Assembly: GCA_016871815.1 (NCBI GenBank)
Contig: VHBT01000003.1
Coordinates: 14,317 to 78,316 of the forward strand
Length of the DNA stretch: 64,000 nt
Direction: 5' to 3'
Origin: Candidatus Babelota bacterium
GTDB lineage: Bacteria > Babelota > Babeliae > Babelales > GCA-2401785
The notes beneath the pieces were generated by a model. That model was not told the DNA's origin and searched no databases. It saw nothing but the letters and a program-made list of their open reading frames with translations. Position 1 is the first letter of the stretch. The number at the start of each line of letters is the position of its first letter. This document shows positions 1 to 64,000 of this stretch, piece by piece. The translations under genes and the position numbers were made by a program.

Positions 1-366
1 AGCTTGCAACGTCCATGAAAACGCTTCTTTTGCATCTCTTTGCACGCCCAATCCTCGTTCCAACATTCGGGCAACCTGCAATTGTGCCAACAAATGCCCT
101 TCTTGCGCAGCTTTCATAAAATATTCATATGCTTGCTCTAAGGATTTATCACATCCTGATCCAGTAAAAAATTGCATCCCCAAAGAATACAGTAGATCAA
201 CATCTTTAACTTCAACTTCTTCAGATAAAACTTCCTCAGAATCATTTTCGACAAAAGACGCATCTTCCCTGTCTTGAACATGGTCATAATTATTTTCAGC
301 ACCTAAAAAAGCAGTAAAATGTATAAAATTAAAAAAACAAACGAAAAAAAAAGATCTAAAAACCAT
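1..366 (-). CDS. Sel1-like repeat protein, N-terminal portion (gene continues past the left window edge)
   Basis: Edge-truncated, so absent from the ORF track. Minus-strand ATG at 366-364 opens MVFRSFFFVCFFNFIHFTAFLGAENN... (signal-like N-terminus) ...LYSLGMQFFTGSGCDKSLEQAYEYFMKAAQEGHLLAQLQVARMLERGLGVQRDAKEAFSWTLQA, which shows the Sel1/SLR pattern (G-x-G ... A-x2-(W/Y)F-x-KAA-x-(E/Q)G-x3-AQ). Confidence 0.75.
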   Translation of the reverse strand, partial: MVFRSFFFVCFFNFIHFTAFLGAENNYDHVQDREDASFVENDSEEVLSEEVEVKDVDLLYSLGMQFFTGSGCDKSLEQAYEYFMKAAQEGHLLAQLQVARMLERGLGVQRDAKEAFSWTLQA

Positions 367-490
367 ATATTTTTATAGCTATTTATAAACGTACAAAGCA
401 GCTCGTATCATACTCGTGCTTCAGAATTGATATCAACACTCATCATCAAACTCAAAAAACTAACCTTTTACAAAAAAGGTATAAAAATTA

Positions 491-1081
491 TCATCGATGT
501 GTTTTATATATATTTCTTACAAAATCATGATACTCAAACCATGCATCCCACGTTGTTTCTGCAAATCGGCGCATCAAATCAACATATTCTTCTTGAGTCA
601 ATTTAGCGTAATTAATAGAATCCCAAACATCAGTTGCTCGCAACTCAATCAACCCTTTTGTTCGCTTGGGCTCTAAGAAAATAATTCTTTTTTCTAAAAT
701 CTTTTGCCTAACATCATCAAACTCTTTTTCTACTTTTTCAGTCGAAAAACCCTTTTCAACAGTCAGAAACAACCGCAATAAATGCAACGGAATATCTTGA
801 ACTGAACTTGCTCGCGCATCACGATCAATTCCCAGCGCAATTTGTACTTCCAAACAAGACAAATGTTGAACTGCATACGCACTAATAATAAGTTTTTTTA
901 ACGGTAAAAAACTAAAGCGTACATCATTATATGATATTATTTTTAAAAACACTTCATAACACTCTGGAGACGCAACTCCCATAGAATCCCACGTGTTATT
1001 TTTAACATCTTTAGTAAAAGAAGACTGACAGCCTGGGCACGTCCGATGATTTGTTACTGGACCAAAAACGCCATGCGACAC
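491..1081 (-). CDS. Conserved hypothetical CxxC protein (resembles the DUF5946-type family; function unknown)
   Basis: 196-aa ORF with GTG start. N-terminal C-P-G-C followed by SPECYEVF and the motif IISAYAVQH, which I associate with a small conserved bacterial family. Assigned from memory only. Confidence 0.6.
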   Translation of the reverse strand: MSHGVFGPVTNHRTCPGCQSSFTKDVKNNTWDSMGVASPECYEVFLKIISYNDVRFSFLPLKKLIISAYAVQHLSCLEVQIALGIDRDARASSVQDIPLHLLRLFLTVEKGFSTEKVEKEFDDVRQKILEKRIIFLEPKRTKGLIELRATDVWDSINYAKLTQEEYVDLMRRFAETTWDAWFEYHDFVRNIYKTHR

Positions 1082-1126
1082 TCAAAAATCTCCATATACT
1101 CTTGATATAACTATCAAATACAATTT

Positions 1127-1336
1127 TTAAAGCTCACAAAAATAAGTCTGTTGCCATTTTTGCGAACGAGAAGCTTCCAAATTATCTAGTTCAACCCATG
1201 GAGCATAAACCCGAAAAGCACATTTACGACCAATCCGATTAACTGAAATAATTCCAAATTTAACAAGATCTTTTTTAGAAATCAAAAAATACCCATGTCG
1301 AAATAAACTATATGAACCTGAACGACTCTTCTTCAA
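1127..1336 (-). pseudogene. MepB-family fragment (C-terminal half only)
   Basis: 69-aa ORF with TTG start. HGYFLISKKDLVKFGIISVNRIGRKCAFRVYAPWVELDNLEASRSQKWQQTYFCEL aligns with the C-terminal half of the full-length paralogue at 1892-2371 (HGYFLIPKSVLAEKEIISISKKGGKRGFRLYAPWVLVGNSQARCSQLWQINYFFEL). The N-terminal half is missing. Confidence 0.6.
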
Positions 1337-1337
1337 C

Positions 1338-1780
1338 TCAGTGATCTTCTTTATAAATCATGACCAAGCAATAAATAGCAATACTATTTCCCTGACTTGC
1401 AGACTTGGTATACCACTCAACAGCATTTTGCATACTTTTTTTGCATCCAAAACCAAGTTAATAATATCTCCCAAGACTATGCTGTACTCTTGCATAACCT
1501 GGTTGGCAGCTTACAAAAAATAAATAAATGCCTTTTCCAATTGACTTCTCTTACCCATCTCCCTGCAAATACATAATACCAACTTGATATAACTCTAAAG
1601 AATCACATATATCTGGCTGAGCTATTTCACACAACTCAAATGAAATATCTTCAAACACATCACCGTTATCTTGAGATTTTAAAATAGTAAGAAAATCTTA
1701 CCTAAAAAATTAATTTGAAGAATAAATAAAATTCACAGCCAAAAAATAAAAATTTTTAAATAAAAACGACTTAATAAACA
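1338..1780 (-). pseudogene. Degraded Sel1-repeat gene (in-frame stops and a frameshift)
   Basis: My minus-strand translation gives ATG at 1780: MFIKSFLFKNFYFLAVNFIYSSN* (signal-like). In another frame it reads ...LELYQVGIMYLQGDG*EKSIGKGIYLFFVSCQPGYARVQHSLGRYY*LGFGCKKSMQNAVEWYTKSASQGNSIAIYCLVMIYKEDH*. The Sel1 consensus is clear but is interrupted by two TAA stops. Confidence 0.65.
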
Positions 1781-1891
1781 TATTCAGCCCCCCCCCAAAA
1801 AAATTTCGTCGCTCAGGGTATAAACAATACGCAATTAAAGAAAAGACAATTAAAAACAATCTATTTAAAGTGCAATAAGGCAAAACAAATA

Positions 1892-2371
1892 CTAAATATT
1901 CAAAACTGGATAACTTAACTCAAAAAAATAGTTAATCTGCCACAACTGCGAACAACGCGCTTGACTATTACCAACCAAAACCCATGGCGCATACAATCTA
2001 AACCCTCTTTTTCCACCTTTTTTAGAAATAGAAATAATCTCTTTTTCTGCTAAAACACTCTTTGGAATCAAAAAATATCCATGTCGAGACGAACTATCAT
2101 CTCGTACATAGACCATAAAAAAATCAACCTCATCATCAATATCAAAGGGAATCGACTCTAATTGTTCATCACGCTTCCAAAAAACAACAAAATGCCCATC
2201 TTTTGCAGGTGTTCGTTTACCAACTCGAAATTCAATTCGGTTTTTATCATTTAAAATAAATAAACATGAATTATACAAACGATTATCTTCAGAAAAAGAA
2301 AACTTTGAAATATGAAAATTACATACAAAAATTAAAAACAACTCAACATCAAAATGTTTTTGCTTTATCAT
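1892..2371 (-). CDS. MepB family protein
   Basis: 159-aa ORF. GKRTPAKDGHFVVFWKRDE...IPFD...DFFMV...GYFLIPKSVL...GKRGFRLYAPW...Q.WQINYF matches my recollection of the MepB (mepRAB cluster) family pattern. Confidence 0.7.
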   Translation of the reverse strand: MIKQKHFDVELFLIFVCNFHISKFSFSEDNRLYNSCLFILNDKNRIEFRVGKRTPAKDGHFVVFWKRDEQLESIPFDIDDEVDFFMVYVRDDSSSRHGYFLIPKSVLAEKEIISISKKGGKRGFRLYAPWVLVGNSQARCSQLWQINYFFELSYPVLNI

Positions 2372-2473
2372 TTAATGCTCCACAAAAACACACTGCAATC
2401 TACTAAACCACAAAAAGAAAACCGTTTGTAGTATAAAACAAAAAGTTCGCTAACAAGAATTTCACAAAAAAAG

Positions 2474-2945
2474 CTAACTGCACTTTGAAATAAGTTTTGC
2501 TGCCCTGGTAAAAGGCGCCACAGTATTAACGCGCACCCACTTTGACAATAGCCACCACACTCCGGATGGCAATTGCTGCCATGACCAAACGCCAACGGTA
2601 TCAAGTGTTCCTTCTTGATGCGCCTGCTCAACAATTTCCAGCACACGAATAATACATGCGCTCAAATTCAGCATCTTGTTGTTTACCACCATCAAACCAG
2701 TATTTTTCATAAAAATAGATTGCCATTTCCGTGTAACGCCACGAGGAAAATCCATCACCAGGCATGGACATGCGCTCACCACGCTTACCACATTCATACC
2801 ACTTAATAAGTCTACGCACCCATCCCATTTGATATGCAATGAGCTCTGCAGGACTTACATAACGACCAGTAAACAAAACACACCTACTATTACGCAGCTC
2901 AGAGGAACATCGTTAAACCTGATTGGTAAGTGTTGAATAAGCCAT
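2474..2945 (-). pseudogene. ClbS/DfsB (DUF1706) family gene, frameshifted
   Basis: Two overlapping minus-strand ORFs together rebuild the family. Frame A (2628-2876) reads ...RYVSPAELIAYQMGWVRRLIKWYECGKRGERMSMPGDGFSSWRYTEMAIYFYEKY. Frame B (2474-2839, C-terminal part) reads IIRVLEIVEQAHQEGTLDTVGVWSWQQLPSGVWWLLSKWVRVNTVAPFTRAAKLISK. A short MAYSTLTNQV* remnant lies at 2945. There is at least one frameshift and one premature stop. Confidence 0.65.
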
Positions 2946-3090
2946 AAAAACATTCTTTGCAAGCGGTGAATGAAGAGAAACAGACAACACAAAAAACCCC
3001 CACTGTTTTGAAACAATCTCAAGAAAAAAAAATCTCTAACGTCTCGCTACAGTTTTCTACCGAGACCATAAAACTCGAAAGTCTCTCTAT

Positions 3091-3124
3091 AAAAAAACGT
3101 CCAGAGTGTAAAAACTCTGGACGT
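3091..3124 (-). terminator. Intrinsic terminator of the rRNA operon
   Basis: On the minus strand: ACGTCCAGAG-tttttaca-CTCTGGACGT followed by TTTTTTT. It lies directly downstream of the 5S gene. Confidence 0.7.
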
Positions 3125-3133
3125 CATAATTAA

Positions 3134-3250
3134 TGTTGGCAATACTTATTTTCCCGTACCGTCACCAGTAAAGTATCTTCAGCGTATTGTATTTCACTTC
3201 TGTATTCGAAATGGGAACAGGTGTTTCCACAATACTATAGTCACCAACAA
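3134..3250 (-). rRNA. rrf: 5S ribosomal RNA
   Basis: The reverse complement reads TTGTTGGTGACTATAG...CCTGTTCCCATTTCGAATACAGAAGTGAAA...GTATTGCCAACA. This has the 5S helix I termini and the conserved CCGAAC/AGAAGTGAAA-type loop region. Ends are +/- a few nt. Confidence 0.9.
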
Positions 3251-3317
3251 ATTTTTCAAACTAATTGAAATCTTTGAAATATTTGAGAAAAATTAAATAA
3301 ACTTATAATAAATTAAT

Positions 3318-6322
<3,005 letters not shown>

Positions 6323-6424
6323 AAATTTGTAGTATTACCCCTAATTAAAGAAGTAATGAAAATTTTTCTGCTTACTTAGCACTTTTCTCAAATATTTCAA
6401 AGATCACAAACCATTATATTTTAC

Positions 6425-6501
6425 TGGTGGGCCCGAGTTGACTCGAACAACCGACCTCCCCGTTATCAGCGGGGTGCTCTAACCAGCTGAGCTACGGGCC
6501 C
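6425..6501 (-). tRNA. tRNA-Ile (anticodon GAU), CCA encoded
   Basis: Reverse complement: GGGCCCG-TA-GCTC-AGCTGGTTA-GAGC-A-CCCCG-CTGATAA-CGGGG-AGGTC-GGTTG-TTCGAGT-CAACT-CGGGCCC-ACCA. Clean cloverleaf with anticodon GAT. Confidence 0.93.
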
Positions 6502-6534
6502 TTATCAAAACAAAGCCTTAAACTACCAAAACCT

Positions 6535-6611
6535 TGGTAGGCCTAGGTTGACTCGAACAACCGACCTCCCCGTTATAAGCGAGGCGCTCTCACCTGCTGA
6601 GCTATAGGCCC
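6535..6611 (-). tRNA. tRNA-Ile (anticodon UAU), CCA encoded; occupies the spacer slot normally held by tRNA-Ala
   Basis: Reverse complement: GGGCCTA-TA-GCTC-AGCAGGTGA-GAGC-G-CCTCG-CTTATAA-CGGGG-AGGTC-GGTTG-TTCGAGT-CAACC-TAGGCCT-ACCA. The anticodon loop C-T-TAT-A-A gives anticodon TAT. G3:C70 rules out the Ala G3:U70 determinant. A73, C4:G69 and U12:A23 match the neighbouring tRNA-Ile(GAU). About 66 of 77 nt are identical to that tRNA. Confidence 0.85.
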
Positions 6612-6734
6612 AGCAACAGGCATTGTTAACTCGAACGAATTAACAAAATTTTAACGTCTGAACATGGACTCTTTACACATCTTTTACGATTTTTACATCG
6701 CAGACAAGTTTAACTTGTCTATTTTACTCCCTCG

Positions 6735-8268
<1,534 letters not shown>

Positions 8269-8393
8269 AAAAACTTAGAGGTCCATGTTCAGACGAATTT
8301 TCATTCAATCTATGGTTTCAATAATCTCAAAGATCAAAAATCTTTTTTTCTCTCGACTCAATCGCGCTTTCGCTTCGTTCGATCGATAACAAA

Positions 8394-8421
8394 ACTATAC
8401 ATCATTTTTTTCATTTTGCAA
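8394..8421 (-). promoter_or_regulatory. Candidate proximal rrn promoter (TTGCAA-N16-TATAGT)
   Basis: On the minus strand, TTGCAA (8421-8416), a 16-nt spacer, then TATAGT (8399-8394). It sits about 125 nt upstream of the 16S 5' end in an A/T-rich region. Confidence 0.4.
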
Positions 8422-8622
8422 GTTTTATTTTTTATTTTTTTATCATCAATTCAAGGCAAAAAAAATTACCGCATGAATTAACAAACCCAAAAACAATTCG
8501 TGTTTTTAAATTACGTGATATTTTTTAATATTGCAAATTTTTTTTACACAAACTTACTCAGAAAAACAAGCTACTGGTCGTCGTTTTTCAACTTCGTTTC
8601 GCATCAGCCATCAACAAAAACA

Positions 8623-8650
8623 ATTATAGGGATTTTAATTTGAGTTGCAA
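8623..8650 (-). promoter_or_regulatory. Candidate distal rrn promoter (TTGCAA-N16-TATAAT) with an A/T-rich UP-like tract
   Basis: On the minus strand, TTGCAA (8650-8645), a 16-nt spacer, then a perfect TATAAT (8628-8623). It is preceded by long A/T runs (8651-8690). Confidence 0.45.
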
Positions 8651-8748
8651 GCTTTTTTTTACTTTTTTTTCAAAAAACTTTTTTTTGCGCAAATAAACCC
8701 TAGACCCAGGGCAAAAAATACGATTAAGCTGCATAGTCTTAACCAAAC

Positions 8749-8782
8749 AAAAGGGGCGCACCCTAAAAGCACGCCCCTTTTG
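8749..8782 (-). terminator. Intrinsic terminator downstream of the 755-aa gene
   Basis: AAAAGGGGCG (8749-8758) pairs with CGCCCCTTTT (8772-8781). On the minus strand the stem is followed by TTTTGTTTGG. It lies 26 nt after the stop at 8808. Confidence 0.7.
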
Positions 8783-8807
8783 ACACTATATATATAAAGG
8801 AATATTT

Positions 8808-11075
8808 CTAAATATAGGAAATCGCTCCATAAATATCAAAGACCGCTCCAGCCAACACCTCAACTCTCAAGCTTCCAGAATCACTCAAGCAAATAGCATT
8901 TGCATCAACAGTACCCTCTGACGTAAACACAACCTTGTCATCAATAACAAGCACACCGGTTTGAAGTCTTGGCGAAGTTGATGTTCCATAGAACGTACAT
9001 CCATTCAAATACAAGCGAGAAGTTTGACTTGCCATTGTAAGTTGATTTTTCGAAGCAGAACCACCACGAGCCCCAAGCCCTGAGGAGTCATAGCTAAAGG
9101 TAACGTTTCTATCAACATACAAAGTCGACGCCGACTGAATAGCCAATGTTCCATTTGAAGAGAAAGCAAACGTATATCCCTTACCCTTAATATTAACATC
9201 ATTATAAATATTAATATTACCAGCAGAGAGAGTATAATTTCCCGCCAAGTTAAGATCCGTATTTCTAAGATTAATAACACCAGTATAGTCAACACATCGA
9301 ATCAAATTACGCGATGCAATGTAAGCCTCGGCAACACTATAAGTTGTTTTCGCACTCAAAGCTCCACTAGTCCCAACGTTAACAGCCCCAGTCAAACCCT
9401 CAACAACAACATCATCCAGCCACAAGTTAACCGGCGAACCAGCACCCTCTCCAGCTCCAACAGAAATACCAACAAAGTTAGAACTCAAGCTACCCAAGTT
9501 AAGCACATGACCACAACCCCGAATTGTTGATGCTGTAGATTGACCAGTAAACGACCATGTCATACTCAAGTCTTCTTTCGCACTCAACTCAATAGTAACA
9601 CCATTACCAAAGACCAATGAAGCACCAGAACCGAGAGAACAGCACGCCGAGCTAAAGTCTTTAAGCACAACGTTTTCCAAGGTCACGGTCTTATTGGCAG
9701 CAACCACAAGGGCTCCACTCTGACCCGTTCCACGAGCAAACTGAATAGAACGCCCACCACCATTCCAGGTAATATTACTTGCACTAGTTCCGCGGAAATT
9801 AAGAACCCTGTTAAGCCCACTAACACTTTCATCTCTAATCTGTTGATAAAATGCAGCATCAACAAAGATAGCACGCAGAGCTTCTTGACTCTCAACAACC
9901 CCACCATTAACAGAAATAACACTCACGCCATCAGGCTGAATAATATTAGACGCATCAGGCGAAGATAATGTGCTGTACTCAAGAACCGTATTATCAATTC
10001 TAAACACACCACCAGTATTTGCTCTTGCACTAAAGGTATACGAACCTGTTTCTACCGCGCAAGGCGCTCCGTAGAAATAGAACGTTCCCTGAGTAAGCGT
10101 ATAGTTAGCACCTAAAATAAATGTACAACCATTAAAGGAAACCGTTGAATACGAATCTTCCATTAAGAAGAAGCCTAATCCATTTGTAGAACCACCAAGA
10201 GGACCGGATATTGTTCCAAGTCCTTTAATGACACAATTATTAATTTCAAGAGTATGTCCCGCACGAACAACAATCGTTCCACAGGTAGACATATCAAGAA
10301 CCATACCATGACCATCAATAACCGAACGACTTCTTGTTTGCGCTGTTCCAAAACCTGCCGAACCAAACCACCAGGAACCACTCAACTTAAATGGAGCGGC
10401 AAGCTCAAGAGCACCGGCGTTAATCATAGACAATGTACCAGTCCAGGTAAGATCTCGACCAGGAAGAACCAAGCTTCTTAGTCCAAAATCAATATTTCCG
10501 CGACCAGAAAACTCAACATTCTCCGCAAGCGCCAAATGATCCCCAAGCACAATTGTTCCACCATTCATGGTCACACTCGCATTAAGCTTACCCTGAAGAG
10601 CCAAAGTAACCGAGGTACTTGAATCAGCCAAGACGATCGCAGAGCTAAATAAAGGAGCGCCCTCGATAGAATTTCCAGTGCCAGAAACCGTCACCGCCGG
10701 CAAAAAAGTTCCAGGAAGAGCACATAGCCTGTGAGAACCTGTTAATTTAATAGTATCTGTGGATGATCCATTATAAACACCAGTAAACAAAGCACGCGCA
10801 GTTCCTTGCTCCAACATTCCACTAGAAAAAGTAATCGCATCAGCAACGTCACCCTGAATTCTTGTTGAGGCCGCATTTGAAAGCTCAAGAGTTCCATTAA
10901 ATCCAGTTATTGCAGTATCAACAAAAAAGCGGCTGGTCGTATCTGCCAAACGCAATCTGGATTCTCGACTGGAAAAAACAAACGGCGCATAGACCTTTTC
11001 AGCCCCAACAGCCAACAAAACAGCTGTTAAAAAAAATCTTACAAGAAGCCCAAGCCCCTTACGCTGACTACTCAT
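8808..11075 (-). CDS. Secreted G/S/T/N-rich repeat protein, probable parallel beta-helix surface or adhesin-like protein
   Basis: 755-aa ORF with N-terminal signal-like segment MSSQRKGLGLLVRFFLTAVLLAVGAEKVYA. The composition is low-complexity and G/N/S/T/V-rich, with short irregular repeats typical of beta-solenoid passenger domains. It has its own terminator. The fold is inferred, not shown. Confidence 0.8.
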   Translation of the reverse strand: MSSQRKGLGLLVRFFLTAVLLAVGAEKVYAPFVFSSRESRLRLADTTSRFFVDTAITGFNGTLELSNAASTRIQGDVADAITFSSGMLEQGTARALFTGVYNGSSTDTIKLTGSHRLCALPGTFLPAVTVSGTGNSIEGAPLFSSAIVLADSSTSVTLALQGKLNASVTMNGGTIVLGDHLALAENVEFSGRGNIDFGLRSLVLPGRDLTWTGTLSMINAGALELAAPFKLSGSWWFGSAGFGTAQTRSRSVIDGHGMVLDMSTCGTIVVRAGHTLEINNCVIKGLGTISGPLGGSTNGLGFFLMEDSYSTVSFNGCTFILGANYTLTQGTFYFYGAPCAVETGSYTFSARANTGGVFRIDNTVLEYSTLSSPDASNIIQPDGVSVISVNGGVVESQEALRAIFVDAAFYQQIRDESVSGLNRVLNFRGTSASNITWNGGGRSIQFARGTGQSGALVVAANKTVTLENVVLKDFSSACCSLGSGASLVFGNGVTIELSAKEDLSMTWSFTGQSTASTIRGCGHVLNLGSLSSNFVGISVGAGEGAGSPVNLWLDDVVVEGLTGAVNVGTSGALSAKTTYSVAEAYIASRNLIRCVDYTGVINLRNTDLNLAGNYTLSAGNINIYNDVNIKGKGYTFAFSSNGTLAIQSASTLYVDRNVTFSYDSSGLGARGGSASKNQLTMASQTSRLYLNGCTFYGTSTSPRLQTGVLVIDDKVVFTSEGTVDANAICLSDSGSLRVEVLAGAVFDIYGAISYI

Positions 11076-11344
11076 ACTCTCCCCCTTCTCCTTAAGGATC
11101 TGTACCTATCAAAATCAAAAAGCAAACGTTAACTTAAATCGCTTCAAACAAAAACCGAGCACCTCTCAAAATAAGATAACGCCAACAAGACGAGCTGAAT
11201 GAGAGAATATGAGTCGGCGAAATAAAAAATCAACAAAAGCGAAGACTGCCAAACACCCAAACTGGCAAATAAAATAAAAACTCGCGGATTTAACTAAAAT
11301 TGACCCAATAAATAAACCGCTATAAACTCTGACTAATCTTAAAT

Positions 11345-11431
11345 GCCCAGGTGGCGGAATTGGCAGACGCGCTAGGTTCAGGTCCTAGTCTTGTTACAGA
11401 GGTAGGGGTTCGAGTCCCCTCTTGGGCACCA
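11345..11431 (+). tRNA. tRNA-Leu (anticodon CAG), long variable arm, CCA encoded
   Basis: GCCCAGG-TG-GCGGAATTGGCAGACGCG-CTAGG-TTCAGGT-CCTAG-(variable arm TCTTGTTACAGAGG)-TAGGGGTTCGAGTCCCCT-CTTGGGC-ACCA. Confidence 0.9.
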
Positions 11432-11512
11432 AAAAACCTTCTCACAACAATTTCTTAAGACTTCTACTAATTATTAAAAAACCACCACACAACAAAGCGA
11501 GACTCGTGCACC

Positions 11513-11541
11513 TTGCCACCAAACAACCCGTACGCTAAGAT
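11513..11541 (+). promoter_or_regulatory. Candidate dnaJ promoter (TTGCCA-N17-TAAGAT)
   Basis: TTGCCA at 11513-11518, a 17-nt spacer, then TAAGAT at 11536-11541. It lies about 60 nt upstream of the dnaJ ATG. Confidence 0.35.
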
Positions 11542-11602
11542 AAAAAATAATTATCTATCAAACCAATACTCATATTTTTTATAAAAAAACGAAAAGACAC
11601 CA

Positions 11603-12730
11603 ATGGCAAAACGCGATTACTACGATATTCTTGGAGTATCAAAAACATCAACCCCCGAAGAAATAAAAAAAGCCTACAGAAAGCTCGCCCTTCAATATCA
11701 CCCAGACAAAAACCCAAACAACAAAGAAGCTGAAGACAAATTTAAAGAAGCAGCAGAAGCATACGAAACACTTTCAGACCCTCAAAAGCGCCAACAATAT
11801 GATCAATTTGGTCATTCTGGGGCAGATTTTACTGGCGGACATCATTATTCAAACGCAGACGAAGTCTTTGAACAGTTTGGAGACATCTTTGGTTCGTTCT
11901 TTGGCGGAGGCCACCAATCTCGATCCCGCGCAAAAAAAACTTCCCCAACAGCACAAAACGGAAGCGACCTTAGCCAAGACGTAAGCATCTCACTTCAAGA
12001 AGCATTTCTTGGAACAAAAAAAGTAGTCGGCGTGTATCGCTACCAAACATGTACCGATTGTAACGCAACGGGCGGAGCTGACGGCGCAAAAGCAACGACT
12101 TGTTCAAGCTGCAGAGGACATGGTCAAGTTATGCATCAACAAGGATTCTTTTCTTTTGCAAAACCATGCACAACATGTAAAGGACAGGGAATTATCATTA
12201 CAAATCCATGCAAAACCTGTTCAGGGCAATCACGCGTACAAAAACACGAAAAACTCACCGTTACCATTCCAGCTGGCATCTTTGATGGCGCACAACTCAG
12301 ACTTGCAGAAAAAGGCGATGCCGGAGTCTTTGGCGGACGCTCTGGCGATTTGTACATCAGAACACATATTGCAGCTCACTCAACATTTACAAGACGCGAA
12401 AACGATTTAGTTACAAAACTCACACTGACATATCCACAACTTGTCTTGGGATGCCAAATCGAAATCGAATCAATTGACGGAACAAAAGAAACATTAAAAA
12501 TTCCATCAGGCTGCCAAGTTGGCAAAGAGATTGTAATGCCTGGAAAGGGTTTTCCCGTTCTTGGTAAAAATGCACGCGGCAACCTTGTGATAATCACACA
12601 ATGTCACATTCCAACAAAACTTACCGCTGAAGCAAAAAAAACATTACTCGAGTTTTCATCTCATATTGATACGCAAAACTCAAATTCAAATGACGGAATA
12701 ACCGGATTTTTTAAAAAATTTTTAGGATAA
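11603..12730 (+). CDS. dnaJ: Molecular chaperone DnaJ (type I)
   Basis: J domain [33 protein letters not shown], a G/F region [12 protein letters not shown], and four CxxCxG motifs ([33 protein letters not shown]). Confidence 0.95.
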
Positions 12731-12734
12731 AAAA

Positions 12735-13574
12735 ATGAACCATTACAAAAAAATACTATTACTTACATTCTCACTAATCATAAATTCAATTCACTCCACA
12801 GAAACAAGCGCCCCACACAAAGACATACAATCAAAAATTCTCTCCGAGCAACTCTACTTAGCGCAGCTTCCCCAAGAAACCCTTAATAAAGTCAATATAA
12901 ACAGCGAAGAACTTTCCTGCGACATGAACAACATAATTACCGAAATCTCAAGCTCAAATATCTCTAACAAAGAAAAACAATCTCTTCTAAATTTATTACT
13001 ACTCAAATACCTATCAATCGCTTACTTTAAATACACTCAAGACAACAAATCCCTAACCCTTTCTAGAATTGCGGAAATAAAAGACTCCCTTGATGAATAT
13101 AGCTTTTACAAAGACAAAAGCATCCACATATTCGAGTATCTAGCCGAAGGAACCTTTGCAGTCTGGCTCATGGCATCTTTTGTCTTAGCATTCACTCAAC
13201 CATCAAAAACTTTATTGATCGGCGAAAGTATAGTTTTATTAGGACTTGTCGCCTACCTCTGGCACAAAGAATACACATCTCCAATAACAAGACCAAAAAA
13301 ATACTGGGACGAAAAATTACTTCTAGAGCTTGCCGAAATCACAGACCATTATTTCTTAGGAATAATTAACAATTTAAAAGCATATCCCTCAGAAACAATA
13401 AAAAACCTTTGCTCAGAAGCAGAAAGCACCTACAAAGAATTAATGAATCACGGTTTTATGACTCAGCCAGATTTCATAACAGGAAAAAGGGAAATCCTTC
13501 AAAACGATCTAAAAACCTTTCACCAAATCCTTGTTGAATACAAAAAAAAGCTTCAAAATCGCATAATATCTTAA
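12735..13574 (+). CDS. Hypothetical membrane or secreted protein
   Basis: 279-aa ORF starting 4 nt after dnaJ. Signal-like N-terminus MNHYKKILLLTFSLIINSIHS and an internal hydrophobic pair (FAVWLMASFVLAF / LLIGESIVLLGLVAYLW). No recognisable domain. Confidence 0.7.
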   Translation: MNHYKKILLLTFSLIINSIHSTETSAPHKDIQSKILSEQLYLAQLPQETLNKVNINSEELSCDMNNIITEISSSNISNKEKQSLLNLLLLKYLSIAYFKYTQDNKSLTLSRIAEIKDSLDEYSFYKDKSIHIFEYLAEGTFAVWLMASFVLAFTQPSKTLLIGESIVLLGLVAYLWHKEYTSPITRPKKYWDEKLLLELAEITDHYFLGIINNLKAYPSETIKNLCSEAESTYKELMNHGFMTQPDFITGKREILQNDLKTFHQILVEYKKKLQNRIIS

Positions 13575-13582
13575 ACAAATAG

Positions 13583-13610
13583 TTAAGGGCTCAAGTTATT
13601 GAGCCCTTAA
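13583..13610. terminator. Hairpin between convergent genes (bidirectional terminator candidate)
   Basis: TTAAGGGCTCAA-gtta-TTGAGCCCTTAA, a perfect 12-bp stem between the 3' ends of 12735-13574 (+) and 13636-14568 (-). There is no strong U-tract. Confidence 0.5.
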
Positions 13611-13635
13611 ACGAATACACAACGAATAAAAAAAA

Positions 13636-14568
13636 TTATTTTTGAGCCGCTATAACCTTAGACAATAAGCCCTGTGCATCTTCGCATCCCACAGCAACTG
13701 CTTTTTCTAACCACCCTTGAGCTTTATTCAAATCAACCGGAACCCCAAATCCATTCGAGTAAACCAACCCCAAATTTGCCATCGCCAGACCCGAACCATT
13801 TTCTGCTGCAATCAAAAGAAACCTACGTGATTCGACATAATCTTGCGGAACACCAGTACCGTTAAAATACAAACAAGCCAAATTAAGAGCCGCATCATCA
13901 TGCCGCGAATTAATAGACAACGTCTTTTTATAATACCCTGCAGCCTTTTCAAATTGTTCTAACTTTAAATAAATCTGTCCCAAATTATATGCGCACGCAT
14001 CATCATTTTGCCGGCTTTTTTCCGCCAAAGACAGCCAATATAAAGCTTTATTATAATCAGGATGGACAGAGCCAAGACCATCCGTGCACATGACTCCCAA
14101 ATCTAATTGTGCGCAAGATTCTCCCTGATTAGCAGATTTTTCACACCAATAAAAAGCCTTATCAAAGTCTTGCACAACACCCTGTCCACAACGATATGCA
14201 TAAGACAACATATACTGAGCAAATGCATTACCACCCTCAGCAGCCTTTTCTGCCCAAGCAACAGATTTATTAAAATCTTTTTTTTGATAATATTCCAACG
14301 CAAGCTCAACTTGAGCATTAACATCACCGGCTTCTGCAGATTTTATCTTCAAGTCCTTAGAATAAAAAACAAACCCCAAAACCAAACTCAAAATAAGAAT
14401 AAATGGCATAATTAAAAAGACAAAACCCAACCGATTTTGTTTTATTTCAGCCCAAGAAAGATCCTTCCTCCAATAACGAGTACTCCCAAAAGCAGAATCA
14501 TGTTCACTTTCAAGAACCCAACCACTCCTTGCCCACGCCAACGCATCAAAAAACCATTTAAATTTCAT
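13636..14568 (-). CDS. Membrane-anchored Sel1-like repeat protein
   Basis: 310 aa with a TM segment LGFVFLIMPFILILSLVLGFVFY, followed by about six Sel1 units (e.g. AEAGDVNAQVELALEYY, AAEGGNAFAQYMLSYAYRCGQGVVQDFDKAFYWCEKSANQGESCAQLDLG). Confidence 0.85.
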   Translation of the reverse strand: MKFKWFFDALAWARSGWVLESEHDSAFGSTRYWRKDLSWAEIKQNRLGFVFLIMPFILILSLVLGFVFYSKDLKIKSAEAGDVNAQVELALEYYQKKDFNKSVAWAEKAAEGGNAFAQYMLSYAYRCGQGVVQDFDKAFYWCEKSANQGESCAQLDLGVMCTDGLGSVHPDYNKALYWLSLAEKSRQNDDACAYNLGQIYLKLEQFEKAAGYYKKTLSINSRHDDAALNLACLYFNGTGVPQDYVESRRFLLIAAENGSGLAMANLGLVYSNGFGVPVDLNKAQGWLEKAVAVGCEDAQGLLSKVIAAQK

Positions 14569-14613
14569 AAAAAAAACTAAAAAATCTCAATCATCTAATA
14601 TAAAGATAATTCA

Positions 14614-14650
14614 ATAAAAAAAGGCTGTGAATTAAAAAACACAGCCTTTA
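14614..14650 (-). terminator. Intrinsic terminator of the 14669-15097 gene
   Basis: On the minus strand: AAAGGCTGTG-ttttttaatt-CACAGCCTTT followed by TTTTT. It lies 19 nt downstream of the stop. Confidence 0.65.
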
Positions 14651-14668
14651 TAAATAAAAAATTTAAAT

Positions 14669-15097
14669 TTAGCCAATCAAGCCAAAATACAAGCCAGTGA
14701 TTAAGCCAAACGCTGGAACCAAGTTCGCCTTTACCCAATCAAGATATCCAAGTAAAAGCGCCTGCACTGAATCGATCGGCAATCCATTAGAAAAGCCAAT
14801 TTGCGCATACAAAGAAACCCAATCAACGGTCAAAAAACCACGCATCTCAAAAAATTTTATACCACCAATCAAGACCAAAACACTGATCAGTAAAATCTTA
14901 AAAGTCTTACGCGCAAAAAAACCAACAAGAAAGCCAACAACAAGCAAAGAAATTGCTTGAGAAACATCTGCAACATTAGTACCAATTGATTTTAATGGCC
15001 CAGATAAGCCAATATCCGTCAAAAAACCACGCAACCAATCAACTGATTTTGTCCAAAAATTAAACATATAACCGAGAACCCCAGGGCAAAAAAACAA
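14669..15097 (-). CDS. Hypothetical small integral membrane protein
   Basis: 142-aa ORF with about four hydrophobic segments and its own terminator. No recognisable motif. The true start may be an internal Met. Confidence 0.65.
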   Translation of the reverse strand: MFFCPGVLGYMFNFWTKSVDWLRGFLTDIGLSGPLKSIGTNVADVSQAISLLVVGFLVGFFARKTFKILLISVLVLIGGIKFFEMRGFLTVDWVSLYAQIGFSNGLPIDSVQALLLGYLDWVKANLVPAFGLITGLYFGLIG

Positions 15098-15226
15098 ACT
15101 GCCGCCATCCGTATTGTTATCTTACCACAAACGATAGTCCAAGATCCATGATACCAAACAAAAGAGGCGTGCAAAAGGCTTTTTCTTAGCTTTTTACACG
15201 CCCAAACCAAATGATCAAAAGCGAAT

Positions 15227-15499
15227 TTACGCTACAAGATCTTTAAGTTGTTTGCCTGGTTTAAACTTAGGAACTTTTTTAGCAGGGATTTTCATCTTTG
15301 CTCTTGTTGCTGGGTTAACACCAACACGTTCTTTACGTTTAATCACTTCAAAAGTACCAAATCCTGTAAGGACTACTGATTTACCTTTTTTAAGTGATGT
15401 TTCAACGATACCAACAAAAGCTTCTAATGCATTTTTGCAAGCAGCCTTTGTAAGATCTGTTTGTTTAGCCATAAGCTCAACAAGTTCTGCCTTGTTCAT
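15227..15499 (-). CDS. hup: HU/IHF-family DNA-binding protein
   Basis: MNKAELVELMAKQTDLTKAACKNALEAFVGIVETSLKKGKSVVLTGFGTFEVIKRKERVGVNPATRAKMKIPAKKVPKFKPGKQLKD is a typical HU sequence (GFGTF, R-x-G-x-NP). I chose the ATG at 15499, which has GGAGG 7 nt upstream, rather than the longer track ORF (to 15604). Confidence 0.92.
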   Translation of the reverse strand: MNKAELVELMAKQTDLTKAACKNALEAFVGIVETSLKKGKSVVLTGFGTFEVIKRKERVGVNPATRAKMKIPAKKVPKFKPGKQLKDLVA

Positions 15500-15672
15500 A
15501 CAACATCCTCCGCAACTACATAAAACTGAAATATACTGCCACAACCGATTGCGGCACGTCTTACGCACCTGAGAATTGTTGATCCAGACGAATTTGTCAA
15601 GCAACCAAATAAACTCGCACTGTCAGAAAAGATTATAAAGAAATAAAAATGGAATTAAGCCCAAACATACAT

Positions 15673-15759
15673 TGGTGCCGAGGACCGGACTCGAACCGGT
15701 ACGAGTATTAACTCGAAGGATTTTAAGTCCTTTGCGTCTACCTATTCCGCCACCCCGGC
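15673..15759 (-). tRNA. tRNA-Leu (anticodon UAA), CCA encoded
   Basis: Reverse complement: GCCGGGG-TG-GCGGAATAGGTAGACGC-AAGGA-CTTAAAA-TCCTT-(long variable arm)-CCGGTTCGAGTCCGG-TCCTCGGC-ACCA. Confidence 0.9.
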
Positions 15760-15777
15760 AACCATATCTTGAAACTT

Positions 15778-15851
15778 TGGAGGCGGCACCCGGATTCGAA
15801 CCGGGGATCACGGTTTTGCAGACCACTGCCTTGCCTCTTGGCTATGCCGCC
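15778..15851 (-). tRNA. tRNA-Cys (anticodon GCA), CCA encoded
   Basis: Reverse complement: GGCGGCA-TA-GCCAAGAGGCAAGGC-A-GTGGT-CTGCAAA-ACCGT-...-CCGGTTCGAATCCGG-GTGCCGCC-TCCA. Discriminator U73 is typical of tRNA-Cys. Confidence 0.9.
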
Positions 15852-16012
15852 CAAGAAGTATGGGTTTTATTCTACTCCGTATCACAACGCCTGACAAGAG
15901 CATTTAATCGCAGAATGCATTTTCCATTCTTATTTATTGAAAAAAAACTTTGTTTAATTAAAAATCTGCTAGAATTCAATCGCCAGCAACGCCTCCACCA
16001 AAGGAGTTTTTC

Positions 16013-17182
16013 ATGTTTAAAGCGACTAACCTTCTTTTTATCCTTGCAGCAACAACTATTACCATTCTTGATGCACCAAAAACCCCTCCACCCACAACCT
16101 CAACCGAAGACTCCTCCGAAAGACCCGAACCCCCAATCCTAAAACCGCTTCCTGCAGATTACCATCCATCACCATCCCAAAGCAGCGTTTCAACCCACGG
16201 GGCAGGATCATCAGCAGAACCAACACCCCAAGAAGAAAGCCTAAGAAAACTACGAACTCATACCACAGAGTCAAAACTCGATGATGATGACACTGTAGAC
16301 CGATATGATCGCCCTCCACTGCCACCACGCCCACCACTTCATCCCAAGCCCACTCGCGCTCGCCGCCATGGGATCTATCACCAAGAAACACCTCCTGAGT
16401 TTCTAGAGCTACAAGCCTCACAACAATCACTCGAAGAAACTCTTGAAAGATCAAGCACTCTTGATGAATTTTGCGATATTTATTATCCAGAAGCAGATGC
16501 ATATTACGAAAGACACCGTGGCTGGCCAGACATTTTGATTGGAAAATACAGAAAAATAGAATATGAGATAACAGCCCTTAAAACAGCTCTTTCTGACGAA
16601 GCCGAAACAACTGATCCTGAAAGAACTACGACACGAATAAAAAATCTCATTAACTATAACAAACGAATACTGGTTTTTTTAGCACCATTTGAACGAGGAA
16701 AAGAACATGCAACAAATGCATTTCATGTACTAAGATCAAAAAAAAATCCTCGAATGCTTCTTGAATTTCAAAAACACAATCTTGCAAAAATTGAAGAACT
16801 CAAAAAAATTGTTGCCGATATTGATGAAAGCGAAAAAAGAGCTAGCGAAACATTTTGTGCAACATACAAACACCCTCTGAAACAAGAACTTGTTTTTTGG
16901 TGCAGCTGTGCTTTTTTCTTTGAACACGCATTTTTTGAAAACAGCCCAACAAAACAATCCTTCTCCTACAAAGAAGCTGGTATCAGAATTACAAACACAA
17001 CTCACCACTACCTGTGGCATGAAAAACTATTAAAAACCTGCAGAGAAGCTTGCGCACATCACAATCATTTTCTTGAAAGCGCCGAGAAATTAAGCGCTGT
17101 ATATAAAAAACATTTTGCGATGAATGAATTCTGGGAAGGTGCCTATCATGCCGCACAAATTCTTTTTGAATCCGAAGAATAA
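16013..17182 (+). CDS. Secreted proline-rich protein with a helical C-terminal domain (hypothetical)
   Basis: 389-aa ORF with AAAGGAG 6 nt upstream of the ATG. Signal-like MFKATNLLFILAATTITILDA, then a P/S/T-rich region including RPPLPPRPPLHPKP. The C-terminal ~250 aa has no recognisable domain. Confidence 0.75.
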   Translation: MFKATNLLFILAATTITILDAPKTPPPTTSTEDSSERPEPPILKPLPADYHPSPSQSSVSTHGAGSSAEPTPQEESLRKLRTHTTESKLDDDDTVDRYDRPPLPPRPPLHPKPTRARRHGIYHQETPPEFLELQASQQSLEETLERSSTLDEFCDIYYPEADAYYERHRGWPDILIGKYRKIEYEITALKTALSDEAETTDPERTTTRIKNLINYNKRILVFLAPFERGKEHATNAFHVLRSKKNPRMLLEFQKHNLAKIEELKKIVADIDESEKRASETFCATYKHPLKQELVFWCSCAFFFEHAFFENSPTKQSFSYKEAGIRITNTTHHYLWHEKLLKTCREACAHHNHFLESAEKLSAVYKKHFAMNEFWEGAYHAAQILFESEE

Positions 17183-17186
17183 CAAT

Positions 17187-18584
17187 TTATTTGCCAAGAC
17201 AAAACGAAGAAAAAACTTGGTCTAAAACCTTTTCAGCGACATTTCTTCCGGTCATGCGAGAGAAAATTTCTAACAATTCATGTAATTGCGCTGCTGCGAG
17301 CTCAAATTGCTGATGAGGATACAAATAATCTCCAACCACCGTTAGTGACTGCTGAACTGACAGCAAAATATTTTTGTGGCGCTCATTTAACAAAAATGGC
17401 GATTCTTCGATCATGCACAATTGCACCACGTCTTGAATCTGCTTCCAAAGCTCATTTACTCCTTGACCGGAAAGCGCACTCACAGAAACATGAACAACCG
17501 GAAAAAGAATATTTAATCGTGCAAGCACGTCATAATCTATCGCGCTATCTATTTTATTCTTAACCACTAATAATTTATTACAACTCTCACGACTCAATCG
17601 AGCGTACAATTCATCTTCTTCTGCTGAGATTTTACGAGTAACATCAACAACCAAAACAACAAGGTCTGCTCGAGCTATTTCACTCAAAGAACGCTCGATT
17701 CCAATTTGCTCAACAACATCAAACGACTCTCTGATTCCAGCAGTATCAACAAACGTCACCAAAGCTCCATCTTTAACAACAGTTGCATCAACAACATCGC
17801 GAGTTGTCCCTGCAACATTTGTCACAATTGAACGGTTTGCTCCAACCAACCGATTAAACAAAGTTGACTTCCCGGCATTTACTGAACCGACACAAACAAC
17901 TCTAAAACCATTCTTCAAATGATTTTGTCTATCGCAATTTACAACCAACGTAGAAACAGAATCACAAACGGCATCATATTCTTTTTTTACCAGATGCGCA
18001 TACCCCAAGTCTTCATGTTCTTCTTCAACAAATTCAAAACTCGCCTCAACAAACGCTAGCAAGCGAACAATCTGCTCTTCGATTTCCGATATTTTTTTTG
18101 ATAACGAACCATCAACCTGCGCTAATGCACGATCTACAGCAACTTCATTTTGCGCAACAACAAGTTCGTGAATTGCTTCTGCTTGAACAAGATCAATTTT
18201 TTCATTTTCAACTGCTTGTCGAGTAAATTCACCTCGATCAGCAATGCGCGCCCCAGCAACAACTGCAGCATCTATAATTTTTTGAACGATAATCGGATTT
18301 CCGTGACAGGTTATTTCAACCGTATCAAAACCTGTAAACGTCTTTGGACCACGCATTATCAAAAATAAAACTTCATCGATTACCAACGTTGTCTGCGAAT
18401 CAACAACTCTTCCGTATCTGACAACATGACTTTCAAAATCAAAAATTGTTTTTTTAGCAGGAAACCGAGAAATTTTTTTTACTACTTCAAATGCATCGTG
18501 GCCTGAGATACGGATCAACGCCGCAGCCGCAGCGCCTTTTGCCGTACAACAGGCCACGATAGATTTTTGCTTCAGATCAATCAT
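17187..18584 (-). CDS. mnmE: tRNA modification GTPase MnmE (TrmE)
   Basis: 465 aa with G1 GSVNAGKST, G2 TTRD, G3 DTAG, NKID, and the diagnostic C-terminal C-L-G-K. It lies directly downstream of jag (conserved jag-mnmE synteny), overlapping it by 4 nt (18581-18584, ATGA). Confidence 0.93.
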   Translation of the reverse strand: MIDLKQKSIVACCTAKGAAAAALIRISGHDAFEVVKKISRFPAKKTIFDFESHVVRYGRVVDSQTTLVIDEVLFLIMRGPKTFTGFDTVEITCHGNPIIVQKIIDAAVVAGARIADRGEFTRQAVENEKIDLVQAEAIHELVVAQNEVAVDRALAQVDGSLSKKISEIEEQIVRLLAFVEASFEFVEEEHEDLGYAHLVKKEYDAVCDSVSTLVVNCDRQNHLKNGFRVVCVGSVNAGKSTLFNRLVGANRSIVTNVAGTTRDVVDATVVKDGALVTFVDTAGIRESFDVVEQIGIERSLSEIARADLVVLVVDVTRKISAEEDELYARLSRESCNKLLVVKNKIDSAIDYDVLARLNILFPVVHVSVSALSGQGVNELWKQIQDVVQLCMIEESPFLLNERHKNILLSVQQSLTVVGDYLYPHQQFELAAAQLHELLEIFSRMTGRNVAEKVLDQVFSSFCLGK

Positions 18585-19525
18585 GAAGCCGAATCAAATC
18601 TAAATGGATCTTGCCCTGGATGAGAAAGCGTAATTCTCAATCCTCTAAATCGACGTTTATGTTCTCGCTTCAAAAACTGCAACAAAACAAACGATAGCGA
18701 AGCATAGAGCGAACGGCTCAAATCGGTATCCATAACAAAATCTTTACTAAAATCAACGTGCAATGTTTTTGATGCAACAGTAACCTGAAATGTAACATCG
18801 TAGCCGATCGTATCAATAATCTCTTTCAGCCACGCACGAACACTCTCAACGTACGCTGCTTCCCAAACGTCTGCAACTACAGCATCATCACCAGAAATAT
18901 TGCTTGATGAATCTACAAAATCAGAAACAACTTCTTCTGTCGAAAAGTTTTTTGGCGCAACAGGGCCTGCCGAATCATAAGAACCATTTTCAGATGCATA
19001 ACTCAATAAACCACGAGGCTCATCTGACTTTCGCTCATTCTTTCTCGGAAAATCACTTTTTTCTCTGCGAGGCTGACGACGTTCACCACGAGATGCAGAT
19101 TCTGTTTTTTCAGATTCAACACCAGCGAGCAAACCTTTATATTCACGAGGCTCTCTGGAGTCGCGAGAATCACGATCTCTAGGTTCACGAGCATCTTTTG
19201 AATGAACTGAGTTGCGCTGAGCTGGTCTACGATCATCTCGTTCTCTTTTAAATTCACCCGAATCACCTCGCGCCGATTCGCCACGAGTATTTTGCTTTTG
19301 ATTTACAGCTGATCCTGCATGATGCTGAGAGGCTACGCTTGAACCTGAACCATTTTGTGGTTTATACGTAATCGAAACAACAGCAGGCTTTGAAGAAAAA
19401 CCAAAAAAACCTTTTTTTCCAATATCATGAATTTTAATAGAAAATTCTTGGGGAGAACCAGCTGCTTCCCACGCTTGATAAATTGCACGCTCAATTGAAT
19501 TCGCTTCTTGAAGCAATGACTTCAT
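18581..19525 (-). CDS. Jag/KhpB-like RNA-binding protein with an Arg/Asp/Glu-rich insert; no obvious R3H domain
   Basis: The N-terminus MKSLLQEANSIERAIYQAWEAAGSPQEFSIKIHDIGKKGFFGFSSKPAVVSITYKP is Jag_N-like. The C-terminal ~90 aa is KH-like. Synteny with mnmE supports the call. I chose the ATG at 19525 (GGAAGG upstream) over the TTG at 19540. Confidence 0.7.
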   Translation of the reverse strand: MKSLLQEANSIERAIYQAWEAAGSPQEFSIKIHDIGKKGFFGFSSKPAVVSITYKPQNGSGSSVASQHHAGSAVNQKQNTRGESARGDSGEFKRERDDRRPAQRNSVHSKDAREPRDRDSRDSREPREYKGLLAGVESEKTESASRGERRQPRREKSDFPRKNERKSDEPRGLLSYASENGSYDSAGPVAPKNFSTEEVVSDFVDSSSNISGDDAVVADVWEAAYVESVRAWLKEIIDTIGYDVTFQVTVASKTLHVDFSKDFVMDTDLSRSLYASLSFVLLQFLKREHKRRFRGLRITLSHPGQDPFRFDSAS

Positions 19526-19753
19526 ATAAAAACCTTCCAAGGACTATCAAATCCCTATTGAATAAACTACTGATGAGTAAACGACCTTTTGCAGGGACGA
19601 TTCAAAAAAAACCACTCTCGTCCAGCTCGCATTCGGTACGCAACACATCGTAAACGCAATGCCCACTCTCTGTCAAAAAATCATCATCCAAGCCACTTAT
19701 CTAAATGAAGCTCCATTTTAAGAAAAATATTTAAGAGAAATTTTAAATTAAAA

Positions 19754-19828
19754 TGGAGCGGGAAACGGGATTCGAACCCGCGACCCCTGCCATGGCAAGG
19801 CAGTGCTCTACCGCTGAGCTATTCCCGC
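19754..19828 (-). tRNA. tRNA-Gly (anticodon GCC), CCA encoded
   Basis: Reverse complement: GCGGGAA-TA-GCTCAGCGGTAGAGC-A-CTGCC-TTGCCAT-GGCAG-GGGTC-GCGGGTTCGAATCCCGT-TTCCCGC-TCCA. Confidence 0.92.
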
Positions 19829-19935
19829 ACGATAAATGGAAAGGACTTCCATAGACACATGTGAAATCCTACTTTACAACCTCGCTCATGTCAACAGCAA
19901 AAATCGTCTTTAAATCTCTTTTTTCTCAGATTTTG

Positions 19936-20259
19936 TTATTCAGAAAAAAACTGTGTCATTAAAGATTCCAAGGCCGCTTGATTTTTATACCCAAGAGACT
20001 TGCCAACAATCTTGCCCTCATCAAAAAAGAAAAAGGCTGGAATAGAAGAAACACCCAAAGCCCTGGCAACATCTTGCGATTCATCTATGTTTACTTTAAA
20101 AAAACTATGAGAAACGCCCCATTTTTTAGCTAAATCATCAAAAACTGGCGCAACCATACGACACGGGCCACACCAAGGCGCAAAAAAATCAACTATCACC
20201 GGCAATTTCGATTGCAAAACTTCTTTTTCAAATTCTTGAGACGTCAATACTCTAACCAT
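19936..20259 (-). CDS. trxA: Thioredoxin
   Basis: MVRVLTSQEFEKEVLQSKLPVIVDFFAPWCGPCRMVAPVFDDLAKK... carries the WCGPC active site. I chose the ATG at 20259 (GAGGAG upstream) over the longer track ORF. Confidence 0.93.
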   Translation of the reverse strand: MVRVLTSQEFEKEVLQSKLPVIVDFFAPWCGPCRMVAPVFDDLAKKWGVSHSFFKVNIDESQDVARALGVSSIPAFFFFDEGKIVGKSLGYKNQAALESLMTQFFSE

Positions 20260-20323
20260 GACAACAATCTCCTCTTTTTTTGCAAAATAATAGCACACAA
20301 AAAGATAAAATCATCCTCAACGT

Positions 20324-22402
20324 TTATTGTCTAGCTAAAAAATCATAAAATGTTCGTCGTTCCAAAGATCCAAAAAGTTGCGGCTGTTCTACAAAATGCC
20401 ATGCGGTTTTATCTGCAGGTTCTCCCAGTCGAGACCACCGATTAAACCAACACCCATCATTTCCCGCTAAAATTTCATTAAAAAACCATGGGTACGTATC
20501 CCCGGTTATTTTTGAAAGCATAACCACACTGCTATGAATAATTTTTGAATTAAAGGCTTTTTCGACCACCGCACGACTCTTGTCAAAGGCAGATGCAAAA
20601 GTAAACAAATGGAATGGCTGACCATTAGACAGCTCTCGACACAATGAACTGGTAAACCAATTTACAGACAAAGAAGGCAAATAACACATAATTCCATCAC
20701 TTAAGCCAACATCCTTAACTGCTTTTAAAATTAATTCCCCACACTCTTTTGTTCGTTTTTTTGCATATCCAACAAAATCTGGAAACAAGTGCGCATGCAT
20801 AATTTTTTTTAAACATTCATGCCCAGAGGCATATTGTATCTTTTTCGATAAAGCATATGGACGCAAAAATTCATCATCACACAACATAAACGGACTAAAC
20901 TCACTGGCGTTTTTTCGTCCATACAACTCAAGATCTATAACAATCCCCGAAAGAGCAATTTCCTTATCAAGCTTTTGCTTGCGATAAAACGCCATAAATG
21001 AATGTAGCGGCTCGCAAACTTCCTCTCTCCAAAAATTAAGTGAAACAGGGGAGGGCACATCGTAAAAAACATTCCCAAAAACATCTATCGCATATTGAGC
21101 AGGAAGATGATCGGCATACAAATTATTAGCAATCTCAAAACCAATAAAAATTTTAGGTATTTTCTTTCCAAGCTCGGCCGATCGTCGCTTGAGAGAAGTT
21201 ATAAAGCGTTGAACTCTTGCTTCAACAACCTCTTTTTTTTCTGGGTTTTTTGCATGTTTTCCATAAATCATCTGGGGTGAAAGGCTTATCCACAATCGAT
21301 TGATTCCCGATAACAACAAAGAATCAGTGATTTCCTGCTGCGACTGTCGCTTTATCTGCAAATCCAGATAGGTCAAATCTTCTGATTCTTCAAACGCCAC
21401 AATCTCCATCCAGGCTGTTTTTACTTTACATTTTTTTTCACTTACAACTTTTTCATCAAACTTAAGTGTTGATTTGTTATTTTTCTCAATCCCTCGGGCT
21501 ATTTTTTCTGCATCATGCTCGCCGCGTAAATCAACTAATAAATCAACATCTAACCAAAACGAAGAAAGCGCCAAATCAAATGTCTTCTGAATACTCCTTT
21601 CAAGCGGGTATTTCAAAAAAGACTCCTTCAAGTCCCCAGCAAATAGAACCTCACCTCGAACAAAACCAAATGATCGATCTTTTTTTTCATCAAACAACCA
21701 AACTCCTAGCGGCAAAATATTCTCAACAGCAGAAAGCCGTTGATTTCTCGCATCATTCATTATCGGCAAAGAAATTAATGAATAATTCTGCTTTTTAATC
21801 GAAAAAACACCGTTACTCGCTACAGAATTCCTCGTTGGGAGCCTCAACATTGTGTGGTACCACGATTCATCACTCAAAGCATTCCCCCTAAAAAAAGAGA
21901 GGAAATCCTGCGCCATTTTACCTAAAAAGCCCCCACCAGACTTCCACCCAGAAGAAAACTCTTCAAGCCCTGCACCCACAAACAAATCCGTAAAAAAAGC
22001 CGCCCAAAAAGATTCATCTTTATTTTGCGGCAAAGCCGGCAAGCAAAATATCGTAGCGCCTCCTGGGATTGAAGCGGCATAACAAATGGCATCCAAAAGC
22101 ATATTTGCAACAACATGACTCTTTTTTGCCATAAAAAATTCATGGGGAAGAACAAAAACCGTAAGCGAATAATTCCCCGCCATAAAAGCCTTTGGTCCAT
22201 TTTCTTTGCCGCCAAAAAGCGAGTAATGAGAAATACTCCAACCCAATTTTTCTAAAAACTCACTAGATCGCTTTACCGATGAAATATCATCCAGGGTGGC
22301 ATCAAAAATAGCTGCAGACTTAGCACTAGCCGCAAAACAAGTGCTCATAAAAGCACCCAGGACAAAAAGCCTTATTGAAAAAAATCGCGTTATCGCAAAC
22401 AT
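20324..22402 (-). CDS. Large secreted hypothetical protein
   Basis: 692-aa uninterrupted ORF with signal peptide MFAITRFFSIRLFVLGAFMSTCFAASAKSA. I recognise no domain. Confidence 0.8.
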   Translation of the reverse strand: MFAITRFFSIRLFVLGAFMSTCFAASAKSAAIFDATLDDISSVKRSSEFLEKLGWSISHYSLFGGKENGPKAFMAGNYSLTVFVLPHEFFMAKKSHVVANMLLDAICYAASIPGGATIFCLPALPQNKDESFWAAFFTDLFVGAGLEEFSSGWKSGGGFLGKMAQDFLSFFRGNALSDESWYHTMLRLPTRNSVASNGVFSIKKQNYSLISLPIMNDARNQRLSAVENILPLGVWLFDEKKDRSFGFVRGEVLFAGDLKESFLKYPLERSIQKTFDLALSSFWLDVDLLVDLRGEHDAEKIARGIEKNNKSTLKFDEKVVSEKKCKVKTAWMEIVAFEESEDLTYLDLQIKRQSQQEITDSLLLSGINRLWISLSPQMIYGKHAKNPEKKEVVEARVQRFITSLKRRSAELGKKIPKIFIGFEIANNLYADHLPAQYAIDVFGNVFYDVPSPVSLNFWREEVCEPLHSFMAFYRKQKLDKEIALSGIVIDLELYGRKNASEFSPFMLCDDEFLRPYALSKKIQYASGHECLKKIMHAHLFPDFVGYAKKRTKECGELILKAVKDVGLSDGIMCYLPSLSVNWFTSSLCRELSNGQPFHLFTFASAFDKSRAVVEKAFNSKIIHSSVVMLSKITGDTYPWFFNEILAGNDGCWFNRWSRLGEPADKTAWHFVEQPQLFGSLERRTFYDFLARQ

Positions 22403-22515
22403 ATCAAACCCCCAAATAATCCCTATTTTTTGAAAAATACCATTAAAAAACTTTAAAAAGCATTAAAAATGACCTCTTTTCAAAACCAAAGACCAAATCC
22501 AACCCAAGGTTACTA

Positions 22516-22543
22516 TTGCAGCTTTTTTTATGACCAGTATACT
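22516..22543 (+). promoter_or_regulatory. Candidate rplS promoter (TTGCAG-N16-TATACT)
   Basis: TTGCAG at 22516-22521, a 16-nt spacer, then TATACT at 22538-22543. It leaves a ~65-nt leader containing the hairpin GCCGA-tttaa-TTCGGC. Confidence 0.4.
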
Positions 22544-22613
22544 GAAGTCGTTAGTTATCCACTTGTCGCCGATTTAATTCGGCCCGTAAATCTTAAGACC
22601 AAAGATACTTGTT

Positions 22614-22991
22614 ATGAAAGCATCAAATCTTACAAAAGAAACCGTTCTGCAAGTAGATCTTCCTCAGAGAGATTTTCCGACCTTCAACGTTGGTGACACC
22701 ATTGAAGTCGATCAAATCATCCAAGAAGATAAAAAAGAACGTATCCAAAAATTTGCTGGCAATGTTATTGCAATGAGACGCAACGGTGCGGGTTCAACCT
22801 TTATCGTTAGAAAAATTGCAGCCGGGAACATCGGAGTAGAAAAAATTTTTCCTTTTTACTCACCAATAATCTCTGCAATCAAAGTCCTCAAAGAAGGTAT
22901 CGTACGAAGAGCTAAGCTTTTCTACCTTCGAGACGCTGTTGGTAAAGCAGCAAAAATTAAGGAAAAACGTCGCGACGATTCTTCTAAATAA
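22614..22991 (+). CDS. rplS: 50S ribosomal protein L19
   Basis: ...FPTFNVGDTIEVDQIIQEDKKERIQKFAGNVIAMRRNGAGSTFIVRKIAAGNIGVEKIFPFYSPIISAIKVLKEGIVRRAKLFYLRD is the classic L19 pattern (RxQxFxG, VErxFPxxSP, VRRAKLYYLR). Confidence 0.93.
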   Translation: MKASNLTKETVLQVDLPQRDFPTFNVGDTIEVDQIIQEDKKERIQKFAGNVIAMRRNGAGSTFIVRKIAAGNIGVEKIFPFYSPIISAIKVLKEGIVRRAKLFYLRDAVGKAAKIKEKRRDDSSK

Positions 22992-22995
22992 TTTT

Positions 22996-23030
22996 AAAGG
23001 GAAGTTAAAAAACTTCCCTTTTTTATTTTT
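22996..23030 (+). terminator. Intrinsic terminator of rplS
   Basis: AAAGGGAAGTT-aaaa-AACTTCCCTTT followed by TTTTATTTTTT. Confidence 0.8.
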
Positions 23031-23078
23031 TGTTTGATAGTTTTTTAAAAATTCATCTTCTTATCTGTTATTAAATAT

Positions 23079-23975
23079 ATGAAAAAAGTTATTCTCATTC
23101 TTTTTGCGTTTACTGCACTTCATTATGTACTTAAAGCGAACCTGAGAGTTGGCAACACTCGCTATTCACATTGTGCTGTATCAGGATCACAAACAATCCT
23201 TGGACCATTTAATGCGGAACACGCAAAACTTGGAGCGCTTACAGTCACCGGAAATTGTGACCTTGATGAATCAACAGCCGAAAGCCTTTCAGTCACTGGT
23301 CCCTGCAAGCTCAAACGTTCAAAAATTTCTCGACATTTTTCTGGCACAGGATCGCTCACAGCAAGTCACACTGAATTTGGTTCTTGCTCAAACACAGGAC
23401 CTCTTGATTTTAAACATGTAACAATTGACGGCTCTCTAAAAAACACAGGTCCATCAACAATCGTACACTCGAGTGGAACTGAACTAAAAATAACCGGCCC
23501 ATGCGAATGTGAACACAATTCATTTGAAGGAGGCGAAATAACAGGAACAACAAAAATCAGTGACTCAAAGTATACCAAAAAACTCATTCTAACAGGACAA
23601 ACCAACCTTAGATCATCATCTTTTGGATCTTTAAAAATAACCGGCAAAACAACCATCTCTCACTGTTCTGCTCATGATGCAGAAATCACAGGAAACTCAC
23701 TTGTAGATGATTGCGAAATCAAAGAAATCACACTCACGTGTCAAGACGCAACGTTCGATTCGTGTAATTGCAACGTCTTGTATGTTGAAAAAAATGATTC
23801 ATCAAAATCAATTAAAGATCCTACCGTTATCAAAATTGCTCACTCGAACAAATCAAAACCCAATAACTACATAAAGCGAATTGTTTGTGCAGACCCTGAA
23901 ACTAAAATAATCTTTTTGGCTGGCTCAACCAAAGCCGATGATATCAAGGGAACCGAGCACATTACCTACAATTAA
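23079..23975 (+). CDS. Secreted Cys-containing beta-solenoid-like repeat protein (hypothetical)
   Basis: 298 aa with signal peptide MKKVILILFAFTALHYVLKA, then about ten ~20-aa repeats built around (V/I)TG(P/N/K/T) (LTVTGNC, LSVTGPC, FSGTGSL, SNTGPL, KNTGPS, KITGPC, EITGTT, ILTGQT, KITGKT, EITGNS). The periodicity is bactofilin-like or beta-helix-like. Confidence 0.75.
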   Translation: MKKVILILFAFTALHYVLKANLRVGNTRYSHCAVSGSQTILGPFNAEHAKLGALTVTGNCDLDESTAESLSVTGPCKLKRSKISRHFSGTGSLTASHTEFGSCSNTGPLDFKHVTIDGSLKNTGPSTIVHSSGTELKITGPCECEHNSFEGGEITGTTKISDSKYTKKLILTGQTNLRSSSFGSLKITGKTTISHCSAHDAEITGNSLVDDCEIKEITLTCQDATFDSCNCNVLYVEKNDSSKSIKDPTVIKIAHSNKSKPNNYIKRIVCADPETKIIFLAGSTKADDIKGTEHITYN

Positions 23976-24499
23976 TAATTGTGTGCATTTGAGTTGAGCG
24001 ATGCTACAAACTCAACAAAAAAACTGCTCTTCAGGAACAAATAAATCCCAAACGAACACAACGCAGAACCAATCAAGCACAAAAGCAAACGATACCAGGA
24101 CGAACGAACAAAACTAACTGCCCAATAATAAAGTAAACTGATACCTGTTATAACTACAGGTATCATTCCCGATCGCGGAACAAGCATCAAATGATACATT
24201 AATGTTGTGTACGGCGTCTTTGTAAAAATAATTGGAAAAAACAAAAACGACATGACATCAAAAAACAACACAAACAACCATGTTACTGTCAATCGCAATG
24301 CTCGTTTTTTGAATGCAACCTCATCGCCAAAAAGAGCCATAAACAACATATAAAAAGAAATAATCGGTGTGCCAAGAACAAAAAAACTCAACACCAAGAG
24401 GGAAAGATACAACCCCACCAAAACGCCAACTTGTTGAGCAAGAAATACAAGATACGCACAAAACAAACCACCAAATAAAAATCGTTTATATTTATACAT
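23972..24499 (-). CDS. Hypothetical polytopic membrane protein
   Basis: 175-aa ORF with five or six hydrophobic segments. It overlaps the convergent upstream gene by 4 nt at the 3' ends. Confidence 0.65.
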   Translation of the reverse strand: MYKYKRFLFGGLFCAYLVFLAQQVGVLVGLYLSLLVLSFFVLGTPIISFYMLFMALFGDEVAFKKRALRLTVTWLFVLFFDVMSFLFFPIIFTKTPYTTLMYHLMLVPRSGMIPVVITGISLLYYWAVSFVRSSWYRLLLCLIGSALCSFGIYLFLKSSFFVEFVASLNSNAHNY

Positions 24500-24688
24500 G
24501 CATTCCCTGAACGGTATAAAACTCAGTAGCCAACTGCTTCAAACCATAGCGAAATTTAAAAAAAATTACAGCTCTTTTCCTAAATCAATAGCATCTGAAT
24601 TAATATTTTTATTAACTAAAAACCTACCCCTCAGATGCAATTCGTATTTTAAAATTACGCCCTAAAAACAATTACCGTAATACATGCT

Positions 24689-26686
24689 TTATTCCGCACT
24701 CGCTACAAGCTCAGAGTCCAAACATATTGGGTCACGCAACTCGATCTTACCATACAATTCTTGTAATTTTTTTGTCGCGTGCCTGGAAAGTTTTTTTGCA
24801 ATAACAATCAACTTTGGTTTTTTTATCACACCAGCAGCTACATGAATTTGCGGATCTCTATTTTCCTGATCTGCTAAGAGCTGACCCAACAAAGCTTGAA
24901 CACCAGATTCATCTGCATATTCAACACACAGGCCTGTCGTTTTATCCACAACCTCAACAACCAACTCTTTTTTTTCTACTCCAAACCGCTCAGCAGAAAG
25001 CGCACCTTGCAATCGCTCCAAAAGAGATTTTTGCTCGTCCGCAAATCGCACGCGTCGCGGAACCCTTGATGTAGGAAGAATCACATGCGCATCAGCAACT
25101 TTTTCTGTCAAAACTACACGGCTTGGACGTCTTTCAAAAACAGGCACTGGCTGTGACGCTGCAACTGATAATGGAACAACCACAACGGGTTGCGATGTTA
25201 TTGTTATCATATCTCGAGTAGCTCTGATACATGTAACTAATTCATTCCCTAGAACATCTTGCGAATCACACGCAATACATTTTTCGCCATCATGCAAACT
25301 CAGTGCAAACGTTTCTGGATCTTGCAAAACAACAATATTTTTCTCAACACCCCTAACGGTTGTTTGGGTTGTTTGAGTGCTCACAAGATCACTGTGAGTT
25401 TTAGATGAAACTAAACTTTTATCAAATTGCCCACGAACAAATTGAATGGTCAATAACGAATAAGGCAAGGCTTGCTTTAAGCAAACTCTATGTGGCGACA
25501 ATGTCGCCTGCCCTTCACAAAATTTAACATCGAAAACAACCTTCTTTTGGCCTACCTGAAAAAGATTCAAACCAAATCCATACAAACTCAAATCATCATA
25601 AGAGAGTTTCTGTCGCCCTAACCCATCCCTAACAGCATTAAAAAGGCTCGAAACCTGTTTTTGCTCAAAATCAAATGCCGATAATACCATTTTTTGTGGA
25701 TCAATAGCCTGTCCCAAAACAACATACGGAAACGAGACATGCTTACTATTCAATAATTCCAACATAGTGGTTTTTAAGCTTGCTGCGCGCGCCTCATCTT
25801 GAGCAATAAAAAATATACGCTTAATACCAGAAAACCAGGTGTATGCTTTCGCATTTTGTTCAAAAAAATTGTTCAACGAATCATGTTGAGCTTTTTTTGA
25901 AACCACCACAATCACACTGTCGGGAAAAAAGCAAGCACCTCGAGCGTACAAAACGCCAGGAATCAAACCCTTCCACTCGTTAAAATCTTTTTTAAAAAGG
26001 ATGGGTATTCTTTGTTTAACTTGTTCAAAAAAAGCTTCTTCTGATTGAGAAAAAACCTTTAATCTCGCCCACAAGTCCAAAGTTTTTTCCGACGCAGCCT
26101 GCCTGCAACTATACAATACAGCTAAAAACCCTAAACCCAAAGTACCCTTTAAAGCCCATCCACCAGAAAAACTCAATCCAACCTCAAAAAACCGACAAAG
26201 AACCTGAAACTGAGGACATTCAGGAATAACCACCTGCGCCGAAATAACATCATCAACCTTCAGCAGATCGACAGTAACTCGTACGCACTCAACGCCATCT
26301 GGAAAAATGAATTTTATCGAAAAGGTATTTTTTACAGCACTTGAAAGACGTAATGCCTCAATGCGTCGAGCAACAAAAGCAAGCGTTGCTTCAAGGGAAC
26401 TCAAGCGAGCAAATTGATTTTTATGAGCCTTTGAAAGCTCCAAAAACATTGTATAGTCCAGTTTTTTTGACAAATCACACTCGAACTCGAAAAAACGCTC
26501 CTGTTCAGAAGAAAAATCTTGCACAGAGACTTTAACATTATTTGCATAGCCAGAAGGCACGAAAAGCCTTTCTTGAGAAAAAACAACTCTTCCAGCTGAT
26601 AAATCAAGAAAAAAGCCGCCCAAAAATAACGGGAGCATGAAAAAAAAACGAATTTTATTTAATTTTAAAAAATACATACAATCCAA
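24689..26686 (-). CDS. Large hypothetical protein with an N-terminal hydrophobic anchor or signal
   Basis: 665-aa uninterrupted ORF with N-terminal FFFMLPLFLGGFFLDLSAG. No motif recognised. The exact start is uncertain. Confidence 0.75.
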   Translation of the reverse strand: MDCMYFLKLNKIRFFFMLPLFLGGFFLDLSAGRVVFSQERLFVPSGYANNVKVSVQDFSSEQERFFEFECDLSKKLDYTMFLELSKAHKNQFARLSSLEATLAFVARRIEALRLSSAVKNTFSIKFIFPDGVECVRVTVDLLKVDDVISAQVVIPECPQFQVLCRFFEVGLSFSGGWALKGTLGLGFLAVLYSCRQAASEKTLDLWARLKVFSQSEEAFFEQVKQRIPILFKKDFNEWKGLIPGVLYARGACFFPDSVIVVVSKKAQHDSLNNFFEQNAKAYTWFSGIKRIFFIAQDEARAASLKTTMLELLNSKHVSFPYVVLGQAIDPQKMVLSAFDFEQKQVSSLFNAVRDGLGRQKLSYDDLSLYGFGLNLFQVGQKKVVFDVKFCEGQATLSPHRVCLKQALPYSLLTIQFVRGQFDKSLVSSKTHSDLVSTQTTQTTVRGVEKNIVVLQDPETFALSLHDGEKCIACDSQDVLGNELVTCIRATRDMITITSQPVVVVPLSVAASQPVPVFERRPSRVVLTEKVADAHVILPTSRVPRRVRFADEQKSLLERLQGALSAERFGVEKKELVVEVVDKTTGLCVEYADESGVQALLGQLLADQENRDPQIHVAAGVIKKPKLIVIAKKLSRHATKKLQELYGKIELRDPICLDSELVASAE

Positions 26687-26870
26687 AAAAAGATAAAAAC
26701 AGTGGGTTCTTATTATACTTTATGATCTTTCGTTAAACAAAAAAGAATAAAAAAGTCCTTATTTTTCCTTTTTAAGCATACTCAAAAAAAAATTTGATCG
26801 AAAAAATCTATTTTTTTAAAAAATAAATGCTATAAATATGAAAAATTATACCCTCTTAGACTTTTAAATT

Positions 26871-27428
26871 ATGAAAATAATTCTCATTGCTTTTCTTGTG
26901 CTGTACGTAACTCAAGAAGCAAAATGCCCTCCGATTGATCAACCGACTGAAAATGTGACGCATAATGAATCCGCCAAAGAAATCAATAAATCCTCTTTGA
27001 TCACAGAAACTTTTTGCAAAAAAATGTCTACCGCTTCTCTTTATGAAAAAGTCATGCAATTTCCACTGCAAGATATGATTGATCGTTGCAAGCTTGATCA
27101 CAACTACACAGATCAAGACATGCAAATTTTAGAAAAAGAACTACGTCGTTTTTTATACCTTTGCTTACAAAACAAAAACGGCGGTACAGGTATGTACTCG
27201 AAAGACGTAGACAATCTTTGGCACGCTTTCATCTTGCATACCCCAGAGTATGTTGACTTTTCAAACCTAACAAAAGGTTCTTATATTCATCATATTCCAA
27301 AACGTCCAAACGAACCGCAAAAAAAAGATTCTACTGATTTTGCTCTTTTTATAAGAAACTATGAAGCAACATTTAATGAAAAAATTCACCCCGTTTGGTT
27401 TATTGATATGATCGAAAAACAACAATAA
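26871..27428 (+). CDS. Secreted hypothetical protein with a WHxFILHTxxY...HHIP motif (possibly related to the GRDP-like/DUF1399-type family)
   Basis: 185 aa with signal MKIILIAFLVLYVTQEA and the motif DVDNLWHAFILHTPEYVDFSNLTKGSYIHHIP. The family assignment is from memory and has low confidence. Confidence 0.7.
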   Translation: MKIILIAFLVLYVTQEAKCPPIDQPTENVTHNESAKEINKSSLITETFCKKMSTASLYEKVMQFPLQDMIDRCKLDHNYTDQDMQILEKELRRFLYLCLQNKNGGTGMYSKDVDNLWHAFILHTPEYVDFSNLTKGSYIHHIPKRPNEPQKKDSTDFALFIRNYEATFNEKIHPVWFIDMIEKQQ

Positions 27429-27436
27429 GGATATAT

Positions 27437-27616
27437 ATGAATAAAAAACTACTGTTAATAGCACTTACTCTTGCTCCACTTGCTCAATCTAACATCGAAG
27501 AAAGATGCTCTGCCCAAAAAGAATCAATTCAAAATTTTAGAAAAATGATTCTCAACAATGATAATAAGCTTGCTGCAAATGATTGCAGCTCAGATTGTGC
27601 AGATTGCAGAGATTAA
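27437..27616 (+). CDS. Small secreted Cys-rich peptide, copy 1 (59 aa, acidic C-terminus)
   Basis: Below the ORF-track length cut-off. ATG at 27437 with AAGGA 8 nt upstream. MNKKLLLIALTLAPLAQSNIEERCSAQKESIQNFRKMILNNDNKLAANDCSSDCADCRD*. Followed by an imperfect GGGCCC hairpin and a T-run. Confidence 0.6.
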   Translation: MNKKLLLIALTLAPLAQSNIEERCSAQKESIQNFRKMILNNDNKLAANDCSSDCADCRD

Positions 27617-27676
27617 CAAAGGGCCCTTGTCGGGCACTTTCCTTTTTAAAAAGATCTTTTTATCTCAAGGATATGT

Positions 27677-27895
27677 ATGAACAAAAAACTACTTTTAATA
27701 GCACTTACTCTTGCTCCACTTGCTCAATCTAACATCGAAGAAAGATGCTCTGCACAAGAAGAATCAATTCAAAATTTTAGAGAATGCATTCTCAATCATG
27801 ACAACACATCGGATATAAATATAAAATGCAGTAGTAAATGTGTCGGTTGCAGCAAATGCAGAGGTTTCTGCGGCTCTTGCAAGAGCAGGAATTAA
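27677..27895 (+). CDS. Small secreted Cys-rich peptide, copy 2 (72 aa, basic C-terminus with 9 Cys in the predicted mature part)
   Basis: MNKKLLLIALTLAPLAQSNIEERCSAQEESIQNFRECILNHDNTSDINIKCSSKCVGCSKCRGFCGSCKSRN*. Same SD and leader as copy 1. Followed by the GGGCCC-attttc-GGGCCC hairpin and a T-run. Confidence 0.7.
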   Translation: MNKKLLLIALTLAPLAQSNIEERCSAQEESIQNFRECILNHDNTSDINIKCSSKCVGCSKCRGFCGSCKSRN

Positions 27896-27939
27896 CAAAG
27901 GGCCCATTTTCGGGCCCTTCTCTTTTTAAAAAGATCTTT

Positions 27940-30141
27940 TTATCTCAACGAACGATTTCGAGCATTTTTGATAATTTGTTCCAATCGCGGGTTTGATAAT
28001 TTTTGCTTACGCATCTGATCCAAGAAAATATCAAACGCTACATTTACATCACCCACACCTGGAGTCAACGTATACGGATATGAAACAACAAAATCATCAT
28101 CAACAGATGCTGTTACTTTATAATTTTCAAAAGCTCCATTGGTCATAGTCTTTAATGCAGTCAAATCTTTGTAGTGCGTTGCAAGTACATAATTTACTTT
28201 TTTATTCAAAGCAATTTCTGCACACAACTCAGCTGACAATAAAACCGCAGGATCAAATTCTGTACCACTAAACAATTCATCGGTTACCACAAGCATCTTT
28301 TCTCCGTCTTGCAATTCGTCTGCTTGCTTAAGAACAGAAACCACATCAAATGCTTCCGCCATAAACTTTGACTGATTATTTGCGGTGTCATCAACACTAG
28401 AAAATCGTGCAATAATTTTTTTGTACGGAGTTAAAACAAATTTTGACGCACAAGCAACACCAAAATTTTGTGCAAAAAGAACGTTAACCAAGAGCGACTT
28501 CATCGTAACAGATTTACCGGCAGCATTTGGCCCTGTAATAATCATATTTTGCGCATCATCAGAAGTTCTACCCAAAATAATTGAGTTTGACCTGACAACA
28601 GCTTGAGGCAAAATTGGATGCCACATGTCTTCTGCAATAATACGCGCTTCTGACGATTCTTCATCAAACTCTGCAAAACATGTTCTAATCGGAGCTCCGA
28701 TATCATTGGTTGCATTTTGCGTATCAACAATTAACTGCGCTATTGCTGCATACGCATCAACTTCACCATAAAATTGAACCGCACTCGAAAAATCGGAAAC
28801 TGTCTCGCCAAGTAACTTGGTCATATTCAATACTTTGGGATGACTAGCCGAAAGCATGCTATATTGTTGATCTTCTTTAAATGACGAACTTGAAGCCTTA
28901 CTTACAAGCTCTTGCCACTTTGCAGACAAGCTCGTTTCATACGATTGCAAATACTCAGAATTAACAACAGGCACTGCACTTGCATTCAAATAAGCGAGCA
29001 ATCCATCAATTCCTTTAACATATGTAGACAGTTTTTGAGCTGTAGCAAAAGCTTCTTCTTGATACTTTTTCATCCATTTAACAAGATTAAAAATACCATA
29101 ACAAAGAACAGCACAAAGAGCAGGCAAAGCAACTCTATCAATAATCGTGTAATCGGTTTTAGCTCCTTTGGTTATCCAACTCAATACAGCCTGCCCAGCG
29201 CCACGATAATTGGTCAAACATGCCAACCCAGCAACAGCCGAAAGGGTAAAATAACCGAGATACATCAAATTCTGCAGAATTACACCAAGGCTTCCTGCTG
29301 CTTCCGTCTGTGCAATCTTGCCAATCAAATAAAGTGCTCCAAATAATCCATTTCCGATCGCCATATTTTTAAGCCACGCATATCCAGCAGGATTAAACAA
29401 ATAAACGGCATAAAAAAGAGCTACCTCAAGACCAACAATCACCATCATTTTTTTAGCTTGAGACATCGCTTCAAAGGGATTTGGAGCCAACGGAATTTGA
29501 TTTGCCAAAGTATCTTCGTGCGCAGCGATTGAACGTAGTGAACTTTGGACATTTTTTAATAATGCAGGAGAATCAACAAGAGCCTTGATAAAGGCCTGTC
29601 TTCTTTTTACCACAGGAAGATTAACGTCAACTTGCGATGCCAAACCAACAAAACATGCTTGACCTGCTCGAGTAATTGTTTTTCCTAATGATCTTACAAC
29701 TGAATTTTGTCCATCTTTATTGGTGAGCTGCAAATCGGCCAACAATTTTATGCGAGATTTTCGGGCTTCAAATTCTGCGGTAGAAAAATATTTTTGAGTA
29801 GTAAGATCGTCCCACGAAATAACCATTCTATCATTCAACAAACTAATCAGCTTAGCATTTGTGCTGACAGGTAAAATCCCTTGAAACAGAGTCGTTTTAT
29901 CATTATTAATTAACGGTAATGTTAAAAACTGCGACACCAGAGCCAATTCTTTTTTTTGTAAACTTAAATGATTTTGCTCAATCATATCTTCTCCCAAACC
30001 GCTTGGAGCAACTAACAGCATCGCTGGCTGCATAACCAATATTCCCAACAACACTTGTGCAATTTTTTTCTTGTATGTAAAAAACACCTTTAATTCACCC
30101 TCTTTATAATTTTTAAAATTTCTACAAATTTTTATTAACAA
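27940..30141 (-). CDS. Membrane-associated MutS-related ATPase (MutS domain V only; no mismatch-binding domain)
   Basis: 733 aa. The C-terminal region is ITGPNAAGKSVTMKSL (Walker A, nt ~28507-28533), QSKFMAEAFD (MutS STFxxE signature), MLVVTDELFSGTE (Walker B) and LATHYKDL. The middle contains about four hydrophobic helices (MMVIVGLEVALFYAVYLF..., LGVILQNLMYLGYFTLSAVAGLACL, VALPALCAVLCYGIFNLV). It overlaps merR by 20 nt. Confidence 0.85.
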   Translation of the reverse strand: MLIKICRNFKNYKEGELKVFFTYKKKIAQVLLGILVMQPAMLLVAPSGLGEDMIEQNHLSLQKKELALVSQFLTLPLINNDKTTLFQGILPVSTNAKLISLLNDRMVISWDDLTTQKYFSTAEFEARKSRIKLLADLQLTNKDGQNSVVRSLGKTITRAGQACFVGLASQVDVNLPVVKRRQAFIKALVDSPALLKNVQSSLRSIAAHEDTLANQIPLAPNPFEAMSQAKKMMVIVGLEVALFYAVYLFNPAGYAWLKNMAIGNGLFGALYLIGKIAQTEAAGSLGVILQNLMYLGYFTLSAVAGLACLTNYRGAGQAVLSWITKGAKTDYTIIDRVALPALCAVLCYGIFNLVKWMKKYQEEAFATAQKLSTYVKGIDGLLAYLNASAVPVVNSEYLQSYETSLSAKWQELVSKASSSSFKEDQQYSMLSASHPKVLNMTKLLGETVSDFSSAVQFYGEVDAYAAIAQLIVDTQNATNDIGAPIRTCFAEFDEESSEARIIAEDMWHPILPQAVVRSNSIILGRTSDDAQNMIITGPNAAGKSVTMKSLLVNVLFAQNFGVACASKFVLTPYKKIIARFSSVDDTANNQSKFMAEAFDVVSVLKQADELQDGEKMLVVTDELFSGTEFDPAVLLSAELCAEIALNKKVNYVLATHYKDLTALKTMTNGAFENYKVTASVDDDFVVSYPYTLTPGVGDVNVAFDIFLDQMRKQKLSNPRLEQIIKNARNRSLR

Positions 30142-30892
30142 AAAATATCATTGCATCGGCCAAATAGCAGGCCAACTCATAATGCAACATAGTACTTCCT
30201 AGATTTTTTACAAATTCAACATTTTTAAGCGCTTCAAACGACTGAATACGTTGATTTTTATCTAAATTCGGGACAAGTATTTTGCTATGTTCAAAATTTT
30301 CACGCGCTAAAGCCTGCACACACTCGTCATCGATCGGAGTATTTTTTTCATAAAAAGCAGCAAATGTACTTAAAATCTCATTAGATTTTCTGACATACGC
30401 TGTCCATTCATTATCCCAGGTCCAATTTTTAGTAAGAGCAACCACTTCTTGCTCTGCCTGCTGCAAACAAGAGGCATACTCTTCACCCAAAACTGACAAC
30501 GTTTGATCTGTTAACTGTTGCTTTTTTTCTGCAACATACTGCTCTGTTGTTTTGCCTTTCGCCATTTCTAGATTTTTGATAAAAACATCAATCGCATCAA
30601 CAAGTGCCTGCTTCCGCTTAAGTTCAGTCAAAACAATCTCTTTTTGACGTAAAAGATCTGTCTTAAAATCAAACCCAGGATCAGAAAACATTTGTTGAAT
30701 TTTTTTAAGATCGTAGCCCAAATCCTTAAAAAAAATGATTTGCTGAAGCCGTATAAGTTCTGTCGTCGAGTAATATCGATAGCCGTTATCCGCAACTACA
30801 GCCGGTTTAAGCAATCCAATTTGATCATAAAAACGAATAGTTCTAACAGTAACCCCTGTTAAATCTGCTAGTTTTTTAATCGTATATTTCAT
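30122..30892 (-). CDS. MerR-family transcriptional regulator, TipA/Mta-like (TipAS-type C-terminal domain)
   Basis: The N-terminal wHTH is MKYTIKKLADLTGVTVRTIRFYDQIGLLKPAVVADNGYRYYSTTELIRLQQIIFFKDLGYDLKKIQ. The C-terminus ...NLGSTMLHYELACYLADAMIFF resembles the end of the TipAS effector domain. Confidence 0.85.
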   Translation of the reverse strand: MKYTIKKLADLTGVTVRTIRFYDQIGLLKPAVVADNGYRYYSTTELIRLQQIIFFKDLGYDLKKIQQMFSDPGFDFKTDLLRQKEIVLTELKRKQALVDAIDVFIKNLEMAKGKTTEQYVAEKKQQLTDQTLSVLGEEYASCLQQAEQEVVALTKNWTWDNEWTAYVRKSNEILSTFAAFYEKNTPIDDECVQALARENFEHSKILVPNLDKNQRIQSFEALKNVEFVKNLGSTMLHYELACYLADAMIFFVNKNL

Positions 30893-30924
30893 TTTTTTAC
30901 CTCAAAAAATCTACTCACTTTTTA

Positions 30925-30955
30925 ACGATAAGGCATGACGTTACTGGAAGGTCAA
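30925..30955 (-). promoter_or_regulatory. Candidate MerR-type promoter with a 19-bp spacer (TTGACC-N19-TATCGT)
   Basis: On the minus strand, TTGACC (30955-30950), the 19-nt spacer ttccagtaacgtcatgcct, then TATCGT (30930-30925). It lies about 33 nt upstream of the merR ATG (30892, GAGG SD). The over-long spacer is the hallmark of MerR-activated promoters. Confidence 0.45.
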
Positions 30956-31048
30956 GGGGTATTGTTAAAAAACATTAAAAAAAATTTTTATAAAAAAAGG
31001 GGACAGTGAAAACCACCGTCCCCGAAAAAATGTATGAACAAAAAAGTA

Positions 31049-32176
31049 TTATTCAACGCACTCGATACAATCTTCTTCAACGCACTCTGCGCCACAAGAA
31101 TCATCTAGAATTTCTTCCTTTTCAGAAAAATCTTCTACGGAAAATGAATTATAAACAAGCACCATCGATGGATCCTGAGGTCTTCCCCACACCTCTCTTG
31201 AAACCTCTTTTTCTTCAACAAGAACACTTGAAGGAACATGTAACAAAACAGAGCCTTCTGCATTTTTTGAAACTAAGACTTTAAAGCCACCATCAATCAC
31301 CAAAGAATCATCTCTCACGATTGGAAGTGCTGTTACAAGGGTATTTGATGCAAAGTCATACTGTGAATTTGATGTAACAAAAAAAGATGTCGATGAAGTT
31401 GACTCTCTATCAATACGTGCAATCAAGCTAGGGTCTATAACCGCACCAACTTCTTGCACAACATTCATAATCCCCATCAAATCTTCATCCGAAAACGACG
31501 AAAATACTTCTTGTTTCACGTCCATAAGCACTTGCATAATTTGCATTCTATTTTCATCAGTCAAATCGGCATTTTGGGCACCAGAAAAATTTGCCAATAC
31601 GTTATTCAAGAGAATATCTAAAACCCCTTCAAGATTTGCCGTATCATAATCAGCTTTGTGTTTTTTTATAAGAGACACAATGTCTGAAGAAATTTGCTTA
31701 ATTTGAGCAGAAAGCTCTACAAGATCAGTGTTTATTTCACTAAACTCGGATTGATTTTTCATCAAATCCATAAGCTTTTGATTGCCCATAACAAATCGAT
31801 CTTTGATTCCCGAGAACTCAATCAAGCTAGAATACTTAAATAACAACGGCACGTATTTTTTTGCTACATGACCGATATCAAGTACAAGGCCGGCATCTTC
31901 TGCCATTTCTTGAGATAATCTCTCAAATTCTTGGTCCATGTAAGCAGTTATTTTTTCAACACCATCATTAGTCGCGGATGAAGAAAGCCAATTTTCAAAA
32001 AAAAGGCTCATTCCTGAACGAACAACCAATAACCTATCAAGCGGAGATTTTGCAGCTACCTGTTCTTCACCCGAAACAACAGCAACAACCTGCGTGTCAA
32101 CATCCAAAGATGCCAACAAAGGTAACCCACCAACAAATACCGCGGATAACAAAAGAAGGTTTTTTAAATTTTTCAT
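31049..32176 (-). CDS. Secreted hypothetical protein with an acidic Cys-rich C-terminal tail
   Basis: I chose the ATG at 32176 (GAGGA upstream): MKNLKNLLLLSAVFVGGLPLLASLD... It ends in ...EEILDDSCGAECVEEDCIECVE. No domain recognised. Confidence 0.75.
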   Translation of the reverse strand: MKNLKNLLLLSAVFVGGLPLLASLDVDTQVVAVVSGEEQVAAKSPLDRLLVVRSGMSLFFENWLSSSATNDGVEKITAYMDQEFERLSQEMAEDAGLVLDIGHVAKKYVPLLFKYSSLIEFSGIKDRFVMGNQKLMDLMKNQSEFSEINTDLVELSAQIKQISSDIVSLIKKHKADYDTANLEGVLDILLNNVLANFSGAQNADLTDENRMQIMQVLMDVKQEVFSSFSDEDLMGIMNVVQEVGAVIDPSLIARIDRESTSSTSFFVTSNSQYDFASNTLVTALPIVRDDSLVIDGGFKVLVSKNAEGSVLLHVPSSVLVEEKEVSREVWGRPQDPSMVLVYNSFSVEDFSEKEEILDDSCGAECVEEDCIECVE

Positions 32177-32331
32177 ATTTTTCCTCAAAAAACACACCCT
32201 GCAACTCTCTACTATCACAGTAATTCAGTTGCCCAAAAAAGCAACAGGAAGGCCTCAATAGCAAAAATGATATGTTTTTAAAGAAAAAACCACCCGAGGC
32301 AACCCTGAAGCAAGCAAATCAATTCTTAAAA

Positions 32332-33567
32332 TTAAGCGCGTTTAGGAATTAAAACCATTCTTTGACGAGGAGGAATCTGAGAACGACCTCCAACTGAATC
32401 TTCCAACCGAAAATCAAGTTCGTCACACCCAAAAAAGTTTTTTACCGCATATAACCACTGCTCTATAGAAATCCTCTGATTTTTTTCATGCCAATAAATC
32501 ATCTTTTTTGAACATCCATTCTGTAAGGAACATTTGCCAAATTGTTTTTTACACCTAGGCTCTTCTTCAGATATCACCGCAGATTCACCCAACTCAACAC
32601 CAATTATTTCTCCGCTGCCATCAAATAAAAAATTTGCTATAAACCCTGAAGGAAAATCCAATTCTTTTTTTCGAACAACAGTCGAAAGTCGGGTTTTAAC
32701 TATCCCCTGGTCACATTCAAACCAATAATTCAAATATGGATCGCCTCCAAGAATAGACACATCAACAAAATTATCTGCTAAGAAAAGAGTGAAACAGTCA
32801 GATAAGTCTTTAAAAAAAGATTCCTCAAGAAGATTTCCTTTTCCAAAAAGATTTCCCAACTCATCTTCATTCCTATCACGATCATTAAGCCCAAGAAGGT
32901 GAATATAAGAAAACCTTTCCTTTGGCAAATCTAATCCATCGCTAGCTGCAACAGTCATTAAAAACATCTTCCATTTATAAATAGCGACCCACTTTTTTCC
33001 AGAATTTGGTAAATATTTACTCAAAAAAGTCTCTGCGGCAAACCATACTTTTTTAATCCCCAAAGAAAAAGCTTCAAGTTCGTTCAAAGAAATTAAAGAA
33101 AAAGCCCTAAGCGCTTTTTGATTTGCACAAACCTCAAAAGGATTAAGACCAATCAAAAAAAATAAAGTCAACTTATGATAACTAACCATGATTTCATCAC
33201 AGAATAAACGTATAATCTCCTGCAAATCATTAATGAATTCAACCTTCTCAGGATATTTTTCTTTCAAAACTGAAATGCCTAAAATAAATTGTCCAAAAAG
33301 GCTCTCAAATTTTTTTTTAACTTGCTCATCTGATGACATTAAACAAATTTTCATTTTTTCAAATGAATCTGTTACCAACAACAATCCATTCGGATCAAAT
33401 TCGCCTCTTTGAGCAATTTTTTCAGGGTCAGAACCAAGCAAATCCCGAACAGTTGTCTGCGAAACGTCTTTTCCTGCCGATATACAAACAACATCATCTA
33501 CGCCATACGCCATTCCAGCAAGACAAATAAAAACCCAAATAAATAACGCTTTTTGATTCACAAACAA
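32332..33567 (-). CDS. Secreted hypothetical protein
   Basis: 411-aa ORF with signal MFVNQKALFIWVFICLAGMAYG. No domain recognised. Confidence 0.75.
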   Translation of the reverse strand: MFVNQKALFIWVFICLAGMAYGVDDVVCISAGKDVSQTTVRDLLGSDPEKIAQRGEFDPNGLLLVTDSFEKMKICLMSSDEQVKKKFESLFGQFILGISVLKEKYPEKVEFINDLQEIIRLFCDEIMVSYHKLTLFFLIGLNPFEVCANQKALRAFSLISLNELEAFSLGIKKVWFAAETFLSKYLPNSGKKWVAIYKWKMFLMTVAASDGLDLPKERFSYIHLLGLNDRDRNEDELGNLFGKGNLLEESFFKDLSDCFTLFLADNFVDVSILGGDPYLNYWFECDQGIVKTRLSTVVRKKELDFPSGFIANFLFDGSGEIIGVELGESAVISEEEPRCKKQFGKCSLQNGCSKKMIYWHEKNQRISIEQWLYAVKNFFGCDELDFRLEDSVGGRSQIPPRQRMVLIPKRA

Positions 33568-33697
33568 ACCTCTTCAAGTAAAATTAAATAAGTGTTAATT
33601 CTATCAATAAATAGCATTTTTAAAAAATTAACTGTAAAAACCAGCTTTTTTTTAAAAAATTAAAAATCAGCAAAAAACCAATATCACGGAATTAACC

Positions 33698-35308
33698 ATG
33701 GACAGAAAAAAACTTGGCCACATTATTGGCGGATCCTTGATTGACGGACTACTCATGCGTATGACGTCTGGCGCAGACATCGAAAATGCCAAAGCGGGCC
33801 GATTTGTCTGCATTGATGGCGGAACGTATCGTTTTTTTTCGCTTATTTCCAATATTGCCCTCGACTCAATCGGTGATAATTTTACAAAAACAACATTAGC
33901 CACAGAAAACTCATTTACCGCACAAATTCTGCGAAAAAACAATTTTTTTGCGACCTTGTTCATTAAACCACTTATCATGCTTGATGCAAAAAACAATTTA
34001 ATGCCGGTAAAAACCATTCCTCCTCACTGCGCACCGGTCTATGAAGCGCATGACTCGGAAATTGCACTTATTTTTGGCACCGAGCGCCCGGATAATCTTT
34101 TTTTCAATATTGGCACTCCTCTTGATATGAACACCCCAGTTTGCCTGGATCTCAACAAACTAACCGAACGAAGTAATGCTGTTTTTGGAAAAACAGGAAC
34201 GGGTAAAACATTTATCACCCGCATTTTGCTCGCAGGAATTTTAGCGAAAAAAGCTGGCGTAAACCTTATTTTTGACATGCATTCTGAATATGGACTACAA
34301 GCTCGCCAAGAGGGCAATAACAAAAAATTTGTGAAAGGTCTTAAAACCCTTTTCCCATCACAAGTTGCTATTTTTTCTCTAGACCCAGCCTCCACAAGAC
34401 GACGTGGATGCGCTCCAGACCAAGAAGTTGTTATCGGTTTTGATGAAATCACGGTCGATGACATCATGCTTCTCTCTGAAGAGCTCTCCCTTCATACTAC
34501 CGCTCTAGAAGCAGCATACCTTTTGCATACTCGATTCAAAAAAAACTGGCTCTCTATGCTTTTAAAAAACGAATCTTCGATCAAAGAACTTTCTAACGAC
34601 CTAGGAGCCCATCCTGAATCGATGGCTGCTCTTTTAAGAAAACTTAAACGACTTGAATACCTGCCCTTTCTAACTCAAGAAACTACCGAAAAATCGGTTA
34701 TTAAAAGCCTTCTTTCATATCTGGATCGCGGCATCAGTGTTATTTTAGAATTCGGACACCAAACATCTATGCTCAGTTATCTGTTGGTAACCGGGGTAAT
34801 TACCAGGCATATTCACCATCATTATGTAAAAAAAACAGAACAATACTTAGCAGACCCTGCAAACCAACCAGAACCCCATAAATTAATGATAACCATCGAA
34901 GAAGCACACAAATTTTTAAATCCTCAGGCAGCAAAACAAACTATTTTTGGCACAATCGCCCGAGAATTGCGAAAATACTACGTATCGCTCTTAATCGTTG
35001 ATCAGCGACCATCTAGCATTGATTCTGAAGTCTTATCCCAGGTGGGAACAAAACTTATTGCACAACTTAATGATGAACGAGATATCCAAGCTGTTCTTAC
35101 CGGAGCACCCGACAGCGTAAGCTTAAAATCCGTGCTGGCAACCCTTGACTCAAAACAACAAATATTAGCTCTCGGACACGCTCTTACCATGCCGATAGTC
35201 TTAAAAACGCGAAAATTTGATGAAACTTTTTACAAAGATGTCTCTGAGATAAGCCTTCCGGGGGGAACCATTCTCTCAACCAAGGAAAAAATCGATACAA
35301 TTTTTTAA
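33698..35308 (+). CDS. HerA/FtsK-superfamily P-loop ATPase (HerA-like, DUF87-type)
   Basis: 536 aa with Walker A FGKTGTGKTFI (nt ~34187-34210), Walker B LMITIEEAHKFL and the HerA-typical LLIVDQRPSSIDSEVLSQVGTKLIAQLNDERD motif. Confidence 0.8.
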   Translation: MDRKKLGHIIGGSLIDGLLMRMTSGADIENAKAGRFVCIDGGTYRFFSLISNIALDSIGDNFTKTTLATENSFTAQILRKNNFFATLFIKPLIMLDAKNNLMPVKTIPPHCAPVYEAHDSEIALIFGTERPDNLFFNIGTPLDMNTPVCLDLNKLTERSNAVFGKTGTGKTFITRILLAGILAKKAGVNLIFDMHSEYGLQARQEGNNKKFVKGLKTLFPSQVAIFSLDPASTRRRGCAPDQEVVIGFDEITVDDIMLLSEELSLHTTALEAAYLLHTRFKKNWLSMLLKNESSIKELSNDLGAHPESMAALLRKLKRLEYLPFLTQETTEKSVIKSLLSYLDRGISVILEFGHQTSMLSYLLVTGVITRHIHHHYVKKTEQYLADPANQPEPHKLMITIEEAHKFLNPQAAKQTIFGTIARELRKYYVSLLIVDQRPSSIDSEVLSQVGTKLIAQLNDERDIQAVLTGAPDSVSLKSVLATLDSKQQILALGHALTMPIVLKTRKFDETFYKDVSEISLPGGTILSTKEKIDTIF

Positions 35309-35463
35309 CCAATAATCCAAATCGAATAACCATTTTTATCAAAAAAAGAGCTTTTTTTTAGCTCTCTTCTAAAAAAAACCATTCCTCCGCAGAATCTGTA
35401 TCCTCAAAGAATAAGGTTTGCTCACACATTAAAAGATATGTACAAGATTTTTGGAATCAATAA

Positions 35464-38400
35464 ATGGTAAAAACGCACAAAATCGCTTATTTTTTACTCG
35501 TTTTACAATTTTTACAACTCACAGGGGGTCTCTTCTGTGGGGGTGAAGTTATTGTTGATGCCCCAGAAATCATGGAAACAGATCTCCCAAGCGCAAACAA
35601 ATTCAAACAAATTCAACGACAATGGATCAGGGTAGATGTCTCCTCAAAAAAGAAAGTCGTTTCATTTGATTCAGCGCCAACTGATATTGAAAAAGTTATT
35701 TCCGGCGGTAAAAGCTCTCTTCCAAAACACCGCAATAACGTACTCAATTTTTTCATAGAAACAAGCTCTAAAAACAAATCATTAGTACATTTTTCCAAGG
35801 AACGAGACTGGGAAGATCTTCAGCTTTTTAATGCAAAAACAACGTTACTAGATTCGTGCTGCAGAACAGCGACAACCTCTGGTGAAGTTCTCATGGCAGG
35901 ACTTATCACGCATCGCCCATCGATTCAAACAAGTCTAGATAGACGCGATTTTATTTCTGCTCTCAGCGCAAAACAAGACACCAGAGATATTCTCCGAAAA
36001 CAAGTTAACCGCTTCTCATTAGTTGAAGAAACCTTTTTTAGCCTCACAATGCAACCCGAAGATCCTGTCATTCGGGCTTCAATCGACGATCTAAAACCAA
36101 AACTAGAAATTCCTGGCCTCTTAAAATTTTTATTATTTTTAGGACAACCCGTTGCGGCCTTAGAGCTCTGCGGCCTTGAATATCTTTTTAAAAAAACAGG
36201 CTCAATGGATAAAATTATTAATAATCCAGAATTCATACGATGGCATGCAATTATCACCCAAAAAACAGCTCACTATTTTTGGAACCCACTAATAAATCAA
36301 TTATTAGTTGGCTGTTATTTTATTATAAATCCATTACGAATGAATAACGGAATTGCATTCGCCCTACTCAGGAATAACTTCAGAAACGCTATTGTATCTT
36401 TTGACAAAGATAAAGACACGCAAACCCTTGTAAGCACAATGTTTAAAAACATTCCGTTACAATTAAACTCTCCCGAAAACCAAATCCCACCATACACTGG
36501 GCCCGCAAACGATCCAGTGGCACAATTTATTCATTCAATTCCATATCGCGCTAAACAAGGAATGATCATAACAAAACCAATTTTTACCATAGCGTGGTAC
36601 ATTGCAAAAAAAATGTGGCTTGGAAATTTTACCAACACAAATGTTTTTCCCCTCTCTCCGTTAAAAGGTTTCAAGTCTCTTCTTTGCCTTGTAAACGATT
36701 TATTCTTTTGGAACACAAATGAGCTCAGACAAGCTATCTGTGACAGTAAGCCTACTCCGCCATCAACAAGCGCAAGCGCAGCAGAAAAACGCTCCTGGGA
36801 AAATCCCGGAGTATTTGATGGGCCTTATTTATCATGGTCTTTAAACGAACACACTCACACAAGCCCATTTATATACGCTGCTCACTCATTACTCAGACTT
36901 ACACACAAATCTTTTTTTCATGAAGATCCAACATCAAAAGCCGACTTTGTAACCGATCAATCTACAAAAGAAAAACTAAAACAAATTGCGATTAACCATA
37001 TCGAAAAAGTCAAAAAGGAAAATCCTGGGAATACAACAGCTCAAAACCTATTGGACAGACTCAGCCTCATTACAAAACCAACTGATACCTATATTGACTA
37101 TCTTTCTTGGTGGAAAAACGTTGGAACACAAACAATTAAAAGCCTATGGAATACCTTTATTGCGCCAAATCAACTCTCAACAATCGATGAATATGCTCAA
37201 TTAATTCCACGCAAAGATGATTTAAAGGAAATTTCAAGCTCACTTCTTGGGATTCTTTCTCATTATAAAAACTCTCCGCCAGAAAGAACCAGTCCCAGCC
37301 GTGGTCATGCAATCACCCAAATGACTGCATGGTTTGTCATCAGTATTTTATTTGGGCGTTGGCTCGATAGACACTTAAATCCTAAAGAACGTGTTGATGC
37401 AATCGACAAAATTATTTTTAGCGCAACAAAACCTGCGATGGTTTTATTATCTGCAACTTCAGAAATTTTTGATGCACTTACAACAAACGCACATCATTTT
37501 ATTTTTCCACCAAGCTTAGCTTCTAAGCTCGCTCTCTTCAAAACAACCTCATCTCAACATGCAGATCTTATCTCCTACTCAAAAGATAAAACATTTACTC
37601 AAAAAACAGGTCATACCATTTTTGATCATATTGGAAAAGTTCGCACAGCATACGACTTAATCCAAACACCGGATGCAAAAAAACTACTGGCTCTGTGTAT
37701 TCATATTATCGCAGAAGTTGATTGCTATCTCAGTGTTGAAAAATTATCAGAAGAATTTAGCTCAACAGAAAACAAAGTTTCACCAGTTGAATTCATTAAT
37801 GCTCAATCACCATTTATCAACATAAAAAATGGATGGTTTCCTCTGTTTGGAACCAAGTCAATCGGAACCGATTTACTTATGGGAAATGGGCACTCAGAAA
37901 ACATTCTTCTCACCGGTCTTAATGGTGGCGGAAAATCTATTCTACTCAAAAACATTGTCTTCAATTTAATGTTTGCTCATGCGTTTGGCTGGGCATTTGC
38001 AACTTCATGCACGATCACTCCTTTTTCTCAACTTATTCTTCACTTAAATTCTCTTGATAATGCAGCAGAAGGAAAATCTCGTTGGGTTGCAGAAGCTGAA
38101 GCAATCGTAGACATGATCAAAGCAGCTCTAACTCAACGATCTGCACAATATTTTATCTTTGCCTCGGGCGATGAGCTCGGAGACGGAACCGCTGCACAAG
38201 CATCTATTAATGTTATGACAAAATTATTAAAAGCTTTTTCTAGTCAAAAACACGTTCTTTCTATCATTTCATCTCACCTCCAACCATTAACAGAACTCGA
38301 AAAAACAATCACTCGACTAAAAAATTGTCGAATCAATCAACAGCGAAAACTTGAAGACGGAATCAATAAGACAAATATCGCATTAGCAATTTTTGAAAAA

Positions 38401-38508
38401 TTTAGTAACACCCGTACAGATGAAAATGGTTTTGCAGCCCTTTTGGCAAAAGAAATTGCCGCGCAAGAAGAGCAAGATCAAAACTCTTTTTCTCTTATAA
38501 GCACATGA
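35464..38508 (+). CDS. Giant membrane-anchored MutS-domain-V ATPase paralogue (1014 aa)
   Basis: N-terminal signal or anchor MVKTHKIAYFLLVLQFLQLTGGLF, followed by a long unique region with hydrophobic segments. The C-terminal region is LLTGLNGGGKSILLKN (Walker A, nt 37915-37941), KSRWVAEAEA, FIFASGDELGDGTA and ISSHLQPL. Confidence 0.85.
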   Translation: MVKTHKIAYFLLVLQFLQLTGGLFCGGEVIVDAPEIMETDLPSANKFKQIQRQWIRVDVSSKKKVVSFDSAPTDIEKVISGGKSSLPKHRNNVLNFFIETSSKNKSLVHFSKERDWEDLQLFNAKTTLLDSCCRTATTSGEVLMAGLITHRPSIQTSLDRRDFISALSAKQDTRDILRKQVNRFSLVEETFFSLTMQPEDPVIRASIDDLKPKLEIPGLLKFLLFLGQPVAALELCGLEYLFKKTGSMDKIINNPEFIRWHAIITQKTAHYFWNPLINQLLVGCYFIINPLRMNNGIAFALLRNNFRNAIVSFDKDKDTQTLVSTMFKNIPLQLNSPENQIPPYTGPANDPVAQFIHSIPYRAKQGMIITKPIFTIAWYIAKKMWLGNFTNTNVFPLSPLKGFKSLLCLVNDLFFWNTNELRQAICDSKPTPPSTSASAAEKRSWENPGVFDGPYLSWSLNEHTHTSPFIYAAHSLLRLTHKSFFHEDPTSKADFVTDQSTKEKLKQIAINHIEKVKKENPGNTTAQNLLDRLSLITKPTDTYIDYLSWWKNVGTQTIKSLWNTFIAPNQLSTIDEYAQLIPRKDDLKEISSSLLGILSHYKNSPPERTSPSRGHAITQMTAWFVISILFGRWLDRHLNPKERVDAIDKIIFSATKPAMVLLSATSEIFDALTTNAHHFIFPPSLASKLALFKTTSSQHADLISYSKDKTFTQKTGHTIFDHIGKVRTAYDLIQTPDAKKLLALCIHIIAEVDCYLSVEKLSEEFSSTENKVSPVEFINAQSPFINIKNGWFPLFGTKSIGTDLLMGNGHSENILLTGLNGGGKSILLKNIVFNLMFAHAFGWAFATSCTITPFSQLILHLNSLDNAAEGKSRWVAEAEAIVDMIKAALTQRSAQYFIFASGDELGDGTAAQASINVMTKLLKAFSSQKHVLSIISSHLQPLTELEKTITRLKNCRINQQRKLEDGINKTNIALAIFEKFSNTRTDENGFAALLAKEIAAQEEQDQNSFSLIST

Positions 38509-38518
38509 AGGTGAAGTA

Positions 38519-41500
38519 ATGAAAAATACCTATAAAAAACAATCGAAAAAGATATTTCTCTGCGTCCTTCTTGTAGTTCACACCCTTTCTCCAACGGCGC
38601 TTCTTTTTTCAAAACCAAGAGCTGTACACGTTTTTAAAAAAACAAACATGCATTTACCATCAAGAAAAGCATTTCAAGAAATTGCAAGTTGCTGGGAAGG
38701 ACTACAACCAGCTGCATATATAAAAAATAAAAGTAAAAAAATTGGTAATCTTGATACGCCTGAACAAGCGATTTCGTTCATCTCTGCCCAACAAGGCTCG
38801 CTAAAAAAACACAGTGAAGTAAAACCAATTGCAGAAGCTCTTGAATATCTTTCTGATCTTGCAAGCCCTGCAAGTGCATTTGACCTTTTAAACTCTACCC
38901 CTCGAGCGGTTACAGACTTACAAGTTTTTGGAGAAAAAGGCTTTTATAAAAATATTAATCGAACATCATTAGCGCTTGGCCAAGCATTACAAATTACACA
39001 AATTTACCAAGGCGCACGCTCAGAACTAGAAGCAACAGAACGCAGAGACCTTATTTCATCTTTTTTAAAAAATCCTGACTTAACAAAAGCAGTTTGCCTG
39101 AGAATAAAAGCTCTTCAAAAGATTGAAGCACAATTTTTACGTCAATCAAAAGCCTCTTTTAATCACAATCTTGAAAATAAAATAGAAAAACTTGCGCCAT
39201 CTAAATGGTTTGGGAAATATCGCGAAAACGCAAGCTTCATGCGATGGCATGCCTTTTTTACTCAAAAAACAGCCAATTGGTTTTTTGGATACGAACACCA
39301 GAAAGCAATGTATCTTTTTAGCGCATTCCTTACGATTGTATCGCTCGTTTTAAGCAAACAAAGTCAAACATTTGTATATGATTTTTATTCAGCATTAAAA
39401 AATTTTATCAAAAGAACAAACACATCTCCACAAACCGGAACCGGAGTTGCAAGCTCTTCTGTGTCAACAGGAACCACAACACCCCAAGATCAGCCGCAAG
39501 TCCCTCCACATACCTTCACACAACAAATTCGCTCATTCCCTCGAGTAATGGTTCAACAATATTTCGAAAGAAACCCAAGCGGAATGTTATGGATCTCTGA
39601 AAAATTCTACAACCGAACACTTGAGTCTCCAAGCAAGCGAGCCGCCAGTTTAGAAAGACTCAAAGATGGGTGCTCAGATACCTCTGGTCTTCGCATGCTT
39701 GCAGATTTTATGTTTGGTCCACTTACAGGACTATTTAGCGGTCTTGGCGCTGCTACATCAAGTGCTGCAAAAACGCTTATAGATCCATTAAAAGGACCAA
39801 TTTCATCTGCTCAATGGAAAGATGCTCCGTTAAGCAGCTTAACCTCACTTCCATACAAAAGTGCTGTTGCGGATTTTAAAAAAAGATTTTGTGAAAATTT
39901 TGGAGAATCAAGCTTCATGTCTTGGCGTATGAATGGTCTTGATAGTCTGCCAAAAATGACCCAGGAGTACATCTTAAAAGAAATTAATGAAAACAAAGAT
40001 CTTGCAGAGCTTTTTATTATTGATAAAACAGATCAAACAAATTCAGAGCAAACAATCGCCCACCAACTATTCAAATGGGTAGATCCTTTTGGTTTTTACA
40101 GATATTCCGATGCGCTTCAAGACAGCGCAACTCCTGCTGATGGCATCACCAATGCTGCAAAAAAACTTACAGGCGCTCCCGATGAAGAAAAAAATCCATT
40201 TAAAATGCTAAATACTGTGCTAAATAATTTACCAGGCATAAACAACCTTTTAACCGGAGACCTGGGACAAATAAGCGTTCCTGCTCTTTTTTCTAATCCA
40301 TTCACCATGATTAGATCAATCATGATATCTCCAGGTGCCAACTTATTTAAACTGCTTTTTGGATATGGAGGCAGAACTCACTGGAATTGGGGTTTTCTTG
40401 GCCTACGAACGCGAGAACTTTTGTATGCTCTTTCAAATCCATTTGTACAAGCAGCATTCAAAGAAAAAACTTCTAGGACTCATGAACACGGTGGAAATAC
40501 CTATAAAATAACGTTTGCGCCAAATTTATTTAATTTAGCGTCCTTACTCAGACCCGCTTTTTATTGGGCAAGATGGCTATACTATAAATCATATATAACA
40601 GAGACTCCTGCTAGCAGGCTGTCAAATACATATAACGCGGAAAGAATTATTCAAGCGAGAATAGCTGAAGATGCGAACAAGAGCGATTCTCTTTTTGATG
40701 GATGCGATTTAAATGCCTTTAAATTGTTCACCGTCGAATCAGTTAACGCCGATGGCTCTATTTCAACTGAAGATATTAGCAAACAACAAGCATCAGAAAT
40801 CCTTCTTGAAGCAATAAATACCGGAAAACTTCAACAATTATTCCAAACTCGTAATACGCAAGGCCTTACGGGAGATGAATTAGCGCAAGCTCTCAAACAT
40901 AATCAGTCAATTCTAAACAAAAAATTAAATTGGAAAAAATTCATCCTTGGACTTGAAGTTCTTGCATTAGTCACCATCTTTGTCGGTAGTAAATTTTGGT
41001 CAACGTTTGTTTTTGGAGCAAAGACGAAAGTTGAAATGTACGACGTTCTTGATAAATACATGTTCGAATCCGTAAAGCCGTCGATTATGTTTGCAGAACT
41101 TACCAGACAAATCAGTGGAATCTTCAAAAACAACTCACACGACCTGCCTCTTCCAACTTCTTTAAGAGAAAAATTTGCTCATATTGCTCATACCAGCTCA
41201 AAAGAATGCCAAGAATTTTCCCTTATCGCCCAAAATAGCCTTTTCTTCAAAGACACTCACCCGGGAACATTTGGCGACGTTGGCTCTGTGAGACGTGCAT
41301 ACCAACTCCTCAAAAGACCTGACGTAAAAGAATGGGTTGCAACATGCGCAACAATTATTGCAGAACTTGATAGTTATACGGGAATGGCGCGCCTTGTTGT
41401 TGAACACAAAGACATTCAAAATCCTTACGCACCAGTAAGATTTGTTGATCAAGAGAAACCTTTTGTTCACCTTGAAAATTTTTGGTTTCCACTACTCAAT

Positions 41501-42238
41501 CCATATCTTCAAAAATCAAATTCTCTCACCCTTGGAACCCTTGAAGATGCAAGCCTTGCAGAATACTATCAACTTACTGAAATGCTACCACCAAGCGCTT
41601 TGATTACAGGAATTAACGGAAGTGGTAAGTCGATTGTTCTTAAAGGAATCATCTGGGCAATTATGATGGCTAAAACATTTGGGTATGCGCCATTAACAAA
41701 CGGCGTCATGACATTTATTGATAAAATGATTGTTCATCTAAGTAGCACAGACAACGCAGCTGAAGGCGAATCATGCTGGATAGCTGAAGCTAAAGCCATG
41801 GGACAGGCAATTCACACAATGCAATCACCTCGACAAGGATACGAAAAAATTCTATTTATCGGTGATGAACTTGGAAGTGGAACAGCTGATCATGCATCTA
41901 TCGCATCTGTCGCTCAATTAATCGAAATCGCAGTATCAACCCCTCACGTTGCATGTATTGTCACAACACATCTACGAATTCTGACTGAACTTGAAAGAAT
42001 ATCAAAAGGAAGAATCCTTAACTATTGTGTAGGAAAAAGACTACTACCTGACGGATCAATCGAAGGACGATTTATGCTCCAAAGAGGTCGCGCAGAAAAT
42101 AATATCGCCGAAAAAATCGTTAACGACTTACTTCATAAGGGCCACATTGATATCACAGATCCTTCAGAATCGTCAGAAGAAACATGGGAAGACGAAAAAT
42201 CAGCAGCAACTGAAATACTACCAGAAGTAACCGCATAA
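38519..42238 (+). CDS. Giant membrane-anchored MutS-domain-V ATPase paralogue (1239 aa)
   Basis: GAAGGTGA SD. N-terminal anchor KKIFLCVLLVVHTLSPTALLF. It shares FMRWHAFFTQKTANWF with the upstream paralogue (FIRWHAIITQKTAHYF). The C-terminal region is LITGINGSGKSIVLKG (Walker A, nt 41609-41635), ESCWIAEAKA, ILFIGDELGSGTA and VTTHLRIL, ending in an acidic tail. Confidence 0.85.
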   Translation: MKNTYKKQSKKIFLCVLLVVHTLSPTALLFSKPRAVHVFKKTNMHLPSRKAFQEIASCWEGLQPAAYIKNKSKKIGNLDTPEQAISFISAQQGSLKKHSEVKPIAEALEYLSDLASPASAFDLLNSTPRAVTDLQVFGEKGFYKNINRTSLALGQALQITQIYQGARSELEATERRDLISSFLKNPDLTKAVCLRIKALQKIEAQFLRQSKASFNHNLENKIEKLAPSKWFGKYRENASFMRWHAFFTQKTANWFFGYEHQKAMYLFSAFLTIVSLVLSKQSQTFVYDFYSALKNFIKRTNTSPQTGTGVASSSVSTGTTTPQDQPQVPPHTFTQQIRSFPRVMVQQYFERNPSGMLWISEKFYNRTLESPSKRAASLERLKDGCSDTSGLRMLADFMFGPLTGLFSGLGAATSSAAKTLIDPLKGPISSAQWKDAPLSSLTSLPYKSAVADFKKRFCENFGESSFMSWRMNGLDSLPKMTQEYILKEINENKDLAELFIIDKTDQTNSEQTIAHQLFKWVDPFGFYRYSDALQDSATPADGITNAAKKLTGAPDEEKNPFKMLNTVLNNLPGINNLLTGDLGQISVPALFSNPFTMIRSIMISPGANLFKLLFGYGGRTHWNWGFLGLRTRELLYALSNPFVQAAFKEKTSRTHEHGGNTYKITFAPNLFNLASLLRPAFYWARWLYYKSYITETPASRLSNTYNAERIIQARIAEDANKSDSLFDGCDLNAFKLFTVESVNADGSISTEDISKQQASEILLEAINTGKLQQLFQTRNTQGLTGDELAQALKHNQSILNKKLNWKKFILGLEVLALVTIFVGSKFWSTFVFGAKTKVEMYDVLDKYMFESVKPSIMFAELTRQISGIFKNNSHDLPLPTSLREKFAHIAHTSSKECQEFSLIAQNSLFFKDTHPGTFGDVGSVRRAYQLLKRPDVKEWVATCATIIAELDSYTGMARLVVEHKDIQNPYAPVRFVDQEKPFVHLENFWFPLLNPYLQKSNSLTLGTLEDASLAEYYQLTEMLPPSALITGINGSGKSIVLKGIIWAIMMAKTFGYAPLTNGVMTFIDKMIVHLSSTDNAAEGESCWIAEAKAMGQAIHTMQSPRQGYEKILFIGDELGSGTADHASIASVAQLIEIAVSTPHVACIVTTHLRILTELERISKGRILNYCVGKRLLPDGSIEGRFMLQRGRAENNIAEKIVNDLLHKGHIDITDPSESSEETWEDEKSAATEILPEVTA

Positions 42239-42305
42239 CAATCCAAGTTGACCTTCACAAAACATCGCGATACATTACCAGCTAAAGCCACAAAAAACAG
42301 GAGTA

Positions 42306-42920
42306 TTGTGTATGATGAAAAGAATGTCTTTATTACTTGGAATGGTATCCGTATTCTCACTTAATGCCGCTATCGAAGTTAAAAAAAACGCACTCGATGA
42401 TATTTTACCAAATGCATCTCGCGTATATGTTGATGCTCAAAGCGTATTCCAACTTTCTACAGCAGGAAACACCCTTGCGCAATGGTCAGATGCAAAAAAC
42501 AAAGAACTGAACGAATTTGCAAACAAAAAGCAAGCTGAACTCAAAAAAAGAGAACAAGAAATAATGGCTTCAAATATCACACCTGATCAAGTTCCACTTA
42601 AAAAACTTGAACTAGAACATTTGCAACGCCAAGCAACCTTGGATATTGAGCGAATGAAAACACAACTCGAAGTTGAACTTTCAAACAAGATGAAAACAGC
42701 AGAAGCGGACATCAAAAAAACAATCAGCAATCTTGCGACAGAAAAGGGATGGCTCGAAGTTGTAAATAAATCAGAAGCAACAGCTCTCTTCTATTCGCCA
42801 AAACTTGATGCAACTGCAACTGTTCTTGAAGCATTCAACAAAGACAGCAAACTTGCTGCAGCAAAAGAAGTTTTAAGATCCGACTCACAAGAAAAAACCA
42901 CCGCTCTTTTGAAAGCGTAA
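42306..42920 (+). CDS. OmpH/Skp-like periplasmic chaperone (tentative)
   Basis: About 200 aa with signal MKRMSLLLGMVSVFSLNA, a long charged coiled-coil middle, and a C-terminal ...GWLEVVNKSEATALFYSPKLDATATVLEAFN resembling the Skp C-terminus. The start (GTG at 42306 or ATG at 42312/42315) is uncertain. Confidence 0.55.
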   Translation: MCMMKRMSLLLGMVSVFSLNAAIEVKKNALDDILPNASRVYVDAQSVFQLSTAGNTLAQWSDAKNKELNEFANKKQAELKKREQEIMASNITPDQVPLKKLELEHLQRQATLDIERMKTQLEVELSNKMKTAEADIKKTISNLATEKGWLEVVNKSEATALFYSPKLDATATVLEAFNKDSKLAAAKEVLRSDSQEKTTALLKA

Positions 42921-42926
42921 TTTTTT

Positions 42927-43481
42927 GTGGATCACAAATTTTCAAACATTGCTGATCTAAAACTTATCGTGGGCCTTGGAAATCCAGGCCCACGATACAA
43001 AGATACCAGACACAACGTTGGGTTTATGGTGTTAGATGAGCTTGCACATAAATATCATGCAACCGCCTGGAAAGAAGCCGACAAAGCAAGCTCGTGCCAA
43101 ATCACCCTCTCGCTCCCCAGCGGGCAACTACACACAATTACTCTTTTAAAACCCCTTTCTGGCATGAATGTTTCTGGCATTCACATTAAACCTTTTTTAA
43201 AAAACGGTATAAAGCCTGAACAAATTGCCTTGTGTTACGATGAGATGGAAAAACCCTTTGGCAAAAGCATGATTCGCTTTGCCGGAAGCGCTCGCGGCCA
43301 CAACGGCGTGCGATCAGCAATCGAACAAATCGGGCCTCATTTTTGGCAACTACGCTTTGGAATCGCTCGGCCTGCAGAAAAAAGCATGGTAGCAGACTAC
43401 GTTCTTTCGCCATTTACTGCAGAAGAAAAAATTGACCTGGCATCAAAAATAGATGATTGCCTTGCAATTTTAGGTCTCTAA
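42927..43481 (+). CDS. pth: Peptidyl-tRNA hydrolase
   Basis: GTG start. KLIVGLGNPGPRYKDTRHNVGFMVLDELA ... GSARGHNGVRS are classic Pth motifs. Confidence 0.92.
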   Translation: MDHKFSNIADLKLIVGLGNPGPRYKDTRHNVGFMVLDELAHKYHATAWKEADKASSCQITLSLPSGQLHTITLLKPLSGMNVSGIHIKPFLKNGIKPEQIALCYDEMEKPFGKSMIRFAGSARGHNGVRSAIEQIGPHFWQLRFGIARPAEKSMVADYVLSPFTAEEKIDLASKIDDCLAILGL

Positions 43482-43616
43482 AAAGACATACCGAATAATT
43501 TTTTATTCATTTTTTAAAAAAAAGGGTGAAAAAATACTTTTCTCTAAAAAACCAACAACAATCTCAATGATTCTTTAACCTAAAAAGAAAATGACTACAA
43601 AAACCCTAAGAAACCT

Positions 43617-44618
43617 ATGAAATTTTTCCATTCCTTAAAATTAGCCTTAATCTTTCTGCTGCTTACCCCCACTCTTCATGCAACACAGATTTCTCGCGTC
43701 TCTCAAGCTGCACAGCTGATTTCGGGCACCTCGCACAATTATTTACACTCAAGCGATGCGCCAGCTCACTGCGCTCTAACACTCTGCGCATATGTTGCTT
43801 CTCGCGCAAACCTTAGATTCGAACAACAAAGCAGAGGAAAAACGCTCGTCCATAACTCCGAACCATTTGCTTTTGCGATTGAATCTTTTTATCAAATTAT
43901 TCCGTATCTTATATCTTCAAAAAAACTTTCTGCCTGGTCAATTCCCTTCATGTTAATAAAACACACCGATCACGCGATTGAAATTGCCCTAAGGCAATTG
44001 CTTGATTACTACAAAACACCAAGATCCGCTCGCTACTACCTTGATTGGATCATCGATGTGCTACCCCTAATTCGTAAAACAATATTCGGCTGGTGGTACA
44101 CGCAGAATGTGTTAAATGAAATCAAAGCTGAATGCAAAAAAATAACTATAGAACCAGAAATAACAAGTTCTGCATTTGCGCAGACACCACAGTGCATTTC
44201 CTTGAAAAATCCGTTGTTCCACATACTTGAAGCAGGACTTCTTATTTTTGAAAAAAAAAAATTAGATGGCATAAAAAGATTGCGCTACGTGGTGCTCAAT
44301 ATATTAAGCAAAACAATCCCACTCCTCAAAAACATTCATATTTCTGAATCAACATTCAAGCAGCTCTCCAAACCATTACAACAAAAAATCATCGATATCG
44401 GTACCGCAGAAGACTACGCGAGCGCCGATCTTTTGTATCGCACACTTAGTCCAAATATCTTGGGCCTTGACCATGCAGACTATCTAAATGGTATCTTTAC
44501 ACCAGAAGCAGAAGCTTGGCCAACAACGGCTCAACAACAAGTTGTTGGTAATTATTGGATGCGCAGAGGGATTAGCGATATTTTTGTTCCTTTTGGTAAA
44601 ATTTTCAGACAAACATAG
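43617..44618 (+). CDS. Secreted hypothetical protein
   Basis: 333-aa ORF with signal MKFFHSLKLALIFLLLTPTLHA. No domain recognised. Confidence 0.7.
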   Translation: MKFFHSLKLALIFLLLTPTLHATQISRVSQAAQLISGTSHNYLHSSDAPAHCALTLCAYVASRANLRFEQQSRGKTLVHNSEPFAFAIESFYQIIPYLISSKKLSAWSIPFMLIKHTDHAIEIALRQLLDYYKTPRSARYYLDWIIDVLPLIRKTIFGWWYTQNVLNEIKAECKKITIEPEITSSAFAQTPQCISLKNPLFHILEAGLLIFEKKKLDGIKRLRYVVLNILSKTIPLLKNIHISESTFKQLSKPLQQKIIDIGTAEDYASADLLYRTLSPNILGLDHADYLNGIFTPEAEAWPTTAQQQVVGNYWMRRGISDIFVPFGKIFRQT

Positions 44619-44621
44619 CGA

Positions 44622-45296
44622 TTACAAATTAATTTTATGTACCGATACAGTCGAAAACAATTCACTATCGTGCGTAACAACAATCACACACGAGTTATAT
44701 TTTTGCCGAACTTGGACAAATAAATCGCGTACAAGTTCGGCATTTTTTTTATCCAAACTTCCCGTTGGCTCGTCTGCCAAAATAACTTGTGGGTTATTTA
44801 CCAACGCTCGGGCCAGCGCCACCCGCTGACGCTCGCCTCCCGACAAATAACGTGGATACGAATTTTTCTTGTGCTCAAGCCCAACAAACCCAAGAAGTTC
44901 TGACACTTTTTTATCAATTTCCACCTGAGTTCTTCCCAGCACTTGCGCAGGAAGTGCAATATTTTCTGCAACGGTAAGCTCGGGAACCAAGTAATGAAAT
45001 TGAAACAACATCCCAACCACACTCTGCCGATACCTCAAAAAGTCATCCTGAGACCAACTGGTAATTTCCCGATTATCAAAAAACAGTTTTCCCGCCGACG
45101 GCTTTTCTAGACCCGCTAAAATATGCAAAAAAGTTGTTTTTCCTGCCCCCGAAGGACCAGACACAACATACAACTTTCCCCGCTCAAATACCTGCGACTG
45201 AGGACGCAAAATCAACAGCTCACCAGCTTCACTCAAAACCTTTTTTTCAATCTGCTCACATCGCAAAACAGTCAACTGGTCGCCCTGCACACCCAA
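44622..45296 (-). CDS. ABC transporter ATP-binding protein (LolD/FtsE/MacB-like subfamily)
   Basis: Walker A GPSGAGKTT, ABC signature LSGGERQRVALARAL, Walker B VILADEPTGSLD and H-loop VVTHD. No permease gene is adjacent in this window. The start codon is uncertain (TTG). Confidence 0.88.
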   Translation of the reverse strand: MGVQGDQLTVLRCEQIEKKVLSEAGELLILRPQSQVFERGKLYVVSGPSGAGKTTFLHILAGLEKPSAGKLFFDNREITSWSQDDFLRYRQSVVGMLFQFHYLVPELTVAENIALPAQVLGRTQVEIDKKVSELLGFVGLEHKKNSYPRYLSGGERQRVALARALVNNPQVILADEPTGSLDKKNAELVRDLFVQVRQKYNSCVIVVTHDSELFSTVSVHKINL

Positions 45297-45498
45297 TACC
45301 CCTCAAAAAATCAAAAATACAAGAGTCAAGGTATTATAAAATTTATACCAACACCAACAGATTGGCCGATTCAATGCCGCTTTTTTTGAAAACTATCTTG
45401 TCATGCTTCAAACCGCTTACCTAGACTATCATATAGGCATACGGCTGGTAATCTGGCAAGGATGCCATGCTCTGTGTTTCATACATAACGGGGGGGTT

Positions 45499-47856
45499 AT
45501 GAAGGAACTGCAAACAGCGCCAGAGACATCTAAAAGCTCTGACGCACTGTCACTTATTCCAACAGTAGACATCGTGGTATTCCCACAGATGGTTGTTCCA
45601 TTGCTTGTCATGGACCAACGCATCATCGATGGCGTTAACAAAGCTCTCGAGGGATCAAAAGAAATTTTACTGGTGGCGGTACGTGGCTCTAGCGATAATA
45701 CACAAAAAGCCGTAGAGGCTGAAGATTTATACGAAGTCGGCACGATCGGAAAAATCATGCGCGTTATGAACATTCCAGAAGGTGGAATGAAGATTTTAGC
45801 GCAAGGACTCCGCCGTGTATCTATTCAAAATGTACATTCAGATGAAACAAGCATTTCTGCTGAAGTTTCTGAATATCCATTCGACTCTCAGATCAATAAT
45901 CCGCAAGTCGAAAAAAAAGTGCGCGAAATTATCGCACTGTGTGAACGAATGTCATCTTTGGGCGGCTCTTTTAATCAGGATTTTCATGTAATATTTTCTC
46001 AAATTGACGACCTTGAACGATCGGTAGACTTTCTACTTTCACATCTGACGCTTTCAGTTATTCAATCTCAGGCATTACTCGAAAAAAAACTAATGATTGA
46101 ATTACTCGATGAACTATTCGTCTACCTGGAAACAGAAGCCGAAACAGCTCGCATGCAAGAACGCATCAAACACAACGCCCGCGATGCCATCAACAAATCG
46201 CAACGTGAATATTACCTACGAGAACAACTGCGTGCAATTCAAAAAGAGCTGGGCGATGACGTTGACAATGAAATGGACGATCTTAAGAAAAAATTAGAAA
46301 ATCCTGCACTTTCTGAAGAAGCATCAAACGAAGCAAAAAGACAACTACGAAGACTTGAACGCACATCTCCAGATTCCCTGGAAGCTACAGTTATTCGTAA
46401 CCATCTTGAATGGCTTTTGGGTCTTCCCTGGGGTAAAACAACCACAGATAACCTAAACATCACATATGCAAAAAGTATTTTAGATCGCGATCATTATGGG
46501 CTAGAAAAAATTAAAGATCGAATTCTTGACTATCTTTCCGTAAAAAGCTTTCAAACTTCAGATCACTCTCCGATTTTATGTTTTTCAGGGCCTCCCGGGG
46601 TTGGAAAAACATCGCTTGGAAAATCGATTGCTGAATGTCTTGGAAGAGAATTTTTCAGAATTTCTGTTGGTGGTTTGCATGACGAATCTGAACTCAAAGG
46701 GCATCGACGAACCTATGTTGGGGCACTTCCAGGTAGATTTATCCAGGCTATTTCAAAAACAGGAAGCATGAATCCTGTGATTGTGATTGATGAAATAGAC
46801 AAAATCGGACAATCAGGCAAAGGCGATCCTTCTGCTGCATTGCTTGAAATTCTCGACCCTGAACAAAATAACAATTTTTATGACAATTATCTTGGAACTC
46901 ATTTTGATCTTTCAAAGGTAATGTTCATCGCAACATCAAACGATCTGCACAACATCCCAGCTCCGCTGCGAGATCGTATGGAAGTTATTGAACTTTCAGG
47001 CTACACCGTCGAAGAAAAAGTAAAAATCGCAAAACAACATCTTGCACCACGAGCAATTAACTTTTCCGGGCTCAAAGAAAAAGGGCTTGATTTTGATGAC
47101 TCTGTTTTAAGAGAACTTATTATTTCATACACCAGAGAATCTGGTGTTCGAACGCTCAATCGATACATTCAAACGCTGTGTTCAAAATTTGCACGTGCAT
47201 TACTCGAGACCGATACCAAAACAATCTTTACCAAAGAAAATCTTGCAGAGTTTTTAGGACCCCGAAAAATTTCATTGGATAAAAATATCACAAAAAATCG
47301 AATCGGCGTTACAAACGGTCTTGCATGGACACCATTTGGTGGAGAAATCTTACAAGTCGAAGCTGTCATGATGCCTGGACAAGGAAAACTTACACTCACA
47401 GGACAACTTGGAGATGTGATGAGAGAATCAGCTCAAGCTGCAGTAAGTTACATTCGTTCAAAAGCAGATGCTCTTGGGATTAAACAAAATTTGTTTAACG
47501 AAACCGATCTTCATATCCACTTTCCTGCTGGTGCTATTCCAAAAGACGGTCCATCTGCCGGCATCACGCTCGTTTCTTCGATTTTATCGGTTATGACGCA
47601 ACGTCCAATTAATGGAAACTTTGCAATGACCGGAGAAGTTGATTTGCATGGTGGAGTTCTTCCTATCGGCGGACTTAAAGAAAAAATATTAGCCGCAAAA
47701 CAACATGGCGTTACAAATATCATTGTACCAAAAGAAAATAAGCACGATGTTGACGGGCTTGATGACATTCTTCAAGGCCTTACACTTCATTTCGTTTCTC
47801 ACGTAGATGAAGTTGTCTCTCGTGTTCTTATGGACAAGGAACCATTGAGGGCTTAA
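45499..47856 (+). CDS. lon: ATP-dependent protease Lon (LonA type, full architecture)
   Basis: I chose the ATG at 45499 (GGGGGG upstream). It has the Lon N-domain LSLIPTVDIVVFPQMVVPLLV..., Walker A GPPGVGKTS (46588-46614), Walker B VIVIDEIDK, LDPEQNNNFYDNYL and APLRDRMEVIEL. The protease has DGPSAG (Ser codon 47554-47556) and GGLKEK, with the Lys 43 residues after the Ser. Confidence 0.95.
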   Translation: MKELQTAPETSKSSDALSLIPTVDIVVFPQMVVPLLVMDQRIIDGVNKALEGSKEILLVAVRGSSDNTQKAVEAEDLYEVGTIGKIMRVMNIPEGGMKILAQGLRRVSIQNVHSDETSISAEVSEYPFDSQINNPQVEKKVREIIALCERMSSLGGSFNQDFHVIFSQIDDLERSVDFLLSHLTLSVIQSQALLEKKLMIELLDELFVYLETEAETARMQERIKHNARDAINKSQREYYLREQLRAIQKELGDDVDNEMDDLKKKLENPALSEEASNEAKRQLRRLERTSPDSLEATVIRNHLEWLLGLPWGKTTTDNLNITYAKSILDRDHYGLEKIKDRILDYLSVKSFQTSDHSPILCFSGPPGVGKTSLGKSIAECLGREFFRISVGGLHDESELKGHRRTYVGALPGRFIQAISKTGSMNPVIVIDEIDKIGQSGKGDPSAALLEILDPEQNNNFYDNYLGTHFDLSKVMFIATSNDLHNIPAPLRDRMEVIELSGYTVEEKVKIAKQHLAPRAINFSGLKEKGLDFDDSVLRELIISYTRESGVRTLNRYIQTLCSKFARALLETDTKTIFTKENLAEFLGPRKISLDKNITKNRIGVTNGLAWTPFGGEILQVEAVMMPGQGKLTLTGQLGDVMRESAQAAVSYIRSKADALGIKQNLFNETDLHIHFPAGAIPKDGPSAGITLVSSILSVMTQRPINGNFAMTGEVDLHGGVLPIGGLKEKILAAKQHGVTNIIVPKENKHDVDGLDDILQGLTLHFVSHVDEVVSRVLMDKEPLRA

Positions 47857-47863
47857 CACAATT

Positions 47864-47906
47864 AAATAACTGCGCATATACTACCTATGCGCAGTTATTT
47901 TTTTTA
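47864..47906 (+). terminator. Intrinsic terminator of lon
   Basis: AAATAACTGCGCATA-tactacc-TATGCGCAGTTATTT followed by TTTTT. Confidence 0.8.
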
Positions 47907-47918
47907 TGTTAGCTCGCT

Positions 47919-49049
47919 GTGAATAAAAAAACTAAATTATTTACGCTTATCTTTTTTTTATTACTCCCAAAAACAGTCAATTCTTATTGGGCTTTTATTA
48001 CAACACCATTCAGGCTCGCAAGGTTTGTTTTTAGCAGCACTCTCAGTGGTGGTGCTAATATTTATTTTCTTGGACAGATCATTAATTTTGCCTACCAAAA
48101 ATTTAATTCTTCCTCACCTTTTTATAGATTGGAACAAAAAATTTCTTTAAGCAAAATGCCCTCTTCCCTAAAAAGCGAACTCTATGAAGAAATCAAATAT
48201 GCCCAACTCTCACATTCAGAAGAAAGAGCAGGAGGAACACATGCTTTTATTAACCAGGTGCTTCATTTTCCATGGAGAAAAAAAAAAGAACCAGAAGCAG
48301 ATTTAAAAAAAATTTACCAAAGAATAGATTCTAAAATTTTTGGGATGCACAAAATAAAAAAGCTCGTTTTAGACCTCTTTTTTGCCTATCACGAAGGGCG
48401 AATAAAACACATTTCACCTTTATGCCTTTATGGACCTCCGGGAACTGGCAAAACAGCATTTGCCGTTGCCCTTGCAAAAGCCCTTAACCTTCCGTACATC
48501 ATAATCTCGGCAACAGGAGCCAATGACCCAGATGCTTTTTTTCGGGGATCACTCAGGACATATGTTGGTTCTGCGCCCGGATTTTTTTTCTCTGCTTTTT
48601 CACAATTACAATGCATAAATCCACTGATTATTATCGATGAAATCGACAAACAAGCTGTAGGTAATCACCGCGGAACAATCCAAAACGTATTACTTCAAGC
48701 TCTAGACCCGGTGCAAAACAAACGATTTAGAGACTATTACCTTAACCATGATATCGATATCAGTAATGCATTTATCATTACCACCGCAAACGATATCAAC
48801 CTCATTTCAGACCCCCTCCAAGACCGAATGCTCATGGTCAAGGTAGATGAATACAGCGAAAAAGAGCGCGAAATTATCGCAAGTACCATTATTTGGAACA
48901 AAATTAAAGGAACGTACAAAATCCCTCCGGATGTAAAGAAACAATTTATTCAAAAAGCACTCTTAAAAACAGCTGAAACACGAATATTTAGGTCTTTAAA
49001 AAAAATATTAACAAAAAAAATCAATCGCTGGCTCAGACTAAATAGCTAA
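47919..49049 (+). CDS. Membrane-anchored Lon-like AAA+ ATPase lacking a protease domain
   Basis: 376 aa with GTG start. Two N-terminal hydrophobic segments (LFTLIFFLLLPKTV; ANIYFLGQIINFAY), a Lon-type pre-AAA helix ending ...VLHFPW, Walker A GPPGTGKTA (48432-48458), Walker B LIIIDEIDK, LDPVQNKRFRDYYL and TTANDINLISDPLQDRM. The protein ends about 90 aa later, with no DGPSAG. Confidence 0.85.
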   Translation: MNKKTKLFTLIFFLLLPKTVNSYWAFITTPFRLARFVFSSTLSGGANIYFLGQIINFAYQKFNSSSPFYRLEQKISLSKMPSSLKSELYEEIKYAQLSHSEERAGGTHAFINQVLHFPWRKKKEPEADLKKIYQRIDSKIFGMHKIKKLVLDLFFAYHEGRIKHISPLCLYGPPGTGKTAFAVALAKALNLPYIIISATGANDPDAFFRGSLRTYVGSAPGFFFSAFSQLQCINPLIIIDEIDKQAVGNHRGTIQNVLLQALDPVQNKRFRDYYLNHDIDISNAFIITTANDINLISDPLQDRMLMVKVDEYSEKEREIIASTIIWNKIKGTYKIPPDVKKQFIQKALLKTAETRIFRSLKKILTKKINRWLRLNS

Positions 49050-49179
49050 ATAAAATGTTTTTTCAACAAAAGCAGCTCTTTTAGTAAAAAAGAAGACCCC
49101 CTTTTGAAGCTTTGTTTGCGATAAGCCATACTACAAAAAGTGCTGAGTTGGCCGCGTTATTCTGGGGAGAAAAATAATT

Positions 49180-64000: not shown

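Follow-up and report, generated by a model that had tools for sequence, protein, structure and literature searches.

The spacer between the 16S and 23S rRNA genes in a lineage of the candidate phylum Dependentiae (TM6) encodes two isoleucine tRNAs, one with the anticodon UAU and one with the anticodon GAU. We propose that the first is a functional tRNA-Ile(UAU) that was duplicated from the spacer tRNA-Ile(GAU), is co-transcribed with the rRNA and reads AUA directly as the main or sole decoder of that codon, an account to which, taken as a whole, we give a probability of roughly 0.8. This is a rare known type of tRNA, now found in a new phylum and in a new genomic context, the rRNA spacer.

The window, by which we mean the whole stretch of 64,000 nucleotides that was analysed, belongs to a MAG with the NCBI locus tag prefix FJ366. 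The open reading frame (ORF) beside its 16S gene encodes a protein of 755 aa identical to MBM3894181.1, ‘hypothetical protein FJ366_01115 [Candidatus Dependentiae bacterium]’, and homologues of its Lon protein at 58–60% identity carry the NCBI names Candidatus Dependentiae or Candidatus Babeliales. Dependentiae are reduced, host-dependent parasites of protists (PMC4776705, PMC6561590). ARAGORN predicts six tRNA genes across the 64 kb, two of them between the rRNA genes, and the operon reads, on the minus strand, 16S, tRNA-Ile(UAU), tRNA-Ile(GAU), 23S and 5S, with the following features:

8623–8650, minus strand: promoter-like site TTGCAA-16 nt-TATAAT upstream of the 16S gene, a putative promoter by consensus scan only
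8394–8421, minus strand: second promoter-like site upstream of the 16S gene, likewise putative and by consensus scan only
6735–8268, minus strand: 16S rRNA gene (Rfam RF00177, 1497.6 bits, full length)
6535–6611, minus strand: tRNA-Ile(UAU), proximal to the 16S gene (ARAGORN; Rfam RF00005, 65.2 bits, full-length alignment)
6575–6577, minus strand: anticodon UAU of the 16S-proximal tRNA (RF00005 alignment)
6425–6501, minus strand: tRNA-Ile(GAU), proximal to the 23S gene, the parent paralogue (ARAGORN; Rfam RF00005, 69.1 bits)
3316–6322, minus strand: 23S rRNA gene (Rfam RF02541, 2679.1 bits, full length)
3134–3248, minus strand: 5S rRNA gene (Rfam RF00001, 79.8 bits)
3096–3125, minus strand: terminator-like hairpin and T run after the 5S gene (consensus scan)

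The first-pass annotation of this DNA had read the spacer as a UAU and GAU pair replacing the usual isoleucine and alanine tRNAs, and had given the anticodon loop of the 16S-proximal tRNA as CTTATAA. Both readings hold: ARAGORN and Rfam each call two complete tRNAs, the RF00005 alignment (gathering score of the family, 29 bits) prints the loop as CUUAUAA, ARAGORN assigns Ile(tat), and ARAGORN predicts no tRNA-Ala, whether in the spacer or elsewhere in the 64 kb. The canonical bacterial spacer, with tRNA-Ile(GAU) and tRNA-Ala(UGC), likewise holds two co-transcribed tRNAs between 16S and 23S, one of them tRNA-Ile(GAU), whereas here the two isoleucine tRNAs stand alone, in the window as in four relatives described below, the tRNA-Ala(UGC) being absent, the UAU paralogue taking the 16S-proximal slot and the GAU tRNA adjoining the 23S gene. 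The consensus scan finds promoter-like sites before the 16S gene and a terminator-like site after the 5S gene, with none on the minus strand between the 16S and 23S genes, and co-transcription of the tRNAs with the rRNA would follow from this layout. Both tRNAs would then be transcribed from the operon promoter and released during rRNA processing, so that the AUA decoder would be produced in step with ribosomes.

The tRNA-Ile(UAU) folds into a full RF00005 cloverleaf (model positions 1–71) in which all 21 stem pairs are standard, has an encoded CCA end and scores within the range of the other tRNAs in the window. Across both paralogues, 84 of 84 cloverleaf pair cells are standard pairs. Minimum-free-energy folding gives a non-cloverleaf alternative for part of each spacer tRNA; as is usual for tRNAs, we preferred the covariance-model alignment. 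The two spacer tRNAs were described earlier as about 86% identical, and they share 66 of 77 positions (85.7%) in the window and about 90% in relatives. Also borne out are the G1-U72 wobble and the G3-C70 pair in place of the alanine determinant G3-U70, both present in the sequence and the pair table, and the near-identity of the anticodon stems, which have four of five pairs in common and differ solely at position 29 (U in the UAU tRNA, C in its neighbour). Of the two further arms said to be identical, the variable loop (AGGUC) is so, but the T arm differs at position 65 (C65 versus U65). The differences between the paralogues that fall in stems (pairs 1-72, 6-67, 7-66, 29-41 and 49-65) all preserve pairing.

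Both tRNAs also have in common an unusual, lineage-specific T stem, GGUUG/CAAC, and this, together with the variable loop and the anticodon stem, supports the earlier suggestion that the UAU tRNA is a duplicate of tRNA-Ile in which G34 became U. The simplest history that we can read from the alignment would be a tandem duplication of the spacer tRNA-Ile(GAU), a change from G34 to U in one copy and then a few later changes, which in the UAU copy would be those fixed at positions 17, 20a, 26, 29, 65, 67 and 72, the ones in stems keeping their pairing.

The body of the tRNA-Ile(UAU) is of isoleucine type, with A73, C4-G69, U12-A23, A37 and A38 and without G3-U70, and its loop CUUAUAA offers the A35, U36, A37 and A38 of an IleRS substrate. 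The identity set of the Escherichia coli IleRS, reportedly worked out by Nureki et al. in 1994, is said to include A73, C4-G69, U12-A23 and C29-G41. Of the E. coli elements, A73, C4-G69, U12-A23, A37 and A38 are all present in the tRNA-Ile(UAU), whereas C29-G41, an identity element established for the E. coli enzyme only, is found in the GAU neighbour and is replaced by a still paired U29-G41 in the UAU tRNA. G1-U72 and U29-G41 are invariant in the UAU tRNA of five lineages, and neither occurs in the GAU paralogue; an invariant body with these two pairs may tune charging or decoding.

The comparison of rRNA spacers among relatives that had been suggested for this locus reveals the identical arrangement in four related lineages. 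A JGI metagenome contig is 100% identical to 11.1 kb of the window (2735–13834), both tRNAs included (L002). A metagenome scan with a pattern built on the lineage-specific T arm, the wobble base left free, recovered three related operons (L019, L036 and L068), all in the order 16S, tRNA(UAU), tRNA-Ile(GAU), 23S, 5S, and synteny look-ups added L083, an ENA assembly that independently represents the L036 lineage, and L093, a 222-kb contig from a fifth lineage. The arrangement is thus present in independent assemblies from JGI, ENA and NCBI. Relatives of the source MAG include GCA_964522385.1 and the JGI contigs Ga0335034_0000015 (222 kb) and Ga0214921_10000638. Identity of 16S to the window is 98.7% for L093, 95.9% for L019, 95.0% for L068 (partial) and 94.6% for L083, and the five lineages form roughly one genus-level clade. 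Farther out, proteins related to the 755-aa neighbour at 50% and 38% identity and to GluRS at 64% and 61% have no rRNA operon adjoining them, and several MAG contigs end at the 16S gene.

Within the clade, the UAU tRNA is identical at 77 of 77 positions in all five lineages. In the GAU tRNA, as many as four positions vary among relatives, with a compensatory change from G7-C66 to A7-U66 among the differences; the non-tRNA part of the spacer is 67–85% identical in the same lineages, with indels, and orthologous proteins are 53–93% identical (MnmE 56%, DnaJ 78%). As judged from these alignments, the comparison shows purifying selection on the UAU tRNA at least as strong as that on the essential GAU tRNA. 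That a 77-nt tRNA is conserved within a clade of about genus rank speaks strongly for a function without proving it.

AUA itself is a regular codon of this organism. It accounts for 193 of 17,211 codons in 39 ORFs of the window, which corresponds to 11.2 per 1000 and 16% of isoleucine codons, a high usage by the classes of a recent TilS study (PMC12514573). The use of AUA in the window had been noted in the first pass with the example of ATA at 12753–12755, which is indeed codon 7 of the ORF starting at 12735; that ORF (12735–13574, plus strand, 279 aa) has 14 AUA among 278 codons, or 50 per 1000, about 4.5 times the window average. The G+C content of the window is about 38%, with a strong negative GC skew throughout 1–64000 (−0.10 to −0.28), and codon choice depends on the strand, ATC being nearly absent in minus-strand genes and common in plus-strand genes.

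The meaning of the codon was read from homologues. The conserved part of Lon contains three AUA codons, at which 76–94% of 119 homologues carry Ile, and in codon alignments of five window proteins with orthologues from four relatives, 34 AUA codons of the window face Ile codons 19 times, Val codons eight times and AUG not once; in the same alignments, AUG faces AUG in 48 of 63 cases. Residues aligned with AUA in homologues are thus Ile first and Val or Leu second. By these alignments, AUA is shown to be regularly used and to stand for Ile in this organism.

The Lon ORF as listed (817 aa) probably starts about 32 codons early (region 45403–45500, plus strand), homologues being about 785 aa long, and its first three AUA codons fall where most homologues have no sequence. 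It opens an unusual tandem array of Lon paralogues (45403–57550, plus strand), in which the gene for a canonical Lon protease comes first, then one for an AAA-only protein (47919–49049), then three for large proteins that resemble Lon and have AAA+ and Lon_C domains (49180–50940, 50955–53687 and 53789–57550, plus strand). Elsewhere in the window, three large proteins that match MutS domain V only surround a HerA/DUF87-type ATPase in a possible defence or DNA-maintenance module:

27940–30141, minus strand: member of the MutS domain V / HerA-DUF87 group
33698–35308, plus strand: member of the same group
35464–38508, plus strand: member of the same group
38519–42238, plus strand: member of the same group

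A protein of 1097 aa with eukaryotic-type dual-specificity phosphatase domains (58207–61500, minus strand) is plausibly a host-directed effector.

Isoleucine tRNAs with the anticodon UAU are known but rare, AUA being read in nearly all bacteria by a tRNA modified to lysidine; other carriers include Mycoplasma mobile, Bifidobacterium, Neorickettsia and some lactobacilli. The first-pass annotation put them in only a handful of lineages, which understates their spread: tRNADB-CE listed 19 bacterial species in 2014 (PMC4013482), and our own scan added genes in several candidate-phyla-radiation (CPR) groups and in Oscillospiraceae. TAT tRNA-Ile genes occur in nine species of three clades without tilS and in a few species with both (PMC3575796), and a 2026 preprint still terms them ‘rare cases’ (10.64898/2026.02.03.703510). 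In this UAU-tRNA pattern scan, with one genome per species, 11 loci were found; all belong to other lineages, and not one lies in an rRNA spacer or beside rRNA genes. Among them are tRNA-Ile(UAU) genes in CPR MAGs (Sungbacteria, Dojkabacteria, Saccharibacteria and Uhrbacteria) and in Oscillospiraceae (contigs L005–L008, L010, L013 and L014; L011 and L012), and at the Oscillospiraceae loci the gene adjoins a CUA-anticodon tRNA and a tmRNA gene. In the literature searched, coverage of which was incomplete, we found no report of a UAU tRNA-Ile in Dependentiae or of an rRNA spacer that holds a UAU/GAU pair.

The scans also returned isolated 3′ halves of tRNA-Ile(GAU), running from the anticodon loop to the CCA end without a 5′ half, on unrelated, mostly soil metagenome contigs; these look like attachment-site duplicates from elements that integrate into tRNA-Ile:

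L017, L018, L022, L031–L034, L038–L041, L044–L047, L057, L074, L076, L078: contigs with 3′-half tRNA-Ile(GAU)

How a plain UAU anticodon can read AUA is known from two experimental systems. In M. mobile, U34 of tRNA-Ile2(UAU) is unmodified, and on the ribosome of this species the tRNA binds AUA but does not bind AUG (Taniguchi et al. 2013, PMC3575796); UAU tRNAs are poor substrates for IleRS of the E. coli type, and the M. mobile enzyme, with Arg (Arg865) at the position of E. coli W905, charges its UAU tRNA (PMC3575796). M. mobile is likewise host-associated, with a reduced genome and a genomic UAU tRNA-Ile, and a TAT anticodon encoded in a genomic tRNA-Ile gene, one mark of TilS-independent AUA decoding of the M. 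mobile type, is what the Dependentiae operon displays. In M. mobile (Mycoplasmatota), the absence of tilS, the plain U34, the IleRS Arg865 and the ribosome-dependent rejection of AUG have been shown, whereas the Dependentiae case is known from sequence, its gene sits in the rRNA spacer and it is a recent paralogue of tRNA-Ile(GAU).

The second system took the same route as the one proposed here. According to PMC3919564, which cites Fabret et al. 2011, a Bacillus subtilis tilS deletion was rescued by a change from GAT to TAT in a tRNA-Ile1 gene; a copy of tRNA-Ile1(GAU) thereby gains U for G34 and its body stays of the tRNA-Ile1 type. U34 of the suppressor tRNA is unmodified though other U34 residues are modified, AUA is bound strongly and AUG weakly (Kohrer et al. 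2013, PMC3919564), Ile is misincorporated for Met about once in 1000, and, of the two suppressor strains, JJS80 has a growth rate comparable to that of wild type (PMC3919564). The Dependentiae tRNA has the features of such a wobble-mutated tRNA-Ile1, with a GAU-derived body (86–90% identity to its neighbour) and U in place of G34. The suppressor, however, is a laboratory mutant selected after the loss of tilS and stands one base from its parent, whereas the Dependentiae copy is natural, fixed in its clade and has at least seven further fixed differences from its parent.

The alternative that survives best holds that tilS and tRNA-Ile2(CAU) are retained and that the spacer tRNA-Ile(UAU) is a supplementary AUA reader, for which we see a chance somewhat short of even. 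About 98% of annotated bacterial genomes contain tilS (PMC12514573), and both tilS and tRNA-Ile(TAT) occur in Lactobacillus casei, L. plantarum, Cyanothece PCC 7424 and Ferrimonas balearica (PMC3575796), where the genomic UAU tRNA-Ile may overlap with the lysidine pathway; PMC3575796 does not report these TAT genes as rRNA-spacer genes. The sequence covered here, about 64 kb and the syntenic flanks, belongs to a genome that is probably larger than 1 Mb. Against redundancy stands the invariance of the UAU tRNA, which exceeds that of the essential GAU tRNA and fits an indispensable tRNA better than a spare one, and redundancy is less expected in the reduced, host-dependent genomes of Dependentiae (PMC4776705, PMC6561590). 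Moreover, neither of the two lysidine-pathway genes turns up in the clade sequence examined: tilS is absent from the 64-kb window and from about 45 kb of additional syntenic flanks, and a CAU-anticodon tRNA is absent from the window and the clade loci. IleRS is likewise not encoded in the window or the flanks examined; an enzyme that accepts U34 would have Arg or Lys at the position equivalent to E. coli W905, or be of type 2. Exact-protein look-ups lengthened the right flank by about 10 kb (L079) and the left flank only slightly (L081), and these extensions hold no tilS, IleRS, tRNA-Ile2(CAU) or tRNA-Ala. A literature search linking Dependentiae with tilS or lysidine, again of incomplete coverage, found nothing. 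We consider the odds slightly in favour of tilS and tRNA-Ile2(CAU) having been lost in the clade, and about even for the stronger claim that the clade lacks both and relies solely on an invariant operon tRNA-Ile(UAU) derived by tandem duplication of tRNA-Ile(GAU). Were tilS present, the tRNA-Ile(UAU) would shrink to a redundant extra tRNA.

Eukaryotic cytoplasmic tRNA-Ile(UAU), the gene of which has an intron, carries pseudouridines at positions 34 and 36; it is likewise an isoleucine tRNA dedicated to AUA, whereas the Dependentiae gene is without an intron. A comparable arrangement in Dependentiae, in which U34 is modified, to pseudouridine as in the eukaryotic tRNA or otherwise, and the modification sets both AUA specificity and IleRS recognition, appears unlikely to us. 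Such a modification would be in keeping with the observation that nearly all U34 residues in sequenced tRNAs carry one (PMC3919564), a modification enzyme that recognises the tRNA could account for its being 100% invariant over its whole length, and the window encodes MnmE:

17187–18584, minus strand: MnmE, GTPase of the cmnm5U34 wobble-uridine modification (NCBIfam TIGR00450, 346 bits)

The organism can therefore modify U34. If U34 became of the xm5U type, though, the tRNA would be expected to read AUG too; xm5U types favour G-ending codons, which would be harmful here. U34 is unmodified in M. mobile and in the B. subtilis suppressor, the two bacterial cases in which the RNA itself has been studied (PMC3575796, PMC3919564), and in the suppressor it stays plain despite MnmEG (PMC3919564). 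The tRNA-Ile(UAU) would have to escape the xm5U34 pathway in the manner of the B. subtilis mutant tRNA. By analogy with these two systems, we favour a plain U34 that, as in both of them, would bind AUA strongly and AUG weakly on the cognate ribosome, with tRNA-Met competing for AUG; the fidelity mode of M. mobile and of the suppressor probably applies here, and the tRNA-Ile(UAU) would be the main, possibly the sole, AUA decoder of the clade.

The two remaining readings were rejected. A decaying or neutral duplicate of tRNA-Ile(GAU) with a chance wobble mutation would look like a close paralogue with G-U pairs (1-72 and 29-41) that its parent lacks, as this tRNA does, but its invariance across five lineages and independent assemblies, amid flanking spacer that has diverged by 15–33% with indels, rules out a decaying copy or an assembly artefact for practical purposes, and both are further contradicted by stem changes that all keep pairing and by a score of 65.2 bits within the range of the window’s tRNAs; what chance we leave to a pseudogene or artefact is very small. 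Codon reassignment, in which the UAU tRNA would insert Met (the meaning of AUA in many mitochondria) or a different residue, is just as improbable on the codon alignments, since a UAU anticodon can in principle pair with both AUA and AUG but AUA aligns with Ile, secondarily Val or Leu, and in none of 34 cases with AUG, while AUG stays AUG, and the tRNA body is of isoleucine type.

A functional, AUA-reading tRNA-Ile(UAU) in the rRNA operon has consequences beyond this locus. The reading of AUA by a plain UAU anticodon without turning AUG into Ile is so far understood from M. mobile and the B. subtilis suppressor, and the Dependentiae lineage would be a third case, natural and from a different phylum, in which the tRNA is visibly derived from tRNA-Ile(GAU) and its sequence is frozen. 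The few differences fixed between the paralogues are candidates for what determines charging and the discrimination of AUA from AUG. For the annotation of uncultured phyla, spacer tRNAs should not be presumed to be Ile and Ala, and the UAU/GAU spacer provides a simple marker for this Dependentiae clade. With its gene in the rRNA operon, the AUA decoder would be supplied in step with ribosome output, an unusual arrangement for a minor-codon tRNA. If the clade does rely solely on this tRNA, lysidine-free AUA decoding would have arisen independently in bacteria one more time, nature would have repeated the B. subtilis suppressor experiment, and G1-U72 and U29-G41, both fixed, would be adaptations by which charging is tuned or U34 is kept from reading AUG.

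Follow-up and report, generated by a model that had tools for sequence, protein, structure and literature searches.

MutS is a textbook DNA-repair machine, and Dependentiae bacteria are intracellular parasites of protists. In a stretch of 64,000 nt (the window) from a contig assigned to Candidatus Dependentiae, three genes for MutS-like proteins lie close to genes for a HerA-type ATPase, a MerR regulator, and two proteins with hydrophobic leaders (Table 1). This raises two questions: are the MutS-like proteins repair enzymes, and do these genes form a single system?

Table 1. Features of the locus, in window coordinates
Feature	Coordinates	Strand	Basis or remark
G+C-rich hairpin, likely terminator of the merR-M697 unit	27898..27919	.	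between M697 (-) and convergent gene 26871-27428 (+)
M697/715, MutS-derived ATPase	27940..30087	-	715 aa from GTG 30087 (697 aa from ATG 30033)
ORF as first read, 733 aa	27940-30141	-	mechanical extension from TTG
M697 domain V	28048-28545
M697 hydrophobic helices	29077-29478		residues 186-319
M697 domain III, N-terminal half	29524-29736
merR, TipA/Mta/SkgA-class MerR regulator, 256 aa	30122..30892	-	first gene of merR-M697 operon
merR promoter and operator (predicted)	30925..30955	-	sequence and conservation
Strong intrinsic terminator (predicted)	30999..31023	-	11-bp stem, 7 G-C pairs, T run
S389, N-terminal leader, no known domain	31049..32218	-	hydrophobic leader
S411, N-terminal leader, no known domain	32332..33567	-	hydrophobic leader
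HerA-type ATPase, 536 aa, HAS-barrel and DUF87, without leader	33698..35308	+	Pfam and HerA structure match
M1014, MutS-like family member	35464..38508	+	MutS_V, hhalign, hydropathy
M1014 domain III, N-terminal half	~35731-36072		hhalign E 1.4e-12
M1014 domain V	37906-38358
M1239, MutS-like family member, tandem partner of M1014	38519..42238	+	MutS_V, hhalign
M1239 domain III, N-terminal half	~38894-39151		hhalign
M1239 domain V	41600-42001

Results

MutS domains kept and lost

Pfam MutS_V (PF00488) matched all three proteins (E 1.7e-23 for M697, 1.3e-14 for M1014, and 3.3e-13 for M1239), and the Walker A, signature, Walker B, and T/SH motifs were read in the translations and aligned to E. coli MutS, as a preliminary description of the locus had proposed. 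That description took domain V to be the only recognizable part, which was too narrow, as the lever/core domain III is kept in all three. MutS_III (PF05192) was matched in 14/16 family members (best E 2.5e-7). The C-terminal module of M1014 was matched by hhalign at E 1.9e-54, and the M1239 matches had E-values of 3.7e-9 and 1e-50. A family profile aligned with MSH2 as one stretch (residues 295-847) and with MSH3 as two stretches on either side of the clamp. In an AlphaFold2 model of M697 (pLDDT 87, pTM 0.86), a 54-residue helix (297-350) connects the hydrophobic segment with the lever, and Foldseek searches with this model returned MSH2 and MutS as best matches (E 2e-16, 630-750 alignment columns).

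The remaining MutS domains were not recovered. Neither domain I (PF01624) nor domain II, the mismatch-binding and connector domains, had a match at E<=1 in the three proteins and 16 family members; clamp domain IV (PF05190) had none in the family proteins searched, and Smr had no Pfam match in the three proteins. Their scores were 49-90 bits against NCBIfam MutS (cutoff 480) and 27-73 bits against TIGR01069 (mutS2; cutoff 400). ABC_tran gave only marginal matches (E 0.2), with no assignment to LSGGQ-type ABC transporters. Pfam, hydropathy, and AlphaFold2 together place hydrophobic helices where the clamp would be. In M1014, an insert of ~380 aa is bounded by weakly hydrophobic helices at residues 218-236 and 616-634 (hydropathy), and in M1239 an insert of ~530 aa is bounded by helices at residues 261-279 and 808-826. 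Transmembrane segments and signal peptides were called by simple heuristics based on hydropathy, and the central helices are only moderately hydrophobic in many family members, including M1014. The preliminary description was borne out on the missing mismatch-binding, connector, and clamp domains and on the internal hydrophobic helices; what it called N-terminal anchors are hydrophobic leaders. Lacking recognizable domains I and II, Smr, and the clamp, the three proteins are predicted not to be mismatch-repair enzymes, as it had also claimed.

Its reading of the first paralogue as a 733-aa protein overlapped by merR needed correction. A start at GTG 30087 is indicated by orthologue alignment, by the 715-aa protein that NCBI calls, and by a GAGG ribosome-binding site; since the merR stop codon lies at 30122, the two genes do not overlap. 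M1014 and M1239, which share 36% identity over 342 aa, are separated by 10 bp here and are always adjacent in relatives, with gaps of 8-11 bp; their products probably form a heterodimer.

A large, unnamed family

Searches with E<=1e-30 recovered 1046 family clusters at 50% identity, most of them 650-750 aa long with a common plan; family size is therefore a lower bound of at least ~1000 clusters at this identity. By a heuristic, 101/129 members have a signal-peptide-like N-terminus, with a K/R-rich n-region, an h-region of 14-25 aa, and often an AxA-like end. The family HMM scored a true member at 674 bits, compared to 170-190 bits for MutS1 and 154-172 bits for membrane MutS paralogues of Bacteroidota and Planctomycetota. 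Members occur in tandem arrays of 2-5 copies amid housekeeping genes, at loci that have HflX, RNase H, RuvB, PolA, and PriA as neighbors and neither HerA nor MerR nearby. One locus from the same sample (L096) carries four copies, and its tetranucleotide composition correlates with that of the window at 0.99. The taxonomic range rests on two NCBI names, sequence composition, and metagenome contigs, and matches in a reference-genome scan were saturated by canonical MutS. Judged by sequence, the family is large, unnamed, and multi-copy; it appears to be lineage-expanded in Dependentiae and distinct from MutS1, MutS2, and the Bacteroidota "MutS3-like" membrane proteins. The proteins were rightly described as uncharacterized; NCBI labels them "hypothetical protein." JGI sometimes labels family members "DNA mismatch repair protein MutS."

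A putative autoregulated merR-M697 module

The product of merR matched MerR_1 (PF13411, E 8.8e-20), and its best solved relative was SkgA (7cla, residues 3-199, E 1.5e-26), in line with the proposed TipA-like assignment; the C-terminal TipAS match (PF07739) reached 20.0 bits, under the 23.8 cutoff. In six lineages, merR lies directly upstream of the M697 orthologue. The predicted promoter reads TTGACC, a 19-nt spacer with the half-site ACGTCA, and TATCGT, and in relatives the spacer contains the dyad TGACGy-A-rCGTCA. Promoter and operator are kept in the six lineages, with a symmetric change at locus L090, where the operator is a perfect dyad, CTGACGCAGCGTCAG, and where the merR-M697 module sits in another genomic context. 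The operator occurs at one site within the window, and once in each of 10/10 merR-bearing loci compared to 0/90 other loci.

The helix-turn-helix, the SkgA-like ~200 aa, the 19-bp spacer with a dyad, and the autoregulated operon layout are shared with TipA/Mta/SkgA-class activators; their targets are an efflux pump or stress protein, whereas here the target would be a MutS-derived ATPase. These features suggest that merR and the 715-aa paralogue constitute a conserved, self-contained, autoregulated module in which one transcript would carry both genes and a TipA/SkgA-class MerR would control M697. Given an autoregulated promoter with a 19-bp spacer, M697 would therefore be a ligand- or stress-induced module.

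HerA and leader-protein genes as neighbors

HerA was identified correctly by the preliminary description, with DUF87 matched at E 8.6e-33 along with a weak HAS-barrel (Pfam), and an E-value of 5.6e-19 against Sulfolobus HerA (4d2i). All scores against NCBIfam HerA equivalogs were <100 bits, compared to cutoffs of 800-970. HerA-NurA repair, Sir2-HerA defense, and DUF4297-HerA defense share the HAS-barrel and DUF87 hexameric ATPase, but each has a partner gene; as that description had stated, no NurA, Sir2, DUF4297, or nuclease partner was found among the neighbors here (Pfam, NCBIfam, PADLOC). The two proteins described as secreted both carry N-terminal hydrophobic leaders. S389, which had no Pfam, NCBIfam, or PADLOC match, is fast-evolving, with 33-39% identity in relatives and 1-3 paralogous copies there. 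S411 had no Pfam match, and no homologue was detected even in the closest relative.

The preliminary description had joined the MerR, the three MutS-like ATPases, HerA, and the two leader proteins into one conflict or translocation system. Gene order is indeed kept in relatives down to 37% M1014 identity, with a HerA-M1014 spacer of 154-169 bp. A terminator was looked for in this spacer and not found, so co-transcription with HerA may occur. However, the same relatives share flanking OmpH, Pth, ABC, and Lon genes, and the conserved order is therefore plain synteny. HerA adjoins MutS-like genes only within one narrow clade of close relatives; outside it, M697 orthologues retain MerR without HerA (loci L089 and L090), and other family arrays lack both. 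HerA also evolves far more slowly, being 74-89% identical in relatives compared to 37-71% for the MutS-like genes. The MerR operator is confined to merR, and the predicted intrinsic terminator isolates the leader-protein genes, S389 first, from merR. PADLOC gave no system-level match, only generic HerA and helix-turn-helix matches. By neighborhood comparison, family members essentially proved to be scattered copies of a widespread family, present at several unrelated loci without HerA or MerR, and we consider a single system improbable. The block is not a seven-gene system; two sub-links remain, merR-M697 and the M1014/M1239 pair. Most likely, HerA is a conserved ATPase of the cytoplasm, independent of M1014/M1239, that happens to lie beside this pair in one clade.

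Discussion

The three proteins are probably MutS-derived ABC-type ATPases of a large Dependentiae family in which the clamp has been exchanged for membrane helices, with HerA independent of them. The predicted order of parts is a Sec-signal-like N-terminus, the N-terminal half of domain III, hydrophobic helices, returning lever helices, and domain V. Two to four hydrophobic helices would stand exactly at the position of the MutS clamp, where the long copies M1014 and M1239 would also carry the 380-530-aa insert. Because of established MutS and ABC-ATPase mechanics, we infer that the proteins would dimerize through domain V in the manner of MutS, with adjacent gene pairs probably forming heterodimers, and that the levers would shift as ATP is bound and hydrolyzed, the motion reaching the membrane helices or a trans-membrane loop domain rather than DNA. 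Such a working principle would be akin to that of a mechanotransmitting ABC machine.

On which side of the membrane the ATPase lies bears on an alternative, which is possible but doubtful: that the leaders are true signal peptides and the MutS core and ATPase lie outside the cytoplasm, facing the host or periplasm. AlphaFold2 and MutS homology require both halves of domain III to be on one side of the membrane, and a Sec-type leader combined with an even number of helices would leave the ATPase outside the cytoplasm, a contradictory topology. The leaders in the 101/129 members resemble that of the periplasmic chaperone OmpH/Skp in the window, the central helices are often just moderately hydrophobic, and the family is fast-evolving and multi-copy. 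In Chromulinavorax, 44% of coding sequences have signal peptides and the organism relies on host ATP (PMC6561590), which fits export. If so, a helical hairpin might anchor the proteins in the inner membrane (periplasmic face) or a host or vacuolar membrane, which they would reach after secretion, with ATP drawn from the host, a supply that these energy parasites take in anyway; the family would then be an expanded set of effectors or envelope proteins. Tentatively, this would make it an ABC-class ATPase family at work beyond the cytoplasm, something that only an energy parasite could allow, and, at >=7 copies per genome, perhaps a toolkit for host interaction or envelope remodeling. Against export, we know of no established extracytoplasmic ABC-type ATPase, and Sec normally integrates hydrophobic helices into the bacterial inner membrane. 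Lon-like paralogues in the window have leader-like starts that form the first half of a transmembrane hairpin, with a cytoplasmic ATPase, so a leader-like N-terminus does not prove export; counts of K/R near the helices were uninformative.

MutS ancestry, intact ATPase motifs, and the adjoining HerA/FtsK-type translocase could instead point to membrane-tethered DNA handling, in which DNA or RNA would still be bound by the core. Such proteins might, for instance, take up DNA or attach the chromosome to the membrane, perhaps with HerA feeding them. The two parts of MutS that touch DNA, domain I and clamp domain IV, are absent or have been replaced, the proteins bear a signal-peptide-like leader, and the HerA linkage is restricted to one clade, all of which make DNA handling very unlikely.

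MutS1 and eukaryotic MSH proteins share with the family the domain III lever/core, the ABC-type domain V, and all catalytic motifs, and the whole-protein M697 model aligns to MSH2 and MutS; unlike them, the family lacks domains I and II, has hydrophobic helices for the clamp and a signal-peptide-like N-terminus, and occurs in many tandem copies per genome. MutS2, an Smr endonuclease that acts in recombination suppression and ribosome-collision rescue, likewise has no domain I and has domains III and V as its framework, but the NCBIfam mutS2 match was partial (73 bits, cutoff 400), the family carries neither a clamp nor a C-terminal KOW or Smr extension, and PDB MutS2 scored below MutS and MSH against the family profile. 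The architecture agrees with the definition of MutS3, a MutSac near the C-terminus with an optional MutSd and neither MutS-I nor MutS-II, a subfamily whose function was unstudied (Lin, Nei & Ma 2007, PMC2190696). MutS3-like proteins of Bacteroidota and Planctomycetota (L049, L065, L023, and L047; 594-666 aa), presumed to be MutS3 by taxon and architecture, have the same order of domain III N-terminal half, transmembrane helices, domain III C-terminal half, and domain V, often in two copies per genome. They begin with a transmembrane hairpin instead of a signal-peptide-like leader, score no closer to the family HMM than MutS1, and have no reported massive tandem expansion.

KamC, the reactivase ATPase of lysine 5,6-aminomutase (NF052383), provides a precedent for a MutS_V ATPase in a non-DNA job, although it matched the family at only 34-52 bits (cutoff 300) and, unlike the family, is soluble with another N-terminal region. 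Type VII mechanotransmitting ABC proteins (MacB, FtsEX, LolCDE) would resemble the family, judged by architecture and only as an analogy of working, in their ATPase dimer, long helices, membrane helices, and extracytoplasmic loop domain, but belong to another ABC-class lineage, with no homology beyond the P-loop fold and no ABC_tran match.

The block itself gave no defense-system signature. What appears to be new, on present sequence evidence, is an undescribed family of MutS-derived membrane or secreted ATPases without name or annotation. By keeping the MutS lever and ATPase while swapping the clamp for membrane helices and adding a leader, it would represent a MutS engine repurposed for a membrane or host-facing job, and naming it prevents the wrong inference of mismatch-repair capacity in Dependentiae genomes. 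In a phylum where transcription factors are very scarce, the MerR-controlled copy would offer a simple entry point to regulation. The topology, with an ABC-class ATPase running on host ATP beyond the cytoplasm if the idea holds, is directly testable, and the family is a candidate for how these protist parasites remodel their envelope or their host.

Three paralogues that keep the MutS lever and ATPase

The window lies on a contig of a metagenome-assembled genome of Candidatus Dependentiae (TM6), and its locus was also found on contigs of JGI sample 3300021376 and of two Logan runs. Its G+C content is ~38%, and each 2-kb bin from 1 to 64000 shows negative GC skew regardless of gene orientation (-0.05 to -0.32 per bin; cumulative -6.1). 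All open reading frames of the block were recovered at the positions in the preliminary description, while the 733-aa length assigned there to the first paralogue proved to be a mechanical upstream extension. The real gene encodes 715 aa, as in NCBI's call; its orthologues align starting at 'FFTYKKKIAQVLL...', and GAGG lies ~10 nt upstream of GTG 30087. Because the gene starts at this GTG and the merR stop codon is at 30122, the supposed overlap between the two genes does not exist. NCBI names the 715- and 1014-aa products hypothetical protein FJ366_01220 and hypothetical protein FJ366_01245 [Candidatus Dependentiae bacterium], respectively.

MutS domain V was detected in all three paralogues (Pfam MutS_V, E 1.7e-23, 1.3e-14 and 3.3e-13), and the ATPase motifs first quoted for them were readable in the translations and aligned to E. 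coli MutS. The paralogues have their C-terminal 270-340 residues in common, with pairwise identities of 25-36%, and the 1014- and 1239-aa proteins also showed a weak N-terminal match. Domain V had been taken as the sole recognisable part; however, domain III was also detected by Pfam MutS_III, profiles, hhalign and AlphaFold2/Foldseek. Pfam MutS_III was weak on the short, 715-aa paralogue (residues 100-170, E 0.047) and matched 14 of 16 proteins related to it, with a best E of 2.5e-7. A profile of 109 members of the family, that is, the MutS-derived relatives of these proteins in Dependentiae, matched human MSH2 in a single stretch (profile 92-674, MSH2 295-847) covering the lever, clamp and ATPase region, and matched MSH3 in two stretches on either side of the clamp (82-269 to 301-511, E 2e-9; 400-671 to 594-870, E 8e-40). 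In the two larger paralogues, hhalign recovered the N-terminal half of domain III (E 1.4e-12 in the 1014-aa and 3.7e-9 in the 1239-aa protein), and their C-terminal modules aligned just past the last hydrophobic helix (E 1.9e-54 and 1e-50).

An AlphaFold2 model of the short paralogue, which reached a pLDDT of only 40 with a 5-sequence alignment, had a pLDDT of 87.1 and a pTM of 0.86 with the 109-sequence alignment used here. Foldseek searches of the PDB returned MSH2 and MutS as top matches, over 630-750 alignment columns (E 2e-16, TM-score 0.44-0.49). The clamp position in the model is occupied by helices 186-213, 219-241, 244-274 and 297-350, the last of which (54 residues) links the hydrophobic segment to the lever. 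Profile searches of the three paralogues and of family members found no MutS_I, MutS_II, clamp (PF05190), KOW or Smr domain. The plan of these proteins is a leader, ~70-100 aa, the N-terminal half of domain III, hydrophobic helices at the clamp site, the C-terminal half of domain III, and domain V; the two larger paralogues owe their surplus length to an insert of 380-530 aa that separates the first hydrophobic helix from the last.

A distinct MutS subfamily in Dependentiae

When the C-terminal module was used as the profile in an exhaustive search, the family came to a minimum of 1046 clusters at 50% identity (E<=1e-30, estimated at ~125-130 bits, compared to 50-102 bits for canonical MutS with the same profile). 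Most of the best 150 matches are 650-750 aa long, and their Walker A motif lies near residue 480-520. Most also begin with a hydrophobic stretch and have one to three further hydrophobic segments in the middle of the protein. Only about 10 clusters are of the long type (900-1260 aa). Source annotations call members 'hypothetical protein' or give them the incorrect name 'DNA mismatch repair protein MutS'.

With a full-length HMM of the family, the score was 674 bits for a genuine member from locus L009, compared to 170-190 bits for canonical MutS1 and 154-172 bits for the membrane MutS paralogues found in Bacteroidota and Planctomycetota (L049, L065, L023 and L047; 594-666 aa). On these scores, the Dependentiae family is a distinct subfamily, with an architecture that is convergent or shared from ancient times. 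The membrane paralogues follow the same plan, with transmembrane helices separating the two halves of domain III and domain V at the end, but begin with a transmembrane hairpin instead of a signal-peptide-like leader. They probably correspond to the functionally unstudied 'MutS3' group of Lin, Nei & Ma 2007 (PMC2190696). A literature search found the MutS3/MutS4 definition and nothing else relevant to the family, with no paper linking Dependentiae to MutS paralogues or describing membrane MutS-like proteins.

Word-indexed protein searches returned only the same narrow clade and canonical MutS, and no relatives were found in IMG/VR viral contigs. A reference-genome scan with the Walker A peptide was dominated by canonical MutS, the L009 protein being the only family member among the matches listed. 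The MAG that encodes this 822-aa protein is a GTDB species representative under the name 'uncultured Pseudomonadota bacterium'; since its contig has a G+C content of 0.36 and correlates with the Dependentiae window at 0.95 in tetranucleotide usage, the label may reflect mis-binning or mis-classification.

Genomic context of the block

The preliminary description treated the MutS-like, HerA and MerR genes as a candidate membrane NTPase system, an account whose observations largely stood and whose 'system' reading largely failed. Three relatives, in which the 1014-aa protein is 71%, 46% and 37% identical, keep the gene order of the block: leftward, a MutS-like gene, merR and one to three genes for unknown proteins with N-terminal leaders, and rightward, HerA, a 1000-aa gene and a 1200-aa gene. 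As OmpH, Pth, ABC and Lon genes downstream of the block are retained in the same relatives too, this shared order reflects general synteny.

Searching metagenomes for FYGE[IVL]D[AV]Y, a motif specific to the family, yielded 12 further loci, whose array content was read by phmmer with the window's proteins against their ORFs (see table). HerA was present only in L091 and L092, both of the syntenic clade, and the remaining arrays neighbour HflX, RNase H, YdjM, DUF2177 and RuvB. One four-copy array (L096) shares its sample of origin with the window and matches it in composition (G+C 0.384, tetranucleotide usage r=0.99), so the window's organism probably carries at least seven family copies. Relative conservation also sets the block's genes apart from one another. 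Together, the arrays at other loci and these conservation gaps indicate that the paralogues are largely scattered copies of a widespread family. The block holds members of an expanded MutS-derived family, one of them predicted to be under MerR control and two probably forming a heterodimer, beside a conserved HerA that is most likely unrelated.

A defence system was also considered and rejected: PADLOC reported no system, and its matches were generic HerA hits, assignment of the MerR helix-turn-helix to mad1, and P-loop noise.

Coordinates of features in the window and in compared loci, with amino acid identity in relatives
Feature	Sequence	Coordinates	Strand	Identity	Remarks
rRNA operon	window	3134-8268
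755-aa protein	window	8808-11075	-
310-aa protein	window	13636-14568	-
715-aa paralogue	window	27940-30087	-	52-67%
MerR	window	30122-30892	-	35-72%
merR promoter	window	30955-30925	-		putative, read from sequence; TTGACC, 19-nt spacer, TATCGT
Strong terminator	window	31023-30999	-		predicted; separates merR from upstream gene
389-aa protein	window	31049-32218	-	33-39%
411-aa protein	window	32332-33567	-
HerA	window	33698-35308	+	74-89%
HerA-1014 spacer	window	35309-35463
1014-aa paralogue	window	35464-38508	+	37-71%
1239-aa paralogue	window	38519-42238	+
Lon	window	45403-47856		74%	comparison
Four Lon-like paralogues	window	47919-57550	+
1097-aa protein	window	58207-61500	-
Family member	L009	8336-10804
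Three family copies and MerR	L089
Split 715-aa orthologue	L089	5770-8085
MerR and two family copies	L090
Five tandem family copies	L095	200-11591			interrupted by one small opposite-strand gene
Four tandem family copies	L096	8873-19034			interrupted by small opposite-strand DUF2177 gene
Two tandem family copies	L098
Two tandem family copies	L100

Two sub-modules survive

One surviving sub-module consists of merR and the 715-aa gene. Pfam MerR_1 confirmed the regulator in the 256-aa protein; its TipAS match lay below threshold, and its closest solved relatives are SkgA, Mta and TipA. merR lies directly upstream of the 715-aa orthologue in six lineages, including L089 and L090. In L090, polA, ruvX and a TsaD-family (PF00814) gene flank the pair at one end, with priA and a MatE gene at the opposite end. 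The putative merR promoter is strongly conserved across the six lineages and contains a dyad, TGACGy-A-rCGTCA, which is perfect in L090 (CTGACGCAGCGTCAG), where the substitutions relative to L008 are symmetric. A 19-bp spacer with a dyad inside is the hallmark of MerR-type promoters. The pattern TTGACC-N8-RCGTCA occurs a single time in the window; it was present in 10 of 10 merR-bearing loci, once each and always just upstream of merR, and in 0 of the 90 other loci compared, which lack merR. In L089, the orthologue of the 715-aa gene is divided into two ORFs (205 and 557 aa), either a frameshifted pseudogene or an assembly error.

The second surviving sub-module is the 1014/1239 pair, whose genes invariably adjoin with 8-11 bp gaps in the window and its syntenic relatives. 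Large-plus-small pairs recur in other arrays (916+682, 920+677 and 913+671 aa), suggesting conserved heterodimer pairs. Because MutS ATPase sites are composite and built across the dimer, a heterodimer is the natural reading, and the 1014- and 1239-aa proteins probably form one. The neighbouring 536-aa protein matched Pfam DUF87 and, weakly, HAS-barrel, in agreement with a HerA-type ATPase. The spacer that separates HerA from the 1014-aa gene is of conserved length (154-169 bp) in the window and in L004, L006 and L008; no terminator was detected in it, nor a convincing conserved one among the relatives' spacers, and the two genes may be transcribed together. A conserved block (GAATCnGTATCCTCAnAnAATA) ~50 nt before the 1014-aa ATG could be a promoter or regulatory element.

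Other proteins encoded in the window

Neither the 389- nor the 411-aa protein has a Pfam match. The former is one of a small family of fast-evolving paralogues, which relatives (L006, L008 and L091) carry in 1-3 tandem copies. It has an N-terminal leader and a C-terminus that is acidic and rich in Cys (DDSCGAECVEEDCIECVE), and contains no known domain. Downstream of canonical Lon are four tandem Lon-like paralogues (376, 586, 910 and 1253 aa), a second expanded membrane-anchored ATPase family in the window. A single Lon_C protease domain follows duplicated AAA+ modules in the 910- and 1253-aa proteins; in the 376-aa protein, only an AAA+ module is present. The 1097-aa protein resembles an effector directed at eukaryotes: it has an N-terminal leader, E/R/A-rich repeats (RAEEARLAAE...) and a motif like a zinc finger (CxxC...CxxC), and it carries the dual-specificity phosphatase motif HCxxGxxRS twice (two stretches in Pfam DSPc, E 8e-16). 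The 755-aa protein (pectate-lyase-like adhesive domain) and the 310-aa protein (Sel1/TPR repeats) are typical host-interaction candidates.

Proposed mechanism and sidedness

Family proteins combine the MutS lever and an ATPase with intact catalytic residues, without DNA-binding modules, and their hydrophobic helices sit at the lever tips. ATP would drive dimer closure and lever motion, which may be passed on to the membrane helices or to a trans-side loop domain, a working principle resembling that of mechanotransmitting ABC systems. Since homology and AlphaFold2 put both halves of domain III on the same side of the membrane, an even number of helices would be required between them.

Which side this is depends on the leader. 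A signal-peptide-like N-terminus was found in 101 of 129 family representatives, with a K/R n-region, an h-region of 14-25 aa and often an AxA-like end, and the OmpH/Skp periplasmic chaperone encoded in the window has a leader of the same kind. Such a Sec-signal-like start would appear to place the MutS core outside the cytoplasm. That the ATPase really works there seems unlikely to us, and could be entertained only for bacteria that, like Dependentiae, depend on host ATP and have many proteins with signal peptides, 44% of them in Chromulinavorax (PMC6561590). One possibility is that the leader behaves differently from a Sec signal; each of the four Lon-like paralogues also has an N-terminal leader-like helix, but a second hydrophobic helix 30-40 residues on makes it part of a hairpin. 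Hydropathy and K/R counts discriminate neither model, with K/R density in a positive-inside analysis equal on both sides of the helical region (~2.05 per 15 aa).

These proteins constitute a previously undescribed, expanded MutS-derived family that belongs among the MutS paralogues. The repurposing of MutS within it is striking, and its sidedness is directly testable.
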